Shown here: positions 1-64,000 of the stretch, one piece after another
Position numbering within the stretch: the first letter of the stretch is position 1
How the letters are laid out: each line of letters starts with the position of its first letter
Made by a program: the position numbers and the translations under genes
NCBI GenBank assembly: GCA_965232515.1
Contig: CBDDPY010000002.1
Location: 6,464,001 to 6,528,000 of the forward strand
Reading direction: 5' to 3'
Length of the DNA: 64,000 nucleotides
Source: Alphaproteobacteria bacterium
GTDB taxonomy: Bacteria; Pseudomonadota; Alphaproteobacteria; GCA-2731375
Notes under the pieces: model-generated
Databases searched by the model: none
The model's input: the letters and a program-made list of their open reading frames with translations, nothing else
Told to the model about the DNA's origin: nothing

Positions 1-2
1 AT

Positions 3-566
3 GGTCATGGGCGAAACCATCATCATGCCCATCGCCAGCAGAACGTTGGAAACGATCAGGTCGATGGTGATGAACGGCAGGTAGATCAGGAACCCGATCT
101 GAAATGCGGTGGTCAATTCGCTCACCACGAATGCCGGGATCAGGATCAGCAAGTTGTCAGCGTTGATGCTGTCGCGCAGTTCCACAGGCCAAAGCCGGCC
201 GGCCGTCTGCATGAAGAACGAGGTCTCGGCTGCGGACGCGTGTTCCGACAGGAAGGCACGAAACGGTCCGGCTGCGCTGTCCAGGCTCGCCATCAGCGTC
301 GCGACGTCGGCGTTTTCAAAGTCGACGGTCTCCAGGATCTCGAACCCTGCGATCACAACCGGCGCCATGATGTAGACGGTCAGAACGATGGCCAGGCCAT
401 GCAGCACCATGTTGGGCGGAATCTGCTGCACGCCCAGGGCATTCCGGATAAGCGAGAACACCACGACAAGCTTCACGAATGACGTTGCCATGATGACGAG
501 CGCCGGTGTCAGGCCGATCACGGCAACGATGAAAATCAGGGTGACCGGATCCGGAAGGCTATCCAT
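3..566 (-). CDS. sctR: T3SS export apparatus protein SctR (YscR/FliP family), runs off the window edge
   Basis: Manual translation from ATG 566: MDSLPDPVTLIF...ATSFVKLVVVFSLIRNALGVQQIPPNMVLHGLA...ELTTAFQIGFLIYLPF; overlaps the sctQ stop; not in the ORF track because it is truncated. Confidence 0.93.
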   Translation of the reverse strand, partial: MDSLPDPVTLIFIVAVIGLTPALVIMATSFVKLVVVFSLIRNALGVQQIPPNMVLHGLAIVLTVYIMAPVVIAGFEILETVDFENADVATLMASLDSAAGPFRAFLSEHASAAETSFFMQTAGRLWPVELRDSINADNLLILIPAFVVSELTTAFQIGFLIYLPFITIDLIVSNVLLAMGMMMVSPMT

Positions 567-1602
567 CTTTCTTCTCGGCGAGGCGGACGACCCGGACCCC
601 CAGTCGGTCGTCGATCTGAACGAGTTCCCCCTCGCCAATGACGCGGCCCGACGCCATGATTTTCACCGACTGGGACACCGGCGTATCGAGCTTGATCGCG
701 AAACCGGGCGTAAGGGCCTGCAGTTCGGCGAACGTCATCACGGTCTGTCCAACCATGAAGTCGATGCGCACGCCGACGTCATCCAACGTCGCGCCTGCCG
801 GCGCGCCTTCTTCCGTGTCGTCGGAACGGTCTTCGTTTTCGTCGTTCATGGCGCCAACCGTAAGATCTTCCACAATCACTTTGTCGTTCTCAGGCCGACC
901 GAAGCCGACCAGTTGCGAGCGTGCTCCTAGAAGGATCGAAAGCCGGTTGGGATCGGTCTCCCGAGGCAGCAGAATGGCGCCGCCCGACCGCAGCCGGGCA
1001 CACTCACTCCGACTCAGGACGAACCCGCGCAAACAGAACGATACCGTTGCCGGTATGGTCGACGCTTCCGGCCAGGCCGCGCCGATCGGCAGGACCCGAA
1101 GTTTTTCCGTCAGCCGGCCGTCCGCTTCCGGGCTCAGATGCATGATAGCGAGCGGCTGCAGGGAATCGTCGCCTCCGGCGTAGAGCCCCAAGAGACGCCA
1201 GTCCGGAGGGACGTCATGCCTCGTTCCTTCAAGAACGATCCGGCCGCCAAGACAATCGTCGATCCCGTCCATGAGCGGACGAAATGCGACCGTCGCCAGT
1301 GCTTTCGCCAACGGCGCCGGCAATCCGGACAGCGGAACATCGGCCACGCCTTCCGGGTAAAGCGCCGGCAGCCGGCGCTCGGCGACTGACAGGACGAACG
1401 CCGCCTCACCAGCAACGCACGCGTAACGTACGCAGGGGTCCGGCACCCGATCTGCCGGCGCAGGCGCCAGGCGTAGATCGCGTTCGCCGAGTATGGCCGA
1501 ACCGTTCCCGCCGCGTGTTGCAAGAAGGTTGTCGCATTCGACCTGCCCTGCCGACAGCTTGGGCAGGTCGACCGGCATTATGGCATCAGGGGCGTTCAAC
1601 AT
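559..1602 (-). CDS. sctQ: T3SS cytoplasmic ring protein SctQ (YscQ, C-terminal SpoA/FliN domain)
   Basis: C-terminal LDDVGVRIDFMVG...GRVIGEGELVQIDDRLGVRV SpoA motif; lies between sctP and sctR. Confidence 0.9.
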   Translation of the reverse strand: MLNAPDAIMPVDLPKLSAGQVECDNLLATRGGNGSAILGERDLRLAPAPADRVPDPCVRYACVAGEAAFVLSVAERRLPALYPEGVADVPLSGLPAPLAKALATVAFRPLMDGIDDCLGGRIVLEGTRHDVPPDWRLLGLYAGGDDSLQPLAIMHLSPEADGRLTEKLRVLPIGAAWPEASTIPATVSFCLRGFVLSRSECARLRSGGAILLPRETDPNRLSILLGARSQLVGFGRPENDKVIVEDLTVGAMNDENEDRSDDTEEGAPAGATLDDVGVRIDFMVGQTVMTFAELQALTPGFAIKLDTPVSQSVKIMASGRVIGEGELVQIDDRLGVRVVRLAEKKDG

Positions 1603-1608
1603 TTGCCG

Positions 1609-2409
1609 CTAGTCCAGGTCAGACAGTTCATCGCGCAGATCTCGTCGATTGCGCGACCGGCCATCGCCATGGGCGCCGCTGCCGTCCGTAGCCTGACCCT
1701 GTTCCACTTTGATGCGCACCGGCTCGCCTCTGTGGTGATCGAGTTCGTGCCGATCCAAGACGCGCTGCAACTGAGGCAGACCCGCCTCGAGCAATCGGGC
1801 CGCCTCCGCGGACACGGCGGCGAACCGCACGCTCAAACCGTCCGCCGCGCGAGCTATTGAGACCTCCGTGCCTGACAGGCTCTCCATGTTCAGCCTGATC
1901 CGGACTTCAGGCTGCCCGGCCTCCGGCCGCGCCACGAGGATCCTGTCGGCGAGCCTTTCCATGATCTCCGACACGCTCGGTCGTGCCGGTTCGGTTTGGC
2001 TGGCCTGGTCCGGACCCGCGCTCGTCAGGCCCTGCAAGCCGTGCAACACGCGATCACCCTGGCTGCTGAATCCCGACAATGCAGCATCCTGCATTTCCTC
2101 TATCGTGCGTTTCCGCTCGTCCTGTCTCTTGCTGAAGCTCTGCCGCTCGAAGAGCCGTCGATCGGCGGCGCTCGAGGATTTGTCGGCGTCCGCCTCGCCG
2201 CCTTTTGCCTTGTCTCGATCCGCCGGACGACGGTTGTCCGAGCGGGATCGGTCTTTTTTCCGGTCCTCCGACGGCCGATCCGCCAGGTCCTGAAACCGCT
2301 GGCTCGCGCTGTCCAGATCCTGCCCGTCGGTGTCGACGGCCTCGTCCTCGGCACTTGCGGACGAAGGCGCCGGCGCCGCCGCAAAACCCGTTCCTTTCAT
2401 GCCAACCAT
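1609..2409 (-). CDS. sctP: Needle-length ruler SctP (YscP/FliK-like, T3S4 domain), ~266 aa
   Basis: ATG 2409 with GAGGAG RBS just after the sctO stop; disordered N-terminus; RILVA...EVRIRL...GTEVSI...LSVRF T3S4-like motif; synteny. Confidence 0.82.
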   Translation of the reverse strand: MVGMKGTGFAAAPAPSSASAEDEAVDTDGQDLDSASQRFQDLADRPSEDRKKDRSRSDNRRPADRDKAKGGEADADKSSSAADRRLFERQSFSKRQDERKRTIEEMQDAALSGFSSQGDRVLHGLQGLTSAGPDQASQTEPARPSVSEIMERLADRILVARPEAGQPEVRIRLNMESLSGTEVSIARAADGLSVRFAAVSAEAARLLEAGLPQLQRVLDRHELDHHRGEPVRIKVEQGQATDGSGAHGDGRSRNRRDLRDELSDLD

Positions 2410-2410
2410 G

Positions 2411-2893
2411 TCAGGTGGCTCCTCTCTTGTGCGCCGCGTAGGCCGCCTCGGTGACCTCTTCCGTCTCCGTTTCTTCTTTGCGCGCCGCCGCGTTGCGTGC
2501 AGCCGCTTTCTGGACTTCGACAAACTCCTTGAACTTCTCCAGCGCTCGCAGGGCCTGCCGATGCACCTCAACGGCTTTTCCATGCTCCTCTTCGGCAGTC
2601 ACCACGGCTTTTCTTGCGTCTTCGACCGCCTCTTCCAGTTCGAGCTCGCGTTCGCGCATAAGGGCGACCGACTGTTTCATGTCCTCGAGCTTCTCCAGTT
2701 TGACCGCCATACCGCGAATCTCTTCGAATAGCCGGGCCTCTTCCGCCCGGCGGTGACCATGAAACTCGACAACGGCCGCTTCAGCGTCGCGTACCGCCTG
2801 CTCCCGTTCCGCCACCAGGGCTTTTGCCCGGACGACCGCGTTTGCGGCCGACTGTTCGCGGAAGCGCCTAATCCTCAGCAGATCTTCAAACAT
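2411..2893 (-). CDS. sctO: T3SS stalk protein SctO (YscO)
   Basis: 160 aa coiled coil starting LLRIRRFREQSA, ending R.LEKF.EF...E.E.EE; directly after the ATPase. Confidence 0.85.
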   Translation of the reverse strand: MFEDLLRIRRFREQSAANAVVRAKALVAEREQAVRDAEAAVVEFHGHRRAEEARLFEEIRGMAVKLEKLEDMKQSVALMRERELELEEAVEDARKAVVTAEEEHGKAVEVHRQALRALEKFKEFVEVQKAAARNAAARKEETETEEVTEAAYAAHKRGAT

Positions 2894-2985
2894 GCTGCTG
2901 TCTCAAACCGCCCGGCCCGCCGCTTGCGCCTTTCCTGCCTCTTTCGTTCTTACTCAGGCGCGTGAACGCGTCGTCGCCCACCTCC

Positions 2986-4329
2986 TCAGATCTGCTTGAG
3001 CTGCTCGATCGTGTCCTCGAATGTCGAGTGTTCATCGAGACCCTGTTGCAGAAACGCACGGATTGTCGGCATTCGGTCGATCGCTTCGTCCGCTAGGGAA
3101 TCGGCCCCGCGTTGGTATTCGCCGATCTTCACCAACAGCTCGACTTCGTCGTATTTCGCCATGAGCGCACGCAGCCGTTGGGCGGCGGCCTTGTGCTCGC
3201 GGTCCACGATCGAGTTCATCACACGACTCACGCTTGCCAGTACGTCGATCGCCGGATAGTGGTTCTCGGCCGCGAGCTTCCGCGACAAAATGATGTGGCC
3301 GTCCAGAATACTGCGCGTTTCGTCAGCCACCGGTTCTGTCATGTCATCGCCCTCGACCAAGACGGTGTAGAGCGCCGTAATGAAACCCTTGTCCGATTGG
3401 CCGGCACGCTCCATCAGTCTCGGCAACGCCGCGAACACCGACGGGGGAAATCCGCGACGGGTCGGCGGTTCGCCGGCGGCAAGGCCGATCTCGCGCTGCG
3501 CGCGTGCGAACCGGGTGACGGAATCCATCAGCAACAGCACCCGCATGCCGCGGTCCCGAAAGTATTCGGCGACCGTCGTCGCCACGTAGCACGCCTTGGC
3601 GCGTTCCATGGACGGGCGGTCGGACGTCGAAATAACCAGCACCGACTTGGCGGCGCCCTCCGGTCCCAGATCGTGCTCGAGGAACTCGCGCACTTCGCGG
3701 CCGCGTTCACCGACCAGGCAGAGCACGGTCACGTCGACATCGGCGCCCTGCACCAACATCGACAGCAGCGTCGATTTGCCGCCGCCGGCTGCCGCAAAGA
3801 TGCCCATGCGCTGACCTTCACCAACCGTCAACACGCCATCCAGTGCGCGCAGTCCCATGGGTGTCGGCCTGGAGATGATTTCCCGCGACATGGGGTCCGG
3901 GCTGTCGCGATAGACGGAGTAATACTCTTCGACCTCGAGCGGCCCTTTCTGATCTTCATCGAGAGGTTCGCCCATGCCGTTCAGAACGCGGCCGATCAGC
4001 TTCGGCCCGACACCGACCGTATGGGGCCTGCCCGTCGGGACGACTTCGGTATGGGACGACACGCCTTGCATTTCGCCCATGGGGGTCAGGAGCGCGACGC
4101 GCCCCCTGAAGCCGACCACTTCAGCCTTGAGCTCGAAGTTCTCGGCGGGGCCACAGAGCAGGCACAATTCGCCGACTTTCGCAGCCGGGACCATCGCCTC
4201 GATGATCGTTCCGGTCACTTTGGTCACCCGGCCGCGGATTCTGACCAGGGTGCTTTCCTGCGCCGACGTCTTCAATTGGTCGGTGATGAACCTCAGATCG
4301 GATTCCGTGACGGCCCGTTCGCCCAGCAT
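2986..4329 (-). CDS. sctN: T3SS ATPase SctN (YscN)
   Basis: [17 protein letters not shown] Walker [40 protein letters not shown]. Confidence 0.97.
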
Positions 4330-4331
4330 TG

Positions 4332-4691
4332 TTAGCCGGTCCCACTATCCGGATCAGCGGCGATCGCCTGCAATGCGTCTTCCACTGTGTCTCGCACGGT
4401 CAGGACCTGGTGGAATCCGGTGAGGTTCACGACATCCATGACATCAGCGTTCAGCGCCGCCAGGGCGAAGCCTCGCGACTCGTTCGCGAGCACCTTGACC
4501 GCCATCAGAAAGACGCGAAGGCCGGCGCTGCTGACATAGTCGACATCGGCCAGATCCAGCACGATCGATCCGTCGCTTTCTTCGATGAGCGAAGTGATTT
4601 CTTTCTGCAGTACCGGTGCCGAACTGGCGTCAATCCTGCCGTCGATGTGCAGCACGTCTGCATTCGAGAAATTTTCCTGCTCTAACTTCAC
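4332..4691 (-). CDS. STAS-domain anti-sigma-factor antagonist (RsbV/SpoIIAA/BtrV-like)
   Basis: GRIDASSAP...[18 protein letters not shown] (phospho-acceptor Ser motif)...LTGF; GTG 4691 with GGAGA RBS; 2 nt before the sctN start. Confidence 0.9.
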
Positions 4692-4770
4692 GCCAATTCT
4701 CCAGGGTCGGTGAGAAGGGACGGGCACGACCGTATGCAGCGTATTGAACACGGTTCGCCCCGTAAGACTC

Positions 4771-4786
4771 CGGACGAAAACCGGAC
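4771..4786 (-). promoter_or_regulatory. Direct-repeat box GTCCG-N6-GTCCG upstream of the STAS-sctN operon
   Basis: Minus strand GTCCGGTTTTCGTCCG; TTCAAT 22 nt downstream. Confidence 0.7.
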
Positions 4787-4824
4787 CATTCGAGCGATGG
4801 CCTGCTGTGCGCCGCAACGTCAAT

Positions 4825-4840
4825 GTCCGCCGAATGTCCG
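4825..4840 (+). promoter_or_regulatory. Direct-repeat box upstream of the sctW operon
   Basis: GTCCGCCGAATGTCCG about 100 nt before the sctW ATG. Confidence 0.7.
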
Positions 4841-4941
4841 GTCACAATATCGGCTTCGACCGAATCTCGTAAGAATTCGGCACGCCATTTCAATGAGATC
4901 CTGACGCGTGGACGGATCGAGTTATCGCAGCGAGACACCAG

Positions 4942-6075
4942 ATGCCGGAAATGCGTACAGACCTTTCAGGTTTGAACGGCCCGAGAGCCCCCCAGGCAAA
5001 GGCCCCCGACATTGGAAAAGGCGGGGGCGTTTTCAGAGGCGCCGAAGTCCAGGTCGTCGATGTGAATTCGCTCATTTCGGATGCGGCGGAGGAATTGACG
5101 TCCGTGCTGAGCGAGGAAACGGAAAAGGACGTTTCAGACAGGGAAGTCGAAGAAGGCAAAAGGTCCGACAGTCTCGAACGCTTCATGCGGACTGGCGAAG
5201 TCAACGAACTCCTGAAATCGCTGGCGGACCTCGACAAAAAGTCCCTGCATCGCGGCATCAAGGCCCTGCTGCAGCGGCAAAGCGTCGATCCCCGTGAACT
5301 TCGGGAAGAAGCCCGAGACCAGTTCAGGGAGCCGGCCCACCAGTATGCGGCGCTCAGGGGCCTCCTCGATGTTCTGAAAGGTCGCGGCGCCGCCAAGGAG
5401 CAGGTCGACGCCGCCGAAGCCGCGCTCGACAGCCTGGTCGAGGAACACGGCTCTGCGATCCGCGCCGCGATAAATATCGGCCCGGCGTCAAAAGAATTCG
5501 TGCTGACGGGCCTGGGCGATGCCCAGTCCCTGCGCGACGCCTACCGATCCAACATACGTGACTACAAGAACATGAGCGCGGTCCTTGACGACCTTACCCA
5601 GCGGTTCGGCGAAGGCGATCTCGAAAAATCGATCAGGTTCATGACCAAGGCACTTTCGGCCGACCTGGAAGCCGACGGATCGTCGATCGACGAAGCGAAA
5701 CTCAACGTCATCCTTAAGGACATGCATCGGCTGAAGACCCTGACCACCGTTCTTGGAAACTGCGACATCCTGGCCGCCAGGGCTCAGGCGAATGGCGCAT
5801 CCCAGGCATTTACATCGGCAAAGGTCCTGCGCGAGATCGTGCCGTTGCAGGATGCCATCAGGGTCGTCCCGGATCACATCGCGGCGATCCCGGAGAGAGC
5901 CGGCCTCAACGATGTGAGCAAACAGATCAACTTTCTAAGTGATTTCAAGGAGATGGCCCGTCTGATCCCGCTGGAGAGCTTCGTCCGCGCGGAAAACCGG
6001 GAAAAGCTGATGGAAGCGATTCAGGACGCGCTGGACGAAAAAATTGCTCGCGAGGAAGAGGAAGAAGTCGCATGA
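4942..6075 (+). CDS. sctW: T3SS gatekeeper SctW (YopN with fused TyeA domain)
   Basis: ISDAAEELT...SE, AIRAAINI, LRDAYR, ALSADL HrpJ-domain motifs; TyeA-like C-terminus (RLIPLESF...REKLMEAIQDALDEKIAREEE). Confidence 0.9.
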   Translation: MPEMRTDLSGLNGPRAPQAKAPDIGKGGGVFRGAEVQVVDVNSLISDAAEELTSVLSEETEKDVSDREVEEGKRSDSLERFMRTGEVNELLKSLADLDKKSLHRGIKALLQRQSVDPRELREEARDQFREPAHQYAALRGLLDVLKGRGAAKEQVDAAEAALDSLVEEHGSAIRAAINIGPASKEFVLTGLGDAQSLRDAYRSNIRDYKNMSAVLDDLTQRFGEGDLEKSIRFMTKALSADLEADGSSIDEAKLNVILKDMHRLKTLTTVLGNCDILAARAQANGASQAFTSAKVLREIVPLQDAIRVVPDHIAAIPERAGLNDVSKQINFLSDFKEMARLIPLESFVRAENREKLMEAIQDALDEKIAREEEEEVA

Positions 6076-6443
6076 CGATGATCGGCGCATCCGTATCCGA
6101 CTTCGGCAGCGGCCTCGGTCTGGAGTTGGACGAGCTGGGCCGGGGCGGTCACGTGGCGCTTGCGATCCGCGACGTCGGCCAGGTCCATTTCGAGCACCTC
6201 AACGAACAGCTCCTGGTCTACATGTCGCGTCCGATCGACGTCGCGCTGGATCGCCTTGGCGTATGGAAGGCCGCGTTGAGGGCAGTGCACGTGAGCCAGC
6301 GCGTTCCCGTCCGCGTGCAGTGCTCGCTGCATGGCGATGACCTGGTCTTCCTCGCCCGGTACGAAGAGCACGAAGTCGATCGGCCGGCCCTGGAACGGGC
6401 TCTGGATGTGCTGTCCGACCTGCACCAAAAGGTCAGAACCTAG
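6072..6443 (+). CDS. sycN: SycN-like chaperone of the gatekeeper
   Basis: 123 aa, F..GLGL start, LERALDVL end; ATGA overlap with sctW; Ysc synteny. Confidence 0.75.
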   Translation: MTMIGASVSDFGSGLGLELDELGRGGHVALAIRDVGQVHFEHLNEQLLVYMSRPIDVALDRLGVWKAALRAVHVSQRVPVRVQCSLHGDDLVFLARYEEHEVDRPALERALDVLSDLHQKVRT

Positions 6444-6472
6444 GCAACCGGATCCGTTGGAGGCATGCAGAC

Positions 6473-6853
6473 ATGAACGAAGTGTCGCTTTGGCAGCCGA
6501 ACGTCGGCATTGAATCCATCGGCTGGCGCGAGACCGGCGACAGGACGAGATTGCCCGGTCCGGGCCAGACCGGTGGGATCTACGGCGGCAAGGTCAGGCA
6601 GAGCCTGCGCGGCCTTTACGATCAAGTGACGAGCCAGGACGTCGTGCTCGACATGACGTCACCGCACATCACCGATCCCGGCCTCCTCTTGCCGCACAAG
6701 TTCGAAGCCGCGTTGCTCGATGTCGTCGACAAGATGGAAGCGCGCGCGGCGGCGCACCCGGACGACGATCATGCCGCACTTGCACATGTTCGGGAAATCA
6801 AAGCGGCGCGCGACGTTTGGCGTTTCAACCTCGTCGCCTTGAACATGGCCTGA
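6473..6853 (+). CDS. sctX: YscX-like protein
   Basis: GIESI N-terminus, P.ITDP.LL.P..F motif, C-terminal ALNMA; lies between sycN and sctY. Confidence 0.65.
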   Translation: MNEVSLWQPNVGIESIGWRETGDRTRLPGPGQTGGIYGGKVRQSLRGLYDQVTSQDVVLDMTSPHITDPGLLLPHKFEAALLDVVDKMEARAAAHPDDDHAALAHVREIKAARDVWRFNLVALNMA

Positions 6854-6861
6854 CCAGACCG

Positions 6862-7212
6862 ATGCTGACACCGGACAAATGGTCGAATGCCGACACGAAG
6901 ATCCTGCAGGTTCTGGCCAGCGTGCTGGCTAGTCAGAACCGAGAGGTCAAGGCGGCGGATCTCCTGGAGTATGCCCTGGCCCATGAGCCGGACAATCCGG
7001 AGCTGATCCGGGCGCTGTCGGGCGTCTACCTGATGCTGGAGCGTTATGCCGACGCGCTCGACATGGTCGAACGCTACCTCTCCAACTCGGAAAAGGGACC
7101 GGACCGGGCAGACGTGCTCATGGTGAAAGGGCAGGCGCTTTGGGGCCTCGGGCGAACCCCGGACGCTGTGGCGGCCACCAACGAATACCTGTCTTTGACG
7201 TCACGGCCATGA
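6862..7212 (+). CDS. sctY: YscY-like TPR chaperone
   Basis: 116 aa TPR-like (KA..LL..AL...[17 protein letters not shown]); ATGA overlap with sctV. Confidence 0.75.
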
Positions 7213-9305
7213 ACTTTCAACGCGCACAACACCTGCTGATCGCGATTACGGCGCGCAACGACATCATGCTTGCGTGTCTGGTCGTCGCGGTGATCTTCAT
7301 GATGGTGATCCCGCTGCCGACGATCCTGATCGACACGTTGATCGCCATCAACATCATGTCGGGCATGTTGCTTCTTATGGTGTCGATGTACATCCCGTCG
7401 CCGTTGTCTTTCTCGTCTTTCCCATCCGTGCTGCTCGTGACAACGCTGTTTCGTCTCGCGCTGTCGATTTCCACAACCCGACTGGTCCTGTTGAACGCCG
7501 ACGCCGGCGAGATCATCTTCGCGTTCGGCAATTTCGTGGTGGAGGGAAACTTCATCGTCGGCGCCGTGATCTTCCTGATCATCACCATCGTGCAGTTCAT
7601 GGTGATCACCAAGGGCGCGGAGCGGGTCGCCGAAGTCAGCGCGCGTTTCTCGCTCGATGCCATGCCTGGAAAGCAGATGTCCATCGATGGCGACATGCGG
7701 GCCGGCGTCATCGACCTAGACGAAGCGCGTCGACGCCGATCCAACGTGGAAAAGGAGAGCCAGCTCTTCGGGTCCATGGATGGCGCCATGAAATTCGTCA
7801 AAGGCGACGCCATCGCGGGACTGATCATTACGGCCGTCAACATCATCGGCGGCATCGCCATCGGCACGACACAGCATGGCATGACCGCAGGCGAGGCGGT
7901 GGAGACCTACTCCATCCTGACCATTGGCGACGGGCTCGTAAGCCAGATTCCCGGCCTGCTGATCGCGATCACATCAGGCATAATCGTCACCCGGGTGACG
8001 ACAGAAGAGTCGACCAATATGGGCGCCGATATCGGCCGCCAACTTCTCGCCCAGCCCAAGGCGCTGATGATTGCCGGCTCGATGATGTTTCTGTTCGGGG
8101 TGGTCCCGGGTTTCCCGACGCCGGTGTTTTTCACGCTGGGAATTTTGCTCCTGTCCACCGGCTTCTTGCTTGATCGCATGTTCAAGGAGCGCCTGGCGGC
8201 CGGCGAAGAAGCGATGGTGCCGGCCATGGCGGCCGCGGGCGAGTCGCCCGAACAGGCGGCCAAACAGAAGATGGGAACGGAAGAAGAGTTTCTGCTCACC
8301 GTTCCCCTGCTCATCGACGTCGATGCAAACGTGGAAACAGCGATCAGCGCCGACGTGCTGAACGACGAGCTGATCAAGATCCGCCGGGCGCTCTATCTTG
8401 ACTTGGGCGTTCCGTTCCCCGGCATCCATCTTCGTTTCAACGACGAGCTCACAGACGGCCAGTATCAAATCCTTGTCCAGGAAACGCCGATGGCGACCGG
8501 CCAACTGCGTGCCGACCATGTCTTCTGCCGCGAAAAGGCCAGCCAGCTCGACCTGCTGGGAATTCAATACGAAAGCGGCGATGCATTTCTGCCCGGAAGC
8601 CCCACGACGTGGGTTCGAGAGGATTATGCGGAACAGATGGCGTCCGCAGGAATCGCCTATCTCAACATGTCTCAAGTCCTGACCTACCACCTCTCGTTCG
8701 TCCTGACCCGCTACGCTTCGGACTTCATTGGCATTCAGGAGACACGCTACCTGTTGACCCAGATGGAGGACCGGTTTGGCGAGTTGGTGAAGGAGGTGCA
8801 GCGCGTCCTGCCAATCCACAAGATCACCGAGGTGTTTCAACGGCTCGTTTCCGAAGAAATCTCGATCCGGGACCTGCGCACGATCAACCAGGCCCTGGTC
8901 GAGTGGGGTCAGAAGGAAAAGGACACGGTCCTTCTTTGCGAATACATACGCGGCAGCCTGCGTCGGTACATCAGCTACAAGTACTCCAACGGCCAGAACA
9001 TGCTGCCGGCCTATATTCTGGCGCCAGACACCGAGGAGCAGATCCGAAACGGCATCCGCCAGACCTCGGCGGGAAGCTACCTTGCGCTCGACCCCCGGGT
9101 GACGCAGAAGTTCGTCGAAACGGTCAAAGAGGTCGTAGGGGACTTGAGCAAGAGCCGTCAGCGCCCTGTCATCGTCGTATCGATGGACATTCGCCGTTAC
9201 GTCCGCAAACTGATCGAAAAGGACCTCTACGAACTGCCGGTCCTTTCCTATCAAGACCTGACACAGGAGATCACCGTCCAGCCCCTTGACCAGATCAGCG
9301 TCTAA
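7209..9305 (+). CDS. sctV: T3SS export gate SctV (YscV/LcrD, FHIPEP family)
   Basis: [59 protein letters not shown]. Confidence 0.97.
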
Positions 9306-9319
9306 GTCAAGCATTGGCC

Positions 9320-11584
9320 ATGGTGAGATTGGCCCGAATCGCTCCACTGTGGATTGCGCTCATTCTCGCGGTGCCGGCCGTCCCTGCCGCCGCGAAAGAC
9401 CACGAGAGCGTGCTGGTGTTGAATTCGTTCGGGTCGGGCGACTATTTTTCCGAAGCGGTGATCAGGGGCATTCTCGAAGCCCTGTCCGTGCGCGAAGGGC
9501 TTGTTCTTTACGTCGACCACCTCGATGTCGAGCACGACCCGGCTGGCCGCCAACTCGAGAGATTCCGCAAGCTGCTCGCCGATCAAGATGCAGAGAGCGT
9601 CGATGCGATCATCACCATCGACGAGCCGGCACTGTTGTTTGCCTTGCAAGAGCGGGAGTTGATCGGCGCACGAACCCCCGTCATCTTCGGCGACATCAAG
9701 AGCATGTCGCCGGCGGAGCTTAACGCGCTGCCGAACACGACCGGCGTGCTCGGCCGCTACAACATCGAGCGCACCTTGGAGGTAATGTCCGCGCTGCACC
9801 CCGACCGCTCTTCCGTCGTGGTCGTTGGCGACGGGTCGGCGCGAAGCCTTCGGCTGCGCCGCGACTTCGACCGGGCGCGCGTGCGTTTCGCCAACCGGTT
9901 CACATTCCAGGACTCAGACAGCGAAACGATCAGTGAGCTTGGCAACGAACTGGCGACTCTCGGAGCCGGTCACCTCGTCTTCTACCTGTCGTTCGTCGAA
10001 CAGGCAGCAGGGTTACGGCTGAGTTTTTTTGACAGCGTCAGCCGCGTTGCGCGCGCCGTCGACGCGCCCGTCTACGGCGCGGTGGAGGACATGGTCGGCT
10101 ATGGCATCGTCGGCGGATATCTACAGAGCTCGCAGCTTCTCGGCCAGACGCTGGGAGCACAAGTCATCGAGGTGCTGGACGGAAAGGATATCGCCGCGAT
10201 CCCCATCGTCGAGGAAACGCCGCACCGGTTTGTCTTCGACTTTCGCGAGCTCGCGCGGTTCGGGATCCCGTTGCGAAAGCTCCCGGCTGGGAGTCAGGTG
10301 ATCGAAAAGCCCGACACGCTCTTCTACCGGTATCGCGAGTACCTCTGGTTCATTTTTTTCGTCTTTGTGGCGCTCGTCTTCTACATCGTCCAACTCCGCA
10401 TCAGCATTCAAAAACGTGACAAGGCGCGTCGGGGATTGGAGCGCCTCGTTGAAGAAAGCGCGAACCCATTGTCGATCGACCAGCCCACGCACCTGCTGGC
10501 CGAGATTTTCGATCGGCTGAAGACCGTGGCTCCCTTTTTGGAGCCGCGCGGGCTTTACAGGGGCAGGAATTCGGCGGATGCCGGGAGCGTCATGGATTTT
10601 GTCCCATTCGGAAAGTTCAGGGGCGGGGCACAGGCGCCCAACCCGGCTCTGGTCAAGCGGGCGATCGAAACCGGACGAAACCAGTTCGACAGGAACGACG
10701 TCCTGCTGGTCTTGGGGAACGACAAACTTCCCGCGAACCTCGCCTATTTCCGGACGGCGCGCCGCCTGGATGCCTTCGATCAGCGGCTGGTCGACCTCTT
10801 TACCCGAAACATCTCGATTGAGTGTGACAACATCGAGGCGGTGCGCCTGTCGTCCTCGCTCGAGAGTGCGCATCAGCTTCAAGATGCCCTGCTGCCCAAA
10901 GAATTCGGCAAGATGGCCGAGGCCTTCGACGTCGACGTGCATGCCCTGGTACAGCCGGCCCGGCAGGTCGGCGGAGACCTGTACGACCTCTTCCCGCTAG
11001 ACGACGACAGATTGTGCCTGGTGATCGGTGACGTCGCCGACAAGGGCATGCCATCCGCCTTGTACATGGCCATGACCCGCACGCTCGTGCGCGCGGCTGC
11101 GGAAACGGAGGCGGATCCCGGCGTCATTCTGCAGAAGGCCAACACGGCGCTCTGCCGCGAGAACAGTCAGATGATGTTCGTCACGCTCTTCTGCGCCATT
11201 TATACGCGCGGTTCGGGTCAACTCGCCTATGCCAATGCGGGGCACTGCCCGCCATTCATACGCAGCGCCGATGGAGAAGTCACGGCCCTGCCTGTCCAGA
11301 CCAACATCGCGCTGGGCGTGCTTCATGACGCGACCTTTCCGGCGCAAGCGACGACGCTGCCGGTGGGTGCCACGCTGCTGATGTTTACCGATGGCATTAC
11401 GGAAGCGATGAACGCGTCCGGCGAGCCATTCCGGGAAGCCCGCGCCAAAGCGGTCTTTTCGTCCAACGGAGCCGCCTCGGCTCACGAGGCGACCACCGCC
11501 ATCGTCTCGGCCGTTGAAGCGTTTGCGGGTCAAATCCCGCAGTCGGACGACCTGACCTTGCTGTGCCTCCGTCGCGGGCCCTGA
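9320..11584 (+). CDS. Membrane sensor PP2C Ser phosphatase (RsbU/BtrU-like): signal peptide, periplasmic binding-protein-like domain, TM, DUF3369/GAF-like linker, SpoIIE domain
   Basis: PARQVGGDLYD, IGDVADKGMPSALYMA, MFVTLF, NAGHCPP, FTDGITEA, QSDDLTLL; hydrophobic N-terminus and central TM. Confidence 0.92.
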   Translation: MVRLARIAPLWIALILAVPAVPAAAKDHESVLVLNSFGSGDYFSEAVIRGILEALSVREGLVLYVDHLDVEHDPAGRQLERFRKLLADQDAESVDAIITIDEPALLFALQERELIGARTPVIFGDIKSMSPAELNALPNTTGVLGRYNIERTLEVMSALHPDRSSVVVVGDGSARSLRLRRDFDRARVRFANRFTFQDSDSETISELGNELATLGAGHLVFYLSFVEQAAGLRLSFFDSVSRVARAVDAPVYGAVEDMVGYGIVGGYLQSSQLLGQTLGAQVIEVLDGKDIAAIPIVEETPHRFVFDFRELARFGIPLRKLPAGSQVIEKPDTLFYRYREYLWFIFFVFVALVFYIVQLRISIQKRDKARRGLERLVEESANPLSIDQPTHLLAEIFDRLKTVAPFLEPRGLYRGRNSADAGSVMDFVPFGKFRGGAQAPNPALVKRAIETGRNQFDRNDVLLVLGNDKLPANLAYFRTARRLDAFDQRLVDLFTRNISIECDNIEAVRLSSSLESAHQLQDALLPKEFGKMAEAFDVDVHALVQPARQVGGDLYDLFPLDDDRLCLVIGDVADKGMPSALYMAMTRTLVRAAAETEADPGVILQKANTALCRENSQMMFVTLFCAIYTRGSGQLAYANAGHCPPFIRSADGEVTALPVQTNIALGVLHDATFPAQATTLPVGATLLMFTDGITEAMNASGEPFREARAKAVFSSNGAASAHEATTAIVSAVEAFAGQIPQSDDLTLLCLRRGP

Positions 11585-11648
11585 AACGGCACTAGACGCC
11601 CTGTCATGAGCTGACCCTTGGCAGCTTGTCACCGGCCGTGTCGTACCG

Positions 11649-11664
11649 GTCCGAATTCGGTCCG
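11649..11664 (+). promoter_or_regulatory. Direct-repeat box
   Basis: GTCCGAATTCGGTCCG, TAGAAAT 21 nt downstream. Confidence 0.7.
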
Positions 11665-11780
11665 GTCGCCGGCCGTCGGGATCGCTAGAAATCACGCAGT
11701 GGAACTGGCCTTGCGCTCGGGATCGCCAAGCGACGTCCCTTCGCGATGCCATGCCTGCAATGGACAAGAGGTCTCTCGCG

Positions 11781-12254
11781 ATGCCCAACGACTCGACGCT
11801 TGCAGCCCTGCTGCACGACGCCGGCCCGCTGCTCGAAGACGCCGACATCTACGACTATCCGGACGCAGCCGCGCATCAGATCGTCTTTGACGACGACTTC
11901 GACATCATCCTCAAAGGTGACGCCGACCGCGAGGTGGTGGTGCTCGAGGGCGACCTCGGCAAGCCGCCGGAAGGGTCCGAGCCGCAGCTCTATCCGATGC
12001 TGCTTTCCCTTGGCCGGATTTGGGAGACCACCGGCGGGCTCCAGTTCTCCGTCGATCCGAACGACGGTGAAGTGGTCCTGCATTGGGATCTGGGTGCGGC
12101 GAACCTGGACGCCCAGAAACTGCACGCCGCCCTGCTCAGCTTCGCCGAACGCATGGTCATCTGGCGCGAGGTGGTTGCAAGCGGTGGCGTCGAGGATGAC
12201 GACCGCAGCATTCAGCCAAGCTCGGAGTCCGGCGGCGAGATCATCGTCGGCTGA
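11781..12254 (+). CDS. CesT/SycE-like class I T3SS chaperone
   Basis: Acidic 157 aa; LY.MLL.LGRIWETTGGL.FSVDP..GEVVL...L..F.E....W. Confidence 0.85.
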   Translation: MPNDSTLAALLHDAGPLLEDADIYDYPDAAAHQIVFDDDFDIILKGDADREVVVLEGDLGKPPEGSEPQLYPMLLSLGRIWETTGGLQFSVDPNDGEVVLHWDLGAANLDAQKLHAALLSFAERMVIWREVVASGGVEDDDRSIQPSSESGGEIIVG

Positions 12255-12304
12255 CCGCGGCCAGGCAGGCCGCGCTACCCGATGCTAATCCGAGGAGCGC
12301 AACA

Positions 12305-14329
12305 ATGCCGAACCCAATTCCCAGCTTCCGGCAGGTGCAGGCTCATCTGCTCGAACGAAATGTTCGGAATGCGAGCGAAATCCGCGGGGATTTGCACACC
12401 GGTCCATACGTGCATCAGGCGCCAAACTTCATCACGAGGTTCTGGCGTAGCCTGGCGTCCAGGTGTACTTCGGCGGACAACAACGCGCCGGCGCATCGGC
12501 CGGCGGAGAGCGATATCCCGGCCGAGCGGGCCATGCGGGCCCAAGCCAGGGTTCTCGGCAACTACACCTCGAAGCAGCTTGCGAAGGTTCAGGTCCATGG
12601 ATCGATGTCGCGCTCATACGGCGCGGCGTTCGCGGACTGGGCATTCCAAAGCGCAGGGGTCGACAAGAACAGCAACCGGGCGCTGACCGGTCAACAGGAC
12701 TTCCAGCTGGCACGGCTTGCGGCGAGTTTCGAACGGCATCTCGACCTGACCGGCGGCAGCGCGCGCTACCAGTTCGTCGACGCCATGCTCAATGTCGAGC
12801 AGACCAAACTGAACGACACGTCTGACGACAAGGTCGCGTTTCGCGTGGCGATGAAGGACACCATCGATCAGTTCATCAGCAACAGGACGAGCGCGGTGCT
12901 GGGCCTGTCGCACGGCGAAGTTCGGTCCCTGATCAACCAACGAAACCATTTGGACGAACTGAACAACTCCGAACTCGAAGAACTCTATTTCAAGCTCTTG
13001 CGCATCAGCGACGGCGCGCGGGACAAGCTCGCCAACAACACGACGGATGCCGCCCACCTGGAGTCCTTCAAGCGCAGGGTGGCGGGGCACGAATCCATCC
13101 TGGGCAAAATCGCGCAATGGAAGCGCCACGTTCAGCTCCAGAAAGAGCAACCCAGCAAGGCGCAATGGCGAGCCTACAAGAACCTTAACCGCAACTACAT
13201 GAAGACCGTACGCGGCCCGAAGGCGTGGGCGGTTACGGATCCGTTCAGGTTCTTTCAGAGCAAAGCTGGCAACACCCATTTGAAGCCAAGCCGACAGCCG
13301 CTTGCCCGGCATGACCCGAACCCCTTCAAGCCTCTGAGCGTGCCCAAGGACAGGCTCGGTAAGGCACGATACTTCCACCGCAACCTCAAGGGGCTGAGGA
13401 CACTGGGCGGCATTGTCGGCCTTCGCTTCCTCAAGCTGGAACAATGTCTCGACCAGGCGGCGAAGGGCGACTATCGGCCAGATGACCTTTTGGACCACCT
13501 GCGGTATGCGAGGTTTCAGCTAAACCGCACGTCCATTGACGATATGACCTTCGGCACCGCCGATTTCGTGGGAACGTTCGACATTTTTCTCGGCAACCTC
13601 ATCGAGGCCGTCAGCGGCGAGGGCCGCGTCGCCATTCCCAAGGACGGACCCGAACCCCCGCCGCCGGCAAGCGCGCGTGCCCGCCAGATACAGAACGCGT
13701 TCACGCCGAACGATTTCCGTTTGGAGCATGTCATGCCCGACGGCCCGGCGGCGAAGCAGCTCACAACCAGGCAAAAGGAAGCTTTTGAACACCTGCGTCA
13801 GGCCGTGCTTGAGGTCGATAAGATCACGCAGAAACAGAAGCTCTTTTCCAGAGACCTGAGGCTGGCCCTGATCGACTTGTTCGCCCACGATTCTGATAAC
13901 CTGGCCAAACCACTTCGACCGGACTCTGACGACCATCTCATCGACCGAAGCGCTTACGACCGGGACTTCAGCTTCCTGGCGGACAAGGTCAAGCTTTCGG
14001 CGACGAATTTGGCGCTCGACGCCGGTTTCCTCGCGACCCAGGCGGAAAAAGCGGTGGCGGAGGCGAAGTCGGCCCTGGCAGACAATCGCAAGGCCTATGC
14101 AAAACACAGGAAGAATGGCGACAAGGCAGCGATTAGGGAACTACGTGACCGTCATACTGAAATCAAACGGACTGCTCATGACTTGGAAGCCCGGCGTGCC
14201 GAGCTGACCGATGCGGTGGTGCTGTTCCGGCACATTGCGTCCGCCGCTTCCAGGATCGCGGAGACGCACGAGGTGGCGCCGCTACAGCACAAGCGGCAAC
14301 GGATTCTCGGCCTGGGCGATGACGCCTGA
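12305..14329 (+). CDS. Candidate T3SS effector, 674 aa, no recognised domain
   Basis: GAGGAG RBS; follows a class I chaperone; MPNPIPSF N-terminus; C-terminal coiled coil. Confidence 0.65.
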   Translation: MPNPIPSFRQVQAHLLERNVRNASEIRGDLHTGPYVHQAPNFITRFWRSLASRCTSADNNAPAHRPAESDIPAERAMRAQARVLGNYTSKQLAKVQVHGSMSRSYGAAFADWAFQSAGVDKNSNRALTGQQDFQLARLAASFERHLDLTGGSARYQFVDAMLNVEQTKLNDTSDDKVAFRVAMKDTIDQFISNRTSAVLGLSHGEVRSLINQRNHLDELNNSELEELYFKLLRISDGARDKLANNTTDAAHLESFKRRVAGHESILGKIAQWKRHVQLQKEQPSKAQWRAYKNLNRNYMKTVRGPKAWAVTDPFRFFQSKAGNTHLKPSRQPLARHDPNPFKPLSVPKDRLGKARYFHRNLKGLRTLGGIVGLRFLKLEQCLDQAAKGDYRPDDLLDHLRYARFQLNRTSIDDMTFGTADFVGTFDIFLGNLIEAVSGEGRVAIPKDGPEPPPPASARARQIQNAFTPNDFRLEHVMPDGPAAKQLTTRQKEAFEHLRQAVLEVDKITQKQKLFSRDLRLALIDLFAHDSDNLAKPLRPDSDDHLIDRSAYDRDFSFLADKVKLSATNLALDAGFLATQAEKAVAEAKSALADNRKAYAKHRKNGDKAAIRELRDRHTEIKRTAHDLEARRAELTDAVVLFRHIASAASRIAETHEVAPLQHKRQRILGLGDDA

Positions 14330-14534
14330 CGAACCCAGCGGCAGGACTGGGATGGCAGGAGCGCGTCGGTCCCACATACCTCAAAGGCGGCGGCGTCGGG
14401 GTCACGCCGACCGAGCCAGGGGACGCCTGCTCCGAGGGCCACACGCTGCGACGGTCGGTCGCAGCAACCTGAAGACCCCGTCGCCGGCCGATCCAGTCGC
14501 ACCATCGGTCAAGGCGCCGGGAACCGGTGCCATG

Positions 14535-14550
14535 GTCCGAACTTGGTCCG
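14535..14550 (+). promoter_or_regulatory. Direct-repeat box
   Basis: GTCCGAACTTGGTCCG, TATAGAT 20 nt downstream. Confidence 0.7.
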
Positions 14551-14630
14551 GTCTCGGTTTCCCTGGGAATTATAGATCGTAGGTCGTTGGGGTTGCGCCA
14601 GGGCGCGCGGGTTATCGAACGGAGACATCT

Positions 14631-15107
14631 ATGTCGAACGCTGGACTCGTAAGGGATCTCATGTCCGAAATCGGGCCGATCCTGGAACTGCGCGGGATCG
14701 TGGAGATCAACGGCGAGGCGAAATGGGTGCTCGACCTCGATGGCGAGCACGCGGTCGTCGTGGAGCATGCGGCAGCCGACGATCGGCTGTTCTTCACTGC
14801 AGAAGCGGGCGTGCCAGAGCCGGCAGCGCGCCTGGTCTGCTACGAACTGCTGCTGGCCTACAACGCCCTGTGGCGGCAGACGGGCGGCGTGCGCATGGCC
14901 GTGAACGGCGAAGACGGCGCGGTGCTTCAGATCGCCGACGTCGCCGTCGAGGGCCTCGACGCGGCCGCGCTGGCCGAGGTTCTTGAGAACTTCTTCGGCA
15001 AGCTCGGCGAGTGGATGGACATCATCGCGATGGATCCCGACCAACGCGCCACCAAGGGCGCCGGAGGTTCGGCCACGTCCAATGGCGCCGGCGCACTGCG
15101 CGTCTAG
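14631..15107 (+). CDS. CesT-like class I T3SS chaperone
   Basis: YELLLAYNALWRQTGGVRMAV; GGAG RBS. Confidence 0.88.
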   Translation: MSNAGLVRDLMSEIGPILELRGIVEINGEAKWVLDLDGEHAVVVEHAAADDRLFFTAEAGVPEPAARLVCYELLLAYNALWRQTGGVRMAVNGEDGAVLQIADVAVEGLDAAALAEVLENFFGKLGEWMDIIAMDPDQRATKGAGGSATSNGAGALRV

Positions 15108-15180
15108 GCGCGGGCGGGCCACGAACTCAATCCGACAGGACCCTTAGGTTTTGGGTTGCACCACCGAGGAGTGGAAAACG

Positions 15181-17382
15181 ATGGGCGACAAGATCCATGA
15201 CTTCAATGGCCTTGTGAACAGGTACGCCCTGCACCCGAGCCAGCCCGGCAGCGGCGAGACACTGCGCGTCGGACAGCCCAATGCCTCGGGCACGAGGCAG
15301 GTCCACACGGCGGAACGCTACAAATCCCGGTTTTTGGGGAATGAAGCCCCGCCAAGAAGCACCGCGCAATTGAAAGAGATTGCGAACAGGATCGCCAGAC
15401 ACGAGAACGTGTCGGACGAGGAGCGGTCAGACCTGGACGAAGCCGTCGCGAGGGAAAAGGTCAAGACGCTGCTGCATCGGGAACTGGACGGCGACTCGCC
15501 TCTCGCGCAGCGCGTCCTGCAGGACTACAAAAACCTGTACGGCCACGATCTGCAAACGACCTCTGTATCGCGCGCCGATCTCTATCGTCTGAGCGTGACG
15601 GCCGACCGCGTGCGCCAAACCGTGCAGGAAGAACGCGAAGCCATGATCGTGGTGAACCCACGGATCGAAGCGACGAAACGCGCGGTGCGCATGATCACCG
15701 AGAGGTTCAGCGCGGCGAAGAACAAGGGGCCGGACCACCAGCAGAAGCTGCAGGAGCTCAAAAATCTGCAGACGGGGCTTGACGAAATCGGCCCGCGCGC
15801 GAACCCCGACGAGGTGGACGCGATGGCGAAAAAAGTCATCGATGAGATCGGCCTTCACGAACGCTACTTCGGGATCGGACGAATCCGGTACGGCGTGAAA
15901 GCGAATTTCCGCGAGACGCTGAACTTGGCGCGGGCTGCGGTGGATCGGGAGCTGAAAGGTCAGGACAAGTCGCCCGAACAGGAGCAGTTGCGCTTCGCGA
16001 TGAATCACATCGTGACCCAGCTTCAGGATCACCGCCAGCAAATCGAAGAACGGATCGACAACCTGAGCCAGGCCATCGAACGCAATTCCTACAAGGGCGC
16101 TTTTGGCAGGGGTCATCCGGAATATCTGGAGCAGACCGGCCGAAACCCGGTGGATGTCAAACAGTTGAAGCGCGATCTGCTGCAACTCAAGGCGGCGCAC
16201 CTCTGGATCACGCGGGCGTTGCCGAGCCTCTCGAACATGCGCAGCAAGCTGACGCATCTGAGCATCAACCCGGAAACGGATTTTGCGGCGGCCGCGGCGG
16301 AGGTCGCTGGAAAGCTCCGGTCGATCGACACCTCGCTGAACAGGCATTCGGATGTCCTGTCGAAGTACGGTATCTCCCACGGCGTGGACCTTGGGCCGGC
16401 GGCCGACGATGTCTGGGAGGACGAAGACTCCATCGATGAGGAGTACGGCAATGACAGCGCCGTAGGTTCCGGTGACGAGGAGTTCTACTATCTCGGCGAT
16501 GCCAATCGAGGCCGCCGTCCATCCGACGTCGCCGACGTGGTGGCGTATGCAGATCTTTTCGACGGCCTCAAGGAGGACAAAGCAGGCGTCCTGGCATCGC
16601 GCATGGAGGCGCACGAATCCATTGCCCAGCGGCTGGCTGACGCCACGAAGGACCGGGTTTGGCTATGGACGCCAATGGCGGCGATTCCGGACGGGAGCGG
16701 GCTTTACCGGAGCGCTCAAAGGCAAACGATCGCGGAGCAGCAGCACGCGCATATGTCCATGGATTGGGCGCCGGGCAACGACGACGCGCCGGAGATCCGG
16801 CAGGAGATGCAAGCCTTCGCCAGCAAGAACGATGGCGCGGACCCGTTCAGAAGGCGGATCCTGCGGGTCGGACGGGAGCACCGGCATGAGTTGCTTCGAC
16901 AGTTCAATGCCGAGGCTGCGGCGATGGATTTCGGCCACGACGACAGCGCGTACGGCGCCGCTCTGGTGCGGTTTCAGCTAAACAATCTTGCCAGCCGGCT
17001 GCTCGGAGATGTCGTTTCGAACCGCGTCGACCGCATGTGGGCGGTCGAAGCCGACAATTTCATGAGAGAGAACGTCTGGCCGGAAGGCATATTGGACCGT
17101 GCGCCGCTGCAACAATCCACGTTCGGTAACGAAGACTTCCAATCGGCGATCGGCCAGTTGGAGGCCCATGCCAGAGCGGCGGAGGCGGCGGCCAATAGCG
17201 GGCGCCGCCTGCAGCGACGCCAGCTCGAGGCCATGAAAGACGTCGCCACGACGGTGAGGTGGTTTCTCGAGAACGATTGGGCCTTCTCGTCAGACGAGTC
17301 CGCTGACGTCTACTTCGGCCAACTCGACGATATCGTCAGGATCTGTGACGCGCTGACTGACCGACAGTCGGACAATGTATAG
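15181..17382 (+). CDS. Candidate T3SS effector, ~733 aa, helical with acidic linker
   Basis: GAGGAG RBS before ATG 15181; directly follows a chaperone. Confidence 0.65.
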   Translation: MGDKIHDFNGLVNRYALHPSQPGSGETLRVGQPNASGTRQVHTAERYKSRFLGNEAPPRSTAQLKEIANRIARHENVSDEERSDLDEAVAREKVKTLLHRELDGDSPLAQRVLQDYKNLYGHDLQTTSVSRADLYRLSVTADRVRQTVQEEREAMIVVNPRIEATKRAVRMITERFSAAKNKGPDHQQKLQELKNLQTGLDEIGPRANPDEVDAMAKKVIDEIGLHERYFGIGRIRYGVKANFRETLNLARAAVDRELKGQDKSPEQEQLRFAMNHIVTQLQDHRQQIEERIDNLSQAIERNSYKGAFGRGHPEYLEQTGRNPVDVKQLKRDLLQLKAAHLWITRALPSLSNMRSKLTHLSINPETDFAAAAAEVAGKLRSIDTSLNRHSDVLSKYGISHGVDLGPAADDVWEDEDSIDEEYGNDSAVGSGDEEFYYLGDANRGRRPSDVADVVAYADLFDGLKEDKAGVLASRMEAHESIAQRLADATKDRVWLWTPMAAIPDGSGLYRSAQRQTIAEQQHAHMSMDWAPGNDDAPEIRQEMQAFASKNDGADPFRRRILRVGREHRHELLRQFNAEAAAMDFGHDDSAYGAALVRFQLNNLASRLLGDVVSNRVDRMWAVEADNFMRENVWPEGILDRAPLQQSTFGNEDFQSAIGQLEAHARAAEAAANSGRRLQRRQLEAMKDVATTVRWFLENDWAFSSDESADVYFGQLDDIVRICDALTDRQSDNV

Positions 17383-17662
17383 CCCGTAGCCCTTAGGCGC
17401 CTCGGACGGGAGCGGTGAGGATGCGCCCGACAAAGCGCCAAGGCATGCACATGTATTACTGTGGCTCGCGATGGCCTGGTCGGCGTCCCGCCTGCGCGGC
17501 GGCCGATAAGCCGCAGGTTCCGTTGACGCCATACTTGTTGTTTCCCTGGCGGAAGTGGAGTGCCTTGCACTCCTCGGGCGCGCCGCAAACAACGCCCCGT
17601 TCGACCATGATCTCCCTGAGCCGTTCCGCTAGGGAGGTCTGGGGGATCCCTACCGGTTCTCT

Positions 17663-18664
17663 TTAGTTCAGCTGCGCGAAGAACGTATTCAACGTGGCGA
17701 TGGCCTGTCCGTCCGGCTCGATGTCCCGCGCAATGCGGTCGGCGACGCGCCTTTCGATCCACGCCCTGTCGTCATCGGACAGCTCCGTAGGCGGATTCTT
17801 TTCACGCAGCATGCGGAGATAGTTTCGGATGTGCCGCCTCATGTCGGCGCTCGGGGGCCTGCCCTTCAGGCCTTCGGCGGCCAGTCCGGTCAGGACGTCG
17901 ACGAGCCCCGATTTGACCAGATCCGTCCGTTCGGACGGATCCTCCGGTACCGCGTTTTCCAGGGTCCGATACACGAGAGGGCGAAACAGCGGTGTCAGCC
18001 TCGGCTCGCCCGACCTGCGGATGACATCGCGCAGGGTCTCAAGCACATCCGAATCCGGCGCCAGGACCTCAGCCGGGACCAGGTCCGCCAGCACCCGGTT
18101 GGCCACGTTTTCCACGATTTCGTCGATTTCCTGATTGCTCAGCTGGTACCGGACGGCCGAAGCCGGTGGACGGCCCGATGCCGCGAGAGCCGCTTCGCCA
18201 TCGAGCAGGTCCAGATAATGCGTGACGTTTCTGCGCCACGTCGTATCCGGGTTGCCGTCGCGCAGTCCCTGCGCGATGAATCCAACCAGCGAGTCCTCTA
18301 GCCCCGATTTGAATTGCTGGATCCGATCGGTTTTCGCGTCTGCGCCGGTCTCGTCGCGGACGGACCGCGCCCACCAGACCGCCAGTCTCTCCGCCCAGCG
18401 TACCAGCCGGCCTTTTTGCACGGGCACCCGCGCTTCGGCCACGCTAACCGAGGGACTGTCGTCATTCAGGCTGATGCTGTGGCTTCGAATCGACTGTGCG
18501 GACGTCAATCGCGCGCGGCGCTCCGTCGGTCCCCCGACGGTGGCCTCACGCCTGGTGCCGTACGCCCTATACCTATGACCGGAAGTCTCGGGCGATGGCA
18601 CTGTCGGCTCCGGCAGCAGGACATCCCCGGTATCGCTGCGGTACGACACTCTGTTTTCCGGCAT
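17663..18664 (-). CDS. Candidate T3SS effector, 333 aa, with internal duplication
   Basis: Ser/Pro/Thr-rich N-terminus; downstream of chaperone 18940..19413; two similar ~80 aa helical units. Confidence 0.6.
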   Translation of the reverse strand: MPENRVSYRSDTGDVLLPEPTVPSPETSGHRYRAYGTRREATVGGPTERRARLTSAQSIRSHSISLNDDSPSVSVAEARVPVQKGRLVRWAERLAVWWARSVRDETGADAKTDRIQQFKSGLEDSLVGFIAQGLRDGNPDTTWRRNVTHYLDLLDGEAALAASGRPPASAVRYQLSNQEIDEIVENVANRVLADLVPAEVLAPDSDVLETLRDVIRRSGEPRLTPLFRPLVYRTLENAVPEDPSERTDLVKSGLVDVLTGLAAEGLKGRPPSADMRRHIRNYLRMLREKNPPTELSDDDRAWIERRVADRIARDIEPDGQAIATLNTFFAQLN

Positions 18665-18939
18665 GGCGTTCTGAACCCGTCTTGCCTAGGGTCGATGGCT
18701 CAAGGCGCATGGACCGTCCCGGTCGGCGCCGCGTGCCGACCTGACGTCCGGCCGCATCCGATGCGCTTGGTTCTTGTCCCCGGACGGAAGGAGTGCGGGG
18801 CACCGGCTCGGTCTCAGATTGCCGGAGTCCCGCCTGCCGCCGTATCTGCCGGTATCGGTTGACGAGTCCGTTGTGTCGAATGCCCGGACGCACCGCGGTC
18901 CGCTGGCGGATGAAATGCTGCGTTCGGGCATCGGCAGAT

Positions 18940-19413
18940 CTAGACACGGATGCCTTTTGGCTGGTCGCTTTCGGCGACGGGCGGGACGCCCACACCCTCG
19001 TCCGCCGGTGAATCGGCCGGGCTTGAAAACGTCGCTTTGAGCTCCTGGACGGTCGCCACGAACGCGTCGAACTCCTGCCGGAATGCAAGCCCGTCGAGGG
19101 CGTCGGTTTTGCAGCGGCGGCTGTAGACGACCAGCCCGGTCCGGTCGCACAGGCCCAGGTGGCCGCCGTCGGTGTCCAGGCCGAACAGATTGGCGCGCAG
19201 CAGGTTCGCCAGGAAGTCGATCAGGTCAGTGGGCGGCGGCCGCATAAGGGGTGAGAAGGTGTAAAGCCAGCCCTGATCGCCATCGAACTCGATGTTGCAT
19301 TCAAGCTCGTCGTCGACCAACAGGGAGCAGACGTTCCGCTCATTGAGCATGAGCGGGCCGGCGGCGACGGAATGTGCGAGTTCCTGCAACAGGCTGTTGA
19401 CGTGGTCACGCAT
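18940..19413 (-). CDS. CesT-like class I T3SS chaperone
   Basis: LMLNERNVCSLLVDD...LLRANLFGLDTDGGHLGL; ATG 19413 with GGAG RBS. Confidence 0.9.
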   Translation of the reverse strand: MRDHVNSLLQELAHSVAAGPLMLNERNVCSLLVDDELECNIEFDGDQGWLYTFSPLMRPPPTDLIDFLANLLRANLFGLDTDGGHLGLCDRTGLVVYSRRCKTDALDGLAFRQEFDAFVATVQELKATFSSPADSPADEGVGVPPVAESDQPKGIRV

Positions 19414-19492
19414 GGCGGCGGAGCTCCGACGGGAAGCGACGGGCGCGTCGTCTCGGTGGTGCCAGCCTAGCGGCCCCGGCGGCGGGCCATAA

Positions 19493-19508
19493 CGGACCAT
19501 TCTCGGAC
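19493..19508 (-). promoter_or_regulatory. Direct-repeat box
   Basis: Minus strand GTCCGAGAATGGTCCG, TAGGCT 23 nt downstream. Confidence 0.7.
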
Positions 19509-19560
19509 CGGTCTTTTCGCCCGTGGCTGCAATCTGCCGGCGCGGCGGACATCCGGATTC

Positions 19561-19576
19561 GTCCAAGCATCGTCCA
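19561..19576 (+). promoter_or_regulatory. Variant direct-repeat box upstream of the 1876 aa gene
   Basis: GTCCAAGCATCGTCCA, preceded by an ATCCG half-site. Confidence 0.5.
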
Positions 19577-19662
19577 TTTCGGGCGATCAACACCGCATCG
19601 GCGCGGCTGTACCGTGCAGCCAGACGCGGCCGTCAGCCCGCTCGTGCGAAGGATGAAGACCC

Positions 19663-22600
19663 ATGCCCCCCAAGTTTCCCAACGTGACAGACCAGAACGC
19701 TCAGTTGGAAATGCGGACTGCCATCGCTCACGAACGGGCGATCAGCCCGATCGCCATCGAGCGAGAAAAGGGGCAGGGCTGGGCGGCGAAGGTAGAGTTT
19801 TCAGAGCAGATCCAGAACTCGCCGTTGAAGTCGCGGATCAAGCGGGCGGACGTGGCCAAGTTCGATCTGGTCATGCCGAGAGCCGACCTCGATGTCGATG
19901 GCGGCATCCGCCAGGGCTTTCGCCGCAACGCCATCAACAAATTCCGCAATCATAACAGCGCCCCCGCGCGTCAGGAAAACGTGCCATTGCCGGCGGACAA
20001 GGGACCGCGGAAGGGCGCCGGCAACGACGACGTCGGCCTGGAATACGGCGACGACCGCCCCCAGGTTCCACCACGGCCCGCCCAGGACGAAGAACCGGCC
20101 AACGGCAACTGGCAGGCCGTTATTCACGGTGCCGCCTACGACGCCGACAGCGGCGCTGTCGCGAGCCTTCAAGTCTCGGCCTGGGACGACCATGCACCGG
20201 CCGGCCTCGCCGCCAAGGTCAACGCCTATGATGAGCCGGCGGCCGTGGAGGCCTATTTCGAGCCGCAGGCAGGTTCGGCGCCGAAGCCGGCCGGCGACCG
20301 GGCGCCGCGCGCCTTCGACCCCCTGGGGCGGGACTTCCGCTACCAGCAACTGGTGAACTTCGCCCACAACACCCACACCCTGGTCGGCGACAGCAGGGAC
20401 GAGAAGGAACTGGCGAGCAAGGAAGAGGTCTACCGGTTCAACCACTACAAAAGCGCGCTCAACCGCATCGACCCCCAGTTCGCGGTAAGAAACCGCGGCG
20501 TCGATGTCGACAGCCCGTTCTACCGCACAAGTGAACGCACCGACATCCACAAGGATATGGGGCGGGCGTTCTTCCATGAGCGGATGCGCGCGGCGGGCTA
20601 TATCTCGCCGGACCTCCGCGAGGAGTACAAGAACCTGACGATGGAAGAGCGCGTGACGCTGGCGCACGCGGAGCTCAAGCACAAGATCGGCGACATGAGC
20701 AAGTCGGAGCGTCGCGCGATGGCCGTCGACATGGCGCGGATCAAGGCCTGCAGGGTCGCGACGAAGCGCCATCAGGACGACCGCAAGAACGTTCGAATGG
20801 AGGTTCCCGACCGAAAAGACCCGCACCGCTGGGGGATGAAGGAATCGATCGCGAAGGCCATGGACGGCAGCGAAAAGAGCCGGGATAAATTCAAGAACCT
20901 GCCCAGCCGCGCCGTCAAAAAGGGGCTGAAGGAAATCGAGTTCTGGGCCGAACCCCTGGGTAAAGAAGAAGTCGCGAAACTGAAGCAGGACTTCAAGGAC
21001 TGGTGCTGGGAGTACAACACGTCACTGGAACCTCAGATCGCCGCGCGCGAGGAACGCCGCACGGCCATGTCACGAAGCGTGCTGCAGGAACTCGGCATGC
21101 CGGTGACGTTGCTCGAAGCGGAAGACGCCGAACGCATTGCCGATGCGGCGGAAGAGGAGTTCGCCAAGGCCCGCGACTTCAGCCTCTGGAAGTCGGTGGT
21201 GGCCTCCGCGGCCAACCTGTTGACGTTCGGCGGTGCGAAACACCTCAGTGCGTGGGTGCGGCGCCATGCCGAGAACGTCGGCACCGAGAAGAATGCGCAA
21301 AAGCTCCAATCGCAGCTCAACCGAACGATCGAAGATCGCGCGGACCTGTACCTGTACGAAGAAAACGTTCAGCGCACCAAGGACTGGGTCCTCGAGCAGT
21401 ACAAGTTCGAGCCCGAGGACATACGCAAGTTCGGTCACGAAAAGCTGTTCGATCCATTGGGCTTCTATGCGGCGATCGGCAACTTCACGAAGGAAGAAGT
21501 CATCGCCAACATCAGGGAACAGGTGGCCCGTTCGGAGGGCCACGACTTGAACAACCCGCCGGTGGACAGTGACGATCCGGCGGAGCACGAGCGGTACCTC
21601 GCCTACAAGGAGTTCGAACGGTTTCTGGAGCCGATCACCGCCGGAATCTTCGAAGGCATGTGCCAGGCTCTCCACGAGTCGGCCGGGGACCAACTGAAGC
21701 TGCGTGCCATCGCCGCCGCGACCAACGATGCCGACAACTACGTCGTGGTATCGAACGCGATGATGCGGCTGAACTGCGAATACGTCTGGCGGCAGGTCGG
21801 GAACATGTTCTCGGACTACAACGGCCCGGTGCGCCGCGCTGGCCGCCTCCACAACATCGAGATGTCGAGCCGTGAGGTCGCGGCGATCGACGGCGATCTC
21901 GAGAGCTCCAAGAAGGACGGCGTCATTGTGGACCCGTTCTCTGGCGGTCACGGCGGCGACGGCGACGAAACGCAAGAGATCATGTTGCCGGTCGCCGGTG
22001 CGCGCCGTGAGGCCCTGGTGGAAAACGTCAAGGTGGCCAAGTCGGACATCGAGGAAGCCGAGCGGGTCGCCAAGGAATTGAACAACCTCTTTGGCGGCAG
22101 CGACGATCCGAACTCGATGCTCGGCATGCAAGCGACACTGGACAAAGCGCTCTTCGACCTGACCTTCGATACGGCCCGTCCGGCCGAGAGTTTGGACGAC
22201 GTGTCGGCGCGATATGCGCCGTTCGGTGCGAAGATCGATGCCTTGAGAGAAAGGGCGGAAGACGTCCGGAAATTGCTACAGCCCGATTGGCAGGACAGGC
22301 TCGACGTGATGCTCGACGATTTCGAGTCGCAAGTGGACAACCTCGAAGACCTGCACAGGCGAATCGTAAGTCTGGAGGACACGCTCGCTCAGGCGCAATC
22401 GGCCCGGCAAATCGATGACGATTCGATACGGCGCTTTCGGCGCGAGATGACATTGGCTTCCGATCGCCTGGCGCGGACGGTCGACGGCGTCGGCGGCGAT
22501 CCGAAGATCGTGAAGACCTGCCTGAAAACGCTGGAAAGCGGCATGGTCTCCCTGATGAAGAGCACGCGGGACATGTATGTGGCCGCCGAAGCCGCCGAAC

Positions 22601-25293
22601 AGCGCCTGGATCAGCTCGAGCATGATGTCAAAAGCGGCAAGACGTCCCTGAGAGAGGCGAGCCAGGCCGCCCTGGGGACCTACGGCACGTTCATGACCAA
22701 CCATGGCGCTTACGCGAAGGCGACTCAGCGCAGGCCGGCATTCGCCGACAAGTTCGATGCCATGCCGCTGCAGCTCGAGGCGCAGATGGCCCGGCTGCTT
22801 CCGGCGGCGCTCGGCATCGAGATGAAGCACGACGAGACGCTTTCGCCTGAAGCGGTTCACACCTTCATGGATATGGCGGCCGCAGGCGTCGCGGATGACG
22901 TCCTGGTCGACAATTTCAAGTTCTATATCGACCGGCTCTCCGAGGACAAGGATGTCACGCTCCGGGATGTCGACGATACCCTGTCGATGATCGGCGCGCC
23001 CGGTCAAGGTGACGGTGCCCAGGACCGGCCCTTGAGGCTTTTTGCCTCACAGGCCTTTGACGACAAGCCTGAAGCCGAGCTCATCTTCTGCGTCCGAATG
23101 CTGCGTCAGCGAGGCCGTTCGGAGGCAGAGCTGCGCGCCCTGGAGCATGCCTATTTCGCCAAGGCCGCGGAGACCGCCGTGGTCGAGAGCCAGGAATCCG
23201 TGGAGACTGCGCGCGCGGCCCTTTCCGCTCAGGCGGCGCCGGCCCGGGAGCCTGCCGCAGGGACCGGCGTCGACGATGACGGCATTCCTGTCATCGAAGA
23301 CTATTTCGACCGCGTCGATCCCCATCGGGTTGTTGGTTCTGACGACGATCAATTCGTCATCAGCGATGTCGACGATGCGCCCGTCACCGTCACCAACAAG
23401 ATCATCGACGATGTGGTGGCGATGGCGCCGGACCACCCCTTGTTCGAATCGGTTGGCATGGACTGGGTCAGGCTGGCGGCGCAGAACCTGAAGGATCTGT
23501 TGAATCCCGAAAAGGTGGATTCACAGCCTGCCGAGGACATGGCCCGGGCGCGGACCTTCGCCCGCATGTTCGGTTCCGTCACCGGAAAGAACATCGGCGA
23601 ACTGCGCACGACCATTCAGCAGGGCCAGGCGACAGAGATCGAAAACCAGATCGCCGCGCAGCTCAGCTTCGATGTGAAGAACGATCTCAACGATGCAAAA
23701 AAAATGAAGCAGGTCGCCACCAACGCGGTCGTCGACAAGGAGAATGCGCCGGGCATGCGGCACCTGAACTGGCGCAGCGACAACGTGCTGAAGCTGATGC
23801 ACGAGCAGCGCCAGGAAGCCCAGCTCGTTGAAGGCGCCGTGATCAAGCCGTTGAAGGCGTTCGCTGAGTTGCTCGACGGCAAGAACGTGGAGACGCCCGA
23901 GCAGGTTCGGGAACTGTTGGAGAGCAAGCAGTTCCGCTCCAAGGCCAGGGTGCTGGAGCAACTGTGTCGCTTCGACGATGCCTATAGCGACATCGAGGAC
24001 AGTGATGACCGCGGCGACCGCAGCGCCACCTATGACTTGAACCTGATGGCGTTGAAGCAGATTGCGCCAGACGTTCGCGGCTTCGATCCGGCCAGGATGG
24101 AAGCCGGGAACCGGTTCATCAACAAGATGAAAATCTGGTGGAACGAAGAGGATCCGCGAAAGACGGCTGAAAATGTGCTCGACGATCGGAACCGGCAGGT
24201 CGCCGAACGATTCGAGAATGTCTGGGCACACCTGAAAATGCTCAACGCCATCGCCGCGTCGAACGACCTGCTGGTGGAGGATCTGAAGAACCTGCAAGGC
24301 CAGCGCGACGCGCTGCTAAGCAAGGTACAGCTCCACTGCCAGGATCAGCTCGTGACGCTGGCGATCATGGAGGAGTTCAAGGCCTCCGGCCTCGACCTCG
24401 ATCAGTTCAAACTGGACGCCGCTGCCGTCGACAACATCAAGGACCGCCTGCAGAGCTGGGGCCAGCGTTCCGCGTGGGACAGCTTTATCACCCGGAACGA
24501 AGAGCTGCTGGAAGGCCGCCTGACGCGGCAAATCATGGACAAATGGCAGGCCGACTCCGTAGGGCTGCCGTCCGCACTGAAAGACGAGTATCGCCGGCTC
24601 AACGAAGCCCTGAACGACTTCGAGGAACTGATCCGGCAATACCAGGCGGACGGCAAGCAGTTCCTGGGCACGCCTCTCGATCCGGCCGTGGCCGGACAAT
24701 TCGACACGGACGAGGTGCAAGGCGCCGTAGAGGCGCTGCCGCGGGAAGCCGCTGCCCACACGTTTGGAGACATGCTCAGTGCCGGGGCGGCCTGGCATGA
24801 CCATGTCGATTGGCCGGGCGCGACCGCCGCCGACATGCGGCAGATGACGCCGGAGGCGTTCGCGAACGAACTCAAGAACGGTCTCGTCGGCTTCGCAGAC
24901 AAGGCCGGTAAGACGGACATGACGCGAAAGCAGACCGACGCACAGAACGCGAACGACAGGACATGGGCCAATGGCCTGGCGCAAATCGTCGACAAGGCCG
25001 AGCGCTTCAACGCCCTGGTTGCCGACACGTTGGAGAAGAAGGCCGCGCTCATTCCGCCGTCGCCGAGCCGGATGAAAGACCTGGAAGCCGCGGCGAAGGA
25101 GCTGAAGGACTCGGTCCGCGATCTCGATCCAAAGCAGCTGGATCAGATGAAGAGCCACCGCTATCGGAACAAGGGGTCGCGGCGCGCCCGGTACCGGGTG
25201 CCCACCAAGCACTTCCTGAACGCGGTCGACAAGGCGCTGTTCGAAAGCATCCCCCGGATGGCTGACCGGCAGTTGGCGCGGGTCAAGGCTTAG
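19663..25293 (+). CDS. Very large candidate T3SS effector, 1876 aa, mostly helical/coiled coil
   Basis: Long ORF with typical codon usage, AAGGA RBS, followed by a class I chaperone. Confidence 0.7.
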   Translation: MPPKFPNVTDQNAQLEMRTAIAHERAISPIAIEREKGQGWAAKVEFSEQIQNSPLKSRIKRADVAKFDLVMPRADLDVDGGIRQGFRRNAINKFRNHNSAPARQENVPLPADKGPRKGAGNDDVGLEYGDDRPQVPPRPAQDEEPANGNWQAVIHGAAYDADSGAVASLQVSAWDDHAPAGLAAKVNAYDEPAAVEAYFEPQAGSAPKPAGDRAPRAFDPLGRDFRYQQLVNFAHNTHTLVGDSRDEKELASKEEVYRFNHYKSALNRIDPQFAVRNRGVDVDSPFYRTSERTDIHKDMGRAFFHERMRAAGYISPDLREEYKNLTMEERVTLAHAELKHKIGDMSKSERRAMAVDMARIKACRVATKRHQDDRKNVRMEVPDRKDPHRWGMKESIAKAMDGSEKSRDKFKNLPSRAVKKGLKEIEFWAEPLGKEEVAKLKQDFKDWCWEYNTSLEPQIAAREERRTAMSRSVLQELGMPVTLLEAEDAERIADAAEEEFAKARDFSLWKSVVASAANLLTFGGAKHLSAWVRRHAENVGTEKNAQKLQSQLNRTIEDRADLYLYEENVQRTKDWVLEQYKFEPEDIRKFGHEKLFDPLGFYAAIGNFTKEEVIANIREQVARSEGHDLNNPPVDSDDPAEHERYLAYKEFERFLEPITAGIFEGMCQALHESAGDQLKLRAIAAATNDADNYVVVSNAMMRLNCEYVWRQVGNMFSDYNGPVRRAGRLHNIEMSSREVAAIDGDLESSKKDGVIVDPFSGGHGGDGDETQEIMLPVAGARREALVENVKVAKSDIEEAERVAKELNNLFGGSDDPNSMLGMQATLDKALFDLTFDTARPAESLDDVSARYAPFGAKIDALRERAEDVRKLLQPDWQDRLDVMLDDFESQVDNLEDLHRRIVSLEDTLAQAQSARQIDDDSIRRFRREMTLASDRLARTVDGVGGDPKIVKTCLKTLESGMVSLMKSTRDMYVAAEAAEQRLDQLEHDVKSGKTSLREASQAALGTYGTFMTNHGAYAKATQRRPAFADKFDAMPLQLEAQMARLLPAALGIEMKHDETLSPEAVHTFMDMAAAGVADDVLVDNFKFYIDRLSEDKDVTLRDVDDTLSMIGAPGQGDGAQDRPLRLFASQAFDDKPEAELIFCVRMLRQRGRSEAELRALEHAYFAKAAETAVVESQESVETARAALSAQAAPAREPAAGTGVDDDGIPVIEDYFDRVDPHRVVGSDDDQFVISDVDDAPVTVTNKIIDDVVAMAPDHPLFESVGMDWVRLAAQNLKDLLNPEKVDSQPAEDMARARTFARMFGSVTGKNIGELRTTIQQGQATEIENQIAAQLSFDVKNDLNDAKKMKQVATNAVVDKENAPGMRHLNWRSDNVLKLMHEQRQEAQLVEGAVIKPLKAFAELLDGKNVETPEQVRELLESKQFRSKARVLEQLCRFDDAYSDIEDSDDRGDRSATYDLNLMALKQIAPDVRGFDPARMEAGNRFINKMKIWWNEEDPRKTAENVLDDRNRQVAERFENVWAHLKMLNAIAASNDLLVEDLKNLQGQRDALLSKVQLHCQDQLVTLAIMEEFKASGLDLDQFKLDAAAVDNIKDRLQSWGQRSAWDSFITRNEELLEGRLTRQIMDKWQADSVGLPSALKDEYRRLNEALNDFEELIRQYQADGKQFLGTPLDPAVAGQFDTDEVQGAVEALPREAAAHTFGDMLSAGAAWHDHVDWPGATAADMRQMTPEAFANELKNGLVGFADKAGKTDMTRKQTDAQNANDRTWANGLAQIVDKAERFNALVADTLEKKAALIPPSPSRMKDLEAAAKELKDSVRDLDPKQLDQMKSHRYRNKGSRRARYRVPTKHFLNAVDKALFESIPRMADRQLARVKA

Positions 25294-25355
25294 CCGTCGA
25301 GCGGGGCCCGGACGCCGGCGCCCCGTTTCCCGCGTCGCCAATGAAAGGACAAGAC

Positions 25356-25829
25356 ATGCAAGATTTCCGTGAAGACCTATTCGAGCATACGACGCAGGTT
25401 CTGGCCCTGCTGGGCGACGCGCTGGACGTCGATATGCGCCTCGATCAGGAGGGGAGCTGCTTCTTCGAGCACGACAACGGCTGGCGCATGGGCGTCATGC
25501 TCGCCGGCGAAGACCAGCTCGTGGCCGCCGTTTCGGTGCTGCCGAACGTCACGCCCCCGAGCGACGCGCGGCTGGCGTCGATCCTGACCGAGTTCAACTG
25601 GCTGGGCGGGCGGACCAACGGCGCCGCGCTGTCATGGAATCCTGCCGGCAACAGTTTCGTGGTATGGCGTTCCCGGGACGCGGAGACCGCGACCCCGGTC
25701 GACATCAACGCCGATCTGCTCCGACTGGTGGAAACGGCGGAGGACCTCCGGCCGGCCCTGTTTGCCGAACTGGAAGAGAACGCTCCGGCCCGCGACGATC
25801 AAGCGCCGCAAACGGCGCAGCGGGTCTAG
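25356..25829 (+). CDS. CesT-like class I T3SS chaperone
   Basis: MRLDQEGSCFF...ILTEFNWLGGRTNGAALSW; AAAGGA RBS. Confidence 0.85.
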   Translation: MQDFREDLFEHTTQVLALLGDALDVDMRLDQEGSCFFEHDNGWRMGVMLAGEDQLVAAVSVLPNVTPPSDARLASILTEFNWLGGRTNGAALSWNPAGNSFVVWRSRDAETATPVDINADLLRLVETAEDLRPALFAELEENAPARDDQAPQTAQRV

Positions 25830-25871
25830 CGTTTATAGGGGATCCGTAGTCGGCATTCGCGAGCATCAAAA

Positions 25872-26034
25872 CGTCATTCCGGAAGCCGGTTCGCCCGAAA
25901 TCTACGATTTCGTTGGCGAACCGAGCTGTCCGAAATCTAGGAGAAGCCGACCTCGCCCGTCGGCCTTAGATTCCAAATCGCGAACTTTCCCAGCCAAATC
26001 GAAGATTTGGGGGAAAATTGCGTCCGGAATGACG
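25872..26034. repeat. CGTC-family palindromic (REP/RPE-like) element between convergent genes
   Basis: Terminal inverted repeat CGTCATTCCGGA / TCCGGAATGACG with internal hairpins (CGAAATC-TAC-GATTTCG; CCAAATC-GAA-GATTTGG). Confidence 0.75.
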
Positions 26035-26062
26035 AGTTCTGGCCGACGAACGTCGATTGGTG

Positions 26063-28126
26063 CTAGTCGTCGTCAACCGGGTCCTTGGCTGCCGGCTTTA
26101 TGGATAGCTGCAGCTCGATTTCGGACGGTGCCCGCGAATGCGGCGGATTTTGCGGCGGCATGTCGTCCGCGTCGGGCTCGGGCTGGGGCGCGGGGACATT
26201 GATGTCGTCTTCCCGGATACGCTCGAGGGCGGTGGCCAGATTGGGTTCGTGCGCACTGCCGGCCGCGTCCGATGCGCCCCGTTCGGATGCCCTCAACACA
26301 TCCGCATAAGGGTGCGCCGCCGCCAGCTCGACACTGTCGTCTTCCAGCAGTGCCGGCCGCAACACGCTTCGCGGCGGCGCGCCGATGGAAGGCAGCAGCG
26401 AGCCAGGGGCGTCGGCGCTGCGCCGGGACACTCGGGCGTTGCGGGCGAACGTCAGGTCATGGTTCAGCGCTGCCAGGGCGTCCGACGCGGATCCGCCCGC
26501 CTGCAACAGCAGGGAAGCGTTATTCATCGCGGTGTGCAGGTTGGTAAGCGGCAACCAACGGCGCTGTTCCGTGGCGCCGCGACCGGCAACCACCTTTTCG
26601 AGGTGCCCGGTATAAGTCGACAGGTTTTCGAACGGCCGCGCGTCCCAGCTCAGGATGCTGACCGAGCCCTCGACGTTCTGGCGGTTGCGAACGCCGATCT
26701 GCTGGTTGGCCGCGCGCATTTCCTCGATCAGCTCTCTGCGCACCGCCCTGATTTCCGGCCTCGACGCACCGCTCAGTGCGAGCATCGCAACGGTCCGGCG
26801 CACCTGCGCCGCCTGCCAGGATGTGAGCTCCCGGCTACCCAGGTTGCGCAGGCCCCGCCAGAACCCCCGGCGAATGCCGGTTCTGGAAACGTGCAGCAGG
26901 TCGCTGCAGCGCCGGAGCCGATCCGCAAGGGTATGGGCGTTCTCGCCGCGCGCCAGCAGATTGGCCAGATAGTCGGGCGGCAGGCTGTCCATGATCTCGC
27001 GGCCGCGGGTGTCGTGCGCCTCGACCAGGGCATCGGTGATGATCTGCCGTGGCATAACGAACGACGCCGATTTCGGCGCGCGATCGAAGCGGTCCAGTGC
27101 CGCGAGGTAGTCTCTTGCATCTGCTGCGAGCGGACCGCGCAGCCGGCCTGCTTCGGCGATATCGCGCGCACGCTCGTCCGCACCCGGGTTGCCCAACTGG
27201 CTGTGAACGTCGGCGAAGATCGAGTTGGCCAAGTCGCAGGCTTTTGCTTCCATGTAGGCCCGCGACGCCGGGTCTGCGCTCGGCTGGCCGCGGCCAGGCA
27301 GCCAGCCGTTCCGCTTGCCCGCCTGAACGAGCTCATGCAGCGTCTGCAAGTCGCGGCCCAGTCTGGCGCGCGCGCGTGCGCCGAATACCGGCTCGAGGCT
27401 GCGATCGTTCGATAAGTCCGTGTACAGATCTTCCAGTTGGCGGACCGCGCTGTCGGCGGGCGGCAGCTTTGGGCGCATGGCCCTAATGAATGCCACGGCG
27501 TCGGCTTTTTGTTCCGCGTAGGCCCGCTCGGCGTCCCGCAGTATGATTGAGGTCGCTGCGGTTTGGCCTTCGACGAGGCGCAGTCGCGCACGCGTTCCGA
27601 TGGACCCCATCAACGCACGCGCGTCTTGCGCTTCCCGGCTGTCGTCGTCCAGTCCGGCTTTTTGCAGGCCATGCAACAGATCTTCGGCCAGTCGTTGGTC
27701 CCGTACCATGTCCAGAAGATCCCGGTCGGACACGTCGGGCTTGTCTGTGAATTCATCCTCCAGATCGGAAGCGACCCTTGGGTTCGCGCGGTCGCTCAGC
27801 GAACCGACCAGGTTCTCCAACGCGCGCCATGTCGAAGTGAGATCATCGCGGGCATCTGGTGGACGCGTCCAGGTGATCCGCCCATCGGCTTCATACCCCG
27901 GCCCCTTCCGCTCGAACTTCGCGCTCGGTACGGCCGATGGATCGAAGGCGTCGGCCAGCGTCTTTACCGTCGCGACAGCTCCGAGGCTTGCCGGCGATGG
28001 CGCAACACTGGTGCGCTGCCTGATGTCGAGGCTGTTCCGGTCTTCGGCCGACGTCGTCGCAGCCGTGTCGGTATCCGGCACGCGGGGCTGCAAGCCATTG
28101 ATCGATCCTACGCCACCGCCAGTCAT
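26063..28126 (-). CDS. Candidate T3SS effector, 687 aa
   Basis: MTGGGVGSINGLQP... G/S/T-rich N-terminus; 10 nt downstream of a chaperone. Confidence 0.65.
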   Translation of the reverse strand: MTGGGVGSINGLQPRVPDTDTAATTSAEDRNSLDIRQRTSVAPSPASLGAVATVKTLADAFDPSAVPSAKFERKGPGYEADGRITWTRPPDARDDLTSTWRALENLVGSLSDRANPRVASDLEDEFTDKPDVSDRDLLDMVRDQRLAEDLLHGLQKAGLDDDSREAQDARALMGSIGTRARLRLVEGQTAATSIILRDAERAYAEQKADAVAFIRAMRPKLPPADSAVRQLEDLYTDLSNDRSLEPVFGARARARLGRDLQTLHELVQAGKRNGWLPGRGQPSADPASRAYMEAKACDLANSIFADVHSQLGNPGADERARDIAEAGRLRGPLAADARDYLAALDRFDRAPKSASFVMPRQIITDALVEAHDTRGREIMDSLPPDYLANLLARGENAHTLADRLRRCSDLLHVSRTGIRRGFWRGLRNLGSRELTSWQAAQVRRTVAMLALSGASRPEIRAVRRELIEEMRAANQQIGVRNRQNVEGSVSILSWDARPFENLSTYTGHLEKVVAGRGATEQRRWLPLTNLHTAMNNASLLLQAGGSASDALAALNHDLTFARNARVSRRSADAPGSLLPSIGAPPRSVLRPALLEDDSVELAAAHPYADVLRASERGASDAAGSAHEPNLATALERIREDDINVPAPQPEPDADDMPPQNPPHSRAPSEIELQLSIKPAAKDPVDDD

Positions 28127-28136
28127 GATCGCTTTC

Positions 28137-28607
28137 TCAACCCCTCAGATAGCCATGAACGTCCGGGCGTGGACGTAACGGCCAAACCGCGCGGTTATTG
28201 GCTAGATCGCGCAGCGTTGAAATCTCCCGGCGGAGGTTGTCAGTCACCGCGAAGAAATTGCTGACCAGCGAAATCATGTCCACGCCGCCGGCTGTCGTTA
28301 TGTCGACCACGTAGCGATAGACGATCACTTCACCGCTTTCGTCCAAACTGACGGTACCGCCGCGCAGCCTTTCGTTGTCTCCGTTCAACCGCAGCAGCCC
28401 GGCCAGCATCGACGGATCGTCCTGATGATGGAGGAATCCGACAACCCCGCTCAGGGTAAACGCGCTGCCTGTCGGCGGTACGTTGATGACGCATTCACCG
28501 CCGCCTTCGCGCTCAAGCACGCACTCGCCATCCTTGTCGAGAGCGAAGCCGCCGTCGGCGCCCGCACTGAACGCTGCAAGCGCACCGTTCACGCGCTCAA
28601 TCGACAT
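28137..28607 (-). CDS. CesT-like class I T3SS chaperone
   Basis: FALDKDGECVL...LLRLNGDNERLRGGTVSLD; ATG 28607 with GGGAG RBS. Confidence 0.85.
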   Translation of the reverse strand: MSIERVNGALAAFSAGADGGFALDKDGECVLEREGGGECVINVPPTGSAFTLSGVVGFLHHQDDPSMLAGLLRLNGDNERLRGGTVSLDESGEVIVYRYVVDITTAGGVDMISLVSNFFAVTDNLRREISTLRDLANNRAVWPLRPRPDVHGYLRG

Positions 28608-29544
28608 CGTGTTTTGCTCCCCATCCGCCGCGACCGACCGTGCTGGGCGATGCGTGCGGGCCGTCGTCCGGCGCTCGCTGCAAAAGCCAGACATTGCCGC
28701 AAACCGGGGCTCCGCCTTGCGTCCGCAGCACGGCATATCGCCATTCCACGATCGCAAAACCCGCAGATCGCGCGCACTCGTGAATGTACGAACTGGAATG
28801 GGCGTATCGGCCGTTCTTTTGCAGCGACCAGCCGTTGCCGCTGGTCGTTTCGACAGTGAAGGCAAAAAACCCGCTCGGCCGAAGCGCCTGCCAAACATCT
28901 GAGAAGAGCGTATCCAAATCGCCGAGATAGACCAGCACGTCCGACCCGATGCAAAGGTCGATCGTCCCGCGTTGCTGCCGAAGGACGTCGACAAAGTCGG
29001 CCTCTACCAGGCGGTCGTAGCACTGCTTTTGCGCCGCCAGCGCCAACATCTTAGGTGACAGGTCGACACCGATCAGCGTGCCGGCGATGGGCTTGAACAA
29101 GGGGCCGCAGATGCCCGTGCCGCAGCCGACATCGAGGATGACCGGCGCCGACGGCAACGTGCGCTCCGCGACAATGCCGATCAGAAGATTTGGCGCGCGG
29201 TACGACAAATCAATCATGAGGTGGCGCTCGAACTCGTCTGAGTAGTCGTCAAACAGCGCCTTCACATAGTGCGGCGACGCCCGCGTCGGCCGTCGCCCCA
29301 GCCGCGCCAGAAACAGGTGCATGTTGGCGCGAATGGCCGGCAGACAGCGACGAAACACCACGGCCAGTGCAGCCAGGACCAGAAACAGGTGGATCAGGCT
29401 CTGCGCATGCAAGGACAAGCTGGCTGTGTAGGAGGCCGCGACCATGCTCAAGCTGACGATCAGGATCGCGTCCCAGAACGCTGTGAGACATCGCCGCAAC
29501 GACGCCAATGCCTGCCACGGGCTGCTGGATGTGTTCTCGCTCAA
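28597..29544 (-). CDS. Class I SAM-dependent methyltransferase (COG4976-like) with N-terminal hydrophobic helices
   Basis: YVKALFDDY...F..HL...L.YRAP, ILDVGCGTGICG, GVDLSPKML, DVLVYLGDL, GRYAHS; start uncertain. Confidence 0.88.
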   Translation of the reverse strand: MSENTSSSPWQALASLRRCLTAFWDAILIVSLSMVAASYTASLSLHAQSLIHLFLVLAALAVVFRRCLPAIRANMHLFLARLGRRPTRASPHYVKALFDDYSDEFERHLMIDLSYRAPNLLIGIVAERTLPSAPVILDVGCGTGICGPLFKPIAGTLIGVDLSPKMLALAAQKQCYDRLVEADFVDVLRQQRGTIDLCIGSDVLVYLGDLDTLFSDVWQALRPSGFFAFTVETTSGNGWSLQKNGRYAHSSSYIHECARSAGFAIVEWRYAVLRTQGGAPVCGNVWLLQRAPDDGPHASPSTVGRGGWGAKHDVD

Positions 29545-29993
29545 GATCGGCCTCGCTCGTCAGCGCCCTGCTCTCGGACACGCCAGTGCCAGGATTACGT
29601 CTGTCCAGAAGTATGCATATCGGTTCCGGAAATGATGTCCGAGAAAAGTCCAATTTGAAGTGTTCCCGGGAGGCCCGTGCACGGTCGGATTGTCCGATGC
29701 GGAAATGCCGCGAACCGTGCGCTTGCGCTTTCGGTAGAGATGGGTTCCAAGGACGGCGAGACCGGCCGTGCCCATCACGATCGGCGTCGCGATCAAGGTT
29801 GCGCCGCCCGTCGCTCCGCCCCGCCTGCGGGAGGCGAGCCTTTCGTTTATCGTGGTCGAATGGCTAACGGCGGCGCCTGCGTCCCAGGCAAAACACCGCC
29901 GTTCCGTCACCGGTTGGTCGCGCCCGACGGCAGAATACCGTGCGCTCGATCAGCACGCTCGTCTATGTCGCTGCCTACGTTTCGGCGGCGGGC

Positions 29994-31460
29994 TTACTTC
30001 GTCGTCCGGGCTTGCGACGGCTGTGGCACATAGACACGATGGAAGAGGCCTGTCGCTTTGCCCGGTTCGTTGCTGCCGAAATAGACCTCGTTGCTGGAGC
30101 TGACGACGATGGAGGCAATCGTCGCGCGGGTCGCGGGCGTCGTTATCCGCAGCAATTCCTCGCCCGTATAGAGATCGAGCACTACTAGATCGTTGTGTCC
30201 ATCGACATAGTCAGTGCAGTAGACCATGCCACGGTCGGATACGATCGTGGGGCGGGCGCTGGCGCGCAATTTCTTTTGCCACATCGTCTCGATGGAATTG
30301 CTGCCTGACACCCTGACGGCCGTGAGCGTGCCATTGCCCTGGTCGTTGCCAATGATAATTCCCGAGTCATCGTCGATCGTCAGGTCGAAAAAGCTCCACC
30401 CTGGTCGCGTCGAACCTGCGAACAGATCGGGCCCGGTCAGCGGTCGGGTGTCGCGGGAGTAGGAAGCCTCCGTGTCCTGCCAGAAGATCTTCATGGGTTC
30501 GGAGGCGGAAAAAACCGTGTTCGTCGCGTAGTAGGCCCGTCCATTGACGATGACGGGCGACGTCGGCTTGCGGATCTTATTCGCGCCGGCAGCATAGGGG
30601 GCATATCGCGACCGCCACGTGTCATCGAGGGTGAGGGAGCCTTCTGCAATCCGAAAGCGTACGGTTTCGGATTGATTGACGTGATAAAGGTACTCCTCGC
30701 CGTTTTCGAGCCGTTCCACCGTGAGCCGCGGGGATGCACCGGGATAGTCCACGTCGGCGGTGATTGCCAGGCTCTCCGGGTCGATCAGCAAGAATTTCGA
30801 AGCGTTGCCCACCAAAGAAAAATATTTCGTGATCAGCTCGCCTGAGCCGCTGGTGGCCAATCCGTTGTATACTGTCGAGTGACGTAACAGCCCGGGTGCA
30901 ACCGGAAGATTGACCGACTTGTCGATGGTCATGGACTCCGGCTCGATCCGATAGAGGTGCGACTGTGAAATGGCGTACACGAAGCCGTTGGCGTGAACGA
31001 TCGCCCCGCCGACATAGGGCGCCGTCGTACCGCGGTCGAGGTTCAGGCGTACCTGTGCGCCCGTTTTGGGGTTGAATTTGGTGATGTGAGGGGCCGACTC
31101 AGTGGCACCGACGGGCAGACCGTCGATTTGACTGACGTATCTTGAAAGAATCAGGGGGGTACCGCCGATAACGAAGACCTCATCCTGGTCCCGGGTGTAG
31201 GCGAAAGTCGGAAAGGGCATCTCCACCGTGTCAATGGCGACGTCTGCCGCCGTCACGCCACGGGGTAAGCCCGCGTCAACGACGGTATTCGAGCGATTGA
31301 GGTTCGCCGAATCCGCCGGCCACGACGTCTCGTACAACGAGGCGCGATAGCCGGGCTGTGTCACCATTGCGCCGGTGTCCGCGCTTGCGACGGCTAGGGA
31401 AGCGAATTGAACAGCGACGACCAGGATCGCGTTCAGTCGGGTGGTGGAACTGATGCTCAT
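29994..31460 (-). CDS. Secreted beta-rich (probable beta-propeller) hypothetical protein
   Basis: Signal peptide MSISSTTRLNAILVVAVQFASLAVASA; beta-strand repeats, LVVLDLYTGEE. Confidence 0.65.
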   Translation of the reverse strand: MSISSTTRLNAILVVAVQFASLAVASADTGAMVTQPGYRASLYETSWPADSANLNRSNTVVDAGLPRGVTAADVAIDTVEMPFPTFAYTRDQDEVFVIGGTPLILSRYVSQIDGLPVGATESAPHITKFNPKTGAQVRLNLDRGTTAPYVGGAIVHANGFVYAISQSHLYRIEPESMTIDKSVNLPVAPGLLRHSTVYNGLATSGSGELITKYFSLVGNASKFLLIDPESLAITADVDYPGASPRLTVERLENGEEYLYHVNQSETVRFRIAEGSLTLDDTWRSRYAPYAAGANKIRKPTSPVIVNGRAYYATNTVFSASEPMKIFWQDTEASYSRDTRPLTGPDLFAGSTRPGWSFFDLTIDDDSGIIIGNDQGNGTLTAVRVSGSNSIETMWQKKLRASARPTIVSDRGMVYCTDYVDGHNDLVVLDLYTGEELLRITTPATRATIASIVVSSSNEVYFGSNEPGKATGLFHRVYVPQPSQARTTK

Positions 31461-31543
31461 CTTCTGCCCTTCAAAACTCAGGCTGCGATGCTGTTCTAGC
31501 GCGCTCGGCGCGTGCGGTATGCCAAACGCTTTACACAAGGAGG

Positions 31544-32266
31544 ATGTTTTCTTCCGTGCCTGACTTTTCCCTGTATCAATCAATGATGCTCGATCATCTC
31601 CTGCCACCAAGGCTCCAGGATCTGGTGTTGGAAGCGTGTCGTACGGTCGAATACGACGACGGCCAGCTTGTCTGGGCCAGGGGCGATCGAACGCAAGGCT
31701 TGGGGATCGTCCGTTCGGGACGGCTCAATGCCGGCAATACCGGCATCGACGGCTCCTACATCGTGACCTTCGTGCTCGGGCCGGGGCACGTTTTTGGCGG
31801 CTTGTCGATGTTCGCCGATCTGCCAACAAGGGCATACGACATCATGGCGGTCGGGCCGGCGGTGGTCGGCCATCTCGACAAGCCGCAGTTCGAAGCGTTG
31901 ACGGACGCCGAGCCGAAGATCCTGCGCCATCTCCTGCGCGCCGTCGCCTTGCGCATGTTCGCCGAGACGGAACTTCTGGATGATGCAATGCGTCTTCCGC
32001 TGCGCGTGCGCGTTGCGAAAATGCTTCGAACCTTTTCCGAACTGTCTGCCGGTGCGACCGTGCTGGAAGGACGCCAGGCCGTTCTCGCCCAAACTCTCGG
32101 CACGTCACGCGTGTCGATCAGCAAAATCCTCCATGAGCTGCAGGATATCGGTCTGATTTCGGTTCAGCGCGGCAAGATCACCATCGAGGACCGCCAGGTG
32201 CTGGACGATTGGATCGCCCGCCACAACCTTGTGGGCGAACTGGACGCAGAGGCCACGAACATCTGA
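31544..32266 (+). CDS. Crp/Fnr-family transcriptional regulator
   Basis: cNMP-binding-like domain (LGPGHVFG...R) plus HTH (Q..LAQTLGTSRVSISKIL..L...GLI...RGKI.I.D); start uncertain. Confidence 0.9.
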   Translation: MFSSVPDFSLYQSMMLDHLLPPRLQDLVLEACRTVEYDDGQLVWARGDRTQGLGIVRSGRLNAGNTGIDGSYIVTFVLGPGHVFGGLSMFADLPTRAYDIMAVGPAVVGHLDKPQFEALTDAEPKILRHLLRAVALRMFAETELLDDAMRLPLRVRVAKMLRTFSELSAGATVLEGRQAVLAQTLGTSRVSISKILHELQDIGLISVQRGKITIEDRQVLDDWIARHNLVGELDAEATNI

Positions 32267-32390
32267 TCGAGCGCGCCGCCGTCCTTCGAGACGCGCCTCT
32301 GGCGCGCATCAGGATGACGGTCCTGGCGGCGTCATGATCCTGCGGCGCGTCCCGACGGGGCGTATTTCGAAGGATGCCGTCGGTCGATCG

Positions 32391-34157
32391 TCACCGTGCC
32401 CGCTCCCGCTCGTACGCGGCAACGAGCCGTTTGAACTGTGCGGCGCCCTCGATCCCTTTGTGCATGTCAAGCATGACGTCCTGGAGCTTGGTCAGATTGC
32501 CCGCCTGCTTGGCGATCATCTTGTCGTATTGCGGGCCGAAGCGGCGATCGATGGTCGCACCCGTCAAATACTGCATCACTGCCAACTGTTGGGTGTCGGA
32601 GCCTTCGTGCAGAACGACGTTGAGATCGTGGTCGGTCAGCCCTTGGTAGTGTTGGATTTTCTCCAGCTCTTCGGCGCAGGCGCCATTGCGCAGCACGACA
32701 TTCATGTAACGTTGCGCTTTCGCTTGAAGCCCTTTTGCATCCGTTATGCGGTTTTCCGGCGGCAGTCTGCTGTTCCACAGATCCGCCTCGGTTTCGGCGA
32801 TCGCCAGGCACTCCAGAAAAAGCCGATCGTCGGCGGCCTTTTTGACGTCATCCCAGTGGTCGCCGGCCGCATACAAGTCTTTGTACAACTGCAGGGCCTT
32901 TTGCGGATCGATCTTGTCGCGCTTGATATCGGTTTGGAATTCTCTGAGGCGCCTGGTCAGTCGACGATCCAATTCAGGATAGATCGGATCGCTTGCGTGG
33001 CTCACCGGATCCGTCGGTCTGACGTTGGCAGCGGCACGCGCGTATGCGCGCTGATCGCGCCTTGCGGCGTCCGCCATGCCAACGATGACTGATTTTGTCG
33101 CTTTTTCGACCTTTTCTTTGTGCTCAACGAGCCCGTGGTTGAAGGCCCGAACGTGCTCGGGCAGGCTGGACTGGAGGGCCTCTTCGCGCCGGGCGCGCTC
33201 TTGTCCGATCGCTTTCTTTAGCGCATCGGTTCGATCCACATCATTTGCTATTCCGCCAACCTCGAAGTGTTCTTCGTAGATGGTGCCCCTGCGCTCCGGG
33301 GCCGCGTCGGCCGGTTCGTCCGCTTCGGCGTCGATCTCGGCTTCGGCGTCGTTAACGGCGTCAGTGTTGTTATCGGCTTCTTCCAGAACCTCTGGTCCAT
33401 CGGCGTTGTCGGACTCGACACTATCGACCTGCACGTCGGGCACTTCAGGGAGGCCGAATTCTTCAATCACCAAAGCGTCCCTGATGGTATTGAGTTGCGC
33501 GACATAGGCCTTGAGCGAGTCCAGTTTGGTGCGCGCGGTGTGCAGTTGCCGATTGGTTGCGGCGGCGTCTCTGGCCTGCGCCATCGTCAGGGCGGCGTCC
33601 AGCCGTTCGATGCGTAGTTGCAGCGCGTCGGACAGCAAACCCAGCTTGATCAGCACCATCCGGCCCTTCGCCGGATCGTGCCGGCGCACGGCCAAAAGGC
33701 CGAGCAACAGGTTCTCGCCGAACCTTTTCACCGGATTGTCGCTTGCGGGTACGCCAGTGGCGTGTGCGGCGTCCGTCGCCTCTAGTTTCGCACCGGCCCT
33801 GTCTATCTGCACCAGTTTCCGCAAGAACCCGACCGTGGGCATGGCGCCGTTGGCCACGTCCTCGATGAGCGAATCGACGCTTTTGTCGAAGCCGTGTTCC
33901 GCGTCTTCCCTTATTGCTTGGACATTGCCGAAGGCCAATTTCGTATTGCGCGCGACCGAGTGGCCGATCCCCAGAAGGCCGCCCCGCTGCCGATCGATGC
34001 GCGCTTTCGTACGGAGCTCAAGCTTGCCCGACAGCGTCGTCATGATTTCCGCAAGGGGGCGCCCCTGCGTCGTTTTGAACGTCGTCTCGGTCGGAACCGG
34101 GACGAACTCGGTGCCGGCGGTGAGTTGATCCCGGTTCAGGCGGCTCCATTCGGGCAT
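32391..34157 (-). CDS. Candidate T3SS effector, ~588 aa
   Basis: ATG 34157 with AAGGA RBS just downstream of a chaperone; acidic central linker. Confidence 0.65.
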   Translation of the reverse strand: MPEWSRLNRDQLTAGTEFVPVPTETTFKTTQGRPLAEIMTTLSGKLELRTKARIDRQRGGLLGIGHSVARNTKLAFGNVQAIREDAEHGFDKSVDSLIEDVANGAMPTVGFLRKLVQIDRAGAKLEATDAAHATGVPASDNPVKRFGENLLLGLLAVRRHDPAKGRMVLIKLGLLSDALQLRIERLDAALTMAQARDAAATNRQLHTARTKLDSLKAYVAQLNTIRDALVIEEFGLPEVPDVQVDSVESDNADGPEVLEEADNNTDAVNDAEAEIDAEADEPADAAPERRGTIYEEHFEVGGIANDVDRTDALKKAIGQERARREEALQSSLPEHVRAFNHGLVEHKEKVEKATKSVIVGMADAARRDQRAYARAAANVRPTDPVSHASDPIYPELDRRLTRRLREFQTDIKRDKIDPQKALQLYKDLYAAGDHWDDVKKAADDRLFLECLAIAETEADLWNSRLPPENRITDAKGLQAKAQRYMNVVLRNGACAEELEKIQHYQGLTDHDLNVVLHEGSDTQQLAVMQYLTGATIDRRFGPQYDKMIAKQAGNLTKLQDVMLDMHKGIEGAAQFKRLVAAYERERAR

Positions 34158-34194
34158 GTGGCCGTTCCTTTTTTTCGCTGGTGTCCCCGACCGG

Positions 34195-34677
34195 TCAGAT
34201 CCGGACGAGCCCGGGTGCGTCCGGCGCCAAGTCGGAAGAGGCACCATCATTGGCCGCCCGCGCGGAGGTCGCGTGTCCGCCCAACTGGTCCGTTGCATGG
34301 CGTTCGCGCCAGAACCGCAGGACCTCGACAAAGCGGTCGAACTCGCGTCCGAGGACCGCGGCAGCGAGATCGTCGGTGTGGAAGACCCGGCACAGCACGA
34401 TTTCGTCGCTGACCGGGTCGATCGCCAAACTGGCGCCGCCGGTGCCGAGACCGACGAGGTTGGCCATCAGCAATTCTTCCATTACGGCGCTGCGGCCGTT
34501 GTCCGGCATGGGCCCGACTGCGGCGGTCATGGAGAATTGCGCGTCATCGCCGGTCGGACCGATATCGACGGCCATCTCGTCGTCGACCATGAGCTGGATA
34601 CCGTCGTCGGTGTCCAGATCGACCGTGTCGGCGCCGTGCGCTTGCGCCCACGCCGTCAGCATTTCCGCCAGAGCCAT
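34195..34677 (-). CDS. CesT-like class I T3SS chaperone
   Basis: ELLMANLVGLGTGGASLAIDPVSDEIVLCR...FDRFVEVLRFW. Confidence 0.9.
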   Translation of the reverse strand: MALAEMLTAWAQAHGADTVDLDTDDGIQLMVDDEMAVDIGPTGDDAQFSMTAAVGPMPDNGRSAVMEELLMANLVGLGTGGASLAIDPVSDEIVLCRVFHTDDLAAAVLGREFDRFVEVLRFWRERHATDQLGGHATSARAANDGASSDLAPDAPGLVRI

Positions 34678-34775
34678 GTCAACCCGTCCGTCTTCCCAAG
34701 CGCCTTGCCGCGTTCAGCGAGATTGGAACCACAGTTCCGTCTGGCAGAACCTTGAACGAAACCCGCCTTGCCGAC

Positions 34776-34791
34776 CGGACGAAATCCTGAT
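34776..34791 (-). promoter_or_regulatory. Variant direct-repeat box
   Basis: Minus strand ATCAGGATTTCGTCCG, CAAGGTT 21 nt downstream. Confidence 0.6.
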
Positions 34792-34864
34792 GATCGACCG
34801 TCTGCGCGGCCGATCGCCCCGCACGTCGTTGCTCGGTCATGCCCGTCGCGAAGACAGCCGTTTG

Positions 34865-34880
34865 GTCACTGTTCGGTCCG
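34865..34880 (+). promoter_or_regulatory. Variant direct-repeat box upstream of the MFS gene
   Basis: GTCACTGTTCGGTCCG, TAGCCT 22 nt downstream. Confidence 0.55.
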
Positions 34881-34976
34881 AACTGGGCAGTGGGTCTTGA
34901 TCTAGCCTTGCCGCCACACTAGGCGAATGCCGGAGGCCGGGCCGGTAGGCCGACTTCCAAACAAGGGGACAAGGCG

Positions 34977-36269
34977 GTGGCGACGACGGCGGCAGCCCAT
35001 CACCGGAACTTTGGCGTCCTGCTGGTTCAGGGCGTGTTCGTCGAAATCGCCCGAAACCTGGCCGGTCCACGGCTTGTCCTGCCGTTTCTCTATCTGGCGT
35101 TCGGAGCGCCGGTCTTCCTGGCTGGCGCTCTCATTCCCCTGATCCAGCTTTCACGGGTCGCGGGGCAGATCCTGTGCGCACCGTTCATCAACGCCACGCC
35201 GGTCCTCAAGTGGTACATGGTCACCGGGTCCGTGGTTATTGCTCTTGCCCTGTCGTTGGCAGGCCTGGCAGCCGACCTGACCTCTGTTCACCTCGTTGCC
35301 GTTACGTTTCTGATCGCCGTCGCCGGCGTCGGGTTCGGTCAGGCGATTAGCCGGATCGCCTTTCAGCATATGCTCGGATCCGTGATGACCGAGGACCGGC
35401 GCGGTGCACTGTTGTTTACGCAAACGGCGGTCAGCGGCGTTGTCGCGATTGCCGTTGCCTGGCTTCTGCATCGCATATTCTCAGATGTCGGATCCCTGGA
35501 CAGCCACCTGACCTTGTTGTGGGGCGGTGTTGTCGGCTATCTCGTCGCGGCCGTTCTTGCCACGGCATTGCAGGAGTCTCGAACCGGCGATGTGGAACCG
35601 CGCCAATCGAAGGCATCGTCGGCGCTTGCAGGTTACTTCGATGCGATCAGGAGCGGCACGGCGGAAACATTCCGCGAGCCGTGGTTTCGGCGCTTCGTGG
35701 TCGCACGGTTCCTGCTCGGCTCCGTTGAATTGGCGATGCCGTTCTATGCGATCCACGCCGCATCCCTCCACGCGTCGACGCAAGGAAGCCTGAGTGTCTT
35801 CGTCATTGCGGCAAGTGCAGGGCTGGTCGTTTGCGGGCCCCTATGGCAACGGCTCTCGCGCGTTTCGCTACCCGGCCTGCTGAACACGGCCTGCGCGTTT
35901 GCTGTGGTCGCAGGCGCCATCGCCATCGCCATCGAAAACGTGCCGTTGCTGCGCCACGAAATCTGCTACGGGCTCGTCTTCTTTTTGGTTTCGGCTGCAA
36001 ATCAGGGCGTTTCCAGCGCGCGCAAGATCTACCTTGCGGAGGCGGCGCCGCCAGCGCGGCGCGCATACTACATCGCCGGAGCGGAATCGGTTGTCGGCAT
36101 GATCGGCTTGCCGTTCGCATTCGCTCTGGCTGCGCTGGCCCACCTGCAGCATGTGGTCTGGCCCATTTACCTGCTGCTCGCAATGAACGCGACCGCCATG
36201 GTCTCTGCGCTGTTTCTGATGCCGACCCACCGTCATGATCACGAACGAACGGGTGTCGGCGCTCCATGA
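34977..36269 (+). CDS. MFS-type membrane transporter
   Basis: About 12 hydrophobic segments, RRG.L motif, F.RF..AR.L......PFY motif. Confidence 0.8.
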   Translation: MATTAAAHHRNFGVLLVQGVFVEIARNLAGPRLVLPFLYLAFGAPVFLAGALIPLIQLSRVAGQILCAPFINATPVLKWYMVTGSVVIALALSLAGLAADLTSVHLVAVTFLIAVAGVGFGQAISRIAFQHMLGSVMTEDRRGALLFTQTAVSGVVAIAVAWLLHRIFSDVGSLDSHLTLLWGGVVGYLVAAVLATALQESRTGDVEPRQSKASSALAGYFDAIRSGTAETFREPWFRRFVVARFLLGSVELAMPFYAIHAASLHASTQGSLSVFVIAASAGLVVCGPLWQRLSRVSLPGLLNTACAFAVVAGAIAIAIENVPLLRHEICYGLVFFLVSAANQGVSSARKIYLAEAAPPARRAYYIAGAESVVGMIGLPFAFALAALAHLQHVVWPIYLLLAMNATAMVSALFLMPTHRHDHERTGVGAP

Positions 36270-36617
36270 AATGTATGCACCCGGCGTCAGGCTCGGCCCC
36301 CGGACGTCTGCTGCTGTGAAGAACCTGTCCGGATCATCATCGCGTCCGCGATGGTTCGGTCAGATTGCACGTACAAATGCGCGCGGAAGACAATGTCATC
36401 AGCGGCGTGCGCCAGGGCGTAAGGCGGGTCGGATACGATGTCAGGATGCCGCGGTGGCCGCGTTGGCGCGGGCGCGCCCTGTGAAACCCCGCGGACAGCG
36501 CAGTCTTCTCCCGATCAGACGGCGCCGGACCGAGACTGGGTCAGGTGATCATCCTCATCGCACCGCGAGGGCCGGCATCGTTTTGGGATTGACAGCGCAA
36601 CGGCCTGGACCGCGATC

Positions 36618-36787
36618 AAGAGAGAGTAGAGCACGCTTACGAACTCTACTGCTGCAAGCGTGCTCTAGCCCCGTTGGGCGTTCGAGCCGGGGGGGCGGGG
36701 GAGGCAACCGACAAATGCTCGAACACCTTGGGGCGTTTCGGATCTCTCCTGGCTGACGGGTGAATTGCATTTCGCGCCGTCGTGATG
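36618..36787 (-). ncRNA. Putative small RNA with C-rich anti-SD loop and 3' terminator-like hairpin
   Basis: Box at 36822-36837 plus TACATT -10; stems GCCCC/GGGGC and GGTGTTCGAGC/GCTCGAACGCC enclosing CCTCCCCC; 12-bp stem TAGAGCACGCTT/AAGCGTGCTCTA followed by CTCTCTCTT; G-U wobbles fit the minus strand only; ends approximate. Confidence 0.55.
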
Positions 36788-36821
36788 CATCTCAATGTAT
36801 GGCGTTCCGGCACCGGTGTTG

Positions 36822-36837
36822 TTGACGAAGTTCGGAC
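36822..36837 (-). promoter_or_regulatory. Direct-repeat box driving the putative sRNA
   Basis: Minus strand GTCCGAACTTCGTCAA, TACATT 22 nt downstream. Confidence 0.65.
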
Positions 36838-36883
36838 AAGTTATCGGCCTCGTCAGGTCTTGACCGCATCCGCTGGTCGGCCG

Positions 36884-37309
36884 TCATCTTTCGGGGGTGT
36901 GCTCCATCCCCTTACCGAGCGCGCCGCTGGTATAGCGGTAACGCCAGTAGCTCAATGCCTCGACGAAAACGCTCAGTTCCCGATCGAAAACCCTGAAGGA
37001 GAGACCGTCATGGGGAAACTGCCGCCAAAGGGCGATCTCGTTGCGCTTCGTATCGATGCAGAGCGCGGCACCGCCTGTGGCCTCGCCCCGGAAATTGGCC
37101 TCCAGCAGCTCGCGGTAGACTGCCTCGCTGTCGTCAGCCGGGACGGGGCCGATCGCTGCGGCGACAATGAAGCCCCCCTCATCTGATGCTGCAACGATAT
37201 CGACAATCAGGTCGTCGTCGATGACGAGATGGCCGCCGTCGGCCTCGAGCGCGACGCTGTCCCGGCCGATGGTCGCGGCAAGCTCGTTCATCAGATCGGC
37301 CAACGCCAT
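36884..37309 (-). CDS. CesT-like class I T3SS chaperone with no adjacent effector
   Basis: YRELLEANFRGEATGGAALCID...FVEALSYW; ATG 37309 with GGAGA RBS; resembles 34195..34677. Confidence 0.9.
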   Translation of the reverse strand: MALADLMNELAATIGRDSVALEADGGHLVIDDDLIVDIVAASDEGGFIVAAAIGPVPADDSEAVYRELLEANFRGEATGGAALCIDTKRNEIALWRQFPHDGLSFRVFDRELSVFVEALSYWRYRYTSGALGKGMEHTPER

Positions 37310-37416
37310 GTCGCAATCTCCACCAATCCGGCGCCGGAGCGGGCCGGATCTGTTCCCAGTCTTGGCAGTTCGGTTTTTCGCATATCGCACGATCACATTC
37401 CGGCGGTGGCGGCGAT

Positions 37417-37432
37417 GTGACGAGATTCGGAC
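37417..37432 (-). promoter_or_regulatory. Direct-repeat box
   Basis: Minus strand GTCCGAATCTCGTCAC. Confidence 0.6.
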
Positions 37433-37519
37433 GTTCTCGCGAGCCGGCGCGGTCAATCCATCTGAAGCGGTTGCATCGCTGAACAGATCCCGCGCCAACC
37501 CGCACGCCGCATGTTCGCG

Positions 37520-38872
37520 TCAAGGTTCCGATACGGCAACCGCGCGCGTCGGTACGGGCCCGCTGCAGTGTGGTGAAGCGGACCCGCTATGACCTGTGCC
37601 GGCGTCCAGCGGCTTGCCGTGACGGCTCTTCAGCGTCAGCGACACCAGACACGACACGGCGGCAGCGACGACGAGGTACCACACAAATCCAAAGTCGTCG
37701 TGACTGCGGTCGATCATCCACACGGCCAACATCGGTGCGGTTCCGCCGAATATGGCGAAGGACAGGTTGTAGCTGATGCCGACTGCAGTGACGCGAACGC
37801 GATGTGGAAAGCTCTCGACCAGGGCGGAGGGGACGGACGCGGCCGCCAGCGCAATCAGGGCGGCAAGGCCAATCTGACCCGTCAGGATCAAGCCCGGGTC
37901 GGGGTGATGCATCAGCCAGACGAGCGGATAGGCGAGAAACACCAGTCCGGCATAACCGATGGCCATCATGCGCCGTCGACCGAACCGGTCAGACAGCAGG
38001 GCGAAAACCGGCATGAAGATGAAAAGCGAGGCGATCGAGATTGTATTGATCGTGAGTGCGGCGGACTGGGGTTCGTTGACCTGGTCGACAAGCCAACTCG
38101 CGGCGAAGACGAAAACGAGATAGTAGCCGACAGCATAGCCGACGGTCATGCCGACCCCTCTCAGGATTCCACGCCACTCTTCGCGCCAGGCTGAAAGGAG
38201 AGGCGATTTTTCTACCTTGGTTGCCGGTGTATCCGGCAGGCCGCGCCGCAACAGGTAGCCGACAATGGCGACCGCGACGCCGAACCCGAACGCAAAACGC
38301 CAAGCCGATTGGGCAAGCTCGCCGTCGGCGAACGTCATGCTCAGTACGGCACCGACGCCGGATGCCAGCAGGATTCCTGCATTCGCGCCGTTGAGGGCAA
38401 AAACGGAGAACAGCGCGCGGCGGCCGTGGGGCGAATGTTCGGCCAGATAGACGACCGAGCTTGTGTACTCGCCGCCCACGGCCAGACCCTGGGCCATGCG
38501 CAAGACGACCATAAGTATCGCCGCCGCAATCCCGATCGATTCGTAGGTGGGTAAAACGGCGATGAGCCCGATGGGCACAGCCATCATCAGAATTGACAGA
38601 ACCAGCGCCCGACTGCGGCCATGCTTGTCGCCGATATGGCCGAAGAGCGCCGCACCGACAGGGCGCATCAGAAAGCCTGCTGCAAAGGCACCGAAAGACG
38701 CGATAAGTGAAACCGTGGGGTCTTCCGACGGAAAGAACTGACGCGCAATGATCGGAGCGAAGTAGCCGTAGATCGCAAAGTCGTACCATTCGAGGACGTT
38801 ACCGACGGCGGCGGCGGTTGCCAGCCGTCGCAGCGGTTTGCCGGTCGTCTGCCCATGGCTTGAATTGGTCAT
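37520..38872 (-). CDS. MFS metabolite:H+ symporter (ProP/MHS family)
   Basis: GNVLEWYDFAIYG, GFLMRPVG, GDKHGR, QGLAVGGEY, SYNLSFAIFGGTAP. Confidence 0.93.
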   Translation of the reverse strand: MTNSSHGQTTGKPLRRLATAAAVGNVLEWYDFAIYGYFAPIIARQFFPSEDPTVSLIASFGAFAAGFLMRPVGAALFGHIGDKHGRSRALVLSILMMAVPIGLIAVLPTYESIGIAAAILMVVLRMAQGLAVGGEYTSSVVYLAEHSPHGRRALFSVFALNGANAGILLASGVGAVLSMTFADGELAQSAWRFAFGFGVAVAIVGYLLRRGLPDTPATKVEKSPLLSAWREEWRGILRGVGMTVGYAVGYYLVFVFAASWLVDQVNEPQSAALTINTISIASLFIFMPVFALLSDRFGRRRMMAIGYAGLVFLAYPLVWLMHHPDPGLILTGQIGLAALIALAAASVPSALVESFPHRVRVTAVGISYNLSFAIFGGTAPMLAVWMIDRSHDDFGFVWYLVVAAAVSCLVSLTLKSRHGKPLDAGTGHSGSASPHCSGPVPTRAVAVSEP

Positions 38873-38963
38873 GCCGCGTCCCTGGCGGTCATCCCGCTCG
38901 TTTTTTTTGGGCGGTGAGCGCCTGATCTCGGGTCATGTGGATTTCCTTCTGGCCGGTGCGCGG

Positions 38964-39650
38964 TTAGGAGGGCACGCCGTCCTCGCTGACGACTCCGGGC
39001 TTGATGAGCCCCGACGTCGCATCTGCGAAACCGTGCAGCATGAACTGGATGGCGACTGCACACAGAAAAAGCCCAAGAATGCGCGTAGCAATATCGAGGC
39101 CGTTTTGACCCAGGAGTTTCTGAACCAGACCGCCTGCCAGCAGAACTGTCATTACGACAAGCGTGGCGCCCACGGCGACGATCGACATGGCGAGACTGGC
39201 GGTCAGAGACGTTGCGTGATGGGCAAAGACGATCACCGTACTGATGGTGCTGGGTCCGACAAACATAGGAACACCGATCGGAACCAAAATGCCGCTTAGT
39301 CGCGCTCCGGCAATAGCCAGATTGGAACCGTTCTCCGGAATGTCACGCTTCGCATCGGCGGTGACCTCGAGAGTGCCGCGCGCCATGCTCAGCCCCACCA
39401 GCAGGATGATAATTCCGCCCGCGATGCGAAACGCCGGCAACGTGATCCCGAAGAAACTCAGAACCATCGTGCCGGTGTAAATGAACAGGATGACAAATAC
39501 GGCGATGAAGACGCTCAAAAGAACTGCCATTTGCAGCCGCACAATCGGGCGTGCGTCGGATGTTGCGCTCACGAAGACCGGCAGATTGCCCAGCGGGTTC
39601 AGTACCGCGACTAACGCGGTGAAAAAGCTGATGTAGAAACTGGTGTCCAC
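38964..39650 (-). CDS. marC: MarC family integral membrane protein
   Basis: VLNPLGNLPVF, FGITLPAFRIAGGII, VPIGVPMFVGPSTI, TRILGLFL; GTG 39650 with GAAGGA RBS. Confidence 0.92.
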   Translation of the reverse strand: MDTSFYISFFTALVAVLNPLGNLPVFVSATSDARPIVRLQMAVLLSVFIAVFVILFIYTGTMVLSFFGITLPAFRIAGGIIILLVGLSMARGTLEVTADAKRDIPENGSNLAIAGARLSGILVPIGVPMFVGPSTISTVIVFAHHATSLTASLAMSIVAVGATLVVMTVLLAGGLVQKLLGQNGLDIATRILGLFLCAVAIQFMLHGFADATSGLIKPGVVSEDGVPS

Positions 39651-39733
39651 GGTTCGTCCTTCGGATCGGCAGACATCGCTGCGCGACGCATGACAGCTGT
39701 CGCCAATCCATACCGGACGCCGTTTGACCATGT

Positions 39734-39749
39734 CGGACCATCCCCGGAC
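39734..39749 (-). promoter_or_regulatory. Direct-repeat box upstream of marC-MFS
   Basis: Minus strand GTCCGGGGATGGTCCG, TATGGAT 21 nt downstream. Confidence 0.65.
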
Positions 39750-39926
39750 GGCGTCGGCGAACGGCGCTTCGTGTGCAGGGGGTTTGACGACGCGGTCCGA
39801 ACCGGATGCAAGGGGGATGGGGAAAGTCCGTATCGGTACCGTCCTCGTCCCTGAGGACGGCCGCCGAGGGACAACGCGTTTTCGATGGGCGCCGACGCTA
39901 GTGCAACACTGGGACCGGATAGGCCT

Positions 39927-42248
39927 TTAGAGATCCGCCATCATGGCTTCGATTTCGGCGATCAGGGCCGTCCGATCCGGGGTTGCCGCCCCGCTGCGGG
40001 CGACGTCGAGGGCTTCGCCGTAGAGGGTCCGTGCTTCCTCGGCAGCGTCATGTTCGGCAAGCACGTGGCCCGCCTCCTGCCAGTATTTGGCGGCCAGCGC
40101 CGGTTCATCGGAGGCCGAATAGTGCCGGGCGATCTGTTCCGGCTCGGCGGTTGCGATCTGCGGAAACGCCGTCACGATGACATCGGCGACCCGGCGGTGG
40201 TACGCGCGCCGTGTCCTAAGCAGCATGGCCTCATAGACGGCGTCGCGGACCAGGACATGGCTAAAGCTGTACTCCAGCGTTTCACCGCGACCCCGCTCTT
40301 GCAGAATTCCGGCGTCTCCCAGGGCGGCCAGGGCGTTGTCGAGTTCGTCATCAGCGAGGCCGGCGACCCGCGCTAGGAGCTCACGAGGAAACGCGCGGCC
40401 GATAACCCCCGACCACTCGGCTACCTCTCGCGCCTCCCCGATCTGATCGAGCCGGGACGCCAGCAACCCTTGCAGCGTATCCGGGATGGCCCTGTTGTCC
40501 GCCAACGCGTGTTCGCCCCGGGGATGGGATGCCGCCATGCGCGTTATTTCGCGCAGGTAGAGCGGGACACCGTCGCTGCGCTCCGCGATATCGTCGATCA
40601 TGGCCGCGGGAAAGACCCCAGCATGGGCCTGCTCGGTCAGGAGGCGCATGCACTGGGACCGGCCCAGCGGTTCAAGCGTAACCCTGGTGGCCTCTTGGAG
40701 CCCCGGAAGCGTGACCGCGTAGTTGCTTCTGAAGCTGAGCACCAGCATGAGCGGTATCTCGGCGACCCGCGGAAGCAATCCCTCGAGCGTGGCGAGTGTC
40801 GATGAATCGGCCCACTGAAGGTCGTCGACCAGGAGCACGCCGGGGGCCGCCTGTGCGCTGGAGCCGATCATGAAGAGAAGCGCTTCCTGAGTCCGCTCGC
40901 GCTGGCGCTCGGGATCGAGGCTCAGAGCGGGGCGCTTGTGGGCGGGCGCCGAAACCGAAAGGAGCGAGGCCAGCAGGGACAGTTGGTCCGTTTCTGGGTA
41001 GCCGATCTTGTCCACGAACATCTCGATGGCCCGCAACTGCTTTAGCGGCGGCGTTTCAAGTTCGACGTCCAACATCCGTCGCAGCAGATCCAGCAGCGGA
41101 TACAACGGCGTCCTCCGGTGGTAGGGAGAACATTGGACCCGAAGGACCCTGTCTTCGGGTATGGCGATTTGCGACAGTAGCTCTTCACACAGGCGCGACT
41201 TGCCGATGCCGGGATCACCGCTCAGCACAACGATCCGACCCGTGCCATTCGCGGCACGGCGCCATTCGTTCTTGAGATGGATCAATTCCCAGTCCCGGCC
41301 AACGAAGGGCGGCTCCTCCCAACCGCCGGGCTGCAGCCCGCGGCTGTCCGCTCGGCCAACGGCGAAAAGCCTTTGCGGCTCTCCGTCCACGCAGAAAGTT
41401 GCGGCCTCGACCAGCGGAAACCGTTCCTCCAGGAGACCCGCCGTGACCGTATCCACGATCACGCGGGCATCCGCCGCATCGTGATCATGGTCGGGCGCAA
41501 AGACCGGATCGATCCCGATCAAGAGCTGGCCTGGCATCCCCGCCGTACCAGGGTCGACAATCGCCCGGCCGGTTGCGATGGCGACCGTCGCCTTCAGGTC
41601 CAGGCTCGACGCCAGGTCGATCAGGTTGCGTGCCGCCATTACGGCGACAATCGCGGGCTTTTCTGCGGCACGCGGGTAGCCGACATGGATCACCACGCGG
41701 CGGGCAGATTGCTGCGCGATGCTGCATGGCAGTCCGGCGAGGATATCCGTACACGCGTCGGCAAACGCATGCAGGGCCTCCTGCAACGCTTCGGGATCGG
41801 CTTTTGTCTCCGAGCGATCCAGACGGCATTCCAGCACTGAAACAAAGCGCCGTTCGGGCTTGCCGCGAGCCGGAGCGTCATGTTCGCCGGCGTCTGCCGC
41901 ATCATCGACGGGCGGCGCGCCGTCCGCGGGCGTCGCTTCTTCGGACTGAACGTCCGCTACGAAGCGATAGCCCCGGCCGTGGAACGTTTGAATCGGCTTG
42001 TCGGCGCTTCTGCTTTGACCGAGCGCGTGGCGTATGCGGCTCAGGCACCGGCTGAGCGTGCCGTCGCTGACGTAGATGCCGGGCCAGCAGCTCTCGAGCA
42101 GTTCCTCGCGCGAGACGACCCGCTCGCGGTTCTTGATCAGGAATACGAGGACGTCGAAGACTTTCGGTTCCGTCGGCAGCCATGTATCGCCGTGCAGCAG
42201 CTGGCGCCGGGACTCGTTCACCACAAATTCGCCAAAGGAATAAATCAT
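39927..42248 (-). CDS. Transcriptional regulator: OmpR-type winged helix, degenerate class III cyclase fold, AAA/STAND ATPase, short helical tail
   Basis: VFDVLVFLIKNRERVVSREELLESCW...LSRIRHALG...GRGYRF; FVGRDWEL, GDPGIGKS, LLVDDLQWAD, F.H.LVRDAVY. Confidence 0.88.
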   Translation of the reverse strand: MIYSFGEFVVNESRRQLLHGDTWLPTEPKVFDVLVFLIKNRERVVSREELLESCWPGIYVSDGTLSRCLSRIRHALGQSRSADKPIQTFHGRGYRFVADVQSEEATPADGAPPVDDAADAGEHDAPARGKPERRFVSVLECRLDRSETKADPEALQEALHAFADACTDILAGLPCSIAQQSARRVVIHVGYPRAAEKPAIVAVMAARNLIDLASSLDLKATVAIATGRAIVDPGTAGMPGQLLIGIDPVFAPDHDHDAADARVIVDTVTAGLLEERFPLVEAATFCVDGEPQRLFAVGRADSRGLQPGGWEEPPFVGRDWELIHLKNEWRRAANGTGRIVVLSGDPGIGKSRLCEELLSQIAIPEDRVLRVQCSPYHRRTPLYPLLDLLRRMLDVELETPPLKQLRAIEMFVDKIGYPETDQLSLLASLLSVSAPAHKRPALSLDPERQRERTQEALLFMIGSSAQAAPGVLLVDDLQWADSSTLATLEGLLPRVAEIPLMLVLSFRSNYAVTLPGLQEATRVTLEPLGRSQCMRLLTEQAHAGVFPAAMIDDIAERSDGVPLYLREITRMAASHPRGEHALADNRAIPDTLQGLLASRLDQIGEAREVAEWSGVIGRAFPRELLARVAGLADDELDNALAALGDAGILQERGRGETLEYSFSHVLVRDAVYEAMLLRTRRAYHRRVADVIVTAFPQIATAEPEQIARHYSASDEPALAAKYWQEAGHVLAEHDAAEEARTLYGEALDVARSGAATPDRTALIAEIEAMMADL

Positions 42249-42297
42249 CGTCTCAAACCGTTGTTTGCAGTGGTCGGTGCCGTCAGACCCTGTTTCA

Positions 42298-44436
42298 TCA
42301 TTCGACTATGTATTGCAGGGTGCGCGGCGTCGTCCGTTGTCCCGCCTGTATCAGGCGACTGGGACCGGAAAGCCGGCGGCGGAATTCGTCCGTGACCCGG
42401 CGCGCCTGCGAGGCATCGTGAATGAGTCTCGGTGTGATGATCACCAACAGCTCCGTCCGGTCGTCCTTGTTGCTGGTGGACCGGAACAGGGTGCCCGCAA
42501 CGGGAATGTCGCCCAGAAGCGGAACCTTGGTCCGTGATCTCTCGCGCCTGTCGCGGATGAGTCCGCCAAGCGCAACGCTCTGGCCGTCGTCGACGGCCAC
42601 GGTCGTGGTGATGATGCGCTGTTGTATCGTCGGTGAATCGATTCCCGACGTGACGGTCGAAATCACGTCGCTCACTTCCTGATCGATCTCCAGTATCACC
42701 CGGCCCGACGAACTGACGCGCGGGCGGACCTTGAGAATGACACCCGTGTCCTCCTGCGTGATCGAATTGACAATCGGCGCGTCCGGGTCGGACGTGCTAA
42801 CCACGCTTTGGGTCGCGATCGGTACCTTGTCGCCGACGCTGAGCAGGGCCTCCCGGTTGTCGAGTACTAGCACCGATGGGGTCGAGACGATGTTGACATC
42901 CGTAACAGAGTCCAGGGCATTGATTGCCGCGCGGATGTCGCTCGTAGCGAAAATCGCATTGAAGCTCGGAATGAGCGCGGCCGGCTGTACCGATCCGGAT
43001 TGGATGCCTGTGAAATTGAAGTTGAAATTCCCGGTCTCGAAGAACCATCTGACACCAAAGTCGAGATCATCGTTCAAGGTTACTTCGGCGATAGTCGCCT
43101 CCAACAGGACCTGATGAGCGACCTGATCAAGCCGGGTAATAAGCTGGCCGATTTGCTGCTGCTCCGCCCCGGTACCGAAGGCAATAATCGCGTTGCTGAC
43201 GTCGTCCGCCACGACCCTGGGTGGCGCGCCGGTACGTTGCCCGCCACTCGCCTCCGCCTCGGCCGCGCCCGATGTCGCCCCCGTCGCGGTCGCATCCGTT
43301 ACGACTGAAGGCCCGAACGACAGCAGTTCCGCAAGGACCGGAAGGAGATCGACGGCCGTGCGGTTTTCGAGATGGTAAATGACGGCACGACGGATCTCCT
43401 GGCCCGCAGCCGATTCGAACCGCTCGATCCAGGCCTCGGCGCGGGCGACATAGTCCGGCTGCGACGAAATAATGAGGATTGAGGACAGGGTGTCGTTGGG
43501 CACGAAGCGCACCACGCCCTCGAGCGCGCCGCCTTCGTAGGCATCGAATACCTGTTCGAGCTCACTTGCGATCTCGGATGGGTCCGCATTCCGGAGCGTA
43601 TAGAGCGAAACCGATTTGTCCCGAAGCACGTCGATATCGAATGTGCTGACGGCATCGAGGATCGCGTCGATATCCGCGCCGCTGCCGCCGGCGAACAAGA
43701 TGTTGCGCTGCCTGTTCGAGCTCATGGTCACCGACGGCGAGACGATCGGTTGCAGGATGCGGATCATTTCTGTCGCGGAGATGAACTTCAACGGCAAGAC
43801 GTACACGGCCCGGTCCGCGGGGCGCGTGCGTGCGCTCAATCGAAACCGGGACACCCCAACGGTGGCGGGGATTGCCTCGACGACATAAACGTTGTTTTCC
43901 AGTTTCAGCGACAGGCCATTCAATTCCAGGACAGTATTGAATGTCTCGAGCAGGTCGTTGCGGTTGAGCGGACTGGTGGTGAGCAACGTGATCGTGCCTT
44001 GGGCATCGGGTGCAAGTGAGTAGCTGGCACCCAACGTGTCGCCCAGAATCGCCTTCGTGGCCTGCGCGACGGGAACCTCCATCAGGTTGACAGAATAGGT
44101 GCCGTCGTCGACCTGTTGTATTGTGATTTCGGGCAGAAGTCTGCCGGTTCGGCCGATGAATTCGCCGCTTCCAATCTGGCGATACGCAGATCGCGTGCCC
44201 ACGTTCCCCGACGGTGCGGCCGGCGCTGGAGTCGCACCAGGCGTTCGTCCTGCGGTATCCGGCGGTACGGGCTGGACCGGGTGGAGATCGCCCGGTTCCG
44301 TTTTCGACGCCACGCAGCCGACGAGGATCAGCATCGCAGCCAGAAGAACCGCCGGCCCCGTGGCAACTGCGCGGCAACACGTCCTGCCAAAAGACGGCGG
44401 CGCCCTGTGAACGCTTCCGAACAGCATCTTCAACAC
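42298..44436 (-). CDS. gspD: GspD/XpsD-type lipoprotein secretin (start approximate, GTG 44436 or ATG 44427)
   Basis: Lipobox LLAAMLILVGC; N0-N3 domains (AILGDTLGASY, PLKFISATEM); QVLLEATIAEVTLNDDL.FGV.W, SPTIQQR.I.T, VPLLGDIPVAG.LF, RTELLVIITP. Confidence 0.88.
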   Translation of the reverse strand: MLKMLFGSVHRAPPSFGRTCCRAVATGPAVLLAAMLILVGCVASKTEPGDLHPVQPVPPDTAGRTPGATPAPAAPSGNVGTRSAYRQIGSGEFIGRTGRLLPEITIQQVDDGTYSVNLMEVPVAQATKAILGDTLGASYSLAPDAQGTITLLTTSPLNRNDLLETFNTVLELNGLSLKLENNVYVVEAIPATVGVSRFRLSARTRPADRAVYVLPLKFISATEMIRILQPIVSPSVTMSSNRQRNILFAGGSGADIDAILDAVSTFDIDVLRDKSVSLYTLRNADPSEIASELEQVFDAYEGGALEGVVRFVPNDTLSSILIISSQPDYVARAEAWIERFESAAGQEIRRAVIYHLENRTAVDLLPVLAELLSFGPSVVTDATATGATSGAAEAEASGGQRTGAPPRVVADDVSNAIIAFGTGAEQQQIGQLITRLDQVAHQVLLEATIAEVTLNDDLDFGVRWFFETGNFNFNFTGIQSGSVQPAALIPSFNAIFATSDIRAAINALDSVTDVNIVSTPSVLVLDNREALLSVGDKVPIATQSVVSTSDPDAPIVNSITQEDTGVILKVRPRVSSSGRVILEIDQEVSDVISTVTSGIDSPTIQQRIITTTVAVDDGQSVALGGLIRDRRERSRTKVPLLGDIPVAGTLFRSTSNKDDRTELLVIITPRLIHDASQARRVTDEFRRRLSGPSRLIQAGQRTTPRTLQYIVE

Positions 44437-44679
44437 ATGTCCGCCACGTTTCAGGTCCGCTGCGTAGCCCGCCGCAAGTCGCCTGTCTCGCCAGTGCCAC
44501 GCTAATCCAAGTTGCGTGAGTAGTCGAACGCGAGCGCCCGCAAAGGTTCTCGAGCCGTCTGTCGAACTATTCATGAGAACGCAGTCGACGGCCGCTAATC
44601 CAGGAGCCGGTCGTTGGTGGTGCAACAAGTTGGGCGTCGACGTCATCGCTTTTCGTACCATCGCCAGACGTCTCAGACC

Positions 44680-44706
44680 GTCCGAATAACGTCCGAACAC
44701 GGTCCG
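44680..44706 (+). promoter_or_regulatory. Triple direct-repeat box
   Basis: GTCCG-AATAAC-GTCCG-AACACG-GTCCG (11-bp period). Confidence 0.75.
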
Positions 44707-44781
44707 AATTCGTAAGGCCAAAAGTGTCCGCTGGAATGCAATCTTTGACGGGTCTCGCCGGGACAGAAGGCGAAGGTGCGC

Positions 44782-45249
44782 ATGAGCGACAAGGCGACCG
44801 CGGAAAAACTGTTTCAAGAACTCGGGCCCCTGCTTGACCCGGCTGCCATTGTCTATGACGACGCGGCCGCCCAGTGGGCCGTTGTCATCGACGATCGGAC
44901 CCGGATCGATGTGGGTTTCGATGAAACCGCCGGGCAGTTCGTCTTCGCCCTCGATCTTGGTCAGGTGCCCGACCGGAGCGCGGACACGGTACATGAGCTG
45001 CTGCTGCGTTTCAGTTTCTTGTGGCGCGAAACCGGAGGTCTGACCGCGGCGCTCGACGCCGAGGGCCGGGCTGTCCTGATGTACAGACATGCGGTGCAGG
45101 ACCTTGAGCTGCAGCGTTTGCACACCCTGTTGCAGAATCTCGTCCATCACCGTCGCATTTGGGCGGACCTGATCGCCAGGTCGGAGACGGAAGCGATCGA
45201 CGCCGCGGCGGCCGAGAGCCCGGCCCCGTTCGGCGCCATAAAGGTCTGA
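44782..45249 (+). CDS. CesT-like class I T3SS chaperone
   Basis: ELGPLLD...HELLLRFSFLWRETGGLTAALD; resembles 14631..15107 and 11781..12254. Confidence 0.88.
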   Translation: MSDKATAEKLFQELGPLLDPAAIVYDDAAAQWAVVIDDRTRIDVGFDETAGQFVFALDLGQVPDRSADTVHELLLRFSFLWRETGGLTAALDAEGRAVLMYRHAVQDLELQRLHTLLQNLVHHRRIWADLIARSETEAIDAAAAESPAPFGAIKV

Positions 45250-45273
45250 CACCGACACGGGAGGAGCGCGATC

Positions 45274-46515
45274 ATGACCGATCAGATTCGGATCAACGGG
45301 AAGACGGAATTCGCCGAGCTAAGCGCCTTCGTGCAGGCGCACAAGGGCAAGACCGCCTTTGCCCTGGATGACAACGGCATCCAGATCTATGCCAGTGACC
45401 GGGCCGCGGCCGAGCCGGATGCAAAAGGCCTTGCTGATGCCATGCGCAAAAGCGCGGCATCGCCGACGGGACAGGATCTGGCAAGAAAGGCGCTCTACAT
45501 TTCGCTTTCGAATACCTACGGCAAGGACGTCGCCGACCATGTGGTCATGCGCATGCGCCAGGACCTCTTGGCGCCGGACGCCAGTCTCAGCGATCTGATG
45601 AGCAAGGCGACGGACACGATCGACAACATGTTCAAGAGCGGCGGTCTGGACGACCAGTCTGAACTGTATCGGCAGCAGGCGGCCATCCTGGATGACGCGA
45701 AGTTAGTCGCGGACGCCGACCGGGCTGCCGGCAAGGACGGGGCCCCTAAAGATAAAAGGAACGCGGCGTTCGAGAACGGCCCGGTGTCTCTCTCGGACCG
45801 CACCTACGTCCCACCGGCCTCGGCGCACCCCCATGCGGATGGCATCGTCGCCGAACTCAGGGAACCCATCGCCTCACCGGTGGTCGCCGAGAAGGACGAC
45901 AAGGAACCGCCACGGCTCGATCCGCACAGTGGCAGCACCGCCGGCCTCGATACCAGAGAAGACGGCGATGACGACAATGAGGCCGTTCGCGAGGCGTCGA
46001 CAAAGGCCAACAAGGCGCCGGAGGAGCAGCTGTCTGCCGCCGCGGCGTCGGGCGCGATAAGGGAGCTGCCGGCCGACCTGGCGAAGGTGCACGGCGCCCT
46101 CGACAAAATGCAGGATGTCTATGACGACATTCAGCTGGCAGTTTCCAGATCGCAGCAGAAGCAAGCCGCGCGCCGCCGGGCCATGATCGGGAAAAACGGT
46201 GGCCACCGTGCGGCCACTGTCGATCAGGCCATGAACGCCACCTACCGCGACAACATACGGAAAATGATGGGCCAGAACTTCATCGACGTCGCCGAAAGAG
46301 GTGGCGGCAACGGCGTGCCCAGCTTTACCAAGCTGCTCGAGTCCGCCAACCTTCCGACCGACAATGCCGTCGTGCGGGACAAGGCCAAGGAATACGTGCT
46401 TGAGGCGTTCCGGAGCTACGACAAGAACGACTTCAACACACTGACGAATGCGCAGCGGGCGAACGATGTCGCCCTGCCGGCGCTGCAGAAGTACCACGAC
46501 TTGCGCGAGATCTAG
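45274..46515 (+). CDS. Candidate T3SS effector, 413 aa
   Basis: GGAGGAG RBS, follows a chaperone; KALYISLSNTYGKDVAD resembles a chaperone-binding helix. Confidence 0.65.
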   Translation: MTDQIRINGKTEFAELSAFVQAHKGKTAFALDDNGIQIYASDRAAAEPDAKGLADAMRKSAASPTGQDLARKALYISLSNTYGKDVADHVVMRMRQDLLAPDASLSDLMSKATDTIDNMFKSGGLDDQSELYRQQAAILDDAKLVADADRAAGKDGAPKDKRNAAFENGPVSLSDRTYVPPASAHPHADGIVAELREPIASPVVAEKDDKEPPRLDPHSGSTAGLDTREDGDDDNEAVREASTKANKAPEEQLSAAAASGAIRELPADLAKVHGALDKMQDVYDDIQLAVSRSQQKQAARRRAMIGKNGGHRAATVDQAMNATYRDNIRKMMGQNFIDVAERGGGNGVPSFTKLLESANLPTDNAVVRDKAKEYVLEAFRSYDKNDFNTLTNAQRANDVALPALQKYHDLREI

Positions 46516-46599
46516 GGCTGGTTCTGCGCAGGCGTTACGGAAGCGGCAGATACGGCCCCGGAGCCGAGCGTCGGCGGCGATGCCCTGTAAATCTTCGGT

Positions 46600-46711
46600 G
46601 TCATCCCGGCCTTGAGCCGGGATCCATCGCCCACCGGTTCCGGGACGCGCTGTCGCGATCCGGTCGCGCACCCTAGATCCCGGATCTCCGCTGCGCTTCG
46701 TCCGGGATGAC
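46600..46711. repeat. CGTC-family REP-like palindromic element
   Basis: GTCATCCCGGCCTTGAGCCGGGATCCA ... TCCCGGATCTCCGCTGCGCTTCGTCCGGGATGAC. Confidence 0.8.
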
Positions 46712-46748
46712 GGGCTGGGGCAGGCGCCGCAACGCCAACGCCAAACCG

Positions 46749-46779
46749 AAAAGGGGCCGCATGGATATCCATGCGGCCC
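46749..46779 (-). terminator. Intrinsic terminator of the translocon operon
   Basis: 26-bp perfect palindrome GGGCCGCATGGATATCCATGCGGCCC followed by CTTTT on the minus strand. Confidence 0.75.
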
Positions 46780-46804
46780 TGTTGCTCCGGTGTCGATGGT
46801 GCGA

Positions 46805-47635
46805 TCAGCCGATCTTCGTGGCGTTGGACGCCGCCTCCATCGACTTCGCCTGGGCCTGGGTGGCGCTGTCCATCGCGTCCGTTGTCTTGTTGATCGACGT
46901 GCCCGCGTCGTTGACGAGTTGGTCCATCGCCTGTCCGGTGTGTTCCGTCGATTTGGACTGGCTGTCGAGCGTGGTCAGTTTCGACTCGCCTTCTCCGATC
47001 TCCATTTCATAGTGACTGTCGACACCCGTGGCCGAGGCGTCAAAGACGCCGTTCATTCCCTGCGCGAGGCCGATGTTGCCCGGTTGCGCAATGCCGACGG
47101 CGCCGCTGGCGCCGGCGCCGGCGCCTTTGAGAGCGGCACCCCATATCGCCTTGTTCCGTCTCATCTTGGCGTTGTCGACCTGTTGGTCGGCTTTGTCCTG
47201 GGCGATGTTGTAGTCCGCGTTCATTTCGGCCAACGAGGCATCCGCGCCTGTCCTCTCCGCCTTCGCGTCGGCTGCTCCGATCTGCTGCAGCAGGGCGTAA
47301 ACGATCGCCAGGACGTTCTTGCAGTACGCGAAGGCCGCCGGAGTCAAGTTGTTGATCTGAGGATTATTGGCGGCGGTGTTCGGGTCCGCCTTGGGCGGAT
47401 CCAGGGGGGTGGACGCCGCCGCGCTGCCCCCATCGTTCTTGACATCTTGCTTGTGGTGGCGGTGGTGGTGGATGCCAAAGGGATCGTGCCCGAACCCGGG
47501 CCCGCCGTGCATGCCGGCGATGCCGCTCCCAGGGCGCATGCCTGGTCCGTGCGGTCCATGCCGATCGTGGGGGTCCGGACCGGCATTGGGATCGATCGCC
47601 GGGGGGTTGGTGGAGCCGTCAATCTGGTTGACCAT
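46805..47635 (-). CDS. sctB: Minor hydrophobic translocator SctB (YopD/IpaC-like), 276 aa
   Basis: Last gene after sycD and sctE; Gly/Ala hydrophobic segment (AIWGAALKGAGAGASGAVGIA); ATG 47635 with AAAGGA RBS. Confidence 0.7.
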   Translation of the reverse strand: MVNQIDGSTNPPAIDPNAGPDPHDRHGPHGPGMRPGSGIAGMHGGPGFGHDPFGIHHHRHHKQDVKNDGGSAAASTPLDPPKADPNTAANNPQINNLTPAAFAYCKNVLAIVYALLQQIGAADAKAERTGADASLAEMNADYNIAQDKADQQVDNAKMRRNKAIWGAALKGAGAGASGAVGIAQPGNIGLAQGMNGVFDASATGVDSHYEMEIGEGESKLTTLDSQSKSTEHTGQAMDQLVNDAGTSINKTTDAMDSATQAQAKSMEAASNATKIG

Positions 47636-47848
47636 TGTCTTGTCCTTTCTTCCAAGTCTGCGTTTAGTGTGAATTTGCCTGCATGAGCCGTGCGGCGACG
47701 GTCGTTCCAGGCGTCTGGGGGACGGCGTTCCGCGGGCCGCTTTCAGCCGTCCGGGACGGGCCTTGCGTGTCCGGCGGTACCGGCGGCGCAAGGGGCCTCG
47801 AGGTGGCGACGTTGCCTGTCATGGCGTCCGCCTTGTCGTTCCGGGTAC

Positions 47849-64000: not shown

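Follow-up and report, generated by a model that had tools for sequence, protein, structure and literature searches.

A type III secretion island with a chaperone that lacks an effector

The window, by which we mean the whole 64-kb stretch of DNA analysed here, lies inside a genome of 7,386,992 bases with about 65% GC and is a type III secretion (T3SS) island. Its genes include the core secretion gene SctN (2986-4329), a fused HrpJ/TyeA gene (4942-6075), SctV (7140-9305), a secretin (42298-45258) and an SseC-like translocator (47849-49474). A regulator of 773 aa is encoded on the minus strand (39927-42248). It combines an N-terminal winged helix of the OmpR/ToxR type with an AAA_16 ATPase (Pfam Trans_reg_C and AAA_16) and is devoid of a receiver domain. 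Orthologues of this regulator share 75%, 53% and then 35-44% identity with it, among them proteins named from Acuticoccus, Minwuiales and Hyphomicrobiales.

The element described here is located on the minus strand, between the stop codon of a CesT-family chaperone gene directly upstream (36884-37309, minus strand; Pfam CesT, E 2.9e-16) and the convergent gene for an MFS-type transporter, MFS1 (34977-36269), whose reading frame is backed by GC phase and codon score. A second transporter gene, MFS2, is found at 37520-38872. The chaperone starts at ATG 37309 and has the ribosome-binding site GGTGGAG. We scanned six CesT-type ORFs in the window, and five of them (11751-12254, 14631-15107, 28137-28994, 34195-34677 and 44776-45249, with 28137-28994 being a weak match to CesT) are directly followed by a same-strand ORF of at least 413 aa; none of these large ORFs belongs to a Pfam family. 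The chaperone at 36884-37309 is the sole one of the six with no effector-sized ORF behind it, and the earlier note was right to single it out on this account. A search of 5.8 billion proteins for homologues of this chaperone returned itself alone, and none of the pattern stretches collected for its relatives, 172 in genome contigs and 297 in metagenome contigs, was confirmed. The regulator, and not the chaperone, served as the anchor for finding related islands.

A phased box behind the chaperone stop codon

Direct GTCCGAA repeats with an 11-bp phase form the regulon motif of the island, with three perfect copies at 44680-44708. For the pattern GTCCGAA-N4-GTC the genome has 25 sites, and 7 of these lie in the window, where 0.22 would be expected; the stricter GTCCGAA-N4-GTCCG occurs six times in the genome, five of them in the window. 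The box is a true island-specific regulon motif. In the OmpR/PhoB family, direct repeats at 11-bp phasing suit a winged-helix activator, and the 773-aa regulator is likely the activator of the box promoters. What ties this regulator to the box is a single line of support, namely that regulator orthologues and boxes occur together in the distant islands L025-L027 and in L045, a metagenomic locus that came up in a search with 15 aligned regulators.

The other boxes in the window, weaker variants included, precede the first ORF of an operon by 74-129 nt (box and first ORF at 4858 and 4942, 11649 and 11751, 14535 and 14631, 19561 and 19663, 34791 and 34677, 37432 and 37309, 44702 and 44776, and 51987 and 51858). 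The ORFs behind them have ribosome-binding sites and are mostly CesT chaperones, and a hexamer of the T-A---T type is present about 32-44 nt past the box start. The chaperone upstream of the element has such a promoter box of its own (37411-37432, minus strand), 123 nt before its ATG. A separate box, GTCCGAACTTCGTCAA (36837-36822, minus strand), begins 46 nt past the stop codon of this chaperone (36884). It can be read as a pair of half sites, GTCCGAActtc followed by GTCaACAacac, phased at 11 bp, and then covers 36816-36837; its PWM score of 21.5 is among the eight highest in the window. The -10-like hexamer TACATT (36794-36799, minus strand) lies at offset 39-44 from the box start. A sigma-70 consensus scan found no -35/-10 pair at the element, as would be expected of an activator-dependent promoter.

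The earlier note had described a separate box promoter with no credible ORF behind it, and this description holds: no minus-strand ORF of 80 aa or more starts within 570 nt behind the 36837 box, and the one that starts at that distance is antisense to MFS1. In the islands L025-L027 an ORF preceded by a Shine-Dalgarno sequence begins 74-115 nt past the box at seven of the nine sites examined, and at 282 and 392 nt in the remaining two. The element's box is the exception in the window as well as in L045, with no Shine-Dalgarno-preceded ORF at such a distance. Judged by the motif alone, the element has the promoter of its own that is asked of an independent small RNA gene.

Predicted fold of the RNA

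From the position of the -10 hexamer only, the start of the predicted RNA is placed at about 36787 (+/-3). Its 5' part (36744-36787, minus strand) holds GGAGAG, which in the fold prediction is able to pair with the 3' tail. The first stem-loop, SL1 (36668-36734, minus strand), is composed of a 5-bp outer helix (GCCCC, 36734-36730, with GGGGC, 36672-36668), an 11-bp inner helix (GGUGUUCGAGC, 36727-36717, with GCUCGAACGCC, 36687-36677) and a 29-nt loop (36716-36688) that contains the C-rich run CCUCCCCCGCCCCCCC (36704-36689). The second, SL2 (36627-36667, minus strand; -24.9 kcal/mol), has a perfect 12-bp stem with a short extension and the loop AGCAGUAGAGUUC, and is a candidate intrinsic terminator that precedes the pyrimidine tail CUCUCUCUU (36618-36626, minus strand). 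The earlier note had placed the box, TACATT, SL1, SL2 and the tail at these minus-strand positions, and all of them are in the sequence there. In L045 the SL2 hairpin has -27.3 kcal/mol and the tail reads UCUUUCUCC. The tail of SL2 is broken by C and SL2 is not a textbook terminator, and a simple consensus scan called no terminator at SL2 in the window or in L045.

The minus-strand RNA from 36800 to 36610 is predicted to fold with -81.1 kcal/mol (z -5.33), and none of 200 shuffled sequences folded as well; for the plus strand the z value is -2.71, with 1 of 200 shuffles as good. These predictions support a structure on the minus strand, in agreement with the fold proposed earlier. The L045 RNA folds more weakly (z -2.56, 3 of 200 shuffles as good). 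Wobble pairs had been used as an additional argument for the strand, on the claim that all mismatches in both stems are G-U on the minus strand. In the window genome this is correct: the inner stem of SL1 has a single G.U, SL2 has two, and the only other irregularity is one bulged C. It is weakened by L045, where two of the window G.U pairs have become Watson-Crick pairs and one C.A mismatch arises in SL1. As C.A corresponds to G.U on the opposite strand, the wobble argument stands at just 3 to 1.

The note's anti-Shine-Dalgarno loop is reproduced by the predictions for both homologues. A CGG/CCG mini-helix within the SL1 loop puts CCUCCC in an apical loop in the window and L045 RNAs alike, and the probability of being unpaired is about 1.0 for this motif in both. 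Averaged over the two C-runs of the SL1 loop, the probability of being unpaired is 0.74 for the window RNA and 0.70 for that of L045.

A single-copy element outside described RNA families

Both BLAST and a covariance model find the element in a single copy in its own genome. The next BLAST match spans 22 nt and the next covariance-model match has an E value of 0.049 (18.6 bits). With one full-length copy in the genome, a dispersed repeat of the REP or MITE kind, which the earlier note had named as an alternative source of the hairpins, is ruled out. The 64-kb window gave no Rfam match at gathering thresholds. When E values up to 10 were allowed for 36200-37200, six eukaryotic, viral or frameshift models appeared at chance level, the best of them reaching 16.2 bits where 84 are required. 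The search used Rfam release 15 and covers AbcR and cuckoo-related alphaproteobacterial families if they are included there. By these searches the element appears to fall in no described RNA family. Membership in the AbcR or cuckoo families was considered and rejected because there is no Rfam match and because the cuckoo motif and the number of hairpins also differ. The earlier note had cited these families for CCUCC loops that block ribosome-binding sites; the exact cuckoo motif CCUCCUCCC is absent from the element.

Could the element encode a small protein instead? Two ORFs are present, one of 71 aa (36770-36555) and one of 41 aa that would be leaderless, from ATG 36790 near the predicted transcription start. 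As a measure of coding potential we used codon log-odds, with 1,099 long ORFs from this genome as the training set; per codon, the values of seven real genes lie between +0.14 and +0.34 and those of their wrong frames at about -1. The 71-aa ORF scores -0.84 and the 41-aa ORF -0.53, and the three minus-strand frames of the interval 36270-36883 score -0.40, -1.00 and -1.02, with -0.30 for a separate intergenic region taken for comparison. For the element in L045 the values are -0.90, -0.78 and -0.23. ATG 36770 is not preceded by a Shine-Dalgarno sequence, Pfam finds nothing in the 71-aa ORF, and six-frame translations (X at stops) searched against the genome returned no paralogue or protein similarity (best E 0.062). 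Neither ATG 36790 nor ATG 36770 is present in L045, and indels of 8 nt and 1 nt between the two loci disrupt every reading frame. The lost start codons together with the two indels exclude a conserved ORF. The check on the 71-aa ORF called for in the earlier note thus came out against translation; a small protein is close to refuted, and by its codon usage the element is non-coding. With its own box and a stable predicted fold, it is most likely a new small RNA of the T3SS regulon, a reading whose chances we put at about even on the sequence evidence.

Conservation in a syntenic island

The locus L045 is syntenic with the window, with secretin, regulator, MarC, chaperone, element and the next chaperone-effector pair all aligning at 68-81% nucleotide identity. 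The regulators are 75% identical in amino acids. The chaperone and its L045 orthologue share 62% of amino acids and 72% of nucleotides (304 of 423), and 83 of 141 third codon positions are identical (59%). One BLAST match joins 37344-36620 with L045 8113-8874, and it stops at the SL2 tail. The drop in similarity past the tail may reflect a rearrangement breakpoint rather than relaxed selection, and with such a possible breakpoint the downstream contrast is no clean neutral control.

L045 keeps the box of the element (at 8649, GTCCGAAaaccGTCCGTA) and the orthologue of the chaperone-promoter box (at 8040). The -10-like hexamer lies at the same offset of 39-44, as TACATT in the window and TAAGTT in L045, while the spacer between box and hexamer is identical at 7 of 16 positions. 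Within the part predicted to be transcribed, identity is 29 of 49 with an 8-nt indel in the 5' part, 64 of 77 (83%) in SL1 with its flanks (36743-36667), 25 of 30 in the SL1 loop and 2 of 13 in the SL2 loop, which is of unrelated sequence in L045. SL1 is more similar than the third codon positions of the chaperone (Fisher p 2.6e-4). All 12 pairs of the SL2 stem are retained, 11 unchanged and one altered from G.U to G-C. The promoter geometry, SL1 and the SL2 stems are, by this alignment, selectively conserved in one diverged syntenic island, which answers the earlier note's call for a look at homologous islands. The reading as a small RNA gains considerably from this one homologue. Its call for covariation gave no support. 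Of 30 pairs compared between two sequences, 25 are invariant, three are changed on one side yet paired and two have an unpaired cell, leaving none that is compensatory; two rows are too few for the shuffle control to discriminate. The lone pair called compensatory by RNAalifold was distrusted, as it belongs to a long-range helix that extends past the tail.

Beyond these two loci no further copy came to light. The covariance model, beyond recovering the window and L045 and the reverse strand of SL2 in each, gave matches at chance level only in 17 other loci, the more distant islands L025-L030 among them (E at least 0.31), and nothing in the genomes of 100 relatives. A DNA search of 60 relatives' genomes returned no homologue of the element, nor did the plasmids in PLSDB. 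Three relatives' genomes and one site in the own genome gave matches of 33-55 nt that cover the coding part of the chaperone only (E 1.5e-5 to 7.8e-4). Run X3 is identical to the window. The strain in run X4 is about 97% identical; its contigs omit 36628-36912 and hence the element itself, and across 36251-36627 they show 10 differences. Among the listed runs that contain the stretch none is recorded as RNA; two RNA runs of the polyA type, X7 and X11, yielded 0 reads over 35500-38500, which carries no weight for or against transcription.

The proximity of the element to the chaperone suggests a further explanation, in which SL1 and SL2 are a 3' UTR and terminator module that stabilises or ends the chaperone mRNA made from the 37432 promoter, the second box being internal or vestigial and no independently functioning RNA being made. 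Stop codon and box are 46 nt apart, and since this gap is free of hairpins in the window, chaperone transcripts should extend to SL2; chaperone and element are also inherited as a single block. A plain terminator, however, needs no 83%-conserved 29-nt loop upstream of it, and the box and the exact hexamer offset are kept although the spacer has diverged, a pattern that is expected of a working promoter. We therefore regard this explanation as quite unlikely.

A decaying relic, either the 5' end of an effector gene or a dead promoter, would have no function, and its seeming conservation would be a product of comparing two lineages. Such a reading draws on the small number of homologues, two, on the lack of covariation and on frame -1 over 36883-36270, which has three stops only and the least negative coding score (-0.40). 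Yet this score resembles that of the intergenic region and not those of genes, no protein similarity was found within the genome, and the 10 differences in X4 are split 3/3/4 over the codon positions of frame -1. Conservation is also patterned, with the stems and the SL1 loop kept but the SL2 loop and the spacers not, and SL1 exceeds the third codon positions of the chaperone in identity. A relic is thus very unlikely.

The flanks raise the most substantial objection to a separate small RNA. Nothing in L045 matches MFS2, and in the place of MFS1 L045 has two other ORFs of 100 and 288 aa, ORF100 (9049-9351) and ORF288 (9389-10255), which are on the element's strand and start 170 nt past the tail. 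The earlier note had the RNA standing in place of an effector, and this applies to the window, where none follows, but has to be qualified for L045, where these two same-strand ORFs follow the element. With codon scores of -0.02 (ORF100) and +0.18 (ORF288), against about -1 in wrong frames, they are coding or borderline. Pfam assigns no family to either. Both are missing from the window: its whole genome contains nothing similar to ORF288 and, for ORF100, a weak match only, about 3.4 Mb away and outside the island. The element could accordingly be a leader or attenuator acting in cis, with the box serving downstream secretion-related genes and a long 5' UTR in which SL1 and SL2 act as a regulated terminator; ORF288 is a candidate for the cognate effector that the chaperone lacks. 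In the window genome the downstream genes would then have been lost, with the convergent MFS1 in their place and the leader left orphaned. Several observations speak against such a leader. A GC-rich hairpin of 12-14 bp and a pyrimidine tail lie between the promoter and the ORFs, and no alternative anti-terminator pairing was identified. ORF100 has a candidate weak box of its own in L045, GTCAGGCTTTCGTCC at 8963, 86 nt before the ORF and with TAGCTT at offset 39-44 (PWM score 5.5, rank 39 of 33,698 positions). The window element is intact, at the SL1 identity given above, although no gene follows it, and the chaperone and element block is retained as a unit even though both flanks differ between the window and L045. 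The X4 strain has the same gene-less downstream sequence, so that gene loss was not very recent. A leader in cis is on balance unlikely, if far from negligible.

Candidate targets

If the element acts as a small RNA of the T3SS regulon, its targets would be sought at translation initiation regions (TIRs). The earlier note had suggested the island's own genes among them, and of this there is no sign. The best island TIR ranks 663 of 11,251 crude TIRs, and the island is not enriched. Against the region from -200 to +30 of the regulator gene the loop pairs no better than shuffled sequences (window z +0.27, L045 z -0.24). Feedback on the ribosome-binding site of the regulator was rejected, as there is no excess duplex energy in either locus. 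The top match in the whole genome is the TIR of a short-chain dehydrogenase (SDR; contig C2, 2905881), with -47.0 kcal/mol compared to -40.8 at the 0.1 percentile; the predicted pairing extends over 17 nt, includes one G.U and spans the Shine-Dalgarno sequence. With a C-rich probe and a genome of 65% GC such a match is expected by chance, and the G-run in question also codes for the C-terminus of the upstream gene. We hence treat the match as chance and keep the SDR TIR as a possible lead only. An Hfq gene was found in the genome. A CsrA gene was not found in this genome, which is 96% complete, and the idea of a CsrA sponge was rejected on this ground.

Relation to known small RNAs and proposed action

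HilA has an N-terminal winged helix of the OmpR/ToxR type and no receiver domain, and the putative 773-aa activator resembles it in both respects. Small RNAs of the DapZ type have their own promoter within or just past the 3' end of the upstream gene, and DapZ is under HilD control. The element is similar in that its promoter follows closely on the upstream stop and in that it is predicted to have its terminator in common with the upstream mRNA. In contrast to DapZ, the upstream gene is a T3SS chaperone.

Closest in setting is InvR, a small RNA encoded in the Salmonella SPI-1 T3SS island that is activated by HilD and HilC and pairs at the hilA ribosome-binding site (PMC11925239). Like InvR, the element is inside a T3SS island, is probably driven by the island's own transcription factor, as its box suggests, and may act at ribosome-binding sites. 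It differs from InvR in having no sequence or Rfam similarity to it, in showing no excess pairing with the regulator leader, and in its uncultured alphaproteobacterial host. The RNA sX13 influences T3SS expression and acts independently of Hfq (PMC3771888). RNAs of its kind bear 4C or 5C motifs in the apical loops of several stable stems and repress by way of G-rich motifs close to the start sites of their targets. The element and sX13 share C-rich motifs (at least 4C) in an exposed loop, a GC-rich genome, G-rich ribosome-binding regions as expected targets and a connection to type III secretion. Where sX13 is described with three small loops, the element has one 29-nt C-rich loop, and its gene sits inside the island under a T3SS-type box and has no Rfam match. 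Cuckoo RNAs of Alphaproteobacteria have 2-4 adjacent hairpins with CCUCCUCCC in each loop (PMC4615179). The element comes from the same class of hosts and likewise has a CCUCC core, similar to an anti-SD, in the loop of a hairpin, but it has a single motif hairpin with the motif CCUCCCCCGCC and not CCUCCUCCC, and its second loop is unrelated and not conserved.

The course of events that we infer, from transcription and its 5' and 3' ends through the activator to action in trans and the targets, would be as follows. The winged-helix/AAA activator would bind the 11-bp-phased GTCCGAA box, and transcription would begin near 36787. An RNA of about 170 nt would fold into SL1 and terminate at SL2 with its pyrimidine tail, whereby SL1 would show the CCUCCC anti-Shine-Dalgarno motif and the second C-run in unpaired loop positions. 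The RNA would then, most likely, pair with mRNAs from other parts of the genome at their G-rich ribosome-binding regions, and translation of these targets would drop once the secretion system is switched on. By analogy with sX13, the cuckoo RNAs and InvR, occlusion of G-rich ribosome-binding regions, and thus an anti-Shine-Dalgarno mechanism, would be the likeliest action.

In enteropathogenic E. coli, effector export frees CesT, which then binds CsrA. The orphan CesT chaperone and the RNA may likewise form a conserved two-part module, in which the RNA and not an effector is the chaperone-linked output; we give this idea a slender chance at best. One possibility is that the module would be a switch coupled to the secretion state, with a base-pairing RNA playing the part that CsrA has in E. 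coli, in a genome where no CsrA was found. If the element is indeed a small RNA of the T3SS regulon, it would be a riboregulator that belongs directly to a hitherto undescribed T3SS regulon of host-associated marine Alphaproteobacteria, the defining parts of which are the receiver-less winged-helix/AAA ATPase activator and the 11-bp-phased GTCCGAA repeats. It would then provide a handle on the functions that such bacteria turn off while injecting effectors, and the theme of InvR, DapZ and sX13, that is island-controlled small RNAs with C-rich or anti-SD seeds, would reach a new lineage and a new type of regulator. The pairing of box and regulator may be of wider use, since secretion-regulated promoters can be predicted with it for several metagenome-assembled genomes.

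The GTCCGAA box motif and its regulator

The T3SS regulon motif consists of GTCCGAA direct repeats with an 11-bp phasing. An array of three perfect copies (44680-44712, + strand) is located between the secretin gene and a CesT operon, and further boxes occur in the window at 4858, 11649, 14535, 37432 and 52245. The motif is also found in relatives, namely in the syntenic metagenomic island L045 (2080-2102) and in three distant islands (L025, L026 and L027). Motif and regulator orthologues are found together in several metagenome-assembled Alphaproteobacteria, and the co-occurring regulator combines a winged helix with an AAA_16 ATPase and is devoid of a receiver domain. Directly 3' of SctV, the gene at 9314-11584 (+ strand) encodes a product of 756 aa that contains both a SpoIIE-type PP2C phosphatase domain and DUF3369; this protein may control the secretion system in a partner-switching style.

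Differences between the window and L045

The box-plus-chaperone-start module is present in two copies in L045 (10274-12188 and 12586-15015), compared to one in the window (34791-32391). The first L045 copy, with a 536-aa ORF starting at 10578, appears to be fused or truncated. Both islands share the 14-mer ATCAAGACCTGACG (window 36884-36840, L045 8560-8598), which lies in the 3' UTR in the window, while in L045 it forms the last codons and the stop of the chaperone gene. Thus, the two chaperones have unlike C-terminal ends, the result of an indel.

The middle of the effector/regulator part of the island carries two MFS-type transporter genes (34977-36269, + strand; 37520-38872, - strand) and a MarC-family gene (38964-39731, - strand). 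Since MarC is kept in L045 and neither MFS gene was matched in the available L045 stretch, both MFS genes look like later insertions.

Dispersed element and occurrence in sequencing runs

A dispersed element, in which 10-14 consecutive G precede TCGCGC..GGAGATCGCGGAACAAC, occurs in at least five places in the same genome (contig C2, 3380475, 5808362, 5392746, 3128244 and 2628102). It came to light only because the C-rich SL1 loop of the candidate sRNA, used as target-search probe, matched its G-runs.

Among the coded sequencing runs compared with the window (X1-X4), the stretch is present in runs labelled with a host-type organism, for which polyA RNA-seq libraries also exist, and a strain of about 97% identity is found in a run under a second organism label. 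Small shares of the stretch occur in two marine metagenomes.
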